Virus record (IMG/VR): IMGVR_UViG_3300012677_000092
Length of the DNA stretch: 64,000 nt
Reading direction: 5' to 3' (one strand)
Origin: a virus
A model generated the notes under the pieces. That model did not search any database, was not told the origin of the DNA, and worked only from the letters and a program-made list of their open reading frames with translations. This document shows, one piece after another, positions 1 through 64,000 of the stretch. A program made the position numbers and the translations under genes. The stretch's first letter is position 1; every line of letters begins with the position of its first letter.

Positions 1-6
1 CTCTTT

Positions 7-318
7 CTAAATTTGTGTTAACAGATACAAAATTCCTGCGCCAATAGCACCGCCGATTGCCCCCAGAACGGCATTCACAACTACCTTCGTTGAGTTTTTC
101 CACTTTGTAGCCGGTTCTTGTTCAAGCGTTTCCACCTTGTCTTTCAGGTCCATGACATTTTCACTTGTGTGGTGGACTTCCCCGACTAGCTGGACAAGGG
201 TATTCGACATCGTATGTATCTCATTCACTATTGGTTTCAATTCTTCAATTTGGTGCGTGTTACTTTTTGCCCTCTCTTCGACCTTTGTAAGCCTTTCTAC
301 AATTTCAATTTCATTCAC
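7..318 (-). CDS. Holin-like protein (BhlA/XhlA type)
   Basis: Coiled-coil N-terminus, single C-terminal Gly-rich TM helix, directly downstream of tail fibre. Confidence 0.7.
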   Translation of the reverse strand: MNEIEIVERLTKVEERAKSNTHQIEELKPIVNEIHTMSNTLVQLVGEVHHTSENVMDLKDKVETLEQEPATKWKNSTKVVVNAVLGAIGGAIGAGILYLLTQI

Positions 319-369
319 ATTCAGCTCGCCCCTTTCTGCAACAAAATAAGACCGTCTCCGGTCTTTCGT

Positions 370-3117
370 TTACCAGTTCCTAACATTTACGCCAATCAAT
401 ACCTTAACTAACTGAGTCTCTTCATTAATATTTAATACAAGATAACCATTTCCATCATCTGATAAGGTAGCTTCACCATTGTCATTTGGTTTGCATCTTT
501 TGTTAACTTCACAAGTTCCATCAGATCTGGTCATAAGCATACCCATAAATCCGATGCAGTCCCATTCTTTACGATCTTTCCTATGAACGTATTCCATATC
601 TGGATCATAATCTGGATTTACCTTATAGGTAGTAGTTAATTCTTTTACTGTTATGGTTTCACCGGTTTCCGGATCAATTTCTTCCCTTTCGACTTCAACC
701 TCTTCATAAATATAATCGCCGAATTCGTCCATTAAAAATTTTCCTCTCCACCCATCATCGTTATTGCCGATGACACATGGATTGGCAGATACAACACCAA
801 CTACATCTCTATCTGCAGATGTTGCTTTTCTTATTTTATCCCCTTCAAATACAACGAAGTATCCCCGACGATCTTCATCGTTTGGATTTCCGTCTGACCA
901 TTCCTGCCATTCTGCATAGTCTGCGCCTGTTGACTGATATGCTGCTTTAGCAATAACTGCACCTTCACCAGTAACACGCATAGCATTATTAACAGCTGAA
1001 GATGATGTTCCATTTCCTAATACGAAAAGTGTTCCTGTTGTTCCTGATGATGACGCTGCTGTGGCTAATGAAGTGTCGTTATAATGACCTGCGGCATGTT
1101 GATAAGTAAGGGCTGTTGTGCCATATCCTTCGGCATGTGAACCATAACCACTTGCTGTTGCGCTATATCCTTCAGCATGGGAATATTGTCCAGCAGCTTT
1201 TGTGCTATATCCTTCGGCATGCGCACCTATGCCACTTGCTGTTGTGCTTTGTCCTTCAGCATGGCTATAGTTTGCAGAAGCAGATGTACGATATCCTTCA
1301 GCATGGGAAGCTGTTCCGCTGGCTGCTGTAAGTGTGGATGCAGATAATCCACTACCTTCTGCATGTGCACCGGTTCCACTTGCACTCGTCCATTTACCTT
1401 CAGCGTGTGCACCTTCTCCTGATGCTGTTGTAACATATCCTTCGGCATGTCTGGCTGTTCCTGTACTAGCTGTACTATCAGTAGTTGTTACATATCCTTC
1501 TGTATGATCATAACCTGCATTTGCTGTTGAAAAGCCTTCGGCATGAGAAGCAACACCATTTGCTTCTGTATTATACCCTTCAGCATGAGCATAGTTAGCA
1601 CTTGACTTCGTCATATACCCTTCGGCATGAGATCCCGTATATGTAGCTGTACAAGAAAAACCTTCTGCATGAGACGCATTTCCGCTAGCTACGCAATACC
1701 CATTAGAACCACCACCACCGCCACCACCTTCGGCATGGGAAGCAGTACCAGTGGCTTGATTCCCAACATTGCCTTCAACATGGGCACCTATTCCACTGGC
1801 TGTTGTTCCATATCCTTCGGCATGAGAGTAGTCTCCACTGGCTGTTGTTCCATATCCTTCGGCATGAGTACCGATCCCAGTGGCAGATGTAAGTACGGTT
1901 GCAGATAATCCACTACCTTCAGCATGAGCACCTTGACCACTTGCACTCGTCCATTTACCTTCTGAATGTGCACCTTCTCCTGATGCTGTTGTGAGATATC
2001 CCTCAGCATGTCTAGCTGTTCCTGTGCTAGCTGTACTATCAGTAATTGACGAATATCCTTCGGTATGGTCATAGCTTGCATTTGCTGTTGTGCTACCGCC
2101 TTCAGCATGTGAATAAGTACCTAATGCTTTCGTACTTCCGCCTTCTGAGTGAGATGCTTCTCCTGATGCTGTTGTACTACTTCCTTCGGAATGAGAAGCT
2201 GTTCCGGTTGCTTTAGTACCACTACCTTCAGCATGTGAAGAATTTCCAGTTGCTTCTGTACCTCCCCCTTCAGCATGAGCCGCATCCTTTGTAGCTACAC
2301 TATATGCTCCTTCGACATGAGAATAATTTCCACTAGCTTCTGTACTATAACCTTCGGAGTGAGAATAATTTCCACCTGCTGTTGTGCTTTGCCCTTCTGA
2401 ATGAGATGCCGATCCAGTTGCTGTTGTACTAAATCCTTCAGCATGAGACTGAAGGCCATTACTTTGACTATATCTTCCTTCAGCATGAGAATAATCACCA
2501 GCTGCTACTGTATTATAACCTTCAGCATTAGAAGAATTTCCATTAGCTTCACATGAACTTCCAAGTGCAGTAGAATTACTCCCTACTGTTGTACCGCTTT
2601 TTCTACCCATAGAAAGGGAACTCGTAAAAACCGGATTCTCCTTATCTGCTTTTTTACTTACTTCTGCTTCGAACTCCTGTTGTAGCACATACAAAACACT
2701 TTCACCGGCAATTGTTATGTTACTTGCATTGCTGATTTGCAAAGAAATCCGTAGCCTTCTTTCTACTCTGGCAAAAGTTCCACCCGAAGGTATCAGATCT
2801 GCTTCATCTCCGGCATTTGCATATGCATACAAAACTTCCGTGCCATCGCATTCCGCAAATATACCAAGTTCCCGGAAATAATAATCCTGCTGATACATTG
2901 TATTATTCAAGTCGATTTCCAGTGTACACGACTTAGCATTGACGGACTTTCCGCTTATAGGCAACGAAAACAGTCCGTTTATCATCTCTTCCACTTCAAC
3001 ATTTGTTTGCTTACCATCTCCAATTACAGCTTTGGTAAACTGTAGATTCAAACCACTTTGGGCCTTATTTAATGCTGCAATTCCTTTTTCTGTCATGTTT
3101 ATTTCGGTAAATGCCAT
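370..3117 (-). CDS. Tail fibre/spike with 14-aa HAEG (YadA/Hep-Hag-like) repeats and C-terminal peptidase G2-like autoproteolytic chaperone domain
   Basis: N-terminal phage tail-collar-like region, dozens of xxAxGxxSHAEG repeats, C-terminal GADYAEW...VGVVSANP...NPDYDP...W; start reassigned to ATG at 3117. Confidence 0.85.
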   Translation of the reverse strand: MAFTEINMTEKGIAALNKAQSGLNLQFTKAVIGDGKQTNVEVEEMINGLFSLPISGKSVNAKSCTLEIDLNNTMYQQDYYFRELGIFAECDGTEVLYAYANAGDEADLIPSGGTFARVERRLRISLQISNASNITIAGESVLYVLQQEFEAEVSKKADKENPVFTSSLSMGRKSGTTVGSNSTALGSSCEANGNSSNAEGYNTVAAGDYSHAEGRYSQSNGLQSHAEGFSTTATGSASHSEGQSTTAGGNYSHSEGYSTEASGNYSHVEGAYSVATKDAAHAEGGGTEATGNSSHAEGSGTKATGTASHSEGSSTTASGEASHSEGGSTKALGTYSHAEGGSTTANASYDHTEGYSSITDSTASTGTARHAEGYLTTASGEGAHSEGKWTSASGQGAHAEGSGLSATVLTSATGIGTHAEGYGTTASGDYSHAEGYGTTASGIGAHVEGNVGNQATGTASHAEGGGGGGGSNGYCVASGNASHAEGFSCTATYTGSHAEGYMTKSSANYAHAEGYNTEANGVASHAEGFSTANAGYDHTEGYVTTTDSTASTGTARHAEGYVTTASGEGAHAEGKWTSASGTGAHAEGSGLSASTLTAASGTASHAEGYRTSASANYSHAEGQSTTASGIGAHAEGYSTKAAGQYSHAEGYSATASGYGSHAEGYGTTALTYQHAAGHYNDTSLATAASSSGTTGTLFVLGNGTSSSAVNNAMRVTGEGAVIAKAAYQSTGADYAEWQEWSDGNPNDEDRRGYFVVFEGDKIRKATSADRDVVGVVSANPCVIGNNDDGWRGKFLMDEFGDYIYEEVEVEREEIDPETGETITVKELTTTYKVNPDYDPDMEYVHRKDRKEWDCIGFMGMLMTRSDGTCEVNKRCKPNDNGEATLSDDGNGYLVLNINEETQLVKVLIGVNVRNW
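1322..2085. repeat. Internal duplications in the tail fibre gene (561-bp-offset block and 42-bp tandem unit)
   Basis: gcagataatccactaccttc at 1340 and 1901; ctagctgtactatcagta at 1466 and 2027; 34 identical nt at 1793-1826 and 1835-1868. Confidence 0.9.
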
Positions 3118-3119
3118 AC

Positions 3120-3677
3120 CTATACCTGCCTTTGCTCTAAATTTAACACTTCTGCTTCTTGTAATGTGCAGCCACAATAAGCCATTGTTACTGTATTTTC
3201 AGTAGTAAAAAACAATACATGGGATTGCTTAATAGCCATTAACGATTCAATTACACTTCCAATGCTATAATTAGTGCTGCCAGGAGATATCTGAACTTCA
3301 AACTGATTAACAGCTTTAGAGTCATCAATATAGATTTCTCTTCCTGTTATTTTTGAAAGTATTAATTCCATACGATATGGTGTCATTGGGAACTTCGAAT
3401 CTCTTGCTTTGTATATCAGATTCCTTCGCTCTTCATATACTAAATCCTCTCTCACCGCTAATCCGTATTTTTCTTCGTGATAACGCAATCCCCATGTGGC
3501 CGTTTCCGGGAATGCCTGAGAAATAAGTTCTTCAGTCTTACTCCTCGAATCCTCCATCTCCAATCCCATGACTTGGAACAACCATTTCCCAACATACGAC
3601 TTATCATAATATCCAGATGTTACGGTTCCTAACATGCGCTTCGCCGTCTCACATGTAGGGAAATTTTCTAAATCCAT
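3120..3677 (-). CDS. Baseplate protein (DUF2313/YmfQ-like)
   Basis: PETATWGLRYHEEKYGL motif; position after baseplate J. Confidence 0.75.
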   Translation of the reverse strand: MDLENFPTCETAKRMLGTVTSGYYDKSYVGKWLFQVMGLEMEDSRSKTEELISQAFPETATWGLRYHEEKYGLAVREDLVYEERRNLIYKARDSKFPMTPYRMELILSKITGREIYIDDSKAVNQFEVQISPGSTNYSIGSVIESLMAIKQSHVLFFTTENTVTMAYCGCTLQEAEVLNLEQRQV

Positions 3678-3689
3678 TAAACGTCCCTC

Positions 3690-4814
3690 CTAACTATTAA
3701 AAATGATCTTATCGGTAGCTGCATACTCATATCCATCCAATACAATATTGTCTGTAGAGTCATCCATTCTGAAATTATCAAAATCAAGAACGCCACTTAT
3801 ATTTGACAATATCGCATGTACTTGATTGTAACGTACTAAATTACTATTTTTTGCTAAATAATAATACAAGATTAAAGACTCTTTAAAATCTGCAATTACC
3901 CGTTCCAGATTGGTACTGCTGTCAAAGACTAAATTCTCACATGAGTATGAAATCAGCTTTGTATCTGCTGCGACCACAGTAAGCTCTGCACATCCGGTCG
4001 GAAGGAGCCTTTTAGAACGGTCACTTGGGGAAACAATATGATTATATACATCTGTTACCAACTGATCGTTTGCCGGCTGGCCGTTAGAGTCTACCAAGGC
4101 CAGTTTTACAGTCCCCGGGCCGTTCCATGTCGGAATTACAATACAGTCCCCTATTCCCACTACTTCTTTCGCCCAACGCTTATAATCGCTGTCATTTCCG
4201 ATATAGGAGGACCCCTCGGATTCGTTAGCTTCATTGATACGGATTCTAAATGCGTCATCTGTTTCCTCATCCGTGCCACCTGTGATCCTTTCTGCGTTCA
4301 ATATGCTCGTGATTCCATCAATCGGCTTCAGCATAAGCGTAATGGTCCCTGCCAATACGTTTGAAACGGTTCCAGGCTCTTCTGCTGTAATGGGAAGCGT
4401 AACGCTACCATCCTCCGGTATCACTATACTTTCATCAACAATATAGGAAACTGACGGAGCAGAATCTGTTGCCTGCGTACATATGCCGAACCCTTTCTCA
4501 ATCACTGTTCCGAGACTTCCCTCAATTGTCACGTAACCTCTTGCATATCCAGCCTCTTTTCTAGTAAGCCCTGCCTGCGACCCATGCAGGTCAAGCCATT
4601 CTCCCCACGCCCACATTGGGAACATAAGCATGAGTGTCTGAACCAGCTGATATTGGATTAATTCAGATTTTACAATTGCCGTTGGCATTGTGAAATCATA
4701 CGGAAACCCACCAGGCATGTCATCTATATCATCCGGCAGTACAGCCATCATACGTTCATGTATGCTTTCCACATCATTTTCGTCAATAAATTCAGGTGCA
4801 ACAAACTCTGCCAT
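3690..4814 (-). CDS. Baseplate J/gp47 family protein
   Basis: GEWLDLHG...RK.A, GGTDEETDDAFR.RI, WNGPGTVKL motifs. Confidence 0.9.
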   Translation of the reverse strand: MAEFVAPEFIDENDVESIHERMMAVLPDDIDDMPGGFPYDFTMPTAIVKSELIQYQLVQTLMLMFPMWAWGEWLDLHGSQAGLTRKEAGYARGYVTIEGSLGTVIEKGFGICTQATDSAPSVSYIVDESIVIPEDGSVTLPITAEEPGTVSNVLAGTITLMLKPIDGITSILNAERITGGTDEETDDAFRIRINEANESEGSSYIGNDSDYKRWAKEVVGIGDCIVIPTWNGPGTVKLALVDSNGQPANDQLVTDVYNHIVSPSDRSKRLLPTGCAELTVVAADTKLISYSCENLVFDSSTNLERVIADFKESLILYYYLAKNSNLVRYNQVHAILSNISGVLDFDNFRMDDSTDNIVLDGYEYAATDKIIFNS

Positions 4815-4818
4815 GCTA

Positions 4819-5280
4819 TCAACCTCCCATCCCTATCTCTAAGTTTTCTATTTCAAATTCCTCATAGTCCAAGCCTTGAACCGTGAATGAACAATATAGG
4901 CTCCCAGAATCCCATGTGAATTCAAAATTCTTTACCGATTCCGTCCTTGGATTTACCATCAATGCTTCCGTTATCTCCCTTTCAACAACAGATTCCACAG
5001 CTTCATGAGTGTCTTCCTCAAAAGCTTCATCCATTTCCGTGCCTATCTCTTCCGGATATGCAAGGCAGGAATACCGAGGGGTATTTACTACTTTTACACA
5101 CCACTGCATATATGCTTCAAATCCTGTTGCCTCTGTCATGCGACCGGCACCATCCATCCTGAAATCTCCGGTTTCTATATCAAAAAAGACACTGCGTTTA
5201 TATTGTTCTTCTGCAATGTCTTCTTCTTCATCCAAGTCCGGCACATCAAAAACAGGAAATAATCCAATATCTTCATCCAT
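4819..5280 (-). CDS. Baseplate wedge protein (XkdS/DUF2634-like)
   Basis: REITEALMVNPR...V.NFEF motif, size and synteny. Confidence 0.75.
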   Translation of the reverse strand: MDEDIGLFPVFDVPDLDEEEDIAEEQYKRSVFFDIETGDFRMDGAGRMTEATGFEAYMQWCVKVVNTPRYSCLAYPEEIGTEMDEAFEEDTHEAVESVVEREITEALMVNPRTESVKNFEFTWDSGSLYCSFTVQGLDYEEFEIENLEIGMGG

Positions 5281-5292
5281 GTAACACCCCTC

Positions 5293-5574
5293 CTATAATT
5301 CTTTTCCGGATGCAATTACACATATGACAACCGGGGTATCATGTACCCAGACAACAAGCACTCTGTCACCGGACTTCAACTTACTGTCTTCCCCTAAAAG
5401 TAAATGGTTCAAAACATAATCCTGCTTTGGGACCGGAAGCCTGAAAGTATCCGTCACCAGAGAACCATTCTTCGTTATCTGTCCAAACTCAAAGTCCTGC
5501 GGTGAAGCCGATTGTTCCCCCATCCTTTGTGCCAATACCCTTGCCAATTTGTTTACGCCAGGATTATTCGCCAT
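5293..5574 (-). CDS. Baseplate spike-like small protein (XkdR-like)
   Basis: LKSGDRVLVV motif, synteny. Confidence 0.6.
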   Translation of the reverse strand: MANNPGVNKLARVLAQRMGEQSASPQDFEFGQITKNGSLVTDTFRLPVPKQDYVLNHLLLGEDSKLKSGDRVLVVWVHDTPVVICVIASGKEL

Positions 5575-5586
5575 GAAACCGCCTCC

Positions 5587-6582
5587 CTATACATGTTCAA
5601 TTTCCATAGTCATAGTTGCATCATCACAATAGTGCCTGATAGAGACAACGTAAAAGTATCCCTTAATAAACTCTGTATTGACATGGATTTTGTCACCTTT
5701 CTTGATGAATGGCACATCCGGAGATTCCAGAGTAATTGTTCTGCTCGGCTTCCCATCTTCATCAAGTATCTTTTCAGCTTCCTTCTTTGCATCGGCAACA
5801 CTATCATCTTTGGGCTTTACATATATCTTTTGCCTGATGCCATATTTAGTATCACCGTCCACGATTGCCTCCGTGCTGGATTTTCCATCATCATCCTCTT
5901 GCCCGATTACCTTTACCCTTGTAACCATGCCGGATATGCTTTGCTTATAGCTTACCATTTCTGTATTTAATGCCGCAAAATGGTATACATCCTTATTTGT
6001 TCCTCGTTGCAGCACCTGTACTTTCCCTTTTTCTGAGCGGATAAGGTACTTATTCTTGCTTTTTGTACTGGCTTCATCCAGTATTTCCAGTACGATATTG
6101 CTGAGTGTTTGATTTCTGTACGCCATTTTTGCATGTTCAATGTTTGGTCCTTCATATTTTGACACCGGTATTTTCCAGTCATTGAATATTTTCATTAATG
6201 CGGTCTTTGTACTCGTTCCTTTGCTGAAATAGTAATTGTCTTGGCTTTCCTGAAAGAAATAAAGGTTATCATATGCCCCAAACTCAAAATTGTTCTTCGT
6301 GTGATTACGGCTAACCTCCCAGTCAACAACCGTTCCTCTCGCTACCTCTTTCTTTTTTCCACCAGTGGAAACCAATATTCTGACCAGACAGCCATTTTTA
6401 ATTATGGATGATACTCTTTTTCCTTTATATTTTCCATTACCCATAGTGCCGTTAATATGGGTTGCCAGTTCCCCTTTTCCTTCTTCCCATCCACCATCCT
6501 GTACCATGCCGGTAATGTCATATTGTTTTTTATCAGGAGTCAGCAGCACAAAGGTGTAAGATAATTTCCCTACATTAATCAA
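5587..6582 (-). CDS. Baseplate hub protein (XkdQ/YqbQ-like)
   Basis: YDNLYFFQESQD, TRVKVIG, YGIRQKI motifs; synteny. Confidence 0.8.
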   Translation of the reverse strand: MINVGKLSYTFVLLTPDKKQYDITGMVQDGGWEEGKGELATHINGTMGNGKYKGKRVSSIIKNGCLVRILVSTGGKKKEVARGTVVDWEVSRNHTKNNFEFGAYDNLYFFQESQDNYYFSKGTSTKTALMKIFNDWKIPVSKYEGPNIEHAKMAYRNQTLSNIVLEILDEASTKSKNKYLIRSEKGKVQVLQRGTNKDVYHFAALNTEMVSYKQSISGMVTRVKVIGQEDDDGKSSTEAIVDGDTKYGIRQKIYVKPKDDSVADAKKEAEKILDEDGKPSRTITLESPDVPFIKKGDKIHVNTEFIKGYFYVVSIRHYCDDATMTMEIEHV

Positions 6583-6593
6583 TGTGCCACCTC

Positions 6594-7277
6594 CTATGCT
6601 GCCGGCAGGGTCAATTTCTGCCCTGGGAATATCAAACTGCCATTGTTTGAGCTTTTGTATCCCTTCTTCTTTGCCGTATCCTCAATGCTTTTTTTGTTCA
6701 GGCTGTATATCTCTGACCATCGGCTGCCATTTCCAAGTTTACTCTGTGCAATTTTCCAGAGACTATCACCGCTTATCACGGTATATGTTCCACCATTTTT
6801 TTGTGTAGAAGGACGTGAATTAGTAGAGCTTTTCTTTTTCTTCTTTTTCAGCTCCTTCATGGTTTTAATTTTCAGTGCATTGTACTGGGTGAACTCAATG
6901 GAATAAGCCAGATCACCGAAAGCACCTTCACTATTAGTCGTCAGCTTGGAAATGGTGACATCTATATTTATGTTCGTTCCAGTAACCAATAGTTTCAACG
7001 GCGTTCCTTTGTTCAGCCATCTTCTTAAAGTTTTTTCACAAGCTTTAGGTCCAGTCCATTTTCGGATGTAGCTTTGTTTTTTTCTGGCAGCACCAAAGAA
7101 AATACCATCCCATGAAACTTCAACGCATTCCTTGCCTTTCGGTAATTTGGATGTATTACCGTTTAACAGGTCATGAGTCTTATATTTTGCTGACCTGTTC
7201 ACAGTAATCCTTTCCGGAAGGGATGGAAACGTAAAGGAATTTTTCTTGTTCCCGATTTCTTTCAAAGTTATATTCAT
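6594..7277 (-). CDS. LysM-domain tail tube initiator (XkdP-like)
   Basis: C-terminal YTVISGDSLWKIA...IFPGQKLTLP LysM; start reassigned to ATG 7277. Confidence 0.85.
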   Translation of the reverse strand: MNITLKEIGNKKNSFTFPSLPERITVNRSAKYKTHDLLNGNTSKLPKGKECVEVSWDGIFFGAARKKQSYIRKWTGPKACEKTLRRWLNKGTPLKLLVTGTNINIDVTISKLTTNSEGAFGDLAYSIEFTQYNALKIKTMKELKKKKKKSSTNSRPSTQKNGGTYTVISGDSLWKIAQSKLGNGSRWSEIYSLNKKSIEDTAKKKGYKSSNNGSLIFPGQKLTLPAA

Positions 7278-7281
7278 CTCT

Positions 7282-10200
7282 TTACGCCTCCTTCGTTGGC
7301 ATGTTGTTAAATACCTTTTGTAGCCGTTCTGCCAGTTCATCCCCAAGTTCATCTGCCATTTCACGAATATGGGATTTCAGCACTGACACAATGCTTGATT
7401 CATCGGATGCCTGTTCCCCGCTTATCTCAAATGTTGGGGACATGTTGACTGAAATCTGGATTCCTCCCATCCCACCCGTATTTGGGGAAACATTGCTTCC
7501 AGATTGACCTCCTGCATAATCAGGTGTTTCATCCTCACCATATAGGTCTGAGAACTCCTTATATCCTCTGGGTTGGCTTGAAATTGCCTTGCTGATATAA
7601 TTTAAGTCCTCATTGTTTGAGAGGGAATTTGAGGAGGTTTGACCAATCACTCCACCGTTTGCATATTTCTTTACGCCTAGAAGTTCTCCTGCCTTTTCCC
7701 ACAGGCTCAATCCTCGCCCTCTCCTTTTACTTCCAAGTGGGATTATTGCTTCCGGTCCGTCCTCACCAACCCAGCTAAGCAATGGACCGTTTACAATACT
7801 TCCTTCAGCGTTTGATGCGATACTTGCATTTACTGTTGCGGTACCAGAGCCGCCACCGGAAAAGCTAATTGTTGCCGTAGGATTTGCCAGCTTATAATCC
7901 GCTGTAATCGTTACACCTGTTGTCGTGTTAAATCCGGGTGCATAAGCGGCATCTATCGCTGTGCCAGTATTTGATTTCAATCCATCAATTGCAGAATTAA
8001 TAGGAGACATATCGGTATTTGAAATAGCACTTCCTATTCCGTTTCCAATACTTGTTCCAAGAGGTCCCGTTATTTCTTCGAATGATTCCGCACTGGTTTT
8101 CGCTAGAATTGAATCTTTTATCGCGGATACCACATTTTCACCTAAACCATCAAAAGTTAAGAGATCTAAATTATTTAGTTTTGTTACAAGATCGCTTGTA
8201 AGCCATTCCGTGTCAAGTTTATCTCCCATCAATTCCTTGAAAATATCTTCCGGCATGGATTTTGCAAGTTCACCCATCATTTCGGCAATTGCTTGTTGCG
8301 TCTCTGTACCCAGGTTCTCCAGTCCAAGCCATTCCACTGCGGAACTTAATCCCTCTTCGGTTCCCCATGTCGTAGGGTCTACACCATTCGCCATTGCTTC
8401 TTTCATGGCAGCCCCTAACTTCTCTGATGTGCTTCCTTTCATTTCCGGGAGTATTCCGTCCAGTTCCTTTGCATATGCATTTGCAATTGCATCTAACTGG
8501 AAGTTTTCCATTCGAGTATTCATATCTGCAATATTTTGGTCATATGCTGCATTGATCTCTTGCCATTTAGTATTATACTCTTCAAGATCCATCGGGTTAT
8601 CTGTACCTGCCCTCTGGGATCTCTCATAGTTAAGGTTTGTATATGCGGTTTCTGCTGCCTGTAAATAGCCTGCTTCTGCATTGGTTTTATATTCCTGTAG
8701 CCCTCCCTGCAGCTGCTTGAAACTATCTACCGTCATGCCGGCTCCGCCGAACTTTAACTCAAGGACATTAAGCTTCGCCTCATTTTCCGCATTAGAAATC
8801 TGATTCATGATACCCATAATTTTTTCCTGATATTCCGAAATAATCTTCTGTTCGTCCACATCGATAATACCATCTTCAAGGGCGCTGCTTACCGCTTTGG
8901 ACAATTCATTCCCGTATCCATTCAATTCTTCCTGGATGGTGGCATACGTCTCGTCTATCCCGGACATGAATTCAGGGTTGCCGTCCGTCCCGAAGAGAAG
9001 GTCGATTGAAACTTTTGCTTCATAGTGCTTATCTTCCAAATATGTTAACGCATTCTGTACCAGTTCATCCATGCCAGCCTTATACGAATCTATCTCCGTA
9101 TCATTTAACTTTAGCCCAAGACCAGCCTTCCAATTCAGTTTATCAATAGAAGAAATGGTGCTTTTTAAGTTTACCATACTCTGTTCTGTCTTCTCTGCCG
9201 CTTCTGAAAACCTTTCAAATTCCTGTATCTTATCTCCGTATACCAGTTTTTCAGACAATTCAGCAATTTCCTGCATGGAAAGTTCAATATCACCAAAGTG
9301 GGATTTCAGGTTTTTCCCTACCTGCTCTGAAAGAATCTGGCTTGCCTGCTCACTGGTAATCAACCCATTTGCAACATCTTCCACGGCTTGCTTCATTTCT
9401 TTTGTTTCATATTTTGCCTTCTCCTGTGAAATTGCCAATCTTTTTGCTGCATCTGCGGCCATTGCTGCCTTGAATTCCTCCGCCGCCTCCGCTTTCCGCA
9501 ATTCTTCCTCATAGTTTTCCTTAATTTTTTCCCCACCAAGATATCCAACAATGCCTCCAATGCCTGCGCCGACCAGGGTTCCCACTCCAGGAAGTATCAT
9601 TGTCCCAATAGCTGCTCCAGCCCCAACACCAGCTAGTTTTGCAGCTCCTGAATCCTGATACACCTTGGATTTTTTTGTATCATCTGTTGTAAAGGCTTCT
9701 TTGTAATCCTTAAATGAACTAAATAAGGTAGCTGCAGCTGCAACTCCTCCGGCTACGCTACCCGCCCCCAAAGCCGCAAGTCCTGCACCTGAAGATGCAA
9801 CACCAGCTCCTCCAAGTTTAGCTCCAATGCTTGCAAGGCCTCCCATAAGACCAGAACCGGTCATCATGCCTGTTCCTGCAATTTCGGCCCCCGTGGATGC
9901 GGAACCAATAACCTTCCCAAGCAGGCCTCCCGTAGCACTCCCGGTCACTGCCTTTCCGATGCTGAAGGCTCCTTTTCCCATAGAGAGAAGAGGACTCGCT
10001 GCTTTTGCAATCAAAGCAGCCGATATCCATGAAGATATGTCCGGAGATTCTCCACCCGGTAGAATCTTCCCCGCACTGGAAAAGATTCCTTTTATGGCGT
10101 TCATAACAGCTTCTTTCACCGCTTCACCGTCAAATCCTTCTGCAAATCCCTTAGCGAACGAGGCACCTATGCTGGTGGCTTCCCCTTCAACCCCTGATAC

Positions 10201-11556
10201 ATCAATTCCAAGCAATGTCAGGATTCCGTTGGATATCCCAGTTCCGAGGCCTTTGCCTATGTCGCCCATCTTTTCTGCAACCATTGTTTTTCCGGTACCT
10301 TCCCACCATTCAGAAAACGGGTTTCCTATCAATTCATCCCAAGCAATTTTAATTTTTCCAAATAAATCAGCATCTTGAAATTCCTGGGTGTTCATCAAGG
10401 CAGATACTTTTTCTATCATGCCAGTGACCTTATTGACTACAGAATCAGCAAAATCACCTACACTCTTTTCAATATTTTCTGCCATCTGTGCAATCAATTC
10501 AGGGTTTTCTTTCCTCCACTGACGGAATTTCTCAAGGACCGGAGTAATTGCTGAGGTCAAACCGCTGCCGATTGGTTTCATAATATTGTTCGTCACAAAG
10601 GATTTTACCCCCAATAGCAAGTTGCTAAGGTTTCCTGACATCTTTTCCATCATTCCGTCAAAGCGTGAAAACTCTTTGGTTGCCTCTGGCCATATCTCCG
10701 TTATGCTTTTTCCGGATTTTGCAAGTTCTTCCAACCGTGTCCGAGCCTCTCCATTAATGGCTCCCATCTCCTGTAAGCGGCTTGTCATTTCCCCTATGGC
10801 ATTACCGGAGGACATTGCATCATATAATCGGCCGACCCATAAAGCTACGTCTCCAAACTCCTGCTTGGTGCCTGAAGCTATATCACCAACCATTTTCAGT
10901 CCTTCCCCTGTACTCAGGGTATCCCCGGTAAACACTTGCAGCACTCTGGATGCCTCGTATATTTCATCACGGGTATATGGCGTACTGCCAGCAAATGTTG
11001 TAAGCTCATCCACTCGTTGCTTGGCAGCATCGGCGCTTCCAAGTAGGACCTCGAACGCCGTTTCTACACTCTGTTGTTCCATAATCAACTTTAAGGGCAT
11101 TACGATGCCACCGGCAAAGCTAAGACCGAGGCCGAACATGCCTAAGACAGAATTTAGCCCTGACAAGATGCTCCGAATTGGGCTTGTTACCTTGTCAAGA
11201 ACCCCTACCGTTATTCTCCATGCTCTGCCTGCCAGGCTTCCAACAGTGCTTTTGATTTTATCAATGACGGGAGATGCACGATCCTTGGCTTCAACGAGCA
11301 ACTGGTATTTCTGTTTAACCCAGCCTGTCAAAGACTTTTGTGTCTTTTCAGCTGTCTTATCAAATGCGGATACCTTACTGCTCGCACTGCTAAAGGACTC
11401 TGACATGGACCTGCTGGAGTTTCTAACCTGATTGCTTGCCTTTACTGCACGTTGTTCTAATTTATCAAGTTTCCGGATTATATTATCCAGATCATCCGTA
11501 TTGTCTATTACCTCAATCGGTATCTCAATCCTTATTATCTCTGCCAAAAAATACAC
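7282..11556 (-). CDS. Tape measure protein
   Basis: 1424 aa, Ala/Gly-rich, FEVLLGSADAAKQRVDELTTFA..TP tape-measure motif. Confidence 0.93.
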   Translation of the reverse strand: MYFLAEIIRIEIPIEVIDNTDDLDNIIRKLDKLEQRAVKASNQVRNSSRSMSESFSSASSKVSAFDKTAEKTQKSLTGWVKQKYQLLVEAKDRASPVIDKIKSTVGSLAGRAWRITVGVLDKVTSPIRSILSGLNSVLGMFGLGLSFAGGIVMPLKLIMEQQSVETAFEVLLGSADAAKQRVDELTTFAGSTPYTRDEIYEASRVLQVFTGDTLSTGEGLKMVGDIASGTKQEFGDVALWVGRLYDAMSSGNAIGEMTSRLQEMGAINGEARTRLEELAKSGKSITEIWPEATKEFSRFDGMMEKMSGNLSNLLLGVKSFVTNNIMKPIGSGLTSAITPVLEKFRQWRKENPELIAQMAENIEKSVGDFADSVVNKVTGMIEKVSALMNTQEFQDADLFGKIKIAWDELIGNPFSEWWEGTGKTMVAEKMGDIGKGLGTGISNGILTLLGIDVSGVEGEATSIGASFAKGFAEGFDGEAVKEAVMNAIKGIFSSAGKILPGGESPDISSWISAALIAKAASPLLSMGKGAFSIGKAVTGSATGGLLGKVIGSASTGAEIAGTGMMTGSGLMGGLASIGAKLGGAGVASSGAGLAALGAGSVAGGVAAAATLFSSFKDYKEAFTTDDTKKSKVYQDSGAAKLAGVGAGAAIGTMILPGVGTLVGAGIGGIVGYLGGEKIKENYEEELRKAEAAEEFKAAMAADAAKRLAISQEKAKYETKEMKQAVEDVANGLITSEQASQILSEQVGKNLKSHFGDIELSMQEIAELSEKLVYGDKIQEFERFSEAAEKTEQSMVNLKSTISSIDKLNWKAGLGLKLNDTEIDSYKAGMDELVQNALTYLEDKHYEAKVSIDLLFGTDGNPEFMSGIDETYATIQEELNGYGNELSKAVSSALEDGIIDVDEQKIISEYQEKIMGIMNQISNAENEAKLNVLELKFGGAGMTVDSFKQLQGGLQEYKTNAEAGYLQAAETAYTNLNYERSQRAGTDNPMDLEEYNTKWQEINAAYDQNIADMNTRMENFQLDAIANAYAKELDGILPEMKGSTSEKLGAAMKEAMANGVDPTTWGTEEGLSSAVEWLGLENLGTETQQAIAEMMGELAKSMPEDIFKELMGDKLDTEWLTSDLVTKLNNLDLLTFDGLGENVVSAIKDSILAKTSAESFEEITGPLGTSIGNGIGSAISNTDMSPINSAIDGLKSNTGTAIDAAYAPGFNTTTGVTITADYKLANPTATISFSGGGSGTATVNASIASNAEGSIVNGPLLSWVGEDGPEAIIPLGSKRRGRGLSLWEKAGELLGVKKYANGGVIGQTSSNSLSNNEDLNYISKAISSQPRGYKEFSDLYGEDETPDYAGGQSGSNVSPNTGGMGGIQISVNMSPTFEISGEQASDESSIVSVLKSHIREMADELGDELAERLQKVFNNMPTKEA

Positions 11557-11717
11557 CCCCCTTTCTTTTCTTTTGCTTCCCTTTCAATCTTTGCTACTAT
11601 GCTGGCAAACATAAAGGCTCTTATGTTCGGCGGCTTTGCATAGTATTCATCCAGAGTGACTCCTGTCCTTACAAACAATTCGGACAACACGTACATACGG
11701 CCGCCCGAATCTATTAG
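11535..11717 (-). CDS. -1 frameshift extension of tail assembly chaperone (gpGT equivalent), not in ORF track
   Basis: Open -1 frame LIDSGGRMYVLSELFVRTGVTLDEYYAKPPNIRAFMFASIVAKIERE... running to the TMP start. Confidence 0.8.
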   Translation of the reverse strand, partial: LIDSGGRMYVLSELFVRTGVTLDEYYAKPPNIRAFMFASIVAKIEREAKEKKGGCIFWQR

Positions 11718-12232
11718 TTTTTTATTACTTCCTCTAAATCAGAATCATATCCGGAAATCTGGTCAATGACGTTAATAACCCGGTCTTTTTCTCCTGCAAA
11801 CAAAACGGCATCTATCACGTCCGTACCCGTAAGTATCTGTTTACCACCGGCACTTAAAGCGGACCAGACTTTCTGATTGTCCCATAGCTTTTCCCTGTCT
11901 TCTTCCACCGTTGCGGTATATATCAAGGAACTACGGTATTTCACGCTGTCCGTGTTTTCCGGCATCTTCATTCCAAGGTGTTTATTTCTCACGTATTTCG
12001 TATTTTTATTCTTGCATTTATCGTACTCCTCATCATCAAGAGGGCGCACCCTGAATGCGAATAAGACCTTTCCCCCTCTTGCTATCTCAATATTTTTTGT
12101 ACAATCTTCATCAATTCCGGCTGCCTGAAGCAAACCGGAAATAATATCTTCTTCACTCATCAAAATTTGATTCTTTGTTTGTTCTTCCGTATACTCTTCA
12201 TCTACCACTTCAATCTTCTCTTTATCTGCCAT
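11714..12232 (-). CDS. Tail assembly chaperone (XkdN-like, gpG equivalent)
   Basis: Between tube and tape measure; ends in A-AAA-AAC slippery heptamer before TAA. Confidence 0.85.
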   Translation of the reverse strand: MADKEKIEVVDEEYTEEQTKNQILMSEEDIISGLLQAAGIDEDCTKNIEIARGGKVLFAFRVRPLDDEEYDKCKNKNTKYVRNKHLGMKMPENTDSVKYRSSLIYTATVEEDREKLWDNQKVWSALSAGGKQILTGTDVIDAVLFAGEKDRVINVIDQISGYDSDLEEVIKN

Positions 12233-12292
12233 AAAATTTCCCTCCAAACCGGAAAGGGACACCTGGTATTCAGGCATCCCTTAGTCAACATG

Positions 12293-12754
12293 TTATTTCC
12301 TCAACTTTTTCTGTAAGTTCGGGGTAGCGTTACACTGGAATGTCCATGAACGCTTAACCAACTCACCCGGCGTAACATTCTGTAAATCAATGTCGCCATT
12401 CGGAACGCAATTACGATATACTATACGCTCTTCCGAGCCGTTGTCTCCTTTCAGGACTCCTGTGAAATTCCATTCCGGCACAACGCCAGTGTCCATAAAC
12501 TTCATAAACTCCTGAATCAGAGTGTCATCCTCCACAACATACTGACTGAACGTTAGTGTAACCGCCGTACCATTTACTATGTTTTGTGCATTCAAAACCC
12601 CTACCGGCTTATACTCTGTCGTAGACACGTTTACTTTACTTGAAAACGTATCTACCGTGGCCAGCATTTGACCTTTGCCGTTGTATAAAGCTCCATCTTT
12701 ACCTGCACGTGCGCTTCGTGCATCTACTACTGCTTGCGTATTAACAATAGGCAT
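12293..12754 (-). CDS. Tail tube protein (XkdM-like)
   Basis: 153 aa after sheath; ERIVYRNCVPNGDIDL motif. Confidence 0.85.
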   Translation of the reverse strand: MPIVNTQAVVDARSARAGKDGALYNGKGQMLATVDTFSSKVNVSTTEYKPVGVLNAQNIVNGTAVTLTFSQYVVEDDTLIQEFMKFMDTGVVPEWNFTGVLKGDNGSEERIVYRNCVPNGDIDLQNVTPGELVKRSWTFQCNATPNLQKKLRK

Positions 12755-12776
12755 ATTCTTTCACTCCTTCCTATTC

Positions 12777-14177
12777 TTATGCTGAGACATTTGTGCTGAA
12801 CTGGAACCGGAACGTAAAGTAGATCTTTTCCGCAGATTCCTTGTCAATCACATCCATGCCAAAATATGCGTAGTTTCCATCCGACTGTATATCCGTGCCT
12901 TCGTATGCGGTACCGGATGTCAGGCTGCCCTCTGAAATCATGTTATTAATGATTCCCTGTGCAACTGATACAATTGCGGCCCGGCCATCCGCATCATTAT
13001 CAACCTCACCCACCAATTCATCTGCTGCCGTCATGGAACGCTCAATTAATTCCGAACGTGTCTTTACCCTGCGGATTGTCTTCCAACCATCATCCAGGTT
13101 TTCTGCCGGATTAATCAAGGTGTTTATTCCGCAATCCAGCCAGATTTCTTTGTTGCTACTTAGCGTAATGGCAATGCAGCCTTTCAAAGGTGCCGCATTC
13201 AGTACCGCAATCGGCACATTTTCCAGTAGTTCCGTTGCTCCAATCAGAACCTTATGCGTCATGGAATATTTGCATTGATAAGAAGATACCAAGCCTGCCA
13301 CCATTGCGGCCGTCTGGTATCCGTCAATAACTTCTCCATTTACCCTAACCTTTGGATTCAGTACATAATGCATAAGGTAATCATTAAACTCGACCGCATG
13401 CGCCATCTTGTCTTCATATGTTAAACTTGCGGTTGTCTTTTCAGCTACAAATGCAAGCGCAAACCTTGCGTTATCTGCAAGTCTTCGGACAAACGCTTGC
13501 AGCAATGCATGTACAGCCACGTCTTCCGTATCCACGACCATTACGTTCATCTTCCGGCTTTCCAACGCCTCAAACCCTGCACTGTAGGAATCAACCGTAA
13601 CTGTAGGGTTTGTGCCGGCAGTAAATGCACTTTGTGATACTGCTGCTATCGTACTTGTTCCATCCGGAGCCGTTTTCGTAAAACTAAACTTCTCTGATAC
13701 GGCCATTGCTTCTGCCAGTGCGGCCGCTTCATCACCGCCCTGCTCAATTTCATACTTTTCAAAAATCTTTGTCCCGTCATAAATAATAATTTCTTTTTTG
13801 GTTGCTTCCGTCAGTTTTTCCCTTACGGTAAGCGTGAAAGATTTCTCACCTACATATCTTGCAGTAATCGTTCCAATTCCTGTAAGAGTTAGCTTGGATT
13901 CCGAACCACCACTGCCTATGCGACAAGCAAGAACGGATACCGCACCACCCAGGAACAGATACTTGATTACATCCGTAGTCAGGGCATTTCCAAATACCTC
14001 CGTATAGTTGTTTTTCGTCACTTCAACCACAGTGTTTAACGGACCGAAGTCCGCTTTAAAGACACAACCGCCAATTCCTAAAATGGAGTCGGTACCAGTG
14101 GCATAATCCGTCCTGTCAACATTGTAATATGCCCCAGGCCTTGTTTTTGTCTCTCCGACATAAAATACTTCACCCAT
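12777..14177 (-). CDS. Tail sheath protein
   Basis: KTRPGAY N-terminus, GINTL...W..IRRVKTR, acidic/aromatic C-terminus. Confidence 0.9.
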   Translation of the reverse strand: MGEVFYVGETKTRPGAYYNVDRTDYATGTDSILGIGGCVFKADFGPLNTVVEVTKNNYTEVFGNALTTDVIKYLFLGGAVSVLACRIGSGGSESKLTLTGIGTITARYVGEKSFTLTVREKLTEATKKEIIIYDGTKIFEKYEIEQGGDEAAALAEAMAVSEKFSFTKTAPDGTSTIAAVSQSAFTAGTNPTVTVDSYSAGFEALESRKMNVMVVDTEDVAVHALLQAFVRRLADNARFALAFVAEKTTASLTYEDKMAHAVEFNDYLMHYVLNPKVRVNGEVIDGYQTAAMVAGLVSSYQCKYSMTHKVLIGATELLENVPIAVLNAAPLKGCIAITLSSNKEIWLDCGINTLINPAENLDDGWKTIRRVKTRSELIERSMTAADELVGEVDNDADGRAAIVSVAQGIINNMISEGSLTSGTAYEGTDIQSDGNYAYFGMDVIDKESAEKIYFTFRFQFSTNVSA

Positions 14178-14179
14178 CC

Positions 14180-14443
14180 CTATTTAACCTCCTTATTCCG
14201 AAAATCATTCACAATTTTCTTTGCTTCACTTACCGTTGTCTCTGTCTTACCTGCGATTTTGAATGCCGCAATGATGCATTCCGGTCTCACCCTTTTACCA
14301 AATACTGTTGTTCTGGCAGCAAGGAAATCCTCAACCGTATAAACAGATTCTTCCGGAATCTGAACATCCGCATCGGTGGCTTTTCTCTGCGTCCCCGATT
14401 TTGTGCCAGTTTCCTTTTTGCCTGTTTCTTTTTCATCTGCCAT
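14180..14443 (-). CDS. Small phage protein upstream of sheath
   Basis: RBS and synteny. Confidence 0.6.
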   Translation of the reverse strand: MADEKETGKKETGTKSGTQRKATDADVQIPEESVYTVEDFLAARTTVFGKRVRPECIIAAFKIAGKTETTVSEAKKIVNDFRNKEVK

Positions 14444-14448
14444 TTGTT

Positions 14449-15321
14449 CTATCCTCCTATATTTTCATTTTCTACACCATGAAGTTCAATACCTTTGCTT
14501 TTGTAACGTAGCAATCCATAATGGCAAACCGCCATAATCTGCCCTTCAGTAAGATAGTCAGCCTTGTTGTTTGCAACCAGGCGTTTCATCCTCATGGGTG
14601 AGCCGTCCAACATCTTCACCTGACCGTCAAGGGACAGCTTGTTTGTCAGACCGGCAATCATCTTTTGCCTTATTTGTGCATCCGGATAAATTACATGTAT
14701 CCCAATCTTGCAATCCATCCACACGACTGTATTGGTTTCCAACCCCTTTTCCATATTTTCAACACGACAGTAAAATACAGGCTTTTCAGATGCGACAGTA
14801 TATTCTTCCAGTGTATCCAGACCAATCACAACGGTATCAGGGTACTGACCTTTGATAAACACCAGCATTGCCATAATCGGGTCTGGGTCAGTAGTTTCCT
14901 GACTCGGATATTCCAGGATATCAAATCGGATATCCACACCCTGTACGACTGCTCCTGCGGAATCAAATTCAAACCCATCCGTTCTCGCCCAGGTAAAACA
15001 ATAAGGCGCCTCATTATCCGGCTTCATCAGCACGTCTTTCAGGCACCTTTTTATTTCATCTTCAAGATCATAGATTATGGTTGAACTTCTATCGCAATAT
15101 AAGGCTACGTTTAACATACCTACACTGGAACGCTCTTTATTCACCTGCATGTCATATGTGTAACATATCCGTGGATACTGCTGATTCCCATTCCATCCCT
15201 GCTGCTTATCATCAGGAATTATCTTGTGGAAAATAGCCGGCTGTCCACAATACTTAGCCATTTTCGATGCTATGGACTCGTTATTTACAAACCAACCATT
15301 AATTAATTTTTTTAGCGTCAT
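14449..15321 (-). CDS. Tail terminator/completion-like protein
   Basis: Position between neck and sheath genes. Confidence 0.5.
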   Translation of the reverse strand: MTLKKLINGWFVNNESIASKMAKYCGQPAIFHKIIPDDKQQGWNGNQQYPRICYTYDMQVNKERSSVGMLNVALYCDRSSTIIYDLEDEIKRCLKDVLMKPDNEAPYCFTWARTDGFEFDSAGAVVQGVDIRFDILEYPSQETTDPDPIMAMLVFIKGQYPDTVVIGLDTLEEYTVASEKPVFYCRVENMEKGLETNTVVWMDCKIGIHVIYPDAQIRQKMIAGLTNKLSLDGQVKMLDGSPMRMKRLVANNKADYLTEGQIMAVCHYGLLRYKSKGIELHGVENENIGG

Positions 15322-15325
15322 ATCA

Positions 15326-15634
15326 TTACCTCAAATTAAGATCAGCCAAATGGTTCAATGCCGATTCCTCTGATTCAAACACTTCTACACTTTCAAGATT
15401 ATTTGACCATCGAATGTCCCATTTCAAGTCAGTTACTTCTTCGACGGGGATTATAAAGTGATTTGTGACATTAGAAATACCGGGATGGTACTGCACAATA
15501 ATTTTACTCCTATCCACATGCGTGACAAATCCACTTTTCCCTTCAGGCCACAATTTGTGTTTTCCGTACATGAGCATTCCGCATTTAATACTTGAGATAT
15601 CAAATTGCAGAACTTCATTTTTAACTATTAACAT
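15326..15634 (-). CDS. Hypothetical phage protein
   Basis: GGAG RBS, tightly packed in operon. Confidence 0.55.
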   Translation of the reverse strand: MLIVKNEVLQFDISSIKCGMLMYGKHKLWPEGKSGFVTHVDRSKIIVQYHPGISNVTNHFIIPVEEVTDLKWDIRWSNNLESVEVFESEESALNHLADLNLR

Positions 15635-15643
15635 ACTTTCTCC

Positions 15644-16030
15644 TTATATTGAACTAAAAATACTCATAATTTCCGGTACAGCTCCCTCAGCTATTTTATC
15701 TGCGAAGGGTCGTGCTGCCATCTTCCGGGTACCATCATTTACATACCCGGAATAATACGCACCGCTCTCCAGCGTTGGTACAATAAGTACACCACCTCCG
15801 CCGCCACTGACACCGCCACGAACGCTACCAGTCCATGCAAGCCTTAATCGGCCGCTGCGCCGGCCAGGTGGGCTCCCTGGAGGAGAAGGGCTTGGATTTC
15901 CACTGAGAACCTGCAATTCCGAATTTCTAATGGCATTTACCGCTCTCATTCCATTGGCAACAACTTTATCGTTTTTCTCTTCAACGACTTTCCTTACAGC
16001 TGCTCTCACAGCGGTGCCGGCACCACTCAT
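15644..16030 (-). CDS. HK97 gp10-like neck/tail completion protein
   Basis: PGSPP..RSGRLR..W, YSGYVNDGTRKMAARPF motif. Confidence 0.8.
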   Translation of the reverse strand: MSGAGTAVRAAVRKVVEEKNDKVVANGMRAVNAIRNSELQVLSGNPSPSPPGSPPGRRSGRLRLAWTGSVRGGVSGGGGGVLIVPTLESGAYYSGYVNDGTRKMAARPFADKIAEGAVPEIMSIFSSI

Positions 16031-16392
16031 TTTACATCATTCCTCTCTTCGACATAGTAGATAGTGTTGATACCAAGACTTCCAGGATCATCAACGAGTA
16101 GAACCAAGAACACCCTGTCTCCAAGAATGAGTTTATCTCCTTTTTTTGCAAAAGGTGTTCCACGGCTCACTATTGTATGAGTAAGCGAATGCTGATCCTG
16201 ATCCCATCTGTGTTTCATGCGTTCGCTTTGACCAGTATCAGCATTTGCCAGAATACCTTTTACCAAGTTTTCTGTTTTTTCATACTTTGTGATTGAATCA
16301 CCGTTAATGAAGTCTTCTGTTTTCTTTTCGACTACAAAATCTTTCCACAGATTCCCCGGTCTTAGATACATAAAGTTCATTGGTCCAGTCAT
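16027..16392 (-). CDS. Head closure/head-tail adaptor
   Basis: beta-rich 121 aa, KKGDKLILGDRVFLV; synteny. Confidence 0.65.
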   Translation of the reverse strand: MTGPMNFMYLRPGNLWKDFVVEKKTEDFINGDSITKYEKTENLVKGILANADTGQSERMKHRWDQDQHSLTHTIVSRGTPFAKKGDKLILGDRVFLVLLVDDPGSLGINTIYYVEERNDVK

Positions 16393-16805
16393 GAGTCACA
16401 CCCCACATCTTCCATAGACATCATGCCAGTATAAAAATACGGTGATTTATTTTCAGACTCTCCCAACGATGGTACGGAAATACTATTCTTTTTAATGTCC
16501 TCTTTTAGTGAATTATAGTCTTCACGCCACAGTTTAGCACGTTCACCAAATGAAAATGACAATGGACCAGTCTTAGTGTCAGGCTCATATGCAAAGCGTC
16601 TGCAAATACTTTCAAGACATGCCAGTTTCGCTTTTTTCCACTGTTTAGGCAGTTTAAACATGCTTAATACTACATCATACTCTTCATTTGTAAGGGCGGA
16701 TGTTTCAGCGCCACCCTCAACCATGGTATCACCCAATTCAAACCTCATACGGTCTTTTCCGTTTTCAGAGATTTTTTCTGGTTCATAAGTATAAGTTCCT
16801 GCCAT
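16389..16805 (-). CDS. Head-tail connector protein
   Basis: MRFELGDT...LTNEE motif; synteny. Confidence 0.65.
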   Translation of the reverse strand: MAGTYTYEPEKISENGKDRMRFELGDTMVEGGAETSALTNEEYDVVLSMFKLPKQWKKAKLACLESICRRFAYEPDTKTGPLSFSFGERAKLWREDYNSLKEDIKKNSISVPSLGESENKSPYFYTGMMSMEDVGCDS

Positions 16806-17332
16806 TACGCATCACCTGCGCTTTCCTCCAAATCTTCCATTTTCATTTGACCTGCAGATGTTTCATCCTCTTGATCTGTCTCCGATTCTTTATCCTCTGC
16901 AGGTTGTAACTGGGTCGCTCTTTCCTCCGTCACTATCTTAATTCCTTTTCTGGAATCACAGGCATTCAAGATAATCAATGTGCTTTCATCCTTAATCTCT
17001 GCAATTTCCTTTTCAGCCTCTTTTACGGACAGTTGCATAACACGGATCGCTTCTGCTATTGTCTCTGTACCCACTAATAACACCTGTGTTCCATTTTCTG
17101 TTGTAATAGGTACTGGAATCCGAATTTCGTCTTTTTTCGCTCCATACGGCTCTAATGGAGTGATTGCTTCTGCTACAACATCAAGTAATCCACTGTCAAT
17201 TCCGGTTATATGTCCACTTTTCGTCAGCATTAAGACACGTTCCGGAAGAATTTCTCCCTCCGGAATAATATCACCGCATGCATATGAATTTCTACCTAAA
17301 GATATTGGCTTTTTGCAAACATAACTACTCAT
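16805..17332 (-). CDS. Hypothetical head-associated protein
   Basis: Immediately after capsid gene. Confidence 0.55.
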   Translation of the reverse strand: MSSYVCKKPISLGRNSYACGDIIPEGEILPERVLMLTKSGHITGIDSGLLDVVAEAITPLEPYGAKKDEIRIPVPITTENGTQVLLVGTETIAEAIRVMQLSVKEAEKEIAEIKDESTLIILNACDSRKGIKIVTEERATQLQPAEDKESETDQEDETSAGQMKMEDLEESAGDA

Positions 17333-17344
17333 ATAAGCCTCCTT

Positions 17345-18370
17345 CTATACACAATCTTTAAAGTACATAGCAAGTTCATCCGAGGTTTTTTTCATGTCGT
17401 ATGCAATCAAACCTTCAACAAATTCTGTGTATTCTCCCTTTTCTCCATCATACTGGTTCATTGCGATCCACTGACCAGTCCCCAGCATATCCCAAGTAAA
17501 AATATATCCGGCAGACGGCTCATCGATCTGAGGTGAATTTGTCGTATAAGTAAGTAATGCACCTTTAGAGTCACAGATAAATTGCATATCCTCATCCATT
17601 CCCTCGTCTGCCGCATTATATGTGGAAGACAGGACAGACACCTCTTCAATACCGAACAGTTGGGCCAATACATTTTCATTAATTGTCGCCGGGTTTGGTG
17701 TGCTTCCTGAATATTTTACACGTTCTAAAATATCTGGATGTGCTTTAAGACCAAGGAATGCCTCATAACCTAGAGATAATTTATTCGGCTCCCTTCGTCC
17801 CATAAGTTTCATTTCCTTTTTCTTATTGTCAAAAAAGTGTACCGGATCGAAGTTTGCATCATTGAATTTTAAAAACTGCTTTCCGGAAGGACTTGAAGTT
17901 ACACCTTCATATTCATTTTTCCATGCTCCAGGTTGAAAGAATGTTTCAGCAAAAATACGGTCAAGATGAATATCAATCTGTTCCGTAATCGTACGTACAC
18001 GGGATCTTCTTGGATCAATTGCACCAGGCGAATTTGCTCTTTGAAAATCCAAGGTTCCTATCTGGTCGATTCCTAATCTGATCTGGTCTACCTCACATTT
18101 ATAGGTTTCATCCTTGTGGCCAATGATTGCCGGCGGAACCTTTCCATATGCTGGCTTCCTTGATACATTGTCTCTTGCCAGATCTGCCCTGCTGAATGTG
18201 TAATAGTAACTTGTGGATAACTGCACTGGACAAATCGGCATGATTCTACGTGCCACAAAATCATTTCTGTCTGCAAAAAAAGCCTGTGACATATTGCTTA
18301 GATATGCATTTGGCTTCCATCCCTTTGCAATCATATTCATAATCTGTGATGTGTTAATAATATCTCCCAT
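17345..18370 (-). CDS. Major capsid protein
   Basis: ~341 aa after cement/scaffold genes; start reassigned to ATG 18370. Confidence 0.85.
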   Translation of the reverse strand: MGDIINTSQIMNMIAKGWKPNAYLSNMSQAFFADRNDFVARRIMPICPVQLSTSYYYTFSRADLARDNVSRKPAYGKVPPAIIGHKDETYKCEVDQIRLGIDQIGTLDFQRANSPGAIDPRRSRVRTITEQIDIHLDRIFAETFFQPGAWKNEYEGVTSSPSGKQFLKFNDANFDPVHFFDNKKKEMKLMGRREPNKLSLGYEAFLGLKAHPDILERVKYSGSTPNPATINENVLAQLFGIEEVSVLSSTYNAADEGMDEDMQFICDSKGALLTYTTNSPQIDEPSAGYIFTWDMLGTGQWIAMNQYDGEKGEYTEFVEGLIAYDMKKTSDELAMYFKDCV

Positions 18371-18383
18371 AATATTTCCCCCC

Positions 18384-18779
18384 CTATGCTGGCTTGTATC
18401 CTGCTTTAACAATTTGCACTTTTAAAATAGTTCCTTCTTCTACTGCTGCACTTAATGCTACGGCTATAATGAAGTCCCCTGAAGCGGCTTTTACGGCTCT
18501 CCCTGAAGCATCAGAAGTCAATTCATCACCAGGAATAACTTCCCCGCCAGCAACCCATCTTCCCATTTCTTTTACCTGAACACTCACCTGTTCATCTGCA
18601 TCAACCTTTTCATTTGTATCAGCAACCAGGATTCCAATGGCATTTTCTCCGGCGCCGCATAAAACTGCTTTCCCATTGGCGTCAAATTTTACCGCCAATG
18701 CTCTTGATTTTTCCAACTCATCCGCTGTATTCATAACAATGGTTGCGGAATCATTAATACCTGTTCCAATATACTGCAT
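18384..18779 (-). CDS. Capsid cement/decoration protein (DUF2190-like)
   Basis: GDELTSDASGRAVKA...IAVAL motif. Confidence 0.75.
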   Translation of the reverse strand: MQYIGTGINDSATIVMNTADELEKSRALAVKFDANGKAVLCGAGENAIGILVADTNEKVDADEQVSVQVKEMGRWVAGGEVIPGDELTSDASGRAVKAASGDFIIAVALSAAVEEGTILKVQIVKAGYKPA

Positions 18780-18794
18780 ACTCTCTTCCTCCTC

Positions 18795-19994
18795 TTATAA
18801 ACTTTCTTCATACTCACGTAACAGGGCGGGATTCTGCTCACACGCTTTTGTGATTGCATGCGACCTCGTAATATTCGGGGACGCTTTCATAATTTCATCC
18901 GCTTTCTTTTCGATTTTGCCCCATGCATCCGGTTCTGCTCCACCATGGCCACCGCTTTTTCCTATTTCGGAAAATGCCCCCGATTGCTCTGCCATTTCCA
19001 ATGCCGAGTCCAGAACCCCTATCATGTCATTGTAAGCTGTCCCTCCTGCTGCCTTTAAACTTTTCAACGTTGGAACTAATTCTTCCGGTTTCTTGCCAAT
19101 CAATTCGTATTTTTTAGCAATGTCAAAAAGTTCTTTTTCCTCGGCTTCATCGGAACGCTTTCTAAGCATTTTTAGTTCCGTAGCTACTGCAGGGTGTAAC
19201 CCTTTGTAAATATCTTCATCTACCGGATTTTGTGGTTCCTCTGTCAACGATACAGTTCCCTGTGGAATAGCATGAGCTGTTTTTGCTACAGGGTCCTCCT
19301 TTGCTCCATCTCCTTTACCATCTTCGATATCTTCTGTATCAACCCCATACTTTTTAATTATTTCTTCATAAGCGGCAACCTCTTCCGAGCTCATTTTAGA
19401 TTTGTCAATCTTAATCATTTCTCCTAAATCTCCTTTCAATTTTTGAATTTGTTCTTTTGATTCTTTAGCCTTCTGAATTGATTTATCAAGGTTTTCACGT
19501 ATATGTTCCAGAACCTCAGTATCCAATTCAGTGGCAACATTACCCTTTTTCATTACACCGGTAGATTTGCCAAGAGACCAGCTATTAATCGCTGTAGCAA
19601 TATACTCATCAAACTCTTCAACACTCTTTTGCATCATATCGCTTGCCGCCGCACTATCCATTTCCTCATCATTCAGAATTGACATTAAGGAAGAGTGCAG
19701 TGCGAAACACAAATCCCACATTTCATCTGCTATTTTTCGGCGTTTTACTTCATCCATCTTCTCGCCGAAGCTTTCAGCATCACCCCTCTTCTCAATTCTC
19801 TCTGAATGAATCCCCAAGGCTTTCCCAATATAGTCAGTAATGCGTTTTAAAAGTGTCTCTGGTACCTCTTCAATAGGTTCTTCTGATGACGTTTCCCCAT
19901 TTCGCTTGTATAACTTTACATGAGCTTCTGGATTTGCTCCGGCATCCACAAAATCTACCTTTGTAATATTTAGGTTTTTTAGTTTTTTCGCCAT
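18795..19994 (-). CDS. Capsid scaffold protein with N-terminal protease-like strand
   Basis: VDFVDAGANPEA N-terminus followed by long acidic coiled coil. Confidence 0.65.
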   Translation of the reverse strand: MAKKLKNLNITKVDFVDAGANPEAHVKLYKRNGETSSEEPIEEVPETLLKRITDYIGKALGIHSERIEKRGDAESFGEKMDEVKRRKIADEMWDLCFALHSSLMSILNDEEMDSAAASDMMQKSVEEFDEYIATAINSWSLGKSTGVMKKGNVATELDTEVLEHIRENLDKSIQKAKESKEQIQKLKGDLGEMIKIDKSKMSSEEVAAYEEIIKKYGVDTEDIEDGKGDGAKEDPVAKTAHAIPQGTVSLTEEPQNPVDEDIYKGLHPAVATELKMLRKRSDEAEEKELFDIAKKYELIGKKPEELVPTLKSLKAAGGTAYNDMIGVLDSALEMAEQSGAFSEIGKSGGHGGAEPDAWGKIEKKADEIMKASPNITRSHAITKACEQNPALLREYEESL

Positions 19995-20013
19995 TTGGCT
20001 CCGTTCCTCCTTT

Positions 20014-20056
20014 CATAGATTTTTATAAAACAAAAAAGTACCCAAATCAGGTACCT
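20014..20056 (-). terminator. Intrinsic terminator after the DUF2829 gene
   Basis: Minus strand ggtacc-tgatttg-ggtact stem followed by T-run. Confidence 0.5.
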
Positions 20057-20068
20057 TCTGAATTACCT

Positions 20069-20530
20069 TTATTCAACAATGGTCCAATCTTCTGCCAAGA
20101 TATCCAGTGTGTTTGGTGTCCACATAAAATGCGAATTGTCTTTACCTTCACTATATTGCATTTGCAGGTATGGAGCGCATCTAAATAATTCACCCTCTTG
20201 CATTCCCCATGCTTCAGCAGTTTGTTTATTACATGGTATCCCACTCGGATAACCTTTCTGATAAACAACAAATTGACATGGTAACCAACTTTCTCTGGCT
20301 ATTTTATTACCCTTCTTCGCCATCTCTAAGGCAATTCCAAAAGTAAGATTGTTACATTCCTTGTAAGATTCCTCAAACACTCCCTTGGGCGACCAACTTT
20401 CATATCCATCTGAATATATTACTTTGTAACCATCAGGTGTATTTTCATTTAAGCTATTATCACCTACTGCTTTCTCACATCCCGGAACAAATTCTGCCTT
20501 TACTATCTTCGTGCCAATATACTGTTTCAT
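20069..20530 (-). CDS. DUF2829/Tad2-like nucleotide-sponge domain fused to YIGTK-type N-terminal domain
   Basis: C-half TFGIALEMAKKGNKIARESW...WTPNTLDILAEDW matches the DUF2829 pattern. Confidence 0.7.
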   Translation of the reverse strand: MKQYIGTKIVKAEFVPGCEKAVGDNSLNENTPDGYKVIYSDGYESWSPKGVFEESYKECNNLTFGIALEMAKKGNKIARESWLPCQFVVYQKGYPSGIPCNKQTAEAWGMQEGELFRCAPYLQMQYSEGKDNSHFMWTPNTLDILAEDWTIVE

Positions 20531-20535
20531 TTGTC

Positions 20536-21027
20536 TTATTCCTCCTCTTCTACATCTACTCTTTCAGCTTCTCCCTCTATAGAGAACATGGGATACTCTC
20601 CTGATTTCACCTTTTTCCAAACATCATCATCTGTGACTTTAAATCCTATCCACCAGCCTATAGGAAGTGTGCCTCCTTCAATTCCCATAGCCTTCATTTT
20701 TTCTTCAGTAAAGACAACACTTTCTATAAGAACCGCACATCCGCCTCTCTCGTGCATTTCTCCGCCCTCACGATATAATTCAACAAAATTATATGCTGCT
20801 TTCTCAAGGTCTTCCGGATCAATCATATCTTCCTGCCAGTCCTCAATCTGTTCCCCATTCTCCGTAACAGATACATTTGCCCACCCAAAAGCAAGCCGTT
20901 TATCATCCTCGGATTTTTGTATAGTAAACTTCCCCTTTAATACACTTCTAGAAGTTTCCTGCTTGTTATCCACATTTTGGGATTCATTATTTTTGTGTAT
21001 ATCAATCAGATCTGATAACTTAATCAC
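20536..21027 (-). CDS. XkdF-like prohead serine protease
   Basis: EMHE, WWIGFKVTDDDVWKKVKSGEYPMFSIEG motif. Confidence 0.8.
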   Translation of the reverse strand: MIKLSDLIDIHKNNESQNVDNKQETSRSVLKGKFTIQKSEDDKRLAFGWANVSVTENGEQIEDWQEDMIDPEDLEKAAYNFVELYREGGEMHERGGCAVLIESVVFTEEKMKAMGIEGGTLPIGWWIGFKVTDDDVWKKVKSGEYPMFSIEGEAERVDVEEEE

Positions 21028-21042
21028 TTAATCGCCTCCTTA

Positions 21043-21993
21043 CTACTTTTCTAAGTACATAACAGCACATGCACATCTTTGATGCGCCGGCGGGATAAGG
21101 ATTGGCGCAAATTTTCTATTTTCCAATTTTCCTTTCCCTTCGAGGCTGAATGTTTCATCCATTTCTGATTCTTCCCCCTCAAGCGCCCGGCATATGACAC
21201 ATACTTTATCATCACCAGAAGAAATCCATTTTTTAACCATCCGCCCCATAAATCCTTGCTCTTGTGCCTGTCTGATTCCCAAATCATGACCTTGGTTATA
21301 AGCATGAGCCGTCTCTGTCCGGGCAATCATGTCCGCTCTACTTCTATGTTGCTTTTCAGCATATTTAATAGATGCTTCCCTAGCTTTCCTCTCAATGGTT
21401 GTTTTTCGCATTTTAGGATGTTCTTCTTTTAGTTTTTCTTTTACAGAATTATAAAGTTTTAGGTTTGCCTCTGCTTGAGGTTTTGTCAGACCCACACATG
21501 GTCTAATTAACTTTGCAAGCTCATCCGTAGACATACTTTCTATAACGCTTCTCTCTAAAAACACCTTAATAGCTTCTTTCTGTTCATCAACAACCCCTGT
21601 GACAAACTGCGCTCCATGCTCTTTAATCCAATTAATAACATTGTTGTGCGAATTATGGAAAATGAATCCATCAATATTTGACAGAACGCTGCTTTCTGCT
21701 GCCCCGGCTTCTAATGATTGTTTCCAGACTATATTCAAATGTCCCGATACAAGGTTGGAGTAATCCTGCTGCCACTGCTCAATCAGAGAATTGGATACCT
21801 CCCCTGATAATATCAATTCTCGTATCTCCTTGTACGTGAATGCAGCTGACTGAGCCTTCCAAAATGAAACAAGAATCTGTACAGGCTCATCACAATTTCC
21901 ATTTAGATAATTTTCAATCTTATCAAGAACCGCCTGAGCTTCAGCACTGCGCTTTATTATGCTCACCTTAGGAGACCTGAAAATAAATGTCAT
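21043..21993 (-). CDS. Minor head protein (Mu gpF/SPP1 gp7-like)
   Basis: MIARTETAHAYN...WISSGDDKVC.IC...PPAHQRCAC; start reassigned to 21993. Confidence 0.85.
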   Translation of the reverse strand: MTFIFRSPKVSIIKRSAEAQAVLDKIENYLNGNCDEPVQILVSFWKAQSAAFTYKEIRELILSGEVSNSLIEQWQQDYSNLVSGHLNIVWKQSLEAGAAESSVLSNIDGFIFHNSHNNVINWIKEHGAQFVTGVVDEQKEAIKVFLERSVIESMSTDELAKLIRPCVGLTKPQAEANLKLYNSVKEKLKEEHPKMRKTTIERKAREASIKYAEKQHRSRADMIARTETAHAYNQGHDLGIRQAQEQGFMGRMVKKWISSGDDKVCVICRALEGEESEMDETFSLEGKGKLENRKFAPILIPPAHQRCACAVMYLEK

Positions 21994-21997
21994 ATGC

Positions 21998-23380
21998 TCA
22001 CACCCTTCCAAGCATTTTTTTAGCCTGTTCAATCTGGTCATCCGGCAACTCTTCCTCAATTTCAGAATCTTCAGGATTTACAGGTGGATTGGGCTGTTTT
22101 GCCTGTTCTTCACGTTTCGGATCCCTAGGGCGACTGTCCGTTGACCTGGAAGGCAGATTACCTACTTCTCTTATATGGTCTTCGAGCGCATCATCTGGTA
22201 TTAATATTCCCGTTCCCACCATATCTTTAATAAATGTTCCTACCCTTTGAAGGTCTGTATCTTCGATATCTCCATGATTTAAAAATGGATAATCAGTAAT
22301 ACCATCGAAATGCTTTCCGTTTATGTCAATTAAGGGAGGAATCCCTTGATTATTAAACGTTTCACAAATGATATCCAGATACGCCCCTATTGCAACAGAA
22401 AAAAGCTCTGTCTTATCAGCACTCAGGGCAAAACTACCTACTTTATTGTGCCCAAGCATAATGAAATCAGCCAACACCGTCATTGCAATTCGAGTATCGT
22501 ATCTACTTATAATAGCGTTTGTGTCAAATTGCCTTGCTCCCCCTGTGCTAAGTAATTTCAGTTCATACCCATTAGGTAATACTACACCTTCATATTCATC
22601 CCGCCTGATTTTTTTCACCATATTAGTAAGTGCCGCATAGATTTTTTGAGCATCTTCGTCCTCGTCAGACCAAAGGTCTAATCCTTCTGGTCCATAAAAA
22701 ACTGGCAGTCCTGCAAGATCCCTCTCAATGCCTATCGCCTCAATTTCTTGAATCCGGCGCTTGAAGTACCATGAACGATACGCATTCCTCAATATACTGC
22801 GCCCTTCCGGATTATCTTTTATATCCTCTGTCCGGAATAACATTGCTTTCTCTATCGGAATTGTTATCAGTCCAAAGTCCGGGGGCGGCATCTGTGTCAT
22901 TCCCAGAAGATTATCTTCATGGTCATATTCCCATTGATACAATGTATCCTGGGAACGGATCGGAATCTTTTTCCACCCGATAAGGCCATCCGTGTACTTA
23001 CTTCTTGTGTTCGGGTTCTTTGTCTTTCCCATTCGCCGTTTATATACAACCTCGTGAAAACTCCAGCCATATGTAAGAAAAGACAAAACACTACTGATCG
23101 TATCCGTCCATGTTTTCTGCATATCATCCATACAGCTTTTTACGAATTCAGCAGCTTCTTTATCTTTCTGTGAATCCCCTCCTGGTTCCACGTACCATTT
23201 AACATTCCGTATTAACATTTTAATTGCAAAAAGTATGGCGCCGACAGTATCATCATTATTGGCCATCTCTGTATACATCTTAATGCCTTTTTGCCCCTGC
23301 AGGTCTTTTAAAAATTCTTCATAAAAGGTACCGCCATAACGTTTCTGGCCAATCCTTCCTGTTTCCTTCATGTATGACAT
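21998..23380 (-). CDS. Portal protein (DUF935/Mu gp29-like)
   Basis: Follows terL; NPEGRSILRNAY, GIERDLAGLP motifs. Confidence 0.85.
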   Translation of the reverse strand: MSYMKETGRIGQKRYGGTFYEEFLKDLQGQKGIKMYTEMANNDDTVGAILFAIKMLIRNVKWYVEPGGDSQKDKEAAEFVKSCMDDMQKTWTDTISSVLSFLTYGWSFHEVVYKRRMGKTKNPNTRSKYTDGLIGWKKIPIRSQDTLYQWEYDHEDNLLGMTQMPPPDFGLITIPIEKAMLFRTEDIKDNPEGRSILRNAYRSWYFKRRIQEIEAIGIERDLAGLPVFYGPEGLDLWSDEDEDAQKIYAALTNMVKKIRRDEYEGVVLPNGYELKLLSTGGARQFDTNAIISRYDTRIAMTVLADFIMLGHNKVGSFALSADKTELFSVAIGAYLDIICETFNNQGIPPLIDINGKHFDGITDYPFLNHGDIEDTDLQRVGTFIKDMVGTGILIPDDALEDHIREVGNLPSRSTDSRPRDPKREEQAKQPNPPVNPEDSEIEEELPDDQIEQAKKMLGRV

Positions 23381-23394
23381 GATGTCCAATCCTC

Positions 23395-24873
23395 CTATCT
23401 TTTCCAATAACTTGATTTATCAAGAGCTGCTCCGACCTTAGCATTCGGTGCACTTCCTGTATATTTTTTGATCTTTCCTAAATAACAACTTAACGCCAAT
23501 GCATCCGCCCGGTCCGGGGAATCCAATCCTCTTTTCTTCATGTCTTCCTTACTCTCTAATTGTAACTTTCCGTTACTTGCCATAAAATACTTTCGGGATG
23601 ATAACTGCGCTACTGTCTCCGCATCATCGTCTATTTCAATCTCTTTATTTTCGAGTAACTCCCTGACAACGGCCCACATATGTGTAGTTAAATTATTATA
23701 ATGCTCCGCTGCGTCCTTGCCAGCCTTCGTATCTGTCTCAATTCTTTCAGCTGCATTAACAGGTACCACGAACAGACGGTGCAACTTTTGTTCCCGTTTA
23801 ACCTCACGTAAACGGTCCGTTACTCCACCACCAAGACCAGTATCATCAATATTTACATATATTCTGCCTTTGTAGTCCGGAAACTCTTTCAGAATCTTCC
23901 GATACTGGACAACAATATCTCCAACTGTGGCCATCAAGTCCTGTCCTCTGCGTTTAGCCACAATTTTCAGTTTTCCACGAGCATTTCTGTATATTACGGT
24001 CTCATCATTACCAAAACGGGCTACATCCACACCAAGAATAATGTGTGGGAGTAAATTATTTTCATTTAGCTCATGTATCCTGCTGCCGCACTGTTCTATA
24101 ATTGATAATGCTATAAAAACATCATCTTCCTGGTTCGGAAATTCGCCCCTGACACGAACACGGACAACATTACTTTCCCATCCATACTTCTTTACCAGAG
24201 ATTCAATGTTCTCTTTGCTAGTTCTTTTGCTGTCTACTGCCGAAACCGTATGGCATTTATACAGTGCTCTATCTGAAGTGTGGCTATCATAGAATGATCC
24301 ATTTATTTTTGTTGGATTTCCACACATTAATAATTTATTGTTCTTACCTGACAGGGTACCCAGGATTGCTTCCATAATAGGCTCTGCAATACCAGATGCT
24401 TCATCGACGATGAAAAGCATGTTATCCTCATGAAAGCCTTGCATATTCTCAGGTTTGGTCGCCGTTCTTGCTGTCGCAAACCACCGCTTTTCACGACCAT
24501 ACATGTAGATATACGTTTTGGTCCATTTCAGGATTGCTTTTAACAATGGTGAACGTTCTTGCCACTTCGCTGCTTCGGACCATAAAACATCATGTAGCTG
24601 CTGTTTTGTTGGAGCTGTAGCAACGATTCTCGGATATGGAAAACACGTCAAAAACCAAAGAAGTGCAACAGCCTCTATACCAGTCTTTCCAACACCCTGA
24701 CCAGACTTTATTGATACTTTTGGGTTTTCAGCCAGATCCATAAGTGCTATGCATTGCCAATCGTCTGGCTCAAATTTCAGTACTTCCCTTGCATACAACA
24801 CCGGATCTTTTTGGTAAAGAGGAATACGCTGTGTGAAAAATTGCTTTCTTAATAATGCATTATTTGCATTCAT
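23395..24873 (-). CDS. Terminase large subunit
   Basis: SGQGVGKT Walker A, IVDEASG Walker B, GVDVARFGND and SPDRADAL nuclease motifs. Confidence 0.95.
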   Translation of the reverse strand: MNANNALLRKQFFTQRIPLYQKDPVLYAREVLKFEPDDWQCIALMDLAENPKVSIKSGQGVGKTGIEAVALLWFLTCFPYPRIVATAPTKQQLHDVLWSEAAKWQERSPLLKAILKWTKTYIYMYGREKRWFATARTATKPENMQGFHEDNMLFIVDEASGIAEPIMEAILGTLSGKNNKLLMCGNPTKINGSFYDSHTSDRALYKCHTVSAVDSKRTSKENIESLVKKYGWESNVVRVRVRGEFPNQEDDVFIALSIIEQCGSRIHELNENNLLPHIILGVDVARFGNDETVIYRNARGKLKIVAKRRGQDLMATVGDIVVQYRKILKEFPDYKGRIYVNIDDTGLGGGVTDRLREVKREQKLHRLFVVPVNAAERIETDTKAGKDAAEHYNNLTTHMWAVVRELLENKEIEIDDDAETVAQLSSRKYFMASNGKLQLESKEDMKKRGLDSPDRADALALSCYLGKIKKYTGSAPNAKVGAALDKSSYWKR

Positions 24874-25646
24874 GAGCTATCACCATCCTTTGGATTTTCA
24901 CCCATGATGCTTGCTATCCAATCGTCAACCAGTTCATTTTCTTTACCACTATTATCATTCTGAATACGTTCAGTTTCAGCCTTGATTTTTGCTATACGTG
25001 CCTTTTGTTCTTCTGTTACGCTATCCCAATTAGCATGTAACATTTCATCATATTGGCGAATAAGCGAGCGTAATTCTGACATTGCCCTAGCTTGGGCTGT
25101 GAGAAATGTAGCTTGCCTATCCCAAGGAAATTGAAATTCCCATTCTACCTCATTTTTATCCCCTCCTTTAGATATTTTTTTGATCTCTTTAATCATTTCT
25201 TCTTTATTTTCAACATACATTACTCTTTGAGCCCTTAATATGGCAGCATAAGATATCTGAATGTTTTCCCATAGAATATCAAGTGGATCCTTTATATTAA
25301 TCTCTTCAATAATAGAAAGAGCTTCAGGAGGTAGGTACTTTGAAAAAAAGCCATATGTTTCGGCATTCTTATTTCTTTTGGGAGCACCGGCACCAACTGC
25401 ATTTTTATTTCCAACGGGTGCACCCTTTTTCCCCTTAGAAGGTGCACCCTTTCTCCCTGCAGGTGCACCCTGAACCGTTTCCTTATTTTTCGCCTTATCA
25501 CGATTTATCCAAGACTTGATTGTATTTATAGAAATCCCTGTTTTTTCAGCCAATTCCTTGGGTTTTTTGCCCTTTCGGTATTCCTCCAAAACCTGTTCTT
25601 TCATCTTTGTATCTGTCGGAGCTCTTGCTTCATTCACCATCACCAC
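24870..25646 (-). CDS. Terminase small subunit (YqaS-like)
   Basis: N-terminal HTH, GAPVGNKNAVG motif, adjacent to terL. Confidence 0.85.
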   Translation of the reverse strand: MVMVNEARAPTDTKMKEQVLEEYRKGKKPKELAEKTGISINTIKSWINRDKAKNKETVQGAPAGRKGAPSKGKKGAPVGNKNAVGAGAPKRNKNAETYGFFSKYLPPEALSIIEEINIKDPLDILWENIQISYAAILRAQRVMYVENKEEMIKEIKKISKGGDKNEVEWEFQFPWDRQATFLTAQARAMSELRSLIRQYDEMLHANWDSVTEEQKARIAKIKAETERIQNDNSGKENELVDDWIASIMGENPKDGDSS

Positions 25647-25694
25647 CTCGCTATTAGTTTGTTTTGGAATTAGGAGGGGCTAAAGGTGCACCCT
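25416..25694. repeat. Four copies of GGTGCACCCT (palindromic core GGTGCACC)
   Basis: Copies near 25416, 25439, 25461 inside terS and 25683 in the intergenic region upstream of terS. Confidence 0.8.
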
Positions 25695-25728
25695 CTGCCT
25701 GTTCGGCTTTGGTTTATATAATACATTT

Positions 25729-26283
25729 TTATATTTTAGTAATAAACTCTGCTTTGCTAAAGCCTTCATATCCTTTTGTCATCATTTGAAGAAAGTCCTC
25801 TTTTGTAAAATCAGAAAGTCTAAACACTTCTTCTGGTTTCATACCAAGCTGCTTACCTATCTCTTGAACCGTTTTTCCCTCATCCATAAGTTCTTTCACA
25901 ATCGCTTTCATAGGCTCAAGTAAGTGCGTACCCCTTGCCCTGTTGTGGGTGACTGTTCCATAGATGTTTCCCGCCTTATCTTTATGATCAACGAATACAA
26001 TTAGGACTTTACCACCCAGACGTTCATAAAGTGTTCTCTTATCAGTCTCTCCGGGAGGAACATATGTCCAATCAGGGCTGGAAACGCTCCATCTATGAAA
26101 ACCATCAATAATTACATAATCAGGACGTACCACAATTGGCAATGTCCATCCATTCGCAAATATAGATTGAGTCAGCAGCTCTAAATTCTGCCTTGACACT
26201 CTATTCGGATTATAGTTATTTGGTTTTAACAAATTCCTGTCTACCCATTGCTGAGTGGTTGAAGGCATAAATAATTTATCCAT
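25729..26283 (-). CDS. ibrB: IbrB/YbdM-like ParB/Srx-domain protein
   Basis: PNNYNPN, GWTLPIVV, IIDGFHRW, THNRARGTH; start reassigned to ATG 26283. Confidence 0.8.
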   Translation of the reverse strand: MDKLFMPSTTQQWVDRNLLKPNNYNPNRVSRQNLELLTQSIFANGWTLPIVVRPDYVIIDGFHRWSVSSPDWTYVPPGETDKRTLYERLGGKVLIVFVDHKDKAGNIYGTVTHNRARGTHLLEPMKAIVKELMDEGKTVQEIGKQLGMKPEEVFRLSDFTKEDFLQMMTKGYEGFSKAEFITKI

Positions 26284-27424
26284 TCTTATTCGCCTCCGTT
26301 CTCTTCGCCTCTGAAATGTACTTACCGTAAACCCTCTGATAAAGAGCCCTGAATGTTCTGGATTTTGGATCACCCGAAATAAGCCCTTCATATATCGCTT
26401 TAAAATCCTTTTCATCCGCAATAGTCGAAACAGACATAAAAAAATTACGGTATTTATCCGCAATTTTCCTTTTATGAGGTGTTGTAAAATATATATCCAT
26501 ATTAGTAAATAACTTAATCAACTCTGCCTTATAATCTTTAGGCGGTGTATTATCTTCCATTTCTTTGCGTTTCCTGGAACTTCGGCCAAACATTTCACTA
26601 TCCCAATATAATGCAGCAAGATAAGCATTTGGTTCCCTCCGTATTACCCGGTCCATAAGATCAGGATAATATTCATTCATTTTTACCAAGCTCTTTGCTG
26701 TATCTACTGAAAAGAACTGTGATACTCTAAGCTGTCCCCGGCCGGTACCCGATTGCCACAGGTATAAATAAATATCTGGTATATCAACATGTTCCGTAAG
26801 CAGATATAGCCATACGTCTTTATCAATCCAATCGTATATCGGAAATACCTGGTGTTTGTTCGTCATGCTTTTACCGGTTTTCATCATGGAAGCAATGTTT
26901 TGCAGCCTTTGGACAGATTCTGCTGTTCTTATACCTGTTATTGTTATACCTCCTGCACAGGTTCTAGGTAAAAAATCCTGATAAGCATCAATTCTCGGTC
27001 GTAATAGTGGATGGGTTCGAATAGCAAATGCCGGTGGTTGCCTCACCCATACATTTTGTTTCATGCTGTCCCAGCAGATAAAGGTTTCATCGTTAGACAA
27101 GTCATTGAAGCAATTAAAATGTTTTACTTCACAGCAATACCATTCAAATTTTCCCCCCATTATAAGGAATTTCTTCCGCCATTCCTTTACCTTTTCTTCA
27201 ATACATGGAAATATGGCTTCTTCGTCTATAAACTGTACTATAAGTTGTGACGGATCGATCTCTCCACGTTGCACAAGATTAAGAATAAGCTGTGCTATAC
27301 ATAGACTGTCTTTTCCACCGCTAAAAGACATAAAGACAGGAAGCCCATTCAAGAAAACATTTTTAATCCGGATCTCTGCTGCTTTAACAATATCAATACT
27401 GGCCACACATCGTTTTACAGCCAT
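26276..27424 (-). CDS. ibrA: IbrA/YbdN-like PP-loop ATPase, PAPS-reductase fold
   Basis: SFSGGKDS, FIDEEA, GIRTAESVQR, PIYDW..KDVW. Confidence 0.8.
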   Translation of the reverse strand: MAVKRCVASIDIVKAAEIRIKNVFLNGLPVFMSFSGGKDSLCIAQLILNLVQRGEIDPSQLIVQFIDEEAIFPCIEEKVKEWRKKFLIMGGKFEWYCCEVKHFNCFNDLSNDETFICWDSMKQNVWVRQPPAFAIRTHPLLRPRIDAYQDFLPRTCAGGITITGIRTAESVQRLQNIASMMKTGKSMTNKHQVFPIYDWIDKDVWLYLLTEHVDIPDIYLYLWQSGTGRGQLRVSQFFSVDTAKSLVKMNEYYPDLMDRVIRREPNAYLAALYWDSEMFGRSSRKRKEMEDNTPPKDYKAELIKLFTNMDIYFTTPHKRKIADKYRNFFMSVSTIADEKDFKAIYEGLISGDPKSRTFRALYQRVYGKYISEAKRTEANKNG

Positions 27425-28059
27425 ATCTTCTCACCACACTTCGAACAGACAACAAACCTCCGTACTTCGGTAGCCGATTCATTCCCTGCCGGCGAGTTTA
27501 AAGTTCCTTGATTAGCTGGTTCTGGAACTGTACTTACTTCACTTCCGGTTGGTTCGCTTGCGAGGTTTTCCGCAATTCTTTGTTCCCGTTTCTCATTGCT
27601 TTCTCTTATACTTTGAATCTCTTGTTCATCTAAAGTACCGTATTCCGAAATCTTTTCAGTTATTTCATCAGCATCCGAAACCATCTGCCGTAGTATTTCT
27701 TCATCAAAGCCTGGTATATCCAAATCACCCTGCAGATCCATCAGAAAGTCATTGAGCGTATCCAAGTTCTCGATACCCAAGGAAAAAATCTTGTTATCCG
27801 CTATCATAAGCTTTTTCTTTTGGTTTTCCGTGAGATTCGTGTACTGGTAACACTCCGCTTCTTCTCGACCCATACGTTGCAATGTTTCATATAGACCATT
27901 TCCGGCCAAAATAACATTTTTTTCATCAATTACGATCGGGCGAAGCTGCCCGAACATATTGACACTCTTCTCAAATTCTATTAACTGCTTTTCTGTGTGG
28001 ATCCGAACATTCTTTTCTGGTTGTACCAGTTCTGATAGCCTTTTGATGATTGTTTGCAT
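27415..28059 (-). CDS. ParB-N domain protein with C-terminal zinc ribbon
   Basis: NVRIH, FGQLRPIVIDE, ILAGNG, MIADNKI; C-terminal CSKCG. Confidence 0.8.
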   Translation of the reverse strand: MQTIIKRLSELVQPEKNVRIHTEKQLIEFEKSVNMFGQLRPIVIDEKNVILAGNGLYETLQRMGREEAECYQYTNLTENQKKKLMIADNKIFSLGIENLDTLNDFLMDLQGDLDIPGFDEEILRQMVSDADEITEKISEYGTLDEQEIQSIRESNEKREQRIAENLASEPTGSEVSTVPEPANQGTLNSPAGNESATEVRRFVVCSKCGEKIWL

Positions 28060-28124
28060 TTTAAATCCTCCTTAGATTTTCTAAAGGAGTTAAGACGTAT
28101 GAAACCGCCTGCAAACGGTTGAAA

Positions 28125-28916
28125 TCATTTGATGTTAAGTGTCTTCAAATACTTTTTAGCACTTGGAATACTCTTTGCAGCCTCCTGTATTATACCAGGA
28201 TCAATCTCACATATTTCTTTCCAAGCATTTTCTAATGAACCGGTCCACTGCCGGGCCGGCCATGGGTGGGTGCCACACAGGTACCCGTTGCACCAATCAT
28301 AAATAGGCGGCATTGGCACATTGTTATAATGTATATATGCCAAAACCGCCTCATGCTTCCATCCGGCCAAAGGGCTGTACCTTGTCACCCCTTTACCATC
28401 CGTATAAATATTGCTGCCTTTCCCACAGTAATTCCCGTCTGCCCTCCGACGCCCAAGTAATATCATATCCAGACCATGAGCCTTATAGTATTTTGCCTGG
28501 GCCCTATGCTGCACAATAGCAAACCACCTGGCAGCTATCTTGCTGTCTTTAGGAAATAACATTTCCGGATGCTTCTGCAGCCACTCCATATTCTGTCCGG
28601 TATTGATGACCTCCAGACTTTCCGGTTTATTATCCTCCACCCAAGACATGAATGCAGGATATTCCAAATCACATACGGCTAGCATACAATCAGTAATACC
28701 CGCCATCCGGCATATTTCTCCGAGTACCAGGCTATCTTTCCCGGCACTCCATGCATAGGCCGCTTTCTTGCCGGCGGTCTGCTCTTTGATCTCCTCCACC
28801 GTGGCGGCTACCAGTTCATCCAACTCTGCCTTAGATACCAGCTCTTCTATTTGTGCTATAGCTTTCAACCAATCATCATTTTTAACAGACTGTTTTCTAC
28901 CGAGTATAGCTTTCAT
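28125..28916 (-). CDS. Second PP-loop ATPase of PAPS-reductase fold
   Basis: AWSAGKDS, LGRRRAD, SPLAGWKHEAVLAYI, PIYDW; lacks CysH ECGLH tail. Confidence 0.75.
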   Translation of the reverse strand: MKAILGRKQSVKNDDWLKAIAQIEELVSKAELDELVAATVEEIKEQTAGKKAAYAWSAGKDSLVLGEICRMAGITDCMLAVCDLEYPAFMSWVEDNKPESLEVINTGQNMEWLQKHPEMLFPKDSKIAARWFAIVQHRAQAKYYKAHGLDMILLGRRRADGNYCGKGSNIYTDGKGVTRYSPLAGWKHEAVLAYIHYNNVPMPPIYDWCNGYLCGTHPWPARQWTGSLENAWKEICEIDPGIIQEAAKSIPSAKKYLKTLNIK

Positions 28917-30288
28917 GCTGTACCTCCCATCTTGAAATAAGGATAGCTGCTAATCCGCTCAACAGCACTGTTATCAGGCTACCTATAGTTTTATATAGGG
29001 ACAGGTTATAAACGTTCCCATAGGCGAAAATAGGAAGCCCTACAGCCAAGGCAGCAAGCACCCCTATAATAATTCCTCTTGCAGTCAATTTGACTTTGCT
29101 TAGAGTAAGGATTGTCGGGAGTAGGGTACTTGCCCGGAGCGTACCGTAAAAAAGAAATAAATGTGTTACCGTTAATCCGGGGATACTTGCTATTAACAAT
29201 CCGGCTATCAATAAGAGAAGCATTGATAACCTGGATATTTTGATACTGCTTTTCTTAAATATGTCTGTTGTCAAAGATGAGATAGCGCATAAATTACTGT
29301 CTACTGTAGACAGCAATCCGGATATGACCATAAATAAAAAGGGTATCATTACCCATTTAGGAAAACGATACAGAATGTATTCCATATTCACCGTTCCAGT
29401 ATCGGCAGGGGAAAAGCCTGTGCCAGCTGCAATAAATCCGATAATGCCCATGCATAAAGGTACTATTCCAAAAAGGACAGCACCTAAACCGAATGCCTTA
29501 CCAATTTTACCTTCTCGGATAGAGAATGCCCTTTGCCAAAAGCATTGATCTCCGAACGGACCGGAAATTAAGCCGATAACAGATGGCAATCCGAATCCCA
29601 GGAGTATCTCTTTTCCTTTGGTAGAGAATAAACTTGTATATTCTCCGCTTTGTCCACCTAAACCAGATAATAAGTCTGATACACCATTTCCTTTTATTAA
29701 AATGCAGGCAGCCAGTCCAATACCGGTTAATAGGATAAATACCATTTGCACTGCATCCGTTGTGACAGATGCTTTGATGCCGGAAAATTGAGAATAGGAA
29801 AAAGCAATAACAGCAAGGGCAATTATCATTGTAGAATATGGTAATCCTGTTATTATACTTAGCATTTTCCCACCGGCCAGTAACTGAACTCCAGTTGAAA
29901 AAACAGACAAAGCCATAAGTTGAAACAAATATACCCGTCTTACACCATTGGAATTGTACTTCTGCTTCATGTAGCCAGATAATGTTATCCCCTTTGGTAG
30001 CTCTTCCCTAATGCTTTTTGCAAATGGGATAAATAAAATAAGGCATAATACATTCGGTACCAGAAACCAAAACAGTCCAACGATACCTTCTGTAAATGCC
30101 TTTTCAGTTGATACAAATAATGCCGGCGCCCAAATCCACGTTGTTGCTATACTAAGAGCGGATTTAATCATACCCATATTTCTATCTGCAACAAAAAAAC
30201 TCTCGGCATTCTTTTCCCTTTTTGTAAACAATACAGTAACTGCAATCATAATGATTGCATAAATAATTAGGACTATTAGTCCATTCAT
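28897..30288 (-). CDS. Sodium:solute symporter (SSS/SLC5) family transporter
   Basis: About 13 hydrophobic segments, FFVADRNMG, TWIWAPAL, SGIKASVTTDAVQ, DQCFWQR, SGLLSTVDSNL motifs; start at ATG 30288 with GGAGG RBS. Confidence 0.9.
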   Translation of the reverse strand: MNGLIVLIIYAIIMIAVTVLFTKREKNAESFFVADRNMGMIKSALSIATTWIWAPALFVSTEKAFTEGIVGLFWFLVPNVLCLILFIPFAKSIREELPKGITLSGYMKQKYNSNGVRRVYLFQLMALSVFSTGVQLLAGGKMLSIITGLPYSTMIIALAVIAFSYSQFSGIKASVTTDAVQMVFILLTGIGLAACILIKGNGVSDLLSGLGGQSGEYTSLFSTKGKEILLGFGLPSVIGLISGPFGDQCFWQRAFSIREGKIGKAFGLGAVLFGIVPLCMGIIGFIAAGTGFSPADTGTVNMEYILYRFPKWVMIPFLFMVISGLLSTVDSNLCAISSLTTDIFKKSSIKISRLSMLLLLIAGLLIASIPGLTVTHLFLFYGTLRASTLLPTILTLSKVKLTARGIIIGVLAALAVGLPIFAYGNVYNLSLYKTIGSLITVLLSGLAAILISRWEVQHESYTR

Positions 30289-30371
30289 TAGCAATCCTCC
30301 TTCAAATTTTATAATCGAAGGGGCATATGCTTCCCACTTTATGTTCACTCTCCTTTCCGGTAAAGATTGCA

Positions 30372-30406
30372 TGAAAAAAGAGCTGTCAGCACATTACCAA
30401 ACAGCT
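30372..30406 (-). terminator. Hairpin plus U-run in the leader of the symporter gene
   Basis: Minus strand gagctgt...acagctc followed by TTTTTT. Confidence 0.6.
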
Positions 30407-30542
30407 CCTTGATGTATAATTAAAATTTTACAGATACAGTTTAACACAGGTCATATTGTAAAGGCAATGTAATTATTTTGTAGAAAGCGGTTTGTATGTA
30501 ATTACATAAAATCCTCCTATGATTTTTCTTTTATTCCTTCTT

Positions 30543-31457
30543 TTACTGTATTCTTGAATAATGATCCTTTAATAAATCAATCCATTTGTGTATCAATTTA
30601 AGCATTATTCTACTATTTAAATCTTTAAACTCTCCCAAATAATTTAACGAAATTATGCCTATCGACTCTGCGGCATATATTGCAGGCGTATCAATTCCAT
30701 ACATCTCAGGACCTATACCAGTTGCAACTTTTTTATAATTTCCAAACCTACGTAGAGTTCCTTCGGTACAAGCATGTATCGCTATACTTGCAGACTCATA
30801 GGTTTTTTTCCAATGCCGGTTCTTATGCTTGCATTTATTAAAAATTGCATTGAATGTTATATAATTTTCTTCCGGATATCCTTCAAAGCAGGGCAAACTC
30901 CTTGCCCAATCATAGTAATTTTTAGAATCTTTGTGCTTATAAAATTTTTCACCAGCCTCTTCCCCATTTTCTGCAATAAATTGAGACAGAACTCCAAGTT
31001 CATATAAGGTCCTCCATCTAGCCCAAGCACCATCTGCAAGCCCCGCAGATACAAGGGTTATAACCTCTAAGTACACTTGGCACCCTCTTATATAAATTTC
31101 ACTAAGACTTTTCATTAAAAAAGAATTGCCTTGGTTTCTTTGATAGCTTTGTAATATCTCTTTACACATATAATACATTATCTTAGATAATCTTAATGCC
31201 TTTCCCCATTTATCTATGAATTTTCTATAAAACTCCTCATCGCCTCTTTCACTATTTTCTATTATAACCCTTGCATTACTTTCAAAATTATTACAATACA
31301 TTTCTGCAGAGACATCAATTATGCCTAAAGATAGTTCTGTAAAATAAGTTTTATCAAATTTATCAATTATCTCTTCTTCACTACGGCCGATTTCTATTTC
31401 ATCGGATAACCACTTTTCCACTGATTCCATAAGATTATCCATGTGTTTATCATTCAT
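30543..31457 (-). CDS. DUF5677-like protein, AT-rich moron
   Basis: EVITLVSAGLADGAWARWRTLYE helical motif; visibly more AT-rich than neighbours. Confidence 0.55.
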   Translation of the reverse strand: MNDKHMDNLMESVEKWLSDEIEIGRSEEEIIDKFDKTYFTELSLGIIDVSAEMYCNNFESNARVIIENSERGDEEFYRKFIDKWGKALRLSKIMYYMCKEILQSYQRNQGNSFLMKSLSEIYIRGCQVYLEVITLVSAGLADGAWARWRTLYELGVLSQFIAENGEEAGEKFYKHKDSKNYYDWARSLPCFEGYPEENYITFNAIFNKCKHKNRHWKKTYESASIAIHACTEGTLRRFGNYKKVATGIGPEMYGIDTPAIYAAESIGIISLNYLGEFKDLNSRIMLKLIHKWIDLLKDHYSRIQ

Positions 31458-31565
31458 TCTTCTTATCTCCTTTTTTTATTTAATAATACACTTTTATTCA
31501 CCAACTATCAATATTCAATTATCAATGTACTGTAATTTTTTCTTTCGAGCAGAAACCAGCTTCTG

Positions 31566-32159
31566 TTATAATAATTTTAATCCATCCACACCAAATATAA
31601 GAGCAGATAGACGCTCGATCGCAATACGGCTGTCAGAGTAAACATTTTCTTTTGACATATTCTGTTTTTTTGCAATCTCTTTTACATTTAATACTTGATC
31701 TGCAATATACATATCGTATATAACTTCATACCTCCTTCTATCCAACTCATTTGCCGATTTTTCGCAAAAAGATTCATACAAAGAAAGCATAGTATCAATA
31801 TGAGTGACAATAATTGCCGTTCTGGTCGCACTTCTTTTTATTGAATCAACTATTACTTCATCATCATAAATGTTCATCATGCTGCAGAGAATATCCGCTG
31901 CTGATTCTTTCATTTGGCTCCTGCCAAAAATAGAGCTGTCTGCATTTTCCCTAAGCATATGATAATTTCTCATAAGAAGTTTTGTATTATGCAGCCTTTT
32001 ATCAATTGCTTTATTATGCATTGTCTTACGTTCAGCATCCAATGTATTGATTGCCGCTTTAGCCCCAACCTCGGCTGCTTTGCTGCACAAGCTGTCTAAT
32101 TCTTCTTTTGTAAGTGTAACCAGAACAACTTCTCTTTTTATTTCTTTCTTAGTATCCAT
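31566..32159 (-). CDS. Late transcriptional activator-like protein (ArpU/RinA position)
   Basis: C-terminal HTH (KEIAKKQNMSKENVYSD) at the end of the early region. Confidence 0.6.
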   Translation of the reverse strand: MDTKKEIKREVVLVTLTKEELDSLCSKAAEVGAKAAINTLDAERKTMHNKAIDKRLHNTKLLMRNYHMLRENADSSIFGRSQMKESAADILCSMMNIYDDEVIVDSIKRSATRTAIIVTHIDTMLSLYESFCEKSANELDRRRYEVIYDMYIADQVLNVKEIAKKQNMSKENVYSDSRIAIERLSALIFGVDGLKLL

Positions 32160-32258
32160 ATGCGCCCTCGCCCTCCTAAAATATTTAAATATTGAGTTTT
32201 TAAACAAAATAAGTTATAATATTTTTGTCTTTGGGGGAGTTGCGAAAGCACTCCTCTT

Positions 32259-32462
32259 TTACTTTGGAATGATACATGGGAAATCTCCAAGTGCCATTTG
32301 ACCCGGAATATTTTCAGACGTCCTATGTTCCGGATCTATCGGTGATGTTCTTATCTTTTTCATCTTAACAATTTCTGCAATCTCTGCCCAGCATACCGGT
32401 CCATAACCTCGTTCGATGCTTTTTGAATCCTTCAATTTTCTTCCGCATTTATTGCACACCAT
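32259..32462 (-). CDS. Small zinc-binding protein (DUF6011-like)
   Basis: CNKCGRKL...SIERGYGPVC. Confidence 0.7.
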   Translation of the reverse strand: MVCNKCGRKLKDSKSIERGYGPVCWAEIAEIVKMKKIRTSPIDPEHRTSENIPGQMALGDFPCIIPK

Positions 32463-32682
32463 CTTTCTTCGCCCTTTCTCTGCTCATGAAATCATCCCAC
32501 GTCTCCGTATCAAATTCATTCCGTTCTTCATTGAATGTCAGGTGTAGGAATGTATTGCAATCATGGCAGCTTCCATGACCCATATTAAAGCCGAATCCAG
32601 TCATCATAATAGATTTACAAATCCATAACTCTGCCCCACAAACAGGGCAAATGCCCTTATATCTTGGTCTATTATCTTCCAT
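32449..32682 (-). CDS. Small Cys-rich hypothetical protein
   Basis: CPVC and CHDC motifs, RBS. Confidence 0.55.
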   Translation of the reverse strand: MEDNRPRYKGICPVCGAELWICKSIMMTGFGFNMGHGSCHDCNTFLHLTFNEERNEFDTETWDDFMSRERAKKDGVQ

Positions 32683-33107
32683 CAGCTACCTCCATTCATA
32701 CTTGCTCTTGACCAGCGAGTGATCTTTACAGGATCAAAAGCCGCATTGCAGACAGGACAATGTGGATGGCAGTTATCTTTCAAATAGTGTGCCTCCATTT
32801 CTTTGAAAATAGAGTTTTTCATCCTTCTTTTTAGCTCTTTGTCTGCCATTTCCCCAAACATCACCGACTTATCATGTGCTTTTCGTTGATAATCTGTATA
32901 TAGGATCATCCGTTCTGTCAGGGTCACAAGAACATCAAAGGCATCAATTACCGCTCCACAGTCTATGCACATTACAATTCTGTTTACTGTATCTACCTCG
33001 TAGTGTGGTGTTTTACACTTACAGAGTTTTTCCTTACCCTTGTTAACCTTGCAAAGATTGAAAGAAATTATTTTATTTTCATCCGTTACTATGTATGGAT
33101 TATTCAA
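32682..33107 (-). CDS. Hypothetical zinc-binding phage protein
   Basis: CKCKTPHYEVD, CIDCG, PHCPVC. Confidence 0.6.
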   Translation of the reverse strand: MNNPYIVTDENKIISFNLCKVNKGKEKLCKCKTPHYEVDTVNRIVMCIDCGAVIDAFDVLVTLTERMILYTDYQRKAHDKSVMFGEMADKELKRRMKNSIFKEMEAHYLKDNCHPHCPVCNAAFDPVKITRWSRASMNGGS

Positions 33108-33118
33108 TATTCTACCTC

Positions 33119-33907
33119 CTACATTTCTAATGATTGTTTAGTTTCGTCAATGTATTTGATAGCATTCACAAGCTTTACTTTCAAATCATCTAATTCCTTA
33201 GGATAAGTCCTAGATAATTCTTCATCCAGTTTTTCAACCAAATCATCTCTCCACCATGAAACAATTTTATGTTTTTTCAAAACCTCCTTAATATCGTGTA
33301 GTAAATCCAAATCCTCCTTAGAATGTTTGAGTAAATCAAGTTCTTTCTGCATTTGCGCAATATCTTTTGCCATTTCACTACCAAAACAATAACCAACATT
33401 TCTCCGATCTTTCTTATCCGTTAAATAGTCTTTAGCATATTGTAGCCGGTTATTTCCGTAAAAAGGAATCCTATCACTATCCAGCTTATTCATGATGATG
33501 TACATAAGCAGCTCTGCACTCATCTCTGTATCTGCTTTGTAAAATGCCTTTTTTACTTTCCTGATACTCTTTTTGTCAGGATCGTAGTACATGAGTCCCA
33601 CGTTGTCAGGTACTTCTGTTTTTTTAATCAGCCCCTTTGGGACAACAAAATAGAATTCGTGGCAATACTGTAGATACAAATGCCATTTACCATCTTGTAA
33701 AAAATCTCCACGACTTACCTTTATTTCATAAATGGTTATCTTGGGATTGGTCCAGCTCTTATTAATTGCCAACCCATCAAATTTGAGCAACCCTTGTCCT
33801 TGTGGGAAATAAGTTGAACCGTTTTTACATTCTGTTATGAAAAACTCTTTATATCCGTGATATTCTGACAAGGCTTCCTTGACATCCATTGCTGTAACTT
33901 TTTGCAC
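33119..33907 (-). CDS. MmcB-like PD-(D/E)XK family protein
   Basis: FDGLA...YEIKVSRGDF...YLQYCHEFYFVVP. Confidence 0.65.
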   Translation of the reverse strand: MQKVTAMDVKEALSEYHGYKEFFITECKNGSTYFPQGQGLLKFDGLAINKSWTNPKITIYEIKVSRGDFLQDGKWHLYLQYCHEFYFVVPKGLIKKTEVPDNVGLMYYDPDKKSIRKVKKAFYKADTEMSAELLMYIIMNKLDSDRIPFYGNNRLQYAKDYLTDKKDRRNVGYCFGSEMAKDIAQMQKELDLLKHSKEDLDLLHDIKEVLKKHKIVSWWRDDLVEKLDEELSRTYPKELDDLKVKLVNAIKYIDETKQSLEM

Positions 33908-33936
33908 CTTTTAGCCCCCAATCTCATAAGCAAATT

Positions 33937-34107
33937 TCAATTTTTCGTCTCTGAGTATCCAATATGTACACCCAGCTCAAATGTTTCACACATACCATCT
34001 TCGTTTACAGCTACAGTATCCTTTTCCAGTATCTGCATACAATTATCCTCAAAGTAGTGCTTGCATTTGGAATTCCTGCAAAATATACCTCTGACTTTAT
34101 TTGACAT
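33937..34107 (-). CDS. 56-aa Cys-containing hypothetical protein (not in ORF track)
   Basis: MSNKVRGIFCRNSKCKHYFEDNC..., GGAGG RBS, fills the gap exactly. Confidence 0.6.
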   Translation of the reverse strand: MSNKVRGIFCRNSKCKHYFEDNCMQILEKDTVAVNEDGMCETFELGVHIGYSETKN

Positions 34108-34110
34108 TCT

Positions 34111-34482
34111 TTATCCTCCTTGAAATCCTTTTGGCTGTTCTGTTTCAATCATTCTCTGTCCGCAAAAAATACATTCTGACATACTGTAAGGCATTTCTCC
34201 GCAACGAGGGCATTTGGGATAATAGGAAACATAGTCACCTAGACCACACTGCGGTTCCCATTCCATAGGCAAAGGCTTTCGTAATCGTCCGATCGGTACC
34301 ACGAACAGTTCACGTAATCTTTGTTGACTCTGACACTTTTTGTCGAAACGTCTTCTTTGCCTATCAAAATATTTATGTCTTATCTGCTTTTCTTTCTCAG
34401 TGGCCGTCTTCCAGTCGAATTTACTTCCAATGCTATAAAAATAACGTTTTATTTTATTCATTCTTCCTCCGCTAAATTTCAT
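34111..34482 (-). CDS. Hypothetical protein with C-terminal zinc ribbon
   Basis: CPRCG...CIFCGQ. Confidence 0.55.
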   Translation of the reverse strand: MKFSGGRMNKIKRYFYSIGSKFDWKTATEKEKQIRHKYFDRQRRRFDKKCQSQQRLRELFVVPIGRLRKPLPMEWEPQCGLGDYVSYYPKCPRCGEMPYSMSECIFCGQRMIETEQPKGFQGG

Positions 34483-34767
34483 TTAGTTACTTTCTTGAAG
34501 TATCTCTACTCCTATTACAAGTCTTAAAAAATACCTCCCATCAGCCGTCACTCGATACCAATTATCTGAGCTTTTTTCAGCAAAGCCAATGGAAACCAGT
34601 TGTTCCCATGATTCAACATCCTGCGGTCCTGTATTATAATAATTTCTATATGGTTCATACTTCCTGTGCTTTGTGCCACGTACTTTTCTGTTGTCAAATC
34701 CAATTGCATGTTTCATGTCTGATATTTGCTTATATGTAATATTTTCATATATAGCACTGCTTACCAT
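34483..34767 (-). CDS. Hypothetical phage protein
   Basis: MKHAIGFD...YRNYY...WEQLVSIG. Confidence 0.55.
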   Translation of the reverse strand: MVSSAIYENITYKQISDMKHAIGFDNRKVRGTKHRKYEPYRNYYNTGPQDVESWEQLVSIGFAEKSSDNWYRVTADGRYFLRLVIGVEILQESN

Positions 34768-34820
34768 ATTCTTTCCTCCACTAAAGATTAAATTAGTTAC
34801 ATAATGTTCAGTTTAATTAA

Positions 34821-35246
34821 TTAAAACCACTTCATATTACATTTATTATCAATACAATCTTTTACAATCTCTTTGAAATCTCTGAACATAGCGCAATCTT
34901 CTCTTCCGCAATATCCATAGCAGATATTATCATCATAATCTTTTATGACATTACAAATCTGTTTGCATTTTTCAAAAGATATCTGTCCACTAAAATCGGA
35001 AGCATATAAGAAATCTAATATCCCATGTGGAATGTTATGAGTGTCAGCTAATTCAGATATTTTTTTATTATATTTTTTAAAGAACTTTTTCTTCGCTTCG
35101 CCTGACAAGAATATTCCGTTTTTTATGTCTCTGTAATGCTGACCAATTTCATTTCCTGTTAATTCAGCTACCTTTATCCTTAAATTGTTAAATCCACCAT
35201 ACCCAAGATCTATTGAGTAATTTTTTGATTCTATTGTTACTCCCAT
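34821..35246 (-). CDS. Hypothetical phage protein
   Basis: RBS, operon packing. Confidence 0.55.
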   Translation of the reverse strand: MGVTIESKNYSIDLGYGGFNNLRIKVAELTGNEIGQHYRDIKNGIFLSGEAKKKFFKKYNKKISELADTHNIPHGILDFLYASDFSGQISFEKCKQICNVIKDYDDNICYGYCGREDCAMFRDFKEIVKDCIDNKCNMKWF

Positions 35247-35250
35247 TTTA

Positions 35251-36309
35251 TTACCTACCTTTCATTTGCACTGGAAGAACTATCGCCTGCATTTCGCTGT
35301 TTTCAGCTCTGACTAACATTGGCATTTTCCCACCACCAAATGATAGTGAAATATCTTCACTGGTGAAAGCTTTCAAGGTTTCCAAAACCAGCCGGGAGTT
35401 GAACCCTATTAACAGCTTATCCATTGACTTCTGTAACTGGATAGTTTCGGAATAGTCTGCCGTACTATCCTTGATACTCAATTTTAAAGTATCTCCTTCA
35501 ATATCAAATTTTGTAGGTGTCATTTCATCCGTACAGAGTTTTGCACGAACAATAGCATCTAGCAGCTCCGATCGCTTTACTTCCGTTTCCATAGGAAGAT
35601 TGCTAAACATTTTTGTATAGGAAAAATAGTTCCCATCTATCAGTCTTGTATATACCTCATATTCCTCGGATCGGAAGATAGCACTGAATTTATCATAATC
35701 AATTGAGATTTCCCCGTTCATTTCCAATGATAGCAGTTTTTCAACAGCTCCCCTTGGTATTAACAGTTTAAATTTTCCATCAAAATCCTGTTGATCCCAG
35801 GCAAGTACATGACCGTCCAGACCTACAAAATTAAGTTTCCCTCCAACGGCTTCCAGACAAAGAGCTGTCATAAGTACGTTGCTGCTTTTCACCGGAATTG
35901 CATATAAAACATGTGCCATGGATTCTTTCAATAAATTACTCTTGATCTTTGTGCTACCTCCTCCTTCGGTAATATGATTTGTAGAATACAAATAATCTTC
36001 AGCCGGGAAACTATGATAGGAATTTTTAATCTTCCCAGTCTTAATCGTTAAAATATGCTTATCATCTTCCGTAAAACTAACTACCCCTTCTGGTAAGTTT
36101 TTAATCAAATCAAATGCCTTAGACGGTATGATGAATGATTCCCCCTCTACACCCTCTAATTTCGCCTTGATGGTCATCTCTCCATTGCTTGCTATTAAAT
36201 AACCATCCTGAACCAAAATACCCATTAATGAAGGATTATTGCTGCTCTTTGGTACTATACTTTTCAGTTTATCAATCTTCTTTGCCAGTTCTGTTTTCTC
36301 AATCAACAT
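35251..36309 (-). CDS. dnaN: DNA polymerase III beta sliding clamp homologue
   Basis: 352 aa; LDGHVLA, RLIDGNYF.Y, IGFNSRLVLETL, IVLPVQ. Confidence 0.85.
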   Translation of the reverse strand: MLIEKTELAKKIDKLKSIVPKSSNNPSLMGILVQDGYLIASNGEMTIKAKLEGVEGESFIIPSKAFDLIKNLPEGVVSFTEDDKHILTIKTGKIKNSYHSFPAEDYLYSTNHITEGGGSTKIKSNLLKESMAHVLYAIPVKSSNVLMTALCLEAVGGKLNFVGLDGHVLAWDQQDFDGKFKLLIPRGAVEKLLSLEMNGEISIDYDKFSAIFRSEEYEVYTRLIDGNYFSYTKMFSNLPMETEVKRSELLDAIVRAKLCTDEMTPTKFDIEGDTLKLSIKDSTADYSETIQLQKSMDKLLIGFNSRLVLETLKAFTSEDISLSFGGGKMPMLVRAENSEMQAIVLPVQMKGR

Positions 36310-36850
36310 TTATTTCCACTCCTTCCAACATTAACAATGTTCCCTTTTTTTCTGTCAGCCTGTATCGCTCCAGTTCATTTAGTTTCATATACTTTCTTCC
36401 GTACTGTCTTTTCATATCCCGGAATACCTTCCAAGGCACCCTGTAAAAGCTTTGGAATCCCATTGACACCATCACGAAGCACTGGGCGCCCATCCTCTGA
36501 AAGTCATCAAAGTTCTGCCGCTGCGTTTCGGTAACAACATCTTCTCGTATCCGATCACTGTCCGTGTGTTTTGCTTCGAAGATTATCGCCGTTCCATCAC
36601 ACAACACCCCTTTATAGTCTGGTTGAGCCTGTTTTTCAAAACAAGCTATGTATTGCCCTTTACCTCTTTCACCATATGGTTTCAAAGGACGCATGGGTTC
36701 CGGCGTTTTCTCCACAATTGCCATTCCCTTTTCACGGTAGTAGCTACAGGATGCGTCCAGCATTCCTTCAAACATTTCGCCGGCAGCTTTGGAACGGCGG
36801 CCGGCAAGTTGCCGTTTTATATCAGTCAAGATATCCACCTTCTTTTGCAA
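36299..36850 (-). CDS. recU: RecU-like Holliday junction resolvase
   Basis: KTPEP, PDYKGVL...FEAKHT. Confidence 0.85.
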   Translation of the reverse strand: MQKKVDILTDIKRQLAGRRSKAAGEMFEGMLDASCSYYREKGMAIVEKTPEPMRPLKPYGERGKGQYIACFEKQAQPDYKGVLCDGTAIIFEAKHTDSDRIREDVVTETQRQNFDDFQRMGAQCFVMVSMGFQSFYRVPWKVFRDMKRQYGRKYMKLNELERYRLTEKKGTLLMLEGVEINVD

Positions 36851-37094
36851 ATCTCTTTAATTTATCCACCGTTCCCGGACCTATCCCGGGGATGATTCCA
36901 TGAGTAGATAGTGGTTCAAAAAAATCCTTTATATCTCTACCCTTTTTTGCTTCATTCCTGCCCTCACTTCTGGCTTTTTCCACACGGTCTTCTACGTAAT
37001 GAACTAACTGTTCATCTGTTAATTTCCGTAGTTTTACCGCTTTTTCATGAATTATATTTTCATCATTCGTCCTGCGACAGCTTCTTTTTTTCAC
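36822..37094 (-). CDS. Hypothetical phage protein
   Basis: AVKLRKLTDEQLV...GIGPGTVDKL. Confidence 0.55.
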   Translation of the reverse strand: MKKRSCRRTNDENIIHEKAVKLRKLTDEQLVHYVEDRVEKARSEGRNEAKKGRDIKDFFEPLSTHGIIPGIGPGTVDKLKRFAKEGGYLD

Positions 37095-37720
37095 TCTTCC
37101 TCCCCCTCTGCTTCATTATCTCCCACTTCAACTATGCGAGCCGCCCACATGTCGGCCCAATGGATTATCATGCTCAATGCGGTTTCTTTGCCGGAATAGG
37201 TGTACTTTAATACACTGTACATCCCGTTATGATTCAATATTGCATAGCTTTCGTCCTCTGTCAGTTCAATGAATTGGGAGGCTATCTGTATCCCCCTGAT
37301 TTCGTGCTCTACAGGAATCAGCTCCGGGTTCGTAACAAATGGCTTTTTGGGGGATTGATAAGGTTCGGGAGCCGGATTCGCCTTAGTCACCCTCCCCTTT
37401 AACATGTTGGGTACATAGTTTGGCTTCCCGAACTGCCCCATTTTTCCAAGGTCATGTAACAATGCTGAAATAATGACCGAATTTCTCCAATATTCAATGT
37501 GCGGCTGCTCATAAAACGTATGTAATAGATTCATAGCCATATCGCATACGTTCAAACTATGCTCTGCCAGTCCGCCCTCATATGCCAGATGATAACTGCC
37601 GCTACATGGAGAAGAGAAAAAACCGTTCTCCTCCATATGTTCAATAAGTCTTTCCATGCCCGGACGTTCCGTTTCTAAAAGTAATACAACAATTCTTTCT
37701 TTAATTTCCATATCATTCAT
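37091..37720 (-). CDS. HD-domain phosphohydrolase
   Basis: YHLAYEGGLAEHS, LLHDLGK, HWADM. Confidence 0.85.
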   Translation of the reverse strand: MNDMEIKERIVVLLLETERPGMERLIEHMEENGFFSSPCSGSYHLAYEGGLAEHSLNVCDMAMNLLHTFYEQPHIEYWRNSVIISALLHDLGKMGQFGKPNYVPNMLKGRVTKANPAPEPYQSPKKPFVTNPELIPVEHEIRGIQIASQFIELTEDESYAILNHNGMYSVLKYTYSGKETALSMIIHWADMWAARIVEVGDNEAEGEEE

Positions 37721-38708
37721 CCTCCTTGAAATTTATCAACTTCGGTATTTCTATTTTCATTTCATTGCAAAAACCAATAAAACATTCACGGCACATATGG
37801 CATAGCTGCTTCGGCATTTCTCCGCGCTTGGACCTAACCGCCATTGTTATCATTTCACTTTTCTTCATGTGCTTGCCACATCTGCAGCAATCGCCTTCAA
37901 GCTTATCTCTTAGTTTAGGGCTTAAAACTTGCCTTTTCAGCTGCTCTGGAAACTCCCTTCGCATATTTTGCTCTCCAACTATGCTAATCAGGCTGTCTTT
38001 CATAAACACTGGCACGCCGCAGCTATCAGCTTCAAGGACAATCTTACGAATCCATTCCCATTCTGGTACGGTTTTATCCTTCCTGCGTCCTGTTTCCGCA
38101 CCAATAATAATCCATTCCGGCATATGAGCCATATTTTGAATTTCTATCCGTTCCATCAGAGGTTCAATTGAAACAAACCAATGGAATTTTTTATCTTCAA
38201 ACCAAGCAAACGGATCTTCTTGTTTGGTAACAGATGTTCCAAACCAAAAATTATCCCTCCAAGGCAACTTCTTTTGTTCCTCAAGTTTGATATAACGATC
38301 AGGATATTTCGTGAGAAACAAGTAGTTATGCTGTTCATATTTTTCACAGACCTTAAATACTTCATTGATCCATTCATCCGGAACCCAGTCACCAAATATG
38401 TCAGCCATGGCGCCTACAAATATGTTGAATCCATTCTTTTTATTTTCCAGAGTGTTCAATCTGTATTTATGAAAGGTAGGGGCAAATCCAAAGGGATAAG
38501 GTAGCACTCCACCGGTTTGAGCCACAAATTTTTCTTCAAGAACGAACAAATCGCCTTCCTTTTTGTACTTGTTTGAACTCAGGTTCATCCGTATATCACC
38601 TGAAAATCTTACTGTCATTTTCCTTGCATAACAGTATTCACAGTCATGCCGACATCCGGTAATCGGGTTAAACACATAATCACACCATTCAATCTTGCTT
38701 CGGTTCAT
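37713..38708 (-). CDS. DUF5131 (phage Gp37/Gp68) radical-SAM-like protein with C-terminal zinc-finger extension
   Basis: SKIEWCD..NPITGC...CEYCYA, FVGAMADIF, WIIIGAETG; start reassigned to 38708. Confidence 0.8.
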   Translation of the reverse strand: MNRSKIEWCDYVFNPITGCRHDCEYCYARKMTVRFSGDIRMNLSSNKYKKEGDLFVLEEKFVAQTGGVLPYPFGFAPTFHKYRLNTLENKKNGFNIFVGAMADIFGDWVPDEWINEVFKVCEKYEQHNYLFLTKYPDRYIKLEEQKKLPWRDNFWFGTSVTKQEDPFAWFEDKKFHWFVSIEPLMERIEIQNMAHMPEWIIIGAETGRRKDKTVPEWEWIRKIVLEADSCGVPVFMKDSLISIVGEQNMRREFPEQLKRQVLSPKLRDKLEGDCCRCGKHMKKSEMITMAVRSKRGEMPKQLCHMCRECFIGFCNEMKIEIPKLINFKEDE

Positions 38709-38844
38709 ATGAAGTCGCCTCCTCCATCCTTGGTAATTTATCAAGTACATTGCAGGCCTGCTCTATTGCCTCTACATCATAAAAACTAAGTTCTGCACTA
38801 TCTTTAATATCAATTAATCTTTCAACAACTTCTCCGATAATCAT
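38689..38844 (-). CDS. Small hypothetical protein
   Basis: RBS, overlapping stop/start packing. Confidence 0.45.
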   Translation of the reverse strand: MIIGEVVERLIDIKDSAELSFYDVEAIEQACNVLDKLPRMEEATSYEPKQD

Positions 38845-39089
38845 TCGATTTCCACCCCTCTTTTTTTTAACTCTGAAATCCAAAATTCTTTTATCTCTTC
38901 CGGACAATGTTCCATGGCATCTTTCCATGTTGGCCATCTTCCATGTTTATCGTAAAATTTATACTGATAAGCCAGTGATTGTTGATTATGAGGTTGTACC
39001 TTTTCATGTTTTGTAGCACAAATCGGACATATACCCTCTGGTGTATTTCCAATCAACGTCATTCCATGTCTTTCATCCAAATATCCCAT
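38841..39089 (-). CDS. Small hypothetical protein
   Basis: CPICATKH...PH...SLAYQYKFY..HGRWPTW.DAM.HC. Confidence 0.55.
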   Translation of the reverse strand: MGYLDERHGMTLIGNTPEGICPICATKHEKVQPHNQQSLAYQYKFYDKHGRWPTWKDAMEHCPEEIKEFWISELKKRGVEIE

Positions 39090-39280
39090 TAGCTTTCCTC
39101 CCAATACTCTACAAAATATTCCTGCTGCGCATTTTTCTTATCTTCTTGCCCTGGTACCGCCTGACGACCAATTCTAACCGAATATCCGGATTTAATTAGC
39201 AGCGTGGCTATAGCAAGTCTATCCTCTTCGTTCCACTGCACGGATCCTTTTCTTATACTCCGAATTTTTTGCTTAGGCAT
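39089..39280 (-). CDS. Small hypothetical protein
   Basis: LLIKSGYSVRIGR; TAATG overlap. Confidence 0.5.
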   Translation of the reverse strand: MPKQKIRSIRKGSVQWNEEDRLAIATLLIKSGYSVRIGRQAVPGQEDKKNAQQEYFVEYWEES

Positions 39281-39282
39281 AC

Positions 39283-41400
39283 CTATCCCACCATCCTTAC
39301 CTTATTACTGGCTTTCTTTTTATCTAACTCCTGCATTTTTCTTTCAAAAGCACCGACGAATGCCTTTACAACGCCATTCATACCGCAGTTTCTTTTTCCT
39401 CTACATTGAGCCACTTTACCATTACGGTACTCCATTGTGTAATACGGCTGCCCAGGATCTTCTTTTTTTCGTATAAACAAGATCATTGTCTCTCTTTTTG
39501 CCACTTTATCAACGTAGGTACCCACACAGTGATTGAGCGTCTGTCCCTCCAGTTTTATATCTTCAGCACTTTCAGGCATCACGATCATAAGCCCCTTATA
39601 CTCCATTTGTAGCGGATTTACTTTACCGATCTCTCTAAGTGCTTCTTCCACACATTTCTTATATTCAGCCAGTGCGATAGCTGCTTGCCTATCTCGTTCC
39701 TCTTTTTCCTTTCTAGCGATTTCATCTTGCTTTGCCTGATATTCAGCACTCACACGATCATGTACCGGATAGAAATTACCAGGGAAAAGATCGAAAGGAT
39801 TTTTCAAATCATATCCAAGTTTCTTACACCATTTCGTATACTCCAACCAGTCAGAACTAACCCGCTCCTTCTTATCACTTTCAGTATCACTTTTCCGTTT
39901 TTGGGGAATATGATACATTGCATTGCAGCATCCTTCCTGCTCTAGATCAGGAAGAGACAGGCTCTGTTTATCAAAGTATTTCAACATTTTATGTAATGTT
40001 GTGTATTTCGTCATTCTGATCAAATCCGTTTTACACCCATGAACTGTATATAAGTACATAAGTTCTTTAGGTTCGGGCATATAATCAATCTCATGACTTG
40101 CCTGTAACAATCTCAACAAATCACTATCTCCATCTAATTCCTGTAAAATTTTTATGTAAGGCTTCGTAATTTTCAAAATTTCACACATAGATTTTCCGTC
40201 AGTATTCAGCCGATGCGTTCCTGATTTCAATCCTCTTGCTAGATTAAATAATCCCATTTTTATGAAATATTCCATATATGGTCTGTATTTAAAGTCTCTC
40301 AAATAGTGCCAATGTGGTAGCTCTTCACCAACATATTGATTTTGTAATATTTCCAAAGAACAATATTGATATGATGTACCGCTCCATGCTTCAGGTAAGT
40401 TATTCGTATATAATACGGAATTTGCACAGTTCCACTTATCCATATCATTGCACCATCTGGTTTTCCCTGACTGTTTGAAGTCACCCCACTCATACGTTTT
40501 TGTTTTTCCTTCTTCATAAAATATCCTGACTCGTTCGCCTAAATATAAGCTGCTGACCTTAAATTCTTTTGGGGAATAAGTTTTACATGCTTTGAAATAT
40601 CTCATGACAAACCCTTGCTCCGTCTTTTGCACTATTGAAAGCCATGCATCATCATTTATATAGGCTGGTAATAATCCATAGGCTTTATATTTCCCATGAG
40701 TACCACATACCGGACATTCTCCTTTTTCGTTATTGCGGGGCTTTGATATCTCCTTATCTATATGAAATTTTGTTTTGCAATGGGTGCAGAAACAATCAAG
40801 TTTCTTTTTCCGGGTACCCGATTCATAAATGAGATACCGGCTGAAATATAATCCAGTTTCATCGGCCCAATTTTCAAAGTCCCCTGGAAGTTCTCCAACT
40901 GTTTTCATTTTAGTGTCAATTGAATCTTTTTCTTTCTTATGGCGTAGCTCCAGCCTTTCAGCCATAACCTCATCCTGAAATCTTTCAAATGCCCTCCAGA
41001 TGCTTGAATCTCCCTTATTGATATACTTATTGATAAACATTTTCGCATTATGAAAATCCTTATCGGTGGCAAATGCCGTATTGAATCCCTTCTTTCCGGT
41101 ATCCCACCAATACCATCCAATGATATTTTTTAAACTTCCCGTTTTCCATTTAACTCTTGATTCTTTTAAGTCCTGAGTGATATAATCATTACAGGAAATA
41201 AATGTCCTGAATGCTGCTTCTGATTTCTTCTTTATGAGTTGCGACCTCTCGAAGAAATTCAGGAGCAGTATTATTTCGCCGGATAATTCAAAGCTGTTCG
41301 TTGTAACAAAATAGTTTTCTCTCTCTATCCTCTCGGCCAGAAAAAACATTTCTTTAGAAGCCTCCGATCTTTTTACCTTTGCAAGTTCTCTTTTATTCAT
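39283..41400 (-). CDS. PcfJ-domain protein
   Basis: C-terminal EGQTLNHCVGTY...ILFIRK...PYYTME. Confidence 0.85.
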   Translation of the reverse strand: MNKRELAKVKRSEASKEMFFLAERIERENYFVTTNSFELSGEIILLLNFFERSQLIKKKSEAAFRTFISCNDYITQDLKESRVKWKTGSLKNIIGWYWWDTGKKGFNTAFATDKDFHNAKMFINKYINKGDSSIWRAFERFQDEVMAERLELRHKKEKDSIDTKMKTVGELPGDFENWADETGLYFSRYLIYESGTRKKKLDCFCTHCKTKFHIDKEISKPRNNEKGECPVCGTHGKYKAYGLLPAYINDDAWLSIVQKTEQGFVMRYFKACKTYSPKEFKVSSLYLGERVRIFYEEGKTKTYEWGDFKQSGKTRWCNDMDKWNCANSVLYTNNLPEAWSGTSYQYCSLEILQNQYVGEELPHWHYLRDFKYRPYMEYFIKMGLFNLARGLKSGTHRLNTDGKSMCEILKITKPYIKILQELDGDSDLLRLLQASHEIDYMPEPKELMYLYTVHGCKTDLIRMTKYTTLHKMLKYFDKQSLSLPDLEQEGCCNAMYHIPQKRKSDTESDKKERVSSDWLEYTKWCKKLGYDLKNPFDLFPGNFYPVHDRVSAEYQAKQDEIARKEKEERDRQAAIALAEYKKCVEEALREIGKVNPLQMEYKGLMIVMPESAEDIKLEGQTLNHCVGTYVDKVAKRETMILFIRKKEDPGQPYYTMEYRNGKVAQCRGKRNCGMNGVVKAFVGAFERKMQELDKKKASNKVRMVG

Positions 41401-41412
41401 TCCTTTTGCCCC

Positions 41413-42234
41413 CTAAAAATTAAATAATGATATCTGACCTTCCATTTCATTTTTCTTCTTATGTTCGGAGATGATTTTATTCGATTCTGATTTATCGGTT
41501 GCAGATTGTATCACTTTTCCCGGGTCTTTGGTATCTGTTTTTTTTGTACTTTTTTTAACAGCCTCCTTTTGTTTCTTTTTAACCTCGGCTTGTTTTTTCT
41601 TTCTCTCTGCTTCCTGCTTGGCTTTCAACTCTTCAGTAGCTTTATCATCCAACTTGAAGTAATCTTCCGCCAGCTTTACACAATCATCCCTGCCAATAGC
41701 CACACATTGCATTCCACTTCTCTCTTTTACCTTTTTCTTTACCTGTTCATAAATGTAATTCATGCATTTTTCCATTGTTTTATGTTCCTGTAAGATAAGA
41801 TCTTGTAATTCCCCTATATATGAAATATGGTCTGCTATATACTCACCAACGTCTTTTAAATTCTCTAAATTCTTAGCTTGTCCTTGAAGTTTCTCGCTGG
41901 CTGAAGTAAACTGTTCGCCACCTGATTTTTTCTCTTTCGCTTCAGGGTTTGTCTGCTCTTTTTTTTCTTCGATTTTTGCATCTTCTTTCAATGCTTTTCT
42001 AACCGATTTCCAAGTATCCGACTGCAATGCTTTAGCATTATGGTCTTCTACCTTCCCTGGCTCCATAAGTAAAGACCTGCTGCCATTTATGTATTCTTCT
42101 ACATCTTTCTCTGGAACATTATTTTCCTGACCAAGCAGCCTGATTTCCTCAATTTCATCTGTTTCTTTGAGGTTTTTGGCAAGCTCGTTTAGATCTTCTA
42201 TAGACTTTATATCTCCAAAAATCTTTTCACTCAT
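41413..42234 (-). CDS. PcfK-like (AcrIIA9-related) domain protein
   Basis: KTMEKCMNYI...VAIGRDDCVKLAEDYF, ends EGQISLF; directly upstream of PcfJ. Confidence 0.65.
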   Translation of the reverse strand: MSEKIFGDIKSIEDLNELAKNLKETDEIEEIRLLGQENNVPEKDVEEYINGSRSLLMEPGKVEDHNAKALQSDTWKSVRKALKEDAKIEEKKEQTNPEAKEKKSGGEQFTSASEKLQGQAKNLENLKDVGEYIADHISYIGELQDLILQEHKTMEKCMNYIYEQVKKKVKERSGMQCVAIGRDDCVKLAEDYFKLDDKATEELKAKQEAERKKKQAEVKKKQKEAVKKSTKKTDTKDPGKVIQSATDKSESNKIISEHKKKNEMEGQISLFNF

Positions 42235-42718
42235 CTATCTGCGCTCCTTTCTTTTCAAAAACTTCCGGCCAACAGTAGGCACAAATTAGTTCATATTCCA
42301 AATTAAAATTCAATGGAATTTTAAAGTGCTTTGTCGGATTTGACTTTAATGCATACTCTCCTAAAACTCCCTCATCTTCATAAAGTAACCCGATTAAACG
42401 TCCAAGAGTTCCTTTTTTAACTTGTACCTTATTCGACATATCTGCATATTCAAATTCATAATCAGAAATTTCAAGCTGATATTGTATAAAGTAATCATTG
42501 CAATGCACAAACTTAGATAAATGTCTTGCCCCTGAATATGCGTCAATATCTCTCCACCATTCCGGCAAACCAGACCATCCTGCTTCCATTCCCGGACTAA
42601 TACGATACAATGTCATAAGCTCATCTCTCGGTTTTCTGCAACGCATTCCATTTTTCCAAGCATAGAACTCATAAAATATGAATTGTTCTCCAAGTTTGCA
42701 AGGGAGATACCATTTCAC
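42227..42718 (-). CDS. Hypothetical protein
   Basis: ORF packed in operon. Confidence 0.5.
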   Translation of the reverse strand: MKWYLPCKLGEQFIFYEFYAWKNGMRCRKPRDELMTLYRISPGMEAGWSGLPEWWRDIDAYSGARHLSKFVHCNDYFIQYQLEISDYEFEYADMSNKVQVKKGTLGRLIGLLYEDEGVLGEYALKSNPTKHFKIPLNFNLEYELICAYCWPEVFEKKGAQIDE

Positions 42719-43524
42719 ACTTCCACCTCCTTATCAAAATTAAAGAAAAAATAAAATTTATTTTCCTGATTTACCTGCTTCTTAAATTTTGATTTTTCCT
42801 TTGACATACTATCCATAACGGCAAATGCCCGTCTCCAATGCCAAACCTTGCTATTATATAGGGGTGTATACCAAAATTCCTGTCCTTCCTGCTCTGCCGG
42901 CATAAGTGGGGAGCCAACGACCGGATTTGTAAGGCTGTTGCCAATTACTATATATCCCGGACACCCCATTAATGATAATTGGATATATGCCATCATCCCT
43001 ACAACTCTATCAATGTCTTGACCGACGAAAAGCACATGGTTTTGATAATTTATCTGCTGCCTTTGTAAAGTATTTGCAGCTGCTATCAACATTGCTCCGC
43101 CGCCAACGCATGGATCACACACTGAAATCCATCCTTTTTCCTCTATTTCCTTTTCACAACTTCCGATAGTCGTTTCCGCCATCATCCGGGAAACAGTATA
43201 TGGTGTGAAAAACTGCCCTTTCCAATGGTTTCCCAGATTCAGCTCCATATATAACGAACCGAGAAAATCCTGATCTGGATCCCGCTCTAATGCATTCACT
43301 ATGATTCCAAATAAGTGTGCCGGTTTCTCAACCCCTCCAAGTCGTTTTATGCACTTGGCATATTCCTTTTCCCTTGATTCAAACCGTGGTTCTGTCCTGT
43401 CGGTCACATTGCTGAGGGAGCAGGCCATTGCAGTTATCAAGTCTGCCCAAACCTCCCATGAGGATCTTGTATAGCAAAGCTTTTTAAAGAGGTCCAGAAA
43501 TTCTTTTTTACTTGCACTATTCAT
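42715..43524 (-). CDS. N6-adenine DNA methyltransferase-like protein (HsdM-type N-terminal half)
   Basis: GQFFTP, DPCVGGGAML, GQDID; no NPPY/F seen. Confidence 0.75.
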   Translation of the reverse strand: MNSASKKEFLDLFKKLCYTRSSWEVWADLITAMACSLSNVTDRTEPRFESREKEYAKCIKRLGGVEKPAHLFGIIVNALERDPDQDFLGSLYMELNLGNHWKGQFFTPYTVSRMMAETTIGSCEKEIEEKGWISVCDPCVGGGAMLIAAANTLQRQQINYQNHVLFVGQDIDRVVGMMAYIQLSLMGCPGYIVIGNSLTNPVVGSPLMPAEQEGQEFWYTPLYNSKVWHWRRAFAVMDSMSKEKSKFKKQVNQENKFYFFFNFDKEVEV

Positions 43525-43533
43525 GTCTACCTC

Positions 43534-44391
43534 CTATTTGCTGTTTAAAAGTTCCTTTTCAAGAGACTCCATATCATAGTCTCTCTGCGGAAAATTATTA
43601 AAAGCATTCTTAGGTTTGGCTGCTGCTTGTTGCTTTCCGTTTCCCCTATTCTGCGATTTTTGTAACCAGCCGTTTATAAATCTACGCATTCCTCTCTCTG
43701 TCTTTCTTTTTGCAACATTAGTGTCAAGCCAAGCTTTCATTGACCTTAATTCCTGCATTAAATCCAAGTGCGGATATGTCTCCTTGAAGTAATCAAACAA
43801 TTCCTTAGTAACCTCATACTCTCCGCCGCCATTCAGGGTAAGGGTTATCACACATTCTTCTGTTTTAGGTGATTTTTGCATAGACTGCTCCTGTTCGGAG
43901 TCAGCTGGCTCCGTGCAAGAATACGAAGTATTCTCTTTTTCTTTTATATTCTTATTCTTATTAGGCGGGAGGCTTCCCCGAACCTTCCCCGAACCCTCGC
44001 CGACATTTCGCCGAACGTTCGACGAATCTTCACCGAGTAGTCTGGAATGTTCCTCCGAATAATCGGGAATCCTGCTTATTGAGGGTCTGTCGACCCTCTG
44101 CCATATTGACCAATGATAAAATTGATAATATGTATTGCCGTCACATGCGAGGTAGATATAAACGGACATATTAGCGGCTATCTCCTGTAGCGACTTTTCT
44201 ATGTCGGTCGTTCTCACGTCATCATCATACGGGAATATCTTTGATTTCAATAACGATGCATTGGCCTTTCCTTTTCCATAATCATCTGCAAGGCTAAACA
44301 TTCCTATAAAGAGCAGCCTTGAAAATACATTTAATTCTTTAAAATCCTCTGACTCCCATATCTCAGGGCTAATCATCCTCTTACGAGCCAA
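43534..44391 (-). CDS. Phage replication initiator
   Basis: ARKRMISPEIWES, LADDYGKG, C-terminal AWL..N..KRK...RRFINGWL; TTG start at 44391 with GGAGG RBS. Confidence 0.75.
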   Translation of the reverse strand: MARKRMISPEIWESEDFKELNVFSRLLFIGMFSLADDYGKGKANASLLKSKIFPYDDDVRTTDIEKSLQEIAANMSVYIYLACDGNTYYQFYHWSIWQRVDRPSISRIPDYSEEHSRLLGEDSSNVRRNVGEGSGKVRGSLPPNKNKNIKEKENTSYSCTEPADSEQEQSMQKSPKTEECVITLTLNGGGEYEVTKELFDYFKETYPHLDLMQELRSMKAWLDTNVAKRKTERGMRRFINGWLQKSQNRGNGKQQAAAKPKNAFNNFPQRDYDMESLEKELLNSK

Positions 44392-44467
44392 GTCATTATG
44401 CCTCCTTTCCCGGTGTGGGCAAAGACCTTCCCACACCGTAATTTATTTCGTGATATATTGAAAGGTT

Positions 44468-47400
44468 TTATCCCATAAGGACCTTACTTCCTTGCTCTGT
44501 CTTTACTACATCTAAGCTCTGTGGGAATCTTGATTTCATTGTTGGATCGTGTGTGATAGCCATAATCCTGATATTTGGGTACCGCTCCCGGATAGTTTCT
44601 AAGGCGTCGCAATATGCTTGGATTCCGTCCGCATCCAAGAACGGAGGTTCATCAATAAAGAGCATTCCAAACTGAATGCCGGCAGTTGATGCTTTCATTT
44701 CTGCCAGGGCAAGAATGACTGAAAGGGACGCTTTTACCTTTTCACCACCACTCTTTGACAGATACGGCAGTGAGGATTTCCCATATTCTTCAATAAAGAT
44801 ATCCAGGGTAACCACTTCTTTTTTACCGTTTTTAAGCACCTTTTCTGTGGCGAAATCAACCCCAAGCTGCCCTCCGGTCATTTGACCAAGTATGTTATTG
44901 GCCGTGGCTGATAATTTCGGAATGACCGTCCTGATAATCTGGTGTGGGATCCCGTCCTGCGAGAAAGAAAGCTTCAAGGTATCGTAATCTGCGGCATTCT
45001 CTGACCTATCTGTAATCTCCGCCTGAAGAGCATCAATAGCTTTCTTCATCCGGCGTACTTCCTCAATCTTCTGTTTCAAGCTACCTATGGCGATCTGGTT
45101 CTCTTTGGATTTTTTAGTTAGCTGGTCAATATCAGCTTGGATGAAACGAACCTGTTCTTCTAATGATTCAACTCCTTCAGCAGATTCCATTTCAGCCTGT
45201 GCCCGTTCCTGATTTTCCCGAATATCATTCTCCAGATTGACTATTTCTTCTGACAATTCAAGCAATCGTTTTTCTGAATTGCCCTTTCGTTCTTTTGCAA
45301 CAGGTAACTGTTTTTCTTTTTCCACCCAAAACTTAAGGTCTTCAATCTCCTGCACCACATGCTCATGTTCAATATGGCAATACTGATATTTAAGTCTTTC
45401 ATCTTCTGTTTCCTGCGCCCGTATTTTGAGCATACCGAGCATTTCTTCGGCTTTGGATAGGTTTAACTGCATATTGGTAATAGAGGCTTTAATTAAAATG
45501 ATGTTGCTTTCGTGCTCCTGTAAAGCCTTGAGCTTCCCTTCAAATGGTTTCAGGTTATTGCATTCCTGCCTTAATTTCTCCATGTCCTCTTTTGAGTATC
45601 CAAGTTTATCCCTTTCGGTCTCCGCCTCTTTCAGCTCTTTTTCTAAAGCCATCAGTTCTGTATTGCGCTTCTTTTCAAGAGTAGCGAATTTTGCCGAATA
45701 ATTCTTCAAAAGGTTCTTAGATTCTACTGCATCAGCCAAGAATCGGCATTTTGCATTATCTAGGTCAATACAACCTGAATCTGCCAGCAAGGAGGCTTTA
45801 CGTTCCAAAGCCGCCTGCTCCCCATTCAGCATCCGCTCCTTTTCATTTAAAATAGCTTTTTTATTGGACAGAGCATACGCTTTTCTATCCACCAATTCCG
45901 AAAGTCGGGAAAATTCCTGTGCCAAGGCATACATCTTGTCCAACTGCTCTTTTTTCTGCTTGTATTCATCCGCTTTCTTGGTTATTTCATCACGGTCAGC
46001 CTGGCTCCCTGAATTATCTAATTGCTTATTCAGGCTATCCAGTTCCAAACGATATCCTTTAATTTCCCCGGTTGCCGCGATAATCTCCACCTGAATAGCA
46101 TTCGTTTCTGCAACTTTTGTGTTATATAAAGTGGAACCTTCAATTAGTTGTTTTTCTTTCTCCAGCAGTTCCCGGTATCTTCCGACTTGGACGGTAATCT
46201 CTGGTTCTTCTGCCAGCATACCGTCGCAATCAGCCATAATATTATTCTGTAGGCCTCTGTTTTCTTCTGCAGTCCACTTTTTCCTTTCGAGGATAGTAAT
46301 ACTATCTGTGAGTTTTACATATCGCTCTTTGGCTGCCTTTTTGGAATTAAGAAGGATAGTGGAAGTTTCTTTTTCCAAATTCTTTGTGTTGAGCTGTTGA
46401 TCCAGCTCTTGTTGCCTGGCTTCGGCCTCTTCCAGTTCCTCTTTCGGTTTGCCGGCAGAAAGAATATTGTCTGCCTGCACCTTTATACTCTGCTTTTTCC
46501 TGTCTATAATCCTCTTGAACTCCGCCGACTTATCCTTTGCAATCCATCCCATTTCCTCATATATCCCAAGACCGAGAAGGTTTCCAAGTACCACCATTCG
46601 GTCTTCTTTTTTAGCCTGCAAGAATAACCCGTACTGATCCTGCATGATAAGTGCACAGGATTTAAACGTTATGCTGTCTACACCGATAAGCTTTTCAATC
46701 TCTGCTTGGGTATCATTTGCTCTTTCCTTACTCCTGTCCTGCCATTCTCCATCTACAAACTCCGCAAGGCTTAATGTTATTGGACCTGATTTAGCCCTGG
46801 TCCTTGTAATGCGGTAGATGTTATCACCTATTGTAAAGGTAAAAGCTATATAACCAGATCGGACGCCTTCAGCATTTCTCAGCCAAGGTACTTTTACGGA
46901 TGTGCTTTTGCCTTCCCTTGGCTCCTCAAAGATGCAGTCGATTATGGCATCCATAAACAATGAGGACTTACCAGCACCGTTCGACCCATTGATAGTACAA
47001 AAATGAATATCCTCAAAGCTGAATCGTTCTTCCGCATAAGCCCGGTAGTTCTTGACCTCAATTTCTATCGGGATGAACATCCCTGAAAAGGCTGCTGTAG
47101 TATCGCTTGCCATAGCCTCTGCTATAATCGGCCTTGCTTTTTCAATAAGACGACCAATTACTTCCGGTTCAAGCTGCTTTTCTTCCAAATACATCCGCAA
47201 GTTTTCCTCTGGATCCGTCTGCTGGGATAAGTCGGTTCTATCTGCTGATGGGTCTACCCTTTCCGGAGTAATACCGGATACATAGAAAGCGCCATCCTCA
47301 TACAAAGTCTTTTCAATCGGAGCAGTATTCAAAGCTTTGTGTTTCTCTGCAGAGCACTCATATAGGATTCTTACAATCTTCCCTGCTACTGCTCCGTTCC

Positions 47401-48328
47401 ATCGCCACCAGTTCATAGCTACTTCATCCATATTCCCCTGGGTAATGGCTGTAATGTCCGTATCCGTAAAGTGGAATGTAATAAATTCTCGATTCGGTGT
47501 CTTAATAAATCTACTATCAATATTCCCATATGGAAGATCCGGTTCGATTTCATGAATCCAGAAACCACGCTCCTGACCTTCATCATTGAAGTTGCAAGCA
47601 TTGATAGCTCCGGAATAATAAACATTCTCCATTCCTGCTACAAGCTGCGGTCTATGTATATGACCGAGTGCAACCAAATCAAAATTTGCCGCCTGTAGAC
47701 TTTCCTGCGGTATGACAGGCTCAAATTGCGTCAGGAGTTGTGTCTGCCCGCTTTCGGTATTGCAACCAGGTACCGTATAATGAGCCATGAGAATAGCCGA
47801 TTTTCCGGTATCACATTGAGCCTTAAGTCCCATAACGATATTGGACAGCTCCTGCGTAAACACTTCGTTTTCTTCCTCTTTACTGAAGCCGGGAAATTTT
47901 GCCCGGTATTCTCCCCGGTTGAATCCTGGCAAAACGGCAATATCCGCATGCTCTGTCTTGATAACCTCTGGATTGATAACAATATGGACATTGTTAAAAT
48001 CAGAAAAATGTGTCTGTAATACCTTGAACTGCCCGTCACCATCGTGATTTGGCGTACCACGCATAACAACAACATGCTTTGAATATTCTGAAAGTTTAGT
48101 AATTGTTTTTATTGCAGTAACAACTTCGTCACAACACCTATCAGACCAGGTCTTGCCCGTGTGAAATATGTCTCCAGATACTAAAGCCAATTCCGGAATC
48201 TCTTCTGCTGCCTTTTCTATCATTGCATCAAGACATTTCTTAGTATCCAGAGAGCGGAGATTGATTCCGTCTTTTTCCGGTCCCTTAAAACTCCCAATGT
48301 GCCAATCAGCAGTATGTAAAATTTTCAT
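44468..48328 (-). CDS. SbcD(Mre11)-SbcC(Rad50) fusion nuclease/ATPase
   Basis: HTADWHIG, GDIFH, GTPNHD, LGHIH phosphoesterase; GSNGAGKS Walker A, SGGEK signature, FIDEP Walker B; long coiled coil. Confidence 0.9.
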   Translation of the reverse strand: MKILHTADWHIGSFKGPEKDGINLRSLDTKKCLDAMIEKAAEEIPELALVSGDIFHTGKTWSDRCCDEVVTAIKTITKLSEYSKHVVVMRGTPNHDGDGQFKVLQTHFSDFNNVHIVINPEVIKTEHADIAVLPGFNRGEYRAKFPGFSKEEENEVFTQELSNIVMGLKAQCDTGKSAILMAHYTVPGCNTESGQTQLLTQFEPVIPQESLQAANFDLVALGHIHRPQLVAGMENVYYSGAINACNFNDEGQERGFWIHEIEPDLPYGNIDSRFIKTPNREFITFHFTDTDITAITQGNMDEVAMNWWRWNGAVAGKIVRILYECSAEKHKALNTAPIEKTLYEDGAFYVSGITPERVDPSADRTDLSQQTDPEENLRMYLEEKQLEPEVIGRLIEKARPIIAEAMASDTTAAFSGMFIPIEIEVKNYRAYAEERFSFEDIHFCTINGSNGAGKSSLFMDAIIDCIFEEPREGKSTSVKVPWLRNAEGVRSGYIAFTFTIGDNIYRITRTRAKSGPITLSLAEFVDGEWQDRSKERANDTQAEIEKLIGVDSITFKSCALIMQDQYGLFLQAKKEDRMVVLGNLLGLGIYEEMGWIAKDKSAEFKRIIDRKKQSIKVQADNILSAGKPKEELEEAEARQQELDQQLNTKNLEKETSTILLNSKKAAKERYVKLTDSITILERKKWTAEENRGLQNNIMADCDGMLAEEPEITVQVGRYRELLEKEKQLIEGSTLYNTKVAETNAIQVEIIAATGEIKGYRLELDSLNKQLDNSGSQADRDEITKKADEYKQKKEQLDKMYALAQEFSRLSELVDRKAYALSNKKAILNEKERMLNGEQAALERKASLLADSGCIDLDNAKCRFLADAVESKNLLKNYSAKFATLEKKRNTELMALEKELKEAETERDKLGYSKEDMEKLRQECNNLKPFEGKLKALQEHESNIILIKASITNMQLNLSKAEEMLGMLKIRAQETEDERLKYQYCHIEHEHVVQEIEDLKFWVEKEKQLPVAKERKGNSEKRLLELSEEIVNLENDIRENQERAQAEMESAEGVESLEEQVRFIQADIDQLTKKSKENQIAIGSLKQKIEEVRRMKKAIDALQAEITDRSENAADYDTLKLSFSQDGIPHQIIRTVIPKLSATANNILGQMTGGQLGVDFATEKVLKNGKKEVVTLDIFIEEYGKSSLPYLSKSGGEKVKASLSVILALAEMKASTAGIQFGMLFIDEPPFLDADGIQAYCDALETIRERYPNIRIMAITHDPTMKSRFPQSLDVVKTEQGSKVLMG

Positions 48329-48391
48329 ACAAAATACCTCCTTTTCTCTGCGACTCTCTTCATCTTTGGATAAAGCTTTTCGAACTGTTCA

Positions 48392-49498
48392 TTATCTTCC
48401 CCTCCCTTGTTCACTTTTTACAATCTTCTGGCATTTAAAACAAAGTGGGCGCCCATAATGTTCATAAGAATAGTCCCAAACTTTTTCAGGGATAACTACA
48501 CCACATTTATCACAACTAAAATCTTGAGTCCTATCTTGTTCAAAATGCTGTGATTCCTGTACTGGATTCTCTTGTGCCTTCTGTATAGGTACATCTTCTT
48601 CAAGAGATTGTTCTGTCGGCAGATCAACTTCATCTTCTGCATCAGGTATCTGGGGAATTGAAATTGTCTGCATTACCGGCTGGGCAGAACCAAACAAATT
48701 GCCAACTGATTGCATACACTGCTGCAACATCATCTGCTTTACCATCGGATCATTGTAATCTGGTGAAAAAGACATTCTTGCCACTGCAAAAGGTTTCTTC
48801 AATTCCTCTATCGTATATGTGCTTTTAATACCGGTAAGATCCCTAATCACCCTTAGAATAGCCCCTGTAGCCGCCTTCTGCGGGGCATTCGCCCTAAGCT
48901 GTGCCATGGCATCAAGCAAGCTGCATTCTATATATTTGCTCCGATCTTCTTCGGCAACAACATATACCTTTATCGGATAGCCTTTATCATTTACCTTTCC
49001 GGTTTCAACCCAGGAACCGGCATATTTCTCCGATGCTTTCTTTGCAGATTTGTAATCCGTTATTCCTTGAACCGCTTTTTCTTCATACGCCAATCTATAT
49101 TTCTTTTCTTCGGTAAGCAAATCAATTACTTTGAAATTACTACTTGTACGAATACTTCCGTCTGGCAATTTTAATGCTCCAAATGCACTGGCCTTCCACG
49201 TGTTTTCATCCATTTTCACAACATCACCGGCGCCGGGTGCAAATTGAATGCCAGCCTCCGTAGCAAGCCTTTGTAAAAATGGCTTTGTAAGAGAGTATAA
49301 ATCCTCCCATTGATTGTTCCCCAGGCTCCTCGAACCAACTTTGTAAATTTGTGAGGCATTTGGATTTGTATCCACGTAAAGAAGGGATACGCTGAGTTTG
49401 TAGTATGGATTAATCTGCTGTGACTCCACAAAAGGGATAGCAAGATTATAATCGTTCCTCTGGCTGAGGACTTTTTGAATTGATAAAGATGTTTCCAT
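48392..49498 (-). CDS. Hypothetical recombination-associated protein with C-terminal zinc ribbon
   Basis: Adjacent to the SbcCD fusion; CDKCG...PLCFKCQ. Confidence 0.5.
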   Translation of the reverse strand: METSLSIQKVLSQRNDYNLAIPFVESQQINPYYKLSVSLLYVDTNPNASQIYKVGSRSLGNNQWEDLYSLTKPFLQRLATEAGIQFAPGAGDVVKMDENTWKASAFGALKLPDGSIRTSSNFKVIDLLTEEKKYRLAYEEKAVQGITDYKSAKKASEKYAGSWVETGKVNDKGYPIKVYVVAEEDRSKYIECSLLDAMAQLRANAPQKAATGAILRVIRDLTGIKSTYTIEELKKPFAVARMSFSPDYNDPMVKQMMLQQCMQSVGNLFGSAQPVMQTISIPQIPDAEDEVDLPTEQSLEEDVPIQKAQENPVQESQHFEQDRTQDFSCDKCGVVIPEKVWDYSYEHYGRPLCFKCQKIVKSEQGRGR

Positions 49499-49519
49499 AG
49501 ATTTTCCTCCATATTGTCA

Positions 49520-49597
49520 TTGATTTATTTATAAAGTGATGATACAATATGGTTGACTGTAAGGGCGCTCTGGCATTTTGCCGGGTGCTCTTTTTCC
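49520..49597 (+). ncRNA. Putative short antisense RNA unit 1
   Basis: TTGATT-17-TACAAT (49520-49548), then GC-rich hairpin 49562-49591 and U-run. Confidence 0.45.
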
Positions 49598-49659
49598 ATA
49601 TTGTCTGCCACTTTACGCATGGATGGCTGCACGACCTCGTTATAGCTAATTAGCTGCAT
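49525..49659 (-). CDS. 44-aa hypothetical peptide (not in ORF track)
   Basis: MQLISYNEVVQPSMRKVADNMEKEHPAKCQSALTVNHIVSSLYK with GGAGG RBS. Confidence 0.45.
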   Translation of the reverse strand: MQLISYNEVVQPSMRKVADNMEKEHPAKCQSALTVNHIVSSLYK

Positions 49660-50192
49660 GCTATTCCCTCCCAGTATTGTTTCCTCATGGCTTCAACACT
49701 ACTTTTTACATACCTGCTTACAATGGACTGGGACACCCCAACGATTTCCGCTGCCGCCTCTTGCTTTAATCCCTGGCAGACAGTCAGTTCCACCGCCTGT
49801 TTTTGCTTTGACGGTAAAATATCCAACATCGTTTCGGCGAAATCCGAAAGTTCCACTTTTTCAAAACCCTTTTCCATGCCAGGTATTATATCTTTTAGCA
49901 TTATTTGATTCTCGCCATCGTCATTTAACGGTTCTTCAAGAGAACGGATCCCGGCATGTCTGCGCAGTTTTCTAATCTCCATAAGTATTTCGTTCTGTAT
50001 AACCGTGCCGGCGAAGGTTGAAAACTTGAATCCTTTTCCCTCATCATAGGCATTCGCAGCCTTAACCAGACCAAACAAAGCGATTGCAATTAGTTCATCC
50101 ATTGATATTTCGCTGTTCTTAAATTTCCAGGCTATATGGTAAGCAAATTTCATATTGCCCGTGACCAGTTCTTCCGTATCCTTGTCCTTCAC
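49650..50192 (-). CDS. Sigma-70 family factor resembling sporulation SigE/SigK
   Basis: GLVKAANAYDEGKGFKFSTFA..VIQNEILMEIRK, SLEEPL..D.ENQIMLKDII. Confidence 0.85.
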   Translation of the reverse strand: MKDKDTEELVTGNMKFAYHIAWKFKNSEISMDELIAIALFGLVKAANAYDEGKGFKFSTFAGTVIQNEILMEIRKLRRHAGIRSLEEPLNDDGENQIMLKDIIPGMEKGFEKVELSDFAETMLDILPSKQKQAVELTVCQGLKQEAAAEIVGVSQSIVSRYVKSSVEAMRKQYWEGIACS

Positions 50193-50205
50193 TTCTTCAC
50201 CCCCG

Positions 50206-50445
50206 TTATGTAAAGTTCCTCAGGCATTTCCCGCACAGGTATACATCCCTATGCTCCCGCAGATGCTCCTCAATTTCAGTTCCGCAGCTTATGCAGCTTT
50301 TCGCAGCCCTTTTCATGTGGATCACATTACCTTCCGCAAATATGTCAACAGGGTCGCCTTCTTTAATCCTTAAATCTCTCCTTATTTCTTTTGGGATTAC
50401 GACTCTCCCCAAATCGTCAATATGACGAATGATTCCTTTTACCAT
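50206..50445 (-). CDS. AbrB/MazE/SpoVT family DNA-binding protein
   Basis: GIIRHIDDLGRVVIPKEIRR, C-terminal CISCG...CGKC as in AbrB. Confidence 0.9.
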   Translation of the reverse strand: MVKGIIRHIDDLGRVVIPKEIRRDLRIKEGDPVDIFAEGNVIHMKRAAKSCISCGTEIEEHLREHRDVYLCGKCLRNFT

Positions 50446-50538
50446 TGACTTTCCTACCTTTCCAGCTTTATAATAAGGCTATAGTGATTATTGTTAGTTA
50501 CTGTTGTCCTGTTTGCTTGCCGGTGCAGGACTTTTATT
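50445..50538 (+). ncRNA. Putative short antisense RNA unit 2
   Basis: TTGACT-18-TATAAT (50445-50474), hairpin gtcctg...caggac 50506-50531, then TTTT. Confidence 0.5.
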
Positions 50539-50604
50539 TTCAAATTCTTTAATTTCTTCCCTAGTAGCTTTTCTAACCGCAATAATCTCAATCACATTAC
50601 TCAC
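50494..50604 (-). CDS. 36-aa hypothetical peptide (not in ORF track)
   Basis: GTG start, VIEIIAVRKATREEIKEFENKSPAPASKQDNSN; its 3' end encodes the unit-2 hairpin. Confidence 0.4.
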   Translation of the reverse strand: MSNVIEIIAVRKATREEIKEFENKSPAPASKQDNSN

Positions 50605-50791
50605 CATCTTTCTCTTTTTCTTCCTGCATATGTATCCTCGCAAGGGCTGTTACAATTGCTTTCCGGTAATATTCCTCCATATAGCCCGGGACCATATATG
50701 CTTTGTCGTTTATCTCCTCTAAGATAATGTTTACTTTTTCGCCTATCAACATCAACTTTACTCCTTCCCTGTAAGCGATCCATATTAGCAA
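50597..50791 (-). CDS. Small hypothetical protein
   Basis: RBS before MLIGEKVN. Confidence 0.5.
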   Translation of the reverse strand: MLIWIAYREGVKLMLIGEKVNIILEEINDKAYMVPGYMEEYYRKAIVTALARIHMQEEKEKDGE

Positions 50792-50942
50792 GCCCCCACA
50801 TTATCACGTATAATGCATTTATCCAGAGCAGATATACCTCAAATAAAGTATCTGTTTCTATGCACCCCAATAAAATCAGATCGGCTACAGCTAACGCTGC
50901 TATCACATCACTTATTTTTTTTAACAATCTACGCACTTTCAT
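50601..50942 (-). CDS. Small membrane protein (two hydrophobic segments)
   Basis: VIAALAVADLILLGC and VYLLWINALYVIMWGL; 3' end overlaps the next ORF. Confidence 0.4.
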   Translation of the reverse strand: MKVRRLLKKISDVIAALAVADLILLGCIETDTLFEVYLLWINALYVIMWGLANMDRLQGRSKVDVDRRKSKHYLRGDKRQSIYGPGLYGGILPESNCNSPCEDTYAGRKRERW

Positions 50943-51120
50943 ATGCAGCCTCCAGATTCATAGTAATTTGATTTGTTTCATCCTTATGTAAGAGCTTCTC
51001 ATAAATCAGCTCCTGTCGTGTTTTTTGCTCTTGGCAATCGCAACGTTCACCAGGATCAAGATTAGCTCCGCACATATCACAACGGTTATAATACATTTTG
51101 CACCTCCTAATTATTTCCAC
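50929..51120 (-). CDS. Small zinc-ribbon protein
   Basis: CDMCGANLDPGERCDC. Confidence 0.7.
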   Translation of the reverse strand: MEIIRRCKMYYNRCDMCGANLDPGERCDCQEQKTRQELIYEKLLHKDETNQITMNLEAAYESA

Positions 51121-51352
51121 ATTTAATATCGTAGTATTTCTTTGGTATTCTGCCTGCAGGGTACTCAGAAATCAATTTTCCGGAAGCAATCAACTCTTCC
51201 CTAAGTGCCCGAATGACTTTATAGGCTTTCGGCTTAGAGATTCCTAAAAGTTTCATTACATCCTCTACTAAGTAATAATTCCTTTCTTCTTTAGTAATCA
51301 CTTTCAATACGCCATTCTGTTCTGCTGGCATTACTGGTGCCTGTACTGACAT
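51107..51352 (-). CDS. Excisionase-like winged-helix protein
   Basis: VEDVMKLLGISKPKAYKVIR...GRIPKKYY. Confidence 0.7.
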   Translation of the reverse strand: MSVQAPVMPAEQNGVLKVITKEERNYYLVEDVMKLLGISKPKAYKVIRALREELIASGKLISEYPAGRIPKKYYDIKCGNN

Positions 51353-51853
51353 TTAAAATCCCCCTTTCAATAAATTTTTTTCCACCCATGCTTTCAGACT
51401 CTGTGCAACACCGGCAACTTCGTCTAAATTGCTTAAAATCTTTTCCAGCTCCGGTTTCTCATTTGATGAAATGACTCCATCCTCTGTAATATCCAGTAAA
51501 ATGTCTTTCGTCTCTGAAAGCCTTCGGAAAGAAGCTAATGCCTTTATGGTAATTCTGTCTAAATCATCCAATTCTATTTTGGGAACATCGTATCCTAATG
51601 GACAAACTTCTCTGCAATAGTAATTTTTCAGTTCCGGCGCATTATATAAATCTGCCATTAGCAATACTTCTTCTGGATACGGCATCAAACTACCAAGTTC
51701 AATACGAGCCAATCTGGTTCTATCTATACCAAGTTCCTCTGCGGCTCCTTCTCTACTACTCAACCTATCATTTTTTGTGGAAGCCTCAAATCGTGCTTCA
51801 TAAAATACGTTACCAGCTGCTTTCGTGGCAATTTTGGACATTTTCTTTTTCAC
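51353..51853 (-). CDS. XRE-like phage regulator (CII position)
   Basis: SREGAAEELGIDRTRLARIELG...YPEEVLLMADLYNAPEL. Confidence 0.7.
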   Translation of the reverse strand: MKKKMSKIATKAAGNVFYEARFEASTKNDRLSSREGAAEELGIDRTRLARIELGSLMPYPEEVLLMADLYNAPELKNYYCREVCPLGYDVPKIELDDLDRITIKALASFRRLSETKDILLDITEDGVISSNEKPELEKILSNLDEVAGVAQSLKAWVEKNLLKGGF

Positions 51854-51873
51854 CTCTCAATCATATAATATAG

Positions 51874-52077
51874 TTATATTTCATTATGAAATGTCAGGGA
51901 GCAAAAAAAATCATCTAGTGAAATACCCAGTGCATCTGCTATTTTTTTAGCCTTTTCAATCGGTGGCTTACGAGAACCATTTTCATACTGCGAAATTGTA
52001 GATTGTTTCAAGCCAACTTCTTTGCTTAACTCAGCTTGAGACATACCATTCTTCTCACGTAATTCTTTTAACGTCAT
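51874..52077 (-). CDS. Cro-like XRE repressor
   Basis: 67-aa HTH_3, divergent from cI. Confidence 0.9.
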   Translation of the reverse strand: MTLKELREKNGMSQAELSKEVGLKQSTISQYENGSRKPPIEKAKKIADALGISLDDFFCSLTFHNEI

Positions 52078-52195
52078 ATATTCACCTCCCTTTTTATTTC
52101 TTTATGAAATAATTATAGCGAATCGAAATAATTTTGTCAATAAAAATCTATCATTTATTTCAATAAGAAATTTGTTAACTATTTCATTTTGTGAT
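51878..52195. promoter_or_regulatory. Lysis/lysogeny switch operators, consensus ATTTC-N5-GAAAT
   Basis: 15-bp palindromes at 51878-51892, 52096-52110, 52157-52171 and a degenerate copy at 52181-52195. Confidence 0.7.
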
Positions 52196-52206
52196 ATTGT
52201 ACTATT

Positions 52207-52869
52207 ATGGAGGTGAATTTATTGATTGGTATAAAATTGAAAAAACTCAGAGAAGCAAGAGGTTTAAATCAGGATGAATTATCCAAAAAGCTAAATATAG
52301 AGCAAAGTACATTAGCCAACTACGAAAATAATAGGAGAACCCCAAAAACAGATATTCTTATTGAAATTGCAAATTATTTTAATGTTACAACAGATTATTT
52401 ACTTGGTACTGGAATTTTCAATGAAGAGTGTCAGAATCTTGTCATTTTATACAGGAATGTAATATTAAATCAAATTTATAAAGAAGAATTAATAACTAAA
52501 AAAATGTACGGTAGACTTCTAAGTTGTAATGATGATAGTTTTTTATTATTTATGTCCACAATAATCACTGATATATCCGGAGATAAGAATAAAATAAACT
52601 ATAAATATATGCCTTCTATTGGAGTCTTAGGTAAAGAAATGTTCAAGACACTTACTCTCGATGAGAAGGATGATTACAAACACCATGTATATCACGAAAG
52701 TCAGTTAAGATCGGATCAACAAGAAATCATGGATAAAATAGCTGATTTACCATCTGAACAACAGAAAAAAATATTAGATTATATAACAATATCCTATGAA
52801 ATAGAAAATTTATCATCCGTTGCAGCAGATGAAAATTTAAAAACAGGAACTGATAAACTGGGAAAATAA
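52207..52869 (+). CDS. CI-like immunity repressor
   Basis: N-terminal HTH_3; C-terminal SVAAD...KTGT tail; divergent from cro. Confidence 0.85.
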   Translation: MEVNLLIGIKLKKLREARGLNQDELSKKLNIEQSTLANYENNRRTPKTDILIEIANYFNVTTDYLLGTGIFNEECQNLVILYRNVILNQIYKEELITKKMYGRLLSCNDDSFLLFMSTIITDISGDKNKINYKYMPSIGVLGKEMFKTLTLDEKDDYKHHVYHESQLRSDQQEIMDKIADLPSEQQKKILDYITISYEIENLSSVAADENLKTGTDKLGK

Positions 52870-52922
52870 TACCCTTCGAGTGGTACCGGAGGGTTAAATA
52901 ACTATTGGAGGTGCTTTTTATT

Positions 52923-53336
52923 ATGAAGAAAACTCTTGTTTTTCTTTTATTACTTTTTCTGATAACTGGATGCTCATCAATTAAAAGTGACAATTCTACC
53001 GAAACAGAATCACACACCCAAGAAATCACAAATATCCTTTCCGAGCAATATTATATGGGAAATATTGATTATGCAGTTCAGGTAATACGCTTTAATGCAG
53101 ATGAGGTAATAGAATGGATTGACTGTGGTCTTGCACGAGCCCAAGATAAACGTACAAAATACTATGGAACTTATGAAATTGACGGAAGGAAATTGACGAT
53201 ATCACTGTCGGGACAAGATGATATGAATTGTGTTATTCATGAAGATAGAGACTCCATAACAATTGATGGAATCACATTTTCTAAAATTAAAGATATAAAT
53301 AAATTATCAGAAGAAACTCTTAAAAAGTTCGATTAA
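52923..53336 (+). CDS. Lipoprotein, possible superinfection exclusion
   Basis: MKK signal peptide and lipobox LITGC; co-transcribed with cI. Confidence 0.6.
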   Translation: MKKTLVFLLLLFLITGCSSIKSDNSTETESHTQEITNILSEQYYMGNIDYAVQVIRFNADEVIEWIDCGLARAQDKRTKYYGTYEIDGRKLTISLSGQDDMNCVIHEDRDSITIDGITFSKIKDINKLSEETLKKFD

Positions 53337-53377
53337 TTAAATAACTACGGAGTTCGATTATGTGTAATAGAGTATAA

Positions 53378-53405
53378 TGGGAGGCTGACTCACCTCCCAT
53401 TATTA
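53378..53405. terminator. Bidirectional terminator between lipoprotein and hicB
   Basis: taatgggagg-ctgactca-cctcccatta perfect stem. Confidence 0.7.
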
Positions 53406-53416
53406 CACTATCTTGA

Positions 53417-53806
53417 CTATACTTTACTAATCAAAGCATCCTGCAATACTCGTGAAAAGTTAATATTCTTTTCCTCACAAAGAGTATTAAGCCATGTTGG
53501 AATACTTAAAGTTTTTTTAACAGCTTTGTCGCTATGCTTTTTGGCATATTCATTCAAATCCACCAAGACCATATTGACAAATGCTTTTTCATCATCCTTT
53601 TCTACCTGTTCAATAGGCGTTGCTTCAGGAATAGGATCTCCATCACGAAGAGCAGTAAACAAGTATAGACCACATGCGTCCTCAGCCATGGCCAAAGCCT
53701 CCGTGAGATCATCGCCGCAAGTGGCTAAATCATTTAAGTCAGGGAAAATAACTGAAAACTTCCCATCTTCCTCCGGATAAAATACAGCCGGATATACATA
53801 GTACAT
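53417..53806 (-). CDS. hicB: HicB family antitoxin (no intact cognate hicA)
   Basis: YPAVFYPEEDG.FSVIFPDL...TCGD...AMAEDA; C-terminal VKKTLSIPTWLN RHH. Confidence 0.9.
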   Translation of the reverse strand: MYYVYPAVFYPEEDGKFSVIFPDLNDLATCGDDLTEALAMAEDACGLYLFTALRDGDPIPEATPIEQVEKDDEKAFVNMVLVDLNEYAKKHSDKAVKKTLSIPTWLNTLCEEKNINFSRVLQDALISKV

Positions 53807-53856
53807 AATAACAGCTCCTTTCTTATTCAGAATCTATTTTTAAGGGGCAGAGGCTC

Positions 53857-53874
53857 TTATTTGAGCCCCGCCTG
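53857..53874 (-). pseudogene. 3'-terminal scar of hicA (QAGLK-stop)
   Basis: Minus strand CAG GCG GGG CTC AAA TAA inside a hairpin upstream of hicB; upstream codons are not HicA-like. Confidence 0.55.
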
Positions 53875-53886
53875 TGAGGTGAAACA

Positions 53887-55266
53887 ATGCCAGCATATAA
53901 AGATAAAAAACGTGGTACCTGGTACTGTCAATTCTATTATAAGGATTGGACTGGGGAAACCAAACAGAAACGTAAAAGAGGATTTAAAAGGGAAAAAGAT
54001 GCCAAGGAGTGGGAAAGGAATTTCCTGAATAATCTTGCAAAAACCAGTGACATAACTTTCCCAAATTTAGTTAATAATTATATGTCAGATTTAGCTACCA
54101 GGCTGAAGCCAACAACTATGGAAACTAAGCGGAGTATTTTTGACATTAAAATTACACCTTATTTCAAAAATTATAAAGTCTGTGACGTAGACGAACTGGC
54201 AATCCGACGTTGGCAAAATGAGTTGCTGAATTATCGGGATGATAATGGTAAGCCATATTCTGAAACTTATCTACGTACTATAAACAACCAGATTTCTGCT
54301 ATTCTTAATTATGCAACAGTATATTACAAGCTACCAAACAATCCCTGCCGGAAAGTTGGCAGCATAGGTAAATCCGAAGCCGATAGCATGAAGATATGGA
54401 CCTTAGACCAATTTGAACAGTTTATAGAACATGAAAATAAGCCTGCCGGCAGATTAGCATTTAATATCTTCTTTTGGAGTGGTATTCGTGAAGGGGAGTT
54501 GCTGGCTCTAACTCGGAGTGATTTCATTTATGATGGGGTAGATGATTATAAATTAAATATAAATAAAAATTTTGAAGTTGTAAAAGGTACCCAATATATT
54601 CTTACGCCAAAGACTGATGCCAGCCGGCGATGCATTTCCATTCCACAATTTTTATATAAAGAAGCCATTAAGTATTATGATTCCCTTTATGAACCTGAAC
54701 CAAAGGAACGGTTGTTTTACTTTACCAAAAGTTATCTCCTCTCTGATATTAAGCGGGTGGCAAAGCTGGCCGGTCTGGAACCGATACGTGTTCACGATCT
54801 TCGGCATTCCCATGCCTCGTTATTGATAGAAATGGGATTTAACATTCTCATGGTCTCGCAGCGTTTGGGGCATGAGAAAGTAGAAACGACCTGGCAAACA
54901 TACGCTCACTTATACCCTGATAAAGAAAAACTGTTGGCCACACAGCTTAATTCTGTGAAAATTCATGGTATCACGGCGAATCTTACCATTGAAGATCAGC
55001 TTACGAAGTTCATGGCACAGTTCCAGAGCCATATTACAGAGCAGCCGGCTCTTATTGATATCAGCAATGAGGAAATTATTCGATGGAATCCGGAAACCAG
55101 AGAAAAAATGATTATATCCAGAGAAGAGTTTGAGAACGAGGCAGAACTGGATGAAAACATAGAGGCCGAACTTGCCGTGGCCGAAATCTTCCAAGCAGGG
55201 TATATGGAGATTTGCGGCATGGTCTATTGCCTTGCCAGCCGGGGCTTACCCACAAAATATCTGTAA
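53887..55266 (+). CDS. Tyrosine integrase with C-terminal extension
   Basis: SGIREGELLAL, HDLRHSHASLL, RLGHEK, TYAHLY. Confidence 0.95.
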   Translation: MPAYKDKKRGTWYCQFYYKDWTGETKQKRKRGFKREKDAKEWERNFLNNLAKTSDITFPNLVNNYMSDLATRLKPTTMETKRSIFDIKITPYFKNYKVCDVDELAIRRWQNELLNYRDDNGKPYSETYLRTINNQISAILNYATVYYKLPNNPCRKVGSIGKSEADSMKIWTLDQFEQFIEHENKPAGRLAFNIFFWSGIREGELLALTRSDFIYDGVDDYKLNINKNFEVVKGTQYILTPKTDASRRCISIPQFLYKEAIKYYDSLYEPEPKERLFYFTKSYLLSDIKRVAKLAGLEPIRVHDLRHSHASLLIEMGFNILMVSQRLGHEKVETTWQTYAHLYPDKEKLLATQLNSVKIHGITANLTIEDQLTKFMAQFQSHITEQPALIDISNEEIIRWNPETREKMIISREEFENEAELDENIEAELAVAEIFQAGYMEICGMVYCLASRGLPTKYL

Positions 55267-55285
55267 CACAAAACATCTGTAATAC

Positions 55286-55422
55286 TTGCAACTTTAATTG
55301 AGATATGTTATATTGAATATAGAAAAAGAGCGACCGCCCACAAGGTGGAGCCTCGGTGTATATTACGTCCTACATGAGGACGCGCCTATCCCGTTTGCCG
55401 ACAGGGTAGGCATTTTTTATTT
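55286..55422 (+). ncRNA. Putative type I antitoxin RNA
   Basis: TTGCAA-17-TATATT with extended TG (55286-55314); hairpins; terminator gcctatccc...gggtaggc plus T-run, convergent with toxin 3' end. Confidence 0.6.
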
Positions 55423-55503
55423 TCGCTTGTCTATATAGGCAAGCAGCGCAACGATTAGTACACCAAAGCTAATCATCAAAGATATAGCCTGATATGTATC
55501 CAT
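55417..55503 (-). CDS. Putative holin-like type I toxin, 28 aa (not in ORF track)
   Basis: MDTYQAISLMISFGVLIVALLAYIDKRK; GGAGG RBS with an upstream complementary cctccc. Confidence 0.8.
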   Translation of the reverse strand: MDTYQAISLMISFGVLIVALLAYIDKRK

Positions 55504-55644
55504 ATGCACCACCTCCCCCTTTATATGATAAAGTCTGGGAGGCTTCCACCCTGTACACGGTGCTCATGTGCAGATTATAGCACGCACCATTATAAATCTC
55601 AACCAGAAATTCTATGCCTAAAGAAACAGCTCCGAAAACGTATT

Positions 55645-55736
55645 AATGTCACAACAATGTCACGTGGCATAAAGATACCCCGGAAGCCCAGTAAAATCAA
55701 GGCCTCCGGGGATTTAGACACTCATTCAAACTCAAT
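55645..55736. other. Prophage right attachment region; core tcattcaaactcaat (minus strand ATT GAG TTT GAA TGA, guaA-like IEFE-stop)
   Basis: AATGTCAC direct repeats at 55645 and 55656, inverted repeat 55678-55711, core 55722-55736. Confidence 0.6.
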
Positions 55737-55861
55737 ATTGTATACTATATCTTGTATCGCATCATTTTACAACACACTATATTTGGTATAATGATTCTAA
55801 TTATTCCACAAATTCCATGCCTTTTTCAACTTTTTTGCAAGCATTTCGCAAGCACTGGTTA

Positions 55862-56125
55862 TTACATTATCTTCAGCAACTGGATAAGAGTATGTGCATC
55901 ATCTGTGCCAGCTTTTACTTCTTTCGTATCAAAACGCTTGAACCCATTTTTTTCTTCATAGAACTTCATCAGTTTTTCGTTATTCTCTGTTTCTAAGAAA
56001 ATAACCATACCGCCTGCCATATATTGCAGTTCTTTGATGGTATCTAACGCTGCCCGTATCAACTGCTCACCAGTAATTCTTTCATTTGCACCACCAGAGA
56101 AATTTTTTCCCATCTGTGCGATCAT
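55862..56125 (-). pseudogene. C-terminal fragment of a GNAT acetyltransferase
   Basis: AQMGKNF...GG.VIFLE.ENNEKLMKFYE.NGF; N-terminal half absent. Confidence 0.6.
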
Positions 56126-56182
56126 GGTTCTTTTTATTTTTTCTACAAGTATCCAAAAGGTCTTACACCCAAAAACGAATCT

Positions 56183-56234
56183 CTACAAGCCACAAAATAG
56201 CGGCTTGTAGCAGTCTCATTAATCATTCGAACTC
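56183..56234. other. Second att-like junction (core tcattcgaactc) with adjacent inverted repeat
   Basis: ctacaagcc...ggcttgtag 56183-56210, then core 56223-56234, 11/12 match to the 55722 core. Confidence 0.5.
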
Positions 56235-56369
56235 GGCCTGCCCATCGGTATTATTAAACATATTTATTTAGTTTCATTGCATTTTTAGGCCGTTTTTTAC
56301 TTCTATTACATATATTATTTTGACTTACTGATTTTTAGTTGCCAAAATGTAGCCACAGATAACATAAAA

Positions 56370-57512
56370 CTACTTCAACGTAAATCCGTCTACTAGTTTT
56401 TTGATTTCTTTTGAATTTGTCGAAGAAGCGGTATAGTCAGACCTCTCTATAAAAGAATCATTTAACGCTGATTGTATTGATCTTATAACTGTTTCAAATT
56501 CAATTTCTTTTGACATATCTTCAAAATAAATTTTTCTATATAAAGCAGGAATAATTAGAGCCATAGATGTTTGAAATTTATAACTTTTACTCGATATTCC
56601 ATATAGTTCTTTAGAAAGTGGATACGGCGTAATTATAGTACATTTTATTAACCACTTATTAAAGTCCTCAAATCGTTTTTTCATTTTCATTACATCTGCT
56701 TTTACTGCTTCTTCGCTATTATTATTACAAAATTCCGACTTATTTCTCATATACTCTGTTGCATAGGTTGTCGAGTCTTTAAAATCAGTATTTATCCCAC
56801 TTTCCAATACATAAAGAATTGAAAAAACACCCTCATGTATTCTCTTTTTTAAAAATCTATCTTTTGTAACATTATAAATTACAGATAATTTACTTTTTGG
56901 GTCTTTATATAATTTTTCAGTGAAGAAATTCACATAATCGTTATGTGGAGATGAATACACTGCATTTCTTATTTCTTGGGAAGTCAATGTTTTAGTTCCT
57001 TTATTATATCTATTGAAAACTTCTAGTTCAAATTTCTTACCCGGAAAATCTCTAAACACATATGCAGGTAATTTGTGACCAATTAATGCTTCTCTTTCTT
57101 CAATTGGAAGATCATCAAAATATGAACCCTCATACTTTACCAGTAATTGCAGATTAGTTAATGGAAATTCTCCTTTCCTAAATCTATAAAAAGCAAACAA
57201 ACGATGTTGTCCATCAACAACATTAAGAACCTGCACATCTTTTAATCTTGAAGAACATAAAAATACTGGTGGTATTGGTATTCCTACTAAGATAGATTCG
57301 ATTAACGAACTTTCGTCATCTATACTTGATCTATATTCTCTTTGATATGCTGGTTTTAAGATCAAGCTATCACTATATTCTAACCTTTGATCATCATTCG
57401 TCGATATTTCATCTAAGTTTTGTAATTTATAACCTCTATCAATTGCATCAACAATCGTTTTTATTGTTTGATCAAGTTGAACTGGCTTTACTTTAAATGT
57501 TGTTTCATTCAT
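56370..57512 (-). CDS. DUF262 (GmrS/ParB-like) domain protein
   Basis: PAYQREY, LIESILVGIPIPPVFL, VVDGQHRL, VFNRYNKG..LTSQEIRNA. Confidence 0.85.
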   Translation of the reverse strand: MNETTFKVKPVQLDQTIKTIVDAIDRGYKLQNLDEISTNDDQRLEYSDSLILKPAYQREYRSSIDDESSLIESILVGIPIPPVFLCSSRLKDVQVLNVVDGQHRLFAFYRFRKGEFPLTNLQLLVKYEGSYFDDLPIEEREALIGHKLPAYVFRDFPGKKFELEVFNRYNKGTKTLTSQEIRNAVYSSPHNDYVNFFTEKLYKDPKSKLSVIYNVTKDRFLKKRIHEGVFSILYVLESGINTDFKDSTTYATEYMRNKSEFCNNNSEEAVKADVMKMKKRFEDFNKWLIKCTIITPYPLSKELYGISSKSYKFQTSMALIIPALYRKIYFEDMSKEIEFETVIRSIQSALNDSFIERSDYTASSTNSKEIKKLVDGFTLK

Positions 57513-58272
57513 TTTCTGCCTCCATTTTATAATATTCTAGCACATTGTTTTTTAATAATATATCTTTTGAAATCGAAGTTAATTCTGGATATATATTATT
57601 AAATCTCATTCCCATAGTGTACAACGATGCTAATATTTTCTTTGCATTTTTATGGGAAATAACAACTTTTTTCAACACTTCATCAGCAATGTCAATATCT
57701 TCTAATCTCGTTGCATCCTGCTGAAAATATACAAACAAACCATTTTGTGCTGCCATGCGTGGGTTATTCTTTTTTGCAGTTACAACACATGGATATTCAG
57801 CTGTATCTAATATGTTTGTCTCTTCAGAAATATTCAAAATATCATTTCGGTTAATAGATGCCAAATTTAATTTATGAGGATTTAAAAACCAAACAACAGA
57901 ATTTTTATCGTCATCAGCATCAAACTGAAACGCATTTTCAACTGCAAACATTAATGAAATCAAATGCGAATATGTAAAATCTAGTAGACAAGTTGGCACC
58001 CCGAAGTGTTGTGCATATACTAGCCATTCATAATCACTTTTAATATTTATGCTGTTGCTATCAATATATAATAAAGAATTATTTTTAAAATCATCAATAA
58101 ATACCCATGCTTTTGCTTTTGAATATAACCTCATATTTGAGTCATCCAAACGCAACACTGATGGTAACAATGCTCTGTCCTGCTCCTGTCCCCTTGATAA
58201 TACAAACTCCGAAGAGATGTTATGAATATATTCTATATATTTTTCCAGGTTTTCAATAATAATTTCTTCCAT
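57505..58272 (-). CDS. FRG domain protein
   Basis: SRGQ...LLPSVLR, QHFGVPTCLLDFT, NPRMAAQNGLF, LYTMG.RFNNIYPEL. Confidence 0.85.
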   Translation of the reverse strand: MEEIIIENLEKYIEYIHNISSEFVLSRGQEQDRALLPSVLRLDDSNMRLYSKAKAWVFIDDFKNNSLLYIDSNSINIKSDYEWLVYAQHFGVPTCLLDFTYSHLISLMFAVENAFQFDADDDKNSVVWFLNPHKLNLASINRNDILNISEETNILDTAEYPCVVTAKKNNPRMAAQNGLFVYFQQDATRLEDIDIADEVLKKVVISHKNAKKILASLYTMGMRFNNIYPELTSISKDILLKNNVLEYYKMEAENE

Positions 58273-58668
58273 TTTTATCCTCTGTTCATTTTTATTCTTT
58301 TCCTAACTTACTTGTTCAATTTTTATGTATAATTAGACCATTTTTCACTTTAATTACTTAAACATTCTAGCTTATGGTTTTCCTTACCAATTGTTTCCTA
58401 CAATAATATTATAAGCATTCTTAAATCAAATATCAACTATAAAAATATTTAGGAAAAGTAACAATAGTAATTCACCTATTAAATTGTAAAACAGAGAACA
58501 CGATAAAATCCCGCCCCCTGATCTCGCTTACTTCATCGTTATGACAAAATCGGTATGATACTGATGTATATGGTAGCTCTCCCCCACGCCCCCGGCCTCT
58601 TCAAAGAACAGGCAAAATCATTACTTCACCTTATCCCCTCCAAGAAGCTGAACAGCGTAGAATACTTG

Positions 58669-59007
58669 TTACCTATTGATTCCAAATGTACGGTACAACC
58701 ATGCTCTGCTATCAACCAGCATATGCAGAATTCTTACCACATATACTGTTTCCTCATCTTCAGCAATGGTAAAAAATATTTTGTACTCTTTGTAATATGT
58801 TTTATGTACTCCCAGTTCTGCCAGAATCGGATCATCATCCAACTCGTGGCTCTCTGGGAAATATTGAAGCCTGTTCACCTGTTTTCGAATACCTTTTACA
58901 GTATTTTCTGCGGCAATAGGATTGAGCAGGATAAAAGCAATATAATCACCAGCATTTTCCAAGTCCTGCTCCGCCAACTCATTCATCTTAATTTTGTACT
59001 GCTGCAT
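58669..59007 (-). CDS. RelE/ParE family toxin
   Basis: AEQDLE...YI...NPIAA...LQYFPES...YKIFFTI...VYVVRILH. Confidence 0.85.
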   Translation of the reverse strand: MQQYKIKMNELAEQDLENAGDYIAFILLNPIAAENTVKGIRKQVNRLQYFPESHELDDDPILAELGVHKTYYKEYKIFFTIAEDEETVYVVRILHMLVDSRAWLYRTFGINR

Positions 59008-59170
59008 CTCTGTATTTTTTCTCCAATTTATCGCATACTTCGTTAAAATCTTTGGTTTTACCTGCTTTGATTTGCTCTAATCCTGCAAGTACCATATTAC
59101 GGACTTCAATCTGCTGTTCTTCTAATATCGCCTTATGTTCGTCTTTTACAGCAACTGCCATAGTTATCAC
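58988..59170 (-). CDS. Cognate antitoxin
   Basis: Small acidic ORF overlapping toxin start; GLEQIKAGKTKDF motif. Confidence 0.75.
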   Translation of the reverse strand: MITMAVAVKDEHKAILEEQQIEVRNMVLAGLEQIKAGKTKDFNEVCDKLEKKYRDAAVQN

Positions 59171-59370
59171 CCTTTCCCAAACTGAAGTACTTTTACCTCA
59201 ATATAATCTGAAAACATCATAATTCCTCTATCTATATTTTACTAACAAAACACCAATTATGCAACCCCCTTTTTATTTTCCATAAAAGGTATTTACAAAT
59301 CGTTATACCATGTCGTTTATTAACTTATTAATCTTAGACCTCTCTAACTATTTTTTCCACTTTTCATGGT

Positions 59371-59634
59371 TTAAATACCACCTGCCGCTTCCAATACTAA
59401 CGACAACGCATACCTGAATCCATATTCAAAACCCTGTCTCTCTTTTTCCACACCATAATTACTTATCAAATTATATAACTGGCTTCTGTGCGGACTGTAT
59501 CCTGTTTCGCCTAAAAGTCCATTTTTTTCTACAAAACTTTCTACGGCTTCATAAGCTGCTTTCGTTCCCGGCAATTCCCTGTAGTTGTCACAAAGACTGT
59601 CAAAGTTGTAATGTATCTTTCTGATTTTATCCAT
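59371..59634 (-). CDS. Small helical hypothetical protein (paralog A)
   Basis: ELPGTKAA...LISNYG.EKERQGFEYGFRYALSLVLEA. Confidence 0.65.
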   Translation of the reverse strand: MDKIRKIHYNFDSLCDNYRELPGTKAAYEAVESFVEKNGLLGETGYSPHRSQLYNLISNYGVEKERQGFEYGFRYALSLVLEAAGGI

Positions 59635-59658
59635 GTCGTTTTCTCCTTTCTGCATGGG

Positions 59659-59901
59659 TTACATCTTCCCTGTGGCTTCCAATATTAATGAAATTGCACA
59701 TCTGAATCCGTTCACAAAGCCCTGTTTCTCTTTCCCTTCACCATATCCGCATATCAGGTCGTGAAGCTGTTCCCTGTATAGTTCGTCCTTCTCTTCCATG
59801 AAATCATCTATGGAATCACGGGCTTTTCTTGTTTCTGGCAGTTCTGCATATGCATCCATATCATTGATAGAATAGCTATATAATCGTTCTATCCATTTCA
59901 T
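59659..59901 (-). CDS. Small helical hypothetical protein (paralog B)
   Basis: ELPETRKA...LICGYG.GKEKQGFVNGFRCAISLILEA. Confidence 0.65.
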   Translation of the reverse strand: MKWIERLYSYSINDMDAYAELPETRKARDSIDDFMEEKDELYREQLHDLICGYGEGKEKQGFVNGFRCAISLILEATGKM

Positions 59902-60031
59902 CTTGTATCCCCTTTCAGATTTTACTAAAAAAAGGCAACAGCTATTATATAATAGCCGCGAGTAGTGTTGCCCCATGTGGTAATGTCATAGCTCATTATT
60001 ACGCCATCAACAACAATTGACTTCTTAAGAC

Positions 60032-60559
60032 TTAAAAATCGTATTCAAAACCACTGGTCAGCAATAATTCCAGCCTTGCCCCTACTTTCATTCCTAAAGA
60101 GAATTGAATACTTTCCAACTTGTCAGTATATCCCCATATCACAGGAAGCAACTGCTTCACGGTCTTTGTATCCAATTTAGCTTGTAGTTCTTTTTCCAAT
60201 TCTTCTGTTGCTTTTCTCTCTCTTTCTGTAAGACTGTTTTTATCTGCTCTGACTAAGTCACTCCCTTCTTTAATATGATAGGCTATCGACTGTAAGCTGA
60301 GACGTTCCATCATGCCTGAATAAATTCTGCTCTCCTGTCTTATCTGATCGGTGTTAATAAATATCTCCTCAGTCTTACATTGTGCATTCTTTAAAAGCTC
60401 CACTGCATTTTCATTAGCATGCTGGCCGTTCCCTTTCAATATTGCCAGCGCTTTTGAAACCTCATTAAACAGAAAGAGATACATTTTCTCATAATCTACA
60501 CATGTTCCATTATCTAAAAGAGCATTCAGTAAATCTTCCTTCCTAAAAGAATCTTCCAT
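60032..60559 (-). CDS. Hypothetical protein with DUF6809-like C-terminus
   Basis: C-terminal FSLGMKVGARL motif. Confidence 0.5.
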   Translation of the reverse strand: MEDSFRKEDLLNALLDNGTCVDYEKMYLFLFNEVSKALAILKGNGQHANENAVELLKNAQCKTEEIFINTDQIRQESRIYSGMMERLSLQSIAYHIKEGSDLVRADKNSLTERERKATEELEKELQAKLDTKTVKQLLPVIWGYTDKLESIQFSLGMKVGARLELLLTSGFEYDF

Positions 60560-60590
60560 GTTGTTTCTCCTCTCTATTCCATACCCATTA

Positions 60591-61257
60591 TATACTCGGA
60601 TATCTATACATGTATTATACTCGAATATTCGTACATTTTCAATATCCGAGTATAAATTTATAATTATTTTATCAAGATAACTAATGGTGAAAAAACAGTG
60701 TAGTATGTGTAATCGCTAATGGTAATTTTCACACATACTACACTTAAAACTTGTATATGTAGTCGGTGTGTGACCACGAGGGAGCAACAATGAAGCTTTT
60801 TCCTCTTGATTATGCCCTTATATGGCCGTCAGGGGCTTGTCAAGGACGTTAGCCGCTTTAGCGGTGCGAAGCATCCTTGATAAGACACTGACAGACATAT
60901 ACACTTGTCAAAGAGGAAAACCACAGTGGCTACATGTAGTCGATGAATAAATGCCGTAGTTTCGGGGCTTTTAGCACTGTGACTACGAGTTTTTGAACGG
61001 AGGTATATACATGATAAGCTATCAACCGTTTTTTAAGACTATGGAAAAGAAAGAGATTACATCCTATGCCTTGTTTAAAAAGGGCTTTTCTAAGGCAACC
61101 TATTATTCCATACAGCAGGGAAACAGCATTAGCACAAATACAGTTAACCAGCTTTGTAGGTTACTGAAATGCTCTGTTTCTGATGTAATGGAATATATTG
61201 AGGACGAGAAATGAAAAACATGTATGGATTTTCGTACCTGTTCAATATCCGAGTATA
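60591..61257. promoter_or_regulatory. Repeated operator-like motif AATATCCGAGTATA
   Basis: Inverted copies at 60591-60603 and 60616-60629; direct copies at 60640-60654 and 61243-61257, the latter two within a near-identical 27-mer. Confidence 0.65.
61011..61214 (+). CDS. Cro/C1-type HTH regulator (paralog 1)
   Basis: MISYQPFFKTM...ISTNTVNQLCRLLKCSVSDVMEY. Confidence 0.85.
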   Translation: MISYQPFFKTMEKKEITSYALFKKGFSKATYYSIQQGNSISTNTVNQLCRLLKCSVSDVMEYIEDEK

Positions 61258-61286
61258 TACATATAATTATTATACGAGGTGCGATT

Positions 61287-61487
61287 ATGATAAGTTATGA
61301 GCCATTATTCAAGACAATGAAGATGAAAAACATTAGTTCATATCAGCTTGCAAAGAGAGGTTTCTCCCGTTCTACTTATTATGCCATGAAACAGGGAAAG
61401 AGTGTCACCACTAATACCATTAATCAGTTGTGTACATTGCTTGAATGTAAAGTAGATGATGTGATGGAATACCTTGAAGAACAATAA
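61287..61487 (+). CDS. Cro/C1-type HTH regulator (paralog 2)
   Basis: MISYEPLFKTM...VTTNTINQLCTLLECKVDDVMEY. Confidence 0.85.
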   Translation: MISYEPLFKTMKMKNISSYQLAKRGFSRSTYYAMKQGKSVTTNTINQLCTLLECKVDDVMEYLEEQ

Positions 61488-61588
61488 TTGTATTTTTTTA
61501 CTTTCCGAGAAAATGATACAGGTTATCTCCTTCCTCCAACGTGATATGTGATTCCATTAACTTATCCATTACGATTTTATCACTTTTT

Positions 61589-62428
61589 CTAAAAATATCC
61601 TCTGGCTATCCCGTAGCCCTTTACATACCATCTGACCATCACATAAACCATCTGAACCAATAACAGTAAAATCATTAGATTTACAGGAACAATTGCTTTT
61701 ATCCAGTCACCGAAATATACTACAATCGCCATACTAATTACTGTGACAATTACACTGATTATATCCCAGCAATACTTCTTATACACTGATTTTAGCTTTG
61801 ATGCCACCATCCATATAATAAAACCAAGTGCTCCTGCAATGACTACCATAATGATGACACGAAGCAGCCAATACACGATAGTTCCAAACACTTCCTGTGG
61901 AATTTTATCACCCATATGAGCAACATATTTTCCCATAAAATTAATCCATTCTGCCATTAGGCATATTCCATTCCATATTGCTGTAAAAAAGCCTATAAAA
62001 TCGCTTGTAAAGGTTTCTGCCCTTATGCCAATAAAAATGGTTATCAAAAGAGAATATGCTACAAATCCGATAAATGCACCCTCGTAGGCTGCTACTTTTT
62101 GGTGTGTTTGTTCATATTGCTTTACCCTCTCTGCCAATGATGCTGTCTTACCTTGAAGTTCCCCTATTATGGTATTGGCTTTGCTTCTTTTCCTTCTCTC
62201 GCTCAGCAATAAGTCGCTTGTTTGTTTCAATTCGCTCTTTAATACTTGAACGTTCTCGGCTTTGTTCTCGCTGTTCAGCTTCTCGTTTAATTCTAGCAAT
62301 TCTGTCAGCTGCATCTGTAGTTCTTCTATGGACTTGTCTTTCCGGCTGATTTCTTCCTGCATCTGCTCCAGCAAGTCCAATAGTTCCTGTAGCTGCTCTG
62401 CTTGCTTTGAGCCTGCTAATTCGTTCAT
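61589..62428 (-). CDS. DUF6040-like coiled-coil membrane protein
   Basis: N-terminal coiled coil, several C-terminal TM helices, downstream of relaxase. Confidence 0.65.
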   Translation of the reverse strand: MNELAGSKQAEQLQELLDLLEQMQEEISRKDKSIEELQMQLTELLELNEKLNSENKAENVQVLKSELKQTSDLLLSERRKRSKANTIIGELQGKTASLAERVKQYEQTHQKVAAYEGAFIGFVAYSLLITIFIGIRAETFTSDFIGFFTAIWNGICLMAEWINFMGKYVAHMGDKIPQEVFGTIVYWLLRVIIMVVIAGALGFIIWMVASKLKSVYKKYCWDIISVIVTVISMAIVVYFGDWIKAIVPVNLMILLLLVQMVYVMVRWYVKGYGIARGYF

Positions 62429-63890
62429 CTACATTCCTCACTTTCTCTATTCTGTCTTTAGCAGCAGCAATTCTTCGTTCTGTTTCTGCAATAAACCGTT
62501 CTCGCCGTTCAGCTTCTTTGCCAATTCTTTCCATTGATAATTCTCTATCCCCAGTTCCTTTATCTTCCCATCCTGTATTTCCAAAAGATTCAGCATTTCT
62601 TCTGTACTTGGCAAGATTGTGAGCTGTGCCTGCAATTCGCTGTTTAATTGCTTCAATTTCTGATTCTGTTCCTCGTATCGAAGCAGTTGACTGTTTCGCT
62701 GCTCCAGTTCCCGAAATATCTCCACCATCAGTCCCTGCTGATCTTCGATCTGAATTACCATCTCTTCCAACATAGGAATGACTTCTCTGCTTTCTTCTAA
62801 TGTCATCCAACCCCTCCTTCCACATCTGTAAGAATTCTGACGCTTTTACAAATACCTGTTCCAGCTTTTGTAAAATTTTATTCTGCCTTATTATGATTTT
62901 ATTTGCTTCGGCTTTCCACGAAGGTGCCTTGCTTTTTCCTTCTTGGAATCTGGCATCAATCTTTCGCGCATCTGCTCCTTCATGAATTGTCGGAATCTCC
63001 ACTTTTCCCTGTCTTGCAAAAGAGCGATGGTCAATCCGGTTTTCCTTTGCAAGATGGGAATTACATTCCTTTGCCCACTCGCTTCTCCAAAGCTCACAAT
63101 TCCTCGGATTATTCCATCCTGTTGCATCCACAACTTCACGCTTCCACTGCTTTCTGTTCCGAGAATCCACTTTCTGATTCCCATCTTTATCTAACACCGG
63201 AATCCGAATACCACATCTGTCAGGGTTCTTCTTATCCTGCCACCAATCCGAATGAGCTGTGTCAATAACGTTCCCCCCTTTTTCATCCTTAAGAAACATA
63301 TAATCCTTTACTTCCTTATTGCCCCAAGTATGATCTGGTTTAAAGGGACGCATAGTAAGAAGCAGATGCACATGAGGATTTCTTACGTCTTGTTTACAAG
63401 ACGTTTCCCCCTTATCATGAATACTCCAATCCGCACACATGCCCTTTGACACAAAATTTCTCTGGATAAAATCTGTTGTATAGTCAATCTGCTCCTGCCT
63501 ATTCCACTCTTTCGGAAGTGAAAACTCAAAGGATCTGCCAAGCTGTGCATCCGAATTTTTTTCCACTTTCAGCACTTCATTCCATAACTTCTGCTTCCTA
63601 TGGGTCAGCTTGAACTTTTCAATGGCTCCTGCTTTATCCTCTGCCCTTTTATAACGGACTGACTTCATAAAGTGCTTGATATTTTCCTCGGGCACTCTAT
63701 TCCATTCCGATGGAGCATTTTCACACATCATCAGTTGAGTATACACCACTTCCTTTTTTGATGTATAATAACTCGCTTTACCGGTTTCTTCATTTTTCAT
63801 TACATCGCCATTTAGATAAGCAGATGCTGATATGACAGACCTGCCCTTACTCCTGCCGACTATCTTAATTGTAAAGTGAAAAATAGCCAC
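62148..63890 (-). CDS. mobA: MobA/MobL (MOBQ) relaxase
   Basis: AIFHFTIKIV.RSKGRS..SASAY, FEFSLPKE, DWSIHDK, NPHVHLLLTMRP, RIDHRS; GTG start at 63890. Confidence 0.9.
   Translation of the reverse strand: MAIFHFTIKIVGRSKGRSVISASAYLNGDVMKNEETGKASYYTSKKEVVYTQLMMCENAPSEWNRVPEENIKHFMKSVRYKRAEDKAGAIEKFKLTHRKQKLWNEVLKVEKNSDAQLGRSFEFSLPKEWNRQEQIDYTTDFIQRNFVSKGMCADWSIHDKGETSCKQDVRNPHVHLLLTMRPFKPDHTWGNKEVKDYMFLKDEKGGNVIDTAHSDWWQDKKNPDRCGIRIPVLDKDGNQKVDSRNRKQWKREVVDATGWNNPRNCELWRSEWAKECNSHLAKENRIDHRSFARQGKVEIPTIHEGADARKIDARFQEGKSKAPSWKAEANKIIIRQNKILQKLEQVFVKASEFLQMWKEGLDDIRRKQRSHSYVGRDGNSDRRSAGTDGGDISGTGAAKQSTASIRGTESEIEAIKQRIAGTAHNLAKYRRNAESFGNTGWEDKGTGDRELSMERIGKEAERRERFIAETERRIAAAKDRIEKVRNVDERISRLKASRAATGTIGLAGADAGRNQPERQVHRRTTDAADRIARIKREAEQREQSRERSSIKERIETNKRLIAEREKEKKQSQYHNRGTSR
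62447..62806 (-). CDS. Coiled-coil mobilization accessory protein nested in the relaxase ORF
   Basis: GGAGG RBS, heptad pattern, different frame from mobA. Confidence 0.6.
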   Translation of the reverse strand: MTLEESREVIPMLEEMVIQIEDQQGLMVEIFRELEQRNSQLLRYEEQNQKLKQLNSELQAQLTILPSTEEMLNLLEIQDGKIKELGIENYQWKELAKKLNGENGLLQKQNEELLLLKTE

Positions 63891-63939
63891 CGTTTCATCT
63901 CCCTTCTGCCACATCCGGCATTGTATCTTCACGACCGCT

Positions 63940-64000
63940 ATCTGCGCAAGATTGCCCTGCGCACAGCAGTCTGCATGAAATGCCCCTCGGAGAGTGCGCC
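63940..64000. other. Possible oriT (MOBQ nic-like AGTGCGCC at the window edge)
   Basis: gagagtgcgcc resembles the RSF1010-type AAGTGCGCCC nic; tgcgca repeats nearby; immediately upstream of mobA. Confidence 0.35.

Follow-up and report, generated by a model that had tools for sequence, protein, structure and literature searches.

IbrA and IbrB are encoded on the ECOR-9 island of Escherichia coli and have the paralogues YbdN and YbdM in K-12. Annotations record gene activation as their sole phenotype, and the family has no known biochemistry. Phages carry adjoining pairs labelled IbrA/IbrB or PAPS reductase plus ParB-like protein (phrog_2302 and phrog_2159) at terS/terL. Phage ParB-methyltransferases (phrog_498; PADLOC MTase_II), which have an N-terminal ParB module, occupy the same pre-terminase site.

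QueC and Gat-QueC of Dpd and phage 7-deazaguanine systems are PP-loop amidotransferases. These systems combine an ATP-dependent amidation enzyme that has a class-II glutaminase with a precursor that salvage transporters can supply and a ParB-fold NTPase helper for the DNA-modifying step, which in Dpd is the ParB-like ATPase DpdB, an established partner of the DNA-modifying enzyme DpdA (PMC12839542). DndB is likewise an established ParB-fold partner, and the [4Fe-4S] cysteines of its enzyme, DndC, are essential (PMC11662687). DndB/DndC, and also SspD and BrxP of type-4 BREX, pair an ATP-pyrophosphatase of the PAPS-reductase superfamily with a ParB-fold DGxHR partner.

Here we describe a five-gene cassette with similar parts in a 64,000-nt window (IMG/VR record IMGVR_UViG_3300012677_000092). 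It encodes an SSS importer, a PP-loop enzyme (PP2), a ParB/Srx-fold protein with a CxxC tail (ParB-CxxC), an IbrA-like PP-loop enzyme, and an IbrB-like protein. The IbrA-like protein has the full-length architecture of the IbrA family, and its adjoining partner and terS/terL location are those of the phage pairs. Unlike these pairs, the cassette is a larger fixed unit that also has its own importer, another PP-loop enzyme that looks unrelated to the first, and an additional ParB-fold protein, which ends in the CxxC tail. We tentatively read the five genes, with slightly less than even confidence, as a late-expressed phage module for an ATP-dependent modification, most likely on phage DNA before packaging, that uses an imported solute. 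A literature search found no published characterization of the cassette, in line with an earlier note on this DNA, whose author knew of no characterized pathway that combines IbrAB with a second PP-loop enzyme and a dedicated symporter.

Organization of the locus

Features are listed in Table 1. An ORF check bore out five intact reading frames, all on the minus strand, and the pattern of junctions given in the earlier note, with overlaps of 20 nt (SSS/PP2), 10 nt (ParB/IbrA) and 8 nt (IbrA/IbrB), and a 65-nt gap between PP2 and ParB-CxxC. The importer starts at an ATG at 30288 with GGAGG 8 nt upstream, and database gene calls agree (463 aa). Profile matches confirmed that the cassette runs into terS and terL, and a Mu-type portal gene comes next. 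The first packaging gene past the cassette is terS, and the five genes head the packaging operon. The phage is a gut-Clostridia prophage.

A 254-nt spacer separates a DUF5677 gene from the cassette. It contains a candidate terminator-like hairpin with a GAGCTGT/ACAGCTC stem, a 14-nt loop and a following T6. The hairpin was not reported by the automatic terminator scan because its loop is too long for that scan. The hairpin weakly suggests the start of a new, late transcription unit.

Table 1. Features of the cassette and its surroundings, with glutaminase genes from related loci. Positions refer to the window unless a locus is named.
Feature	Position	Strand	Evidence
SSS importer	28897-30288	minus	Pfam SSF 3.5e-17; phrog_20720 full length 7e-188
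PP2, PP-loop enzyme, 263 aa	28125-28916	minus	PAPS_reduct 2.4e-10; SAGKDS = residues 57-62
PP2/ParB-CxxC intergenic gap, 65 nt	28060-28124	none	
ParB-CxxC protein ("ParBZn"), 214 aa	27415-28059	minus	phrog_620 3e-45; phrog_498 7.5e-27
IbrA-like PP-loop enzyme, 382 aa	26276-27424	minus	PAPS_reduct 2e-11; phrog_2302 5.6e-89; SGGKDS
IbrB-like ParB/Srx-fold protein, 184 aa	25729-26283	minus	ParB_N 2.2e-5; phrog_2159 4.6e-65
terS, terminase small subunit	24870-25646	minus	NF040601 9e-55; phrog_509 5e-84
terL, terminase large subunit	23395-24873	minus	phrog_2 8e-42; phrog_5902 3.5e-72
Terminator-like hairpin, candidate	30374-30408	minus	read directly from sequence
Glutaminase gene, ~195 aa, in PP2/ParB slot	L072 10246-10830		
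Glutaminase gene, ~195 aa, in PP2/ParB slot	L159 9245-9835		
Glutaminase gene, ~195 aa, in PP2/ParB slot	L169 9208-9810		

Conservation of the gene set

The order SSS-PP2-ParB-IbrA-IbrB holds in about 70 of the 81 IMG/VR loci that the transporter retrieved and in all loci of adequate length among the best 80 IbrA relatives. Of 69 species-representative Clostridia genomes, 60 share it and six others are missing PP2 alone. A second lineage (L248, L251, L252, L254, L255, L257, and L277) has every component, with IbrA and IbrB in exchanged positions. The cassette keeps its place before terS though the terminase type varies between carriers. Hundreds of independent contigs carry the gene set, and the arrangement is far beyond chance. 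This survey clearly answers the objection that the genes might not co-occur elsewhere, and agrees with the earlier proposal of one conserved pre-terminase unit.

The importer, proposed as an integral part of the cassette, has held up as such. It survives rearrangement of gene order, and other importers substitute for it elsewhere: a shortened SSS homologue replaces the full protein in some lineages (hhalign 98.8%, E 5e-17), and an SsuA/SsuC-type ABC importer is used by others. At locus L278, an ABC permease and an SsuA-family binding protein lie directly ahead of PP2-ParB.

In cultured phages such as Arthrobacter phage Laroye (gp5-gp10) and Bacillus phage PBC5, a methyltransferase and terS/terL come after ParB-IbrA-ParB. 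The enzymes had been described as twin PP-loop and ParB pairs. This description is weak, as ParB-IbrA-ParB trios exist without PP2, and PP2 and IbrA are distant superfamily relatives that align in the PP-loop core only (hhalign 88%, E 3e-6). Because PP2 can be missing while ParB-CxxC stays, ParB-IbrA-ParB looks like the older unit and PP2 like an added enzyme.

Predicted functions

The importer has about 12 hydrophobic segments. Its SSF domain scores 62.8 bits against a gathering score of 22.8, which places it in the SSS family (TC 2.A.21); it stays under the stricter TIGR00813 cut-off (102 vs 184 bits). More than 2200 clusters at 90% identity are related to it. The family profile covers the whole core of the DUR3, CHT, SGLT, and NIS structures. 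The nearest solved structures are DUR3 urea/H+ symporters (4e-25) and the SLC5A7-type choline transporter (3e-21), and carriers of sugars, iodide, monocarboxylates, and vitamins match at 1e-9 or weaker. An aromatic W-x-W-A in the first core helix is common to the phage importer and the DUR3 and SLC5A7-type proteins, but the kinship is distant and the phage protein is much shorter than DUR3. The importer matches (urea, choline, and a sulfonate-type binding protein) point to no single compound.

PP2 belongs to the PAPS-reductase-like superfamily and is a PP-loop ATP-pyrophosphatase with SAGKDS and GRRxxDGN motifs. Its PP-loop is intact and invariant among homologues. The structure model is confident (pLDDT 93), and its fold matches are generic only (PAPS-reductase, CysD, and FAD-synthase, TM ~0.5). 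Only two cysteines are conserved, and these are not kept family-wide. Identity with CysH was rejected: the best PP2 match is NF002537 (25.8 vs 154 bits), IbrA has no CysH match above noise, and an alignment to yeast PAPS reductase shows that PP2 lacks the catalytic C-terminal ECGLH-type cysteine. In that comparison C214 falls opposite the internal SIGD-YH region, and no conserved cysteine lies beyond 214.

In six loci, which span at least three lineages, the next gene 3′ of PP2 encodes a class-II glutamine amidotransferase. Three of these loci are SSS-type and three are importer-less (L072, L159, L169, L237, L243, and L244). The products start with MCG, the Ntn signature, and match GATase_6 above cut-off. 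The gene is absent from the window, where the 65-nt gap takes its slot. Since it directly follows PP2 orthologues, we infer, from gene context only, that PP2 is the synthetase half of an amidotransferase. This link, new here, points PP2 to nitrogen rather than sulfur chemistry. The earlier proposal that the PP-loop enzymes adenylate a substrate and then substitute a nucleophile is borne out in part: the motifs are intact, and the nitrogen version of it fits the glutaminase beside PP2 in relatives.

ParB-CxxC has an N-terminal ParB/Srx-fold domain, an acidic low-complexity linker, and a conserved C-terminal tail, (V/I)CPxCGExIWL, that is present in every importer-linked cassette and lacking in importer-less homologues. 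The tail had been called a Zn-ribbon; it holds a single conserved CxxC (C205 and C208) at the extreme C-terminus and no four-ligand ribbon. The N-terminal domain matches the ParB module of the phage ParB-methyltransferases (PADLOC MTase_II N-terminal region, 1.3e-13), but the linker and tail stand where those proteins have a methyltransferase domain.

The IbrA-like protein has SGGKDS, GxRxxESxxR, and PIYDW motifs, and its C-terminal domain, which is helical, is a homologue of DUF3440. PF11922 was not reported for the protein at E<0.01. Its profile aligns with DUF3440-bearing IbrA proteins over residues 4-362 (hhalign 100%, E 5e-40), and this DUF3440-type domain with a PF01507 match (2e-11) places it in the IbrA family. 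The IbrB-like gene overlaps the IbrA stop and encodes an adjacent DGxHR-type partner. Its DGFHRW and THNRARG motifs are invariant, the former in 55 homologues. A chromosome or plasmid partition ParB was rejected for both ParB-fold proteins: ParB-CxxC has no TIGR00180 match and IbrB scores 22.8 vs 58.45 bits, both have the N-terminal ParB/Srx fold only, with no HTH or C-terminal dimerization domain, and the operon has no parA.

IbrA resembles DndC and BrxP in a local motif of about 55 residues (PADLOC 3e-8 and 2e-7; DndC match at residues 160-211). Identity with DndC was rejected (24.9 bits for TIGR03183, which has a cut-off of 290.4), and the cassette is not a Dnd system. No dndA/iscS, dndD, or dndE was found in the cassette or its annotated neighbours. 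C97, C105, and C117 of IbrA show at least 95% conservation within the near clade, and neither other cassette lineages nor the IbrA proteins of cultured phages retain them; in DndC the [4Fe-4S] cysteine is essential. No homologues of TGT/DpdA transglycosylase, QueC, QueD, or QueE were found in the cassette. PP2 lies in the PAPS-reductase branch and not in the QueC branch, and the likeness to Dpd is one of design, not homology.

Proposed role and alternatives

In our reading, the cassette probably imports a compound that bears nitrogen and joins it to phage DNA. The attachment may be to bases or backbone and, as the earlier note proposed, might serve to evade restriction or CRISPR. In this scheme, the SSS importer would bring in a small polar compound, probably containing nitrogen. 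PP2 would then adenylate an oxygen (carboxylate, carbonyl, or phosphate) and swap in nitrogen; as gene context here includes no glutaminase, free ammonia or an amine would serve. IbrA and the two ParB-fold proteins, with IbrB as the constant IbrA partner, may steer the chemistry to DNA, by analogy with DndB for DndC and DpdB for DpdA. DNA is most likely the target, judging from the ParB-CxxC domain, which is otherwise fused to phage DNA methyltransferases, and from the methyltransferase that comes after ParB-IbrA-ParB in cultured phages. The position directly before terS and after the hairpin spacer would fit a late module. The cassette encodes no DNA-acting catalytic domain (glycosylase, transglycosylase, methyltransferase, or nuclease), which counts against DNA modification. 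The disagreement among the importer matches also weighs against the scheme.

Nucleotides rather than DNA could be the substrate, as dGTP_diPhyd_N, HD, and NUDIX genes lie near some importer-less relatives. The importer and PP-loop enzymes would then supply the pool with a non-canonical nucleotide or base, by synthesis or salvage, for a polymerase to incorporate, with the ParB-fold proteins as NTP-binding or kinase subunits. A PP-loop enzyme with a glutaminase is the classic nucleotide amidotransferase design, and fold neighbours include the GMP synthase ATPPase subunit, YcfA, and TilS. ParB folds bind ATP, GTP, or CTP, and some are small-molecule kinases, including SerK and Srx, which also counts against the DNA reading (PMC12704722). 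We nevertheless consider such precursor-level chemistry unlikely. The cassette heads the late packaging operon, past the replication genes, which is the wrong time to feed replication. Its conserved core includes no polymerase, dNTP kinase, or pool-cleansing enzyme, and the ParB-CxxC domain is of the methyltransferase-fused type.

ParB-family proteins act as transcriptional clamps (surveyed in PMC12704722). The only published IbrA/IbrB phenotype, known via database annotations, is activation of prophage-borne eib genes, and the cassette does not vary in its position just ahead of terS. IbrA/IbrB and the extra ParB could accordingly be NTP-dependent DNA clamps or co-activators that turn on late genes or mark pac/cos, with PP-loop domains that sense or consume a metabolite and an importer that supplies the signal. 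This regulatory or packaging function seems quite improbable, as both enzymes keep their catalytic PP-loop and GxRxxES motifs without variation, and a glutaminase and importers of its own would be a high cost for something that only regulates. Related cassettes also encode tailoring enzymes (methyltransferase, cupin, AdoMet decarboxylase, SET, and SDR), as chemical pathways typically do.

tRNA is the substrate of many PP-loop enzymes, and the fold neighbours include TtuA, NcsA, and TilS. It is very unlikely, however, that the enzymes use an imported co-substrate to modify or destroy a host immune signal, tRNA, or other RNA: the cassette has no RNA-binding domains (THUMP, PUA, or TRAM), its constant link is to the terminase and not to early anti-defence regions, and its ParB-CxxC domain is associated with DNA methyltransferases.

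Auxiliary sulfur metabolism, as a boost to host assimilatory sulfate reduction or as sulfonate uptake and reduction, is suggested by the current database label "phosphoadenosine phosphosulfate reductase, moron/AMG", by PHROG and Pfam names, by the SsuA/TauA-like binding protein of the ABC variant, and by the placing of both PHROGs under "host metabolism" in a Clostridium clostridioforme LM41 prophage paper (PMC11318856), but it is highly improbable, since PP2 and IbrA fall far below all CysH, APS-reductase, and CysD cut-offs, CysN, CysC, sulfite reductase, and thioredoxin are absent from the linked genes, and both enzymes have the full ATP-pyrophosphatase PP-loop that is missing from CysH and always occur together with the terminase and ParB-fold proteins.

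Gene content and organization

Genes of the prophage in the window are on the minus strand, and five intact cassette ORFs lie between a DUF5677 gene and the packaging genes (see the table of features). They encode an SSS-family transporter, a PP-loop protein referred to here as PP2, a ParB-fold protein with a C-terminal CxxC tail (ParB-CxxC), an IbrA-like PP-loop protein and an IbrB-like ParB-fold protein. Pfam, PHROGs and NCBIfam agree on all five assignments and identify terS, terL and a Mu-type portal gene after the cassette. The junctions agree with the earlier note: three of them overlap, by 20, 10 and 8 nt, and the fourth leaves a gap of 65 nt. A possible terminator hairpin within the spacer upstream of the transporter gene hints that the late transcription unit probably opens with the cassette. 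The DUF5677-family gene just upstream (2e-11) has AT-rich surroundings, with a GC content of 0.33 over 30–32 kb.

Features of the window and of related loci (L-numbers are handles of fetched relative loci, with coordinates counted within each locus)
Feature	Sequence	Coordinates	Strand	Remarks
SSS-family transporter	window	28897-30288	minus	start at 30288, GGAGG 8 nt upstream; same start in database gene calls
PP2, PP-loop protein	window	28125-28916	minus	263 aa; motif SAGKDS
ParB-CxxC, ParB-fold protein	window	27415-28059	minus	214 aa
C-terminal tail of ParB-CxxC	window	27415-27460
IbrA-like PP-loop protein	window	26276-27424	minus	382 aa; motif SGGKDS
IbrB-like ParB-fold protein	window	25729-26283	minus	184 aa
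DUF5677-family protein gene	window	30543-31457
Early-region gene pair	window	37091-38750
Beta-clamp, RecU, PcfJ/PcfK-like and methyltransferase genes	window	35251-36850, 39283-43524
Class-II glutaminase, SSS-type cassettes	L072	10246-10830
	L159	9245-9835
	L169	9208-9810
Class-II glutaminase after PP2, importer-less loci	L237	1158-1784
	L243	7780-8445
	L244	5586-6125
Bicupin	L270	4716-5582		about 250–290 aa (all six bicupin rows)
	L238	1868-2632
	L242	4622-5497
	L244	4020-4829
	L250	2897-3643
	L258	1560-2291
Single-pass membrane protein	L248	6391-6993		about 200 aa
	L277	4388-4999		about 200 aa
Large terminase with Hint_2 match	L269	2573-5473		966 aa

Distribution of the cassette

The five genes form one unit, as the earlier note had proposed, and the same set and order recur across IMG/VR contigs and Clostridia genomes. 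The survey of relatives covered about 280 loci. Transporter relatives at about 60% identity were found on 143 IMG/VR contigs. The 81 loci fetched with the transporter contain PP2 (75 loci), ParB (74), IbrA (74) and IbrB (71), in the same order where the contig is long enough. An IbrA search matched 207 contigs, and the best 80 of these carry transporter-PP2-ParB-IbrA-IbrB wherever upstream DNA suffices, except for two with deletions. The transporter is present in at least 101 species-representative genomes, all Clostridia except for one short contig binned to Bacteroidales; carriers include Lachnospiraceae, Oscillospiraceae, Anaerotruncus, Flavonifractor, Anaerovorax and a C. difficile assembly. 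Where species-genome loci had enough room, all five genes were found in 60 of 69, PP2 alone was missing in 6 of 69, and 3 of 69 were degraded. The transporter family exceeds 2200 90%-identity clusters in public data, and clustering at 50% leaves 586 representatives of the PP2 family. Because the terminase type varies among carriers (terL at 50–80% identity or without a match), the cassette must move between phage backbones, yet it keeps its place before terS.

PP2, its putative glutaminase partner in relatives, and IbrA

Three SSS-type cassettes (L072, L159 and L169) have a sixth gene exactly where the window has its 65-nt gap. L072 is the transporter-fetched locus with the closest IbrA (84% identical to that of the window), and L159 is from a Hespellia MAG. 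The product is a class-II glutamine amidotransferase of about 195 aa that matches Pfam GATase_6 above the cut-off. It starts with the catalytic-Cys signature MCG(I/L)(F/Y/W)G and has RLAT, HNG and DSE motifs. The same kind of glutaminase follows PP2 in three importer-less loci; across these six phage cassettes, stand-alone glutaminases of about 195 aa with an MCG start always come directly after PP2-type PP-loop genes. Repeated adjacency of a glutaminase and a PP-loop ATP-pyrophosphatase is the design of a glutamine-dependent amidotransferase, so PP2 is read from this gene context as the synthetase half, which would adenylate an oxygen and substitute nitrogen. PP2 of the window phage would, on the same grounds, use free ammonia or another amine as its nitrogen source. 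The idea that the importer merely stands in for the nitrogen supply of the glutaminase was dropped, since both are present in three cassettes.

Neither PP2 nor IbrA is a PAPS reductase: scores are far under curated cut-offs, both have a complete ATP-binding PP-loop, and PP2, unlike PAPS reductase, has no C-terminal catalytic cysteine. IbrA belongs to the IbrA/DUF3440 family over its full length. The two had been called twins, a description that finds little support: they are not a recent duplication, and their profiles match over the PP-loop core only (88%, E 3e-6). Structure models are confident for PP2 (pLDDT 93) and moderate for IbrA (pLDDT 72.5), and for both the resemblance to solved structures goes no further than the superfamily. 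Structure searches returned generic adenine-nucleotide alpha-hydrolases (TM about 0.3–0.6) and no specific functional neighbor; the neighbors were PAPS/APS reductase, CysD, FAD synthase, TtuA, LarE, GMP synthase and YcfA. Longer PP2-family proteins proved to be chimeras of assembly or gene calling and were rejected as informative domain fusions.

Nor is the cassette a Dnd system. Window IbrA reaches 24.9 bits where the DndC cut-off is 290, no dndA, dndD or dndE genes occur in the cassette or among its annotated neighbors, and the three cysteines conserved in the window clade of IbrA are lost in other cassette lineages. A role for IbrA as a [4Fe-4S] thiolation enzyme with three cysteines, in the manner of TtuA or DndC, was also dropped as a general explanation, because the triad is missing in other lineages and in IbrA proteins of cultured phages.

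ParB-fold proteins

IbrB retains the DGFHRW and THNRARG motifs. The N-domain of ParB-CxxC is of a type that phage DNA methyltransferases carry as a fusion (phrog_498, 7.5e-27; PADLOC MTase_II, 1.3e-13), and is followed by an acidic, disordered linker and a conserved (V/I)CPxCGExIWL tail. This tail holds a single CxxC, in place of the Zn-ribbon that had been reported for the protein. It is present in every importer-linked lineage and missing from homologs in the importer-less phages Laroye and PBC5, whose C-domain differs. The tail might contribute one half of a zinc site shared between two molecules, or serve as a docking peptide. It resembles the CPxCG motif of the Rad50 zinc hook, and might mediate zinc-dependent dimerization. 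Co-folding of ParB-CxxC with the SSS transporter gave no answer on tail docking (score 0.00), which speaks neither for nor against it. A 2025 survey of ParB-fold proteins, in which this cassette is not treated, describes CTP, ATP or GTP binding and frequent fusions to phage methyltransferases (PMC12704722).

The importer and its possible solute

The profile of the phage transporter family is nearest to DUR3 urea/H+ symporters (4e-25) and an SLC5A7-type choline transporter (3e-21), with much weaker matches to sugar, iodide, monocarboxylate and vitamin carriers. An aromatic W-x-W-A motif is common to it and DUR3. In the ESM Atlas, the transporter matched nothing beyond automatically assigned "pantothenate permease" names. 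One locus (L278) has an ABC permease and an SsuA-family binding protein immediately before PP2-ParB; this binding protein is SsuA/TauA-like, with weaker matches to a putative urea-binding family. Together, the transporter profile and the binding-protein matches point to a small polar solute that is probably nitrogen-bearing or sulfonated. Candidates are urea, amines and compounds resembling choline or taurine, none of which is singled out.

Variant arrangements

A second lineage has the order SSS, a single-pass protein of about 200 aa, PP2, ParB-CxxC, then IbrB and IbrA in swapped positions before terS/terL. The single-pass membrane protein (L248, L277 and relatives) is conserved and has no family match. 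Another lineage has a membrane protein of about 330 aa in the transporter position, which is a shortened SSS homolog (profile comparison 98.8%, E 5e-17) rather than a separate importer family. Importer-less versions retain PP2, IbrA and IbrB, and add soluble enzymes: a bicupin, an AdoMet decarboxylase, a SET-domain protein, an SDR, and a dGTP-diphosphohydrolase-like or HD protein. The bicupin is phage-specific, found in seven importer-less loci versus 0 of 243 importer-bearing loci, and conserves the motifs QTxHTHP...H...HPDSDFGP...HPMxNRT. No specific match was found for it, PDB profile matches being generic cupins, and "(S)-ureidoglycine aminohydrolase" is only an automatic name of structural neighbors. 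In cultured phages, for example Arthrobacter phage Laroye (gp5-gp10) and Bacillus phage PBC5, the arrangement is a simpler ParB-IbrA-ParB trio, with a methyltransferase gene and terS/terL after it. From these variants, the stable core is IbrA, IbrB and a second ParB-fold protein, with PP2, importers and tailoring enzymes as added layers. In a further gene order, a large terminase with a Hint_2 (intein) match adjoins IbrA-IbrB-PP2 (L269).

Proposed function

The cassette is real, abundant and still uncharacterized. A full-text literature search found no functional study of it; the nearest mention is a C. clostridioforme LM41 prophage with PHROGs 424 and 2302 filed under "host metabolism" (PMC11318856). 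It is best classed among the IbrA/IbrB-type (PP-loop plus ParB-fold) phage modules. Pairs of this type are among the commonest unexplained terminase-adjacent phage genes. They occur in mycobacteriophages, in Arthrobacter, Bacillus, Streptococcus and Flavobacterium phages, and as E. coli YbdN/YbdM, and are routinely mislabeled as sulfur-metabolism "AMGs". The version with an importer is abundant in Clostridia of the human, animal and rumen gut.

Our preferred reading, held tentatively, is that the cassette is expressed late and, fed by its importer, modifies phage DNA in an ATP-dependent reaction ahead of packaging. PP2 would be the amidotransferase-type enzyme, and IbrA, IbrB and ParB-CxxC would direct the reaction to DNA, as the analogy with DndB/DndC and DpdA/DpdB suggests. 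Three features favor DNA as the target: the position in the late operon, a ParB domain of the methyltransferase type, and tailoring enzymes in relatives. The earlier note's observation of the gene run is confirmed, and its interpretation as a DNA-modification system with its own importer is supported in part only. If modification is fed by a metabolite in this way, phage DNA chemistry, restriction/CRISPR sensitivity and sequencing behavior would be tied to gut metabolite supply. It would be a new kind of nucleic-acid chemistry and would correct a widespread annotation error.

A broader reading is more doubtful: that hundreds of gut-Clostridia phages share an undescribed DNA hypermodification dependent on an environmental metabolite, passing from importer to PP2 to IbrA/IbrB/ParB-CxxC. 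The phage importer would take up a small nitrogenous or sulfonated compound. PP2, of the PAPS-reductase type, would activate and aminate this compound with or without the glutaminase, or the compound would itself be the amine. The IbrA/IbrB/ParB-CxxC complex would then place the product on a base or phosphate of phage DNA just before packaging. Such a pathway would give the IbrA/IbrB (YbdN/YbdM) family its first biochemical function.

Caution on the DNA target comes from the lack of a recognized DNA-acting catalytic domain in the cassette and from nucleotide-pool genes near some relatives. A nucleotide pathway acting at the precursor level, which would accommodate those neighbors, is unlikely given the late-operon position and the methyltransferase-type ParB domain. 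Next is a regulatory or packaging accessory, which is consistent with the historic "co-activator" label and the place before terS; with tailoring enzymes in relatives, we consider it quite unlikely. An RNA- or signal-directed set of counter-defense enzymes is improbable. Sulfur auxiliary metabolism, the database label, is very improbable for PP-loop proteins that score so far under the PAPS reductase cut-offs.

With PP2 as an amidotransferase, the glutaminase link gives biochemical work a concrete place to start, and cultured phages that carry the core trio, Arthrobacter phage Laroye among them, are tractable test systems.

Elsewhere in the window, the early region has overlapping genes for an HD-domain phosphohydrolase and a DUF5131 (phage Gp37/Gp68-type) protein. 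Two further segments encode a DNA polymerase III beta-clamp homolog, a RecU resolvase, PcfJ- and PcfK-like proteins and an N6-adenine DNA methyltransferase. Since the prophage encodes this methyltransferase, its DNA is probably methylated as well.
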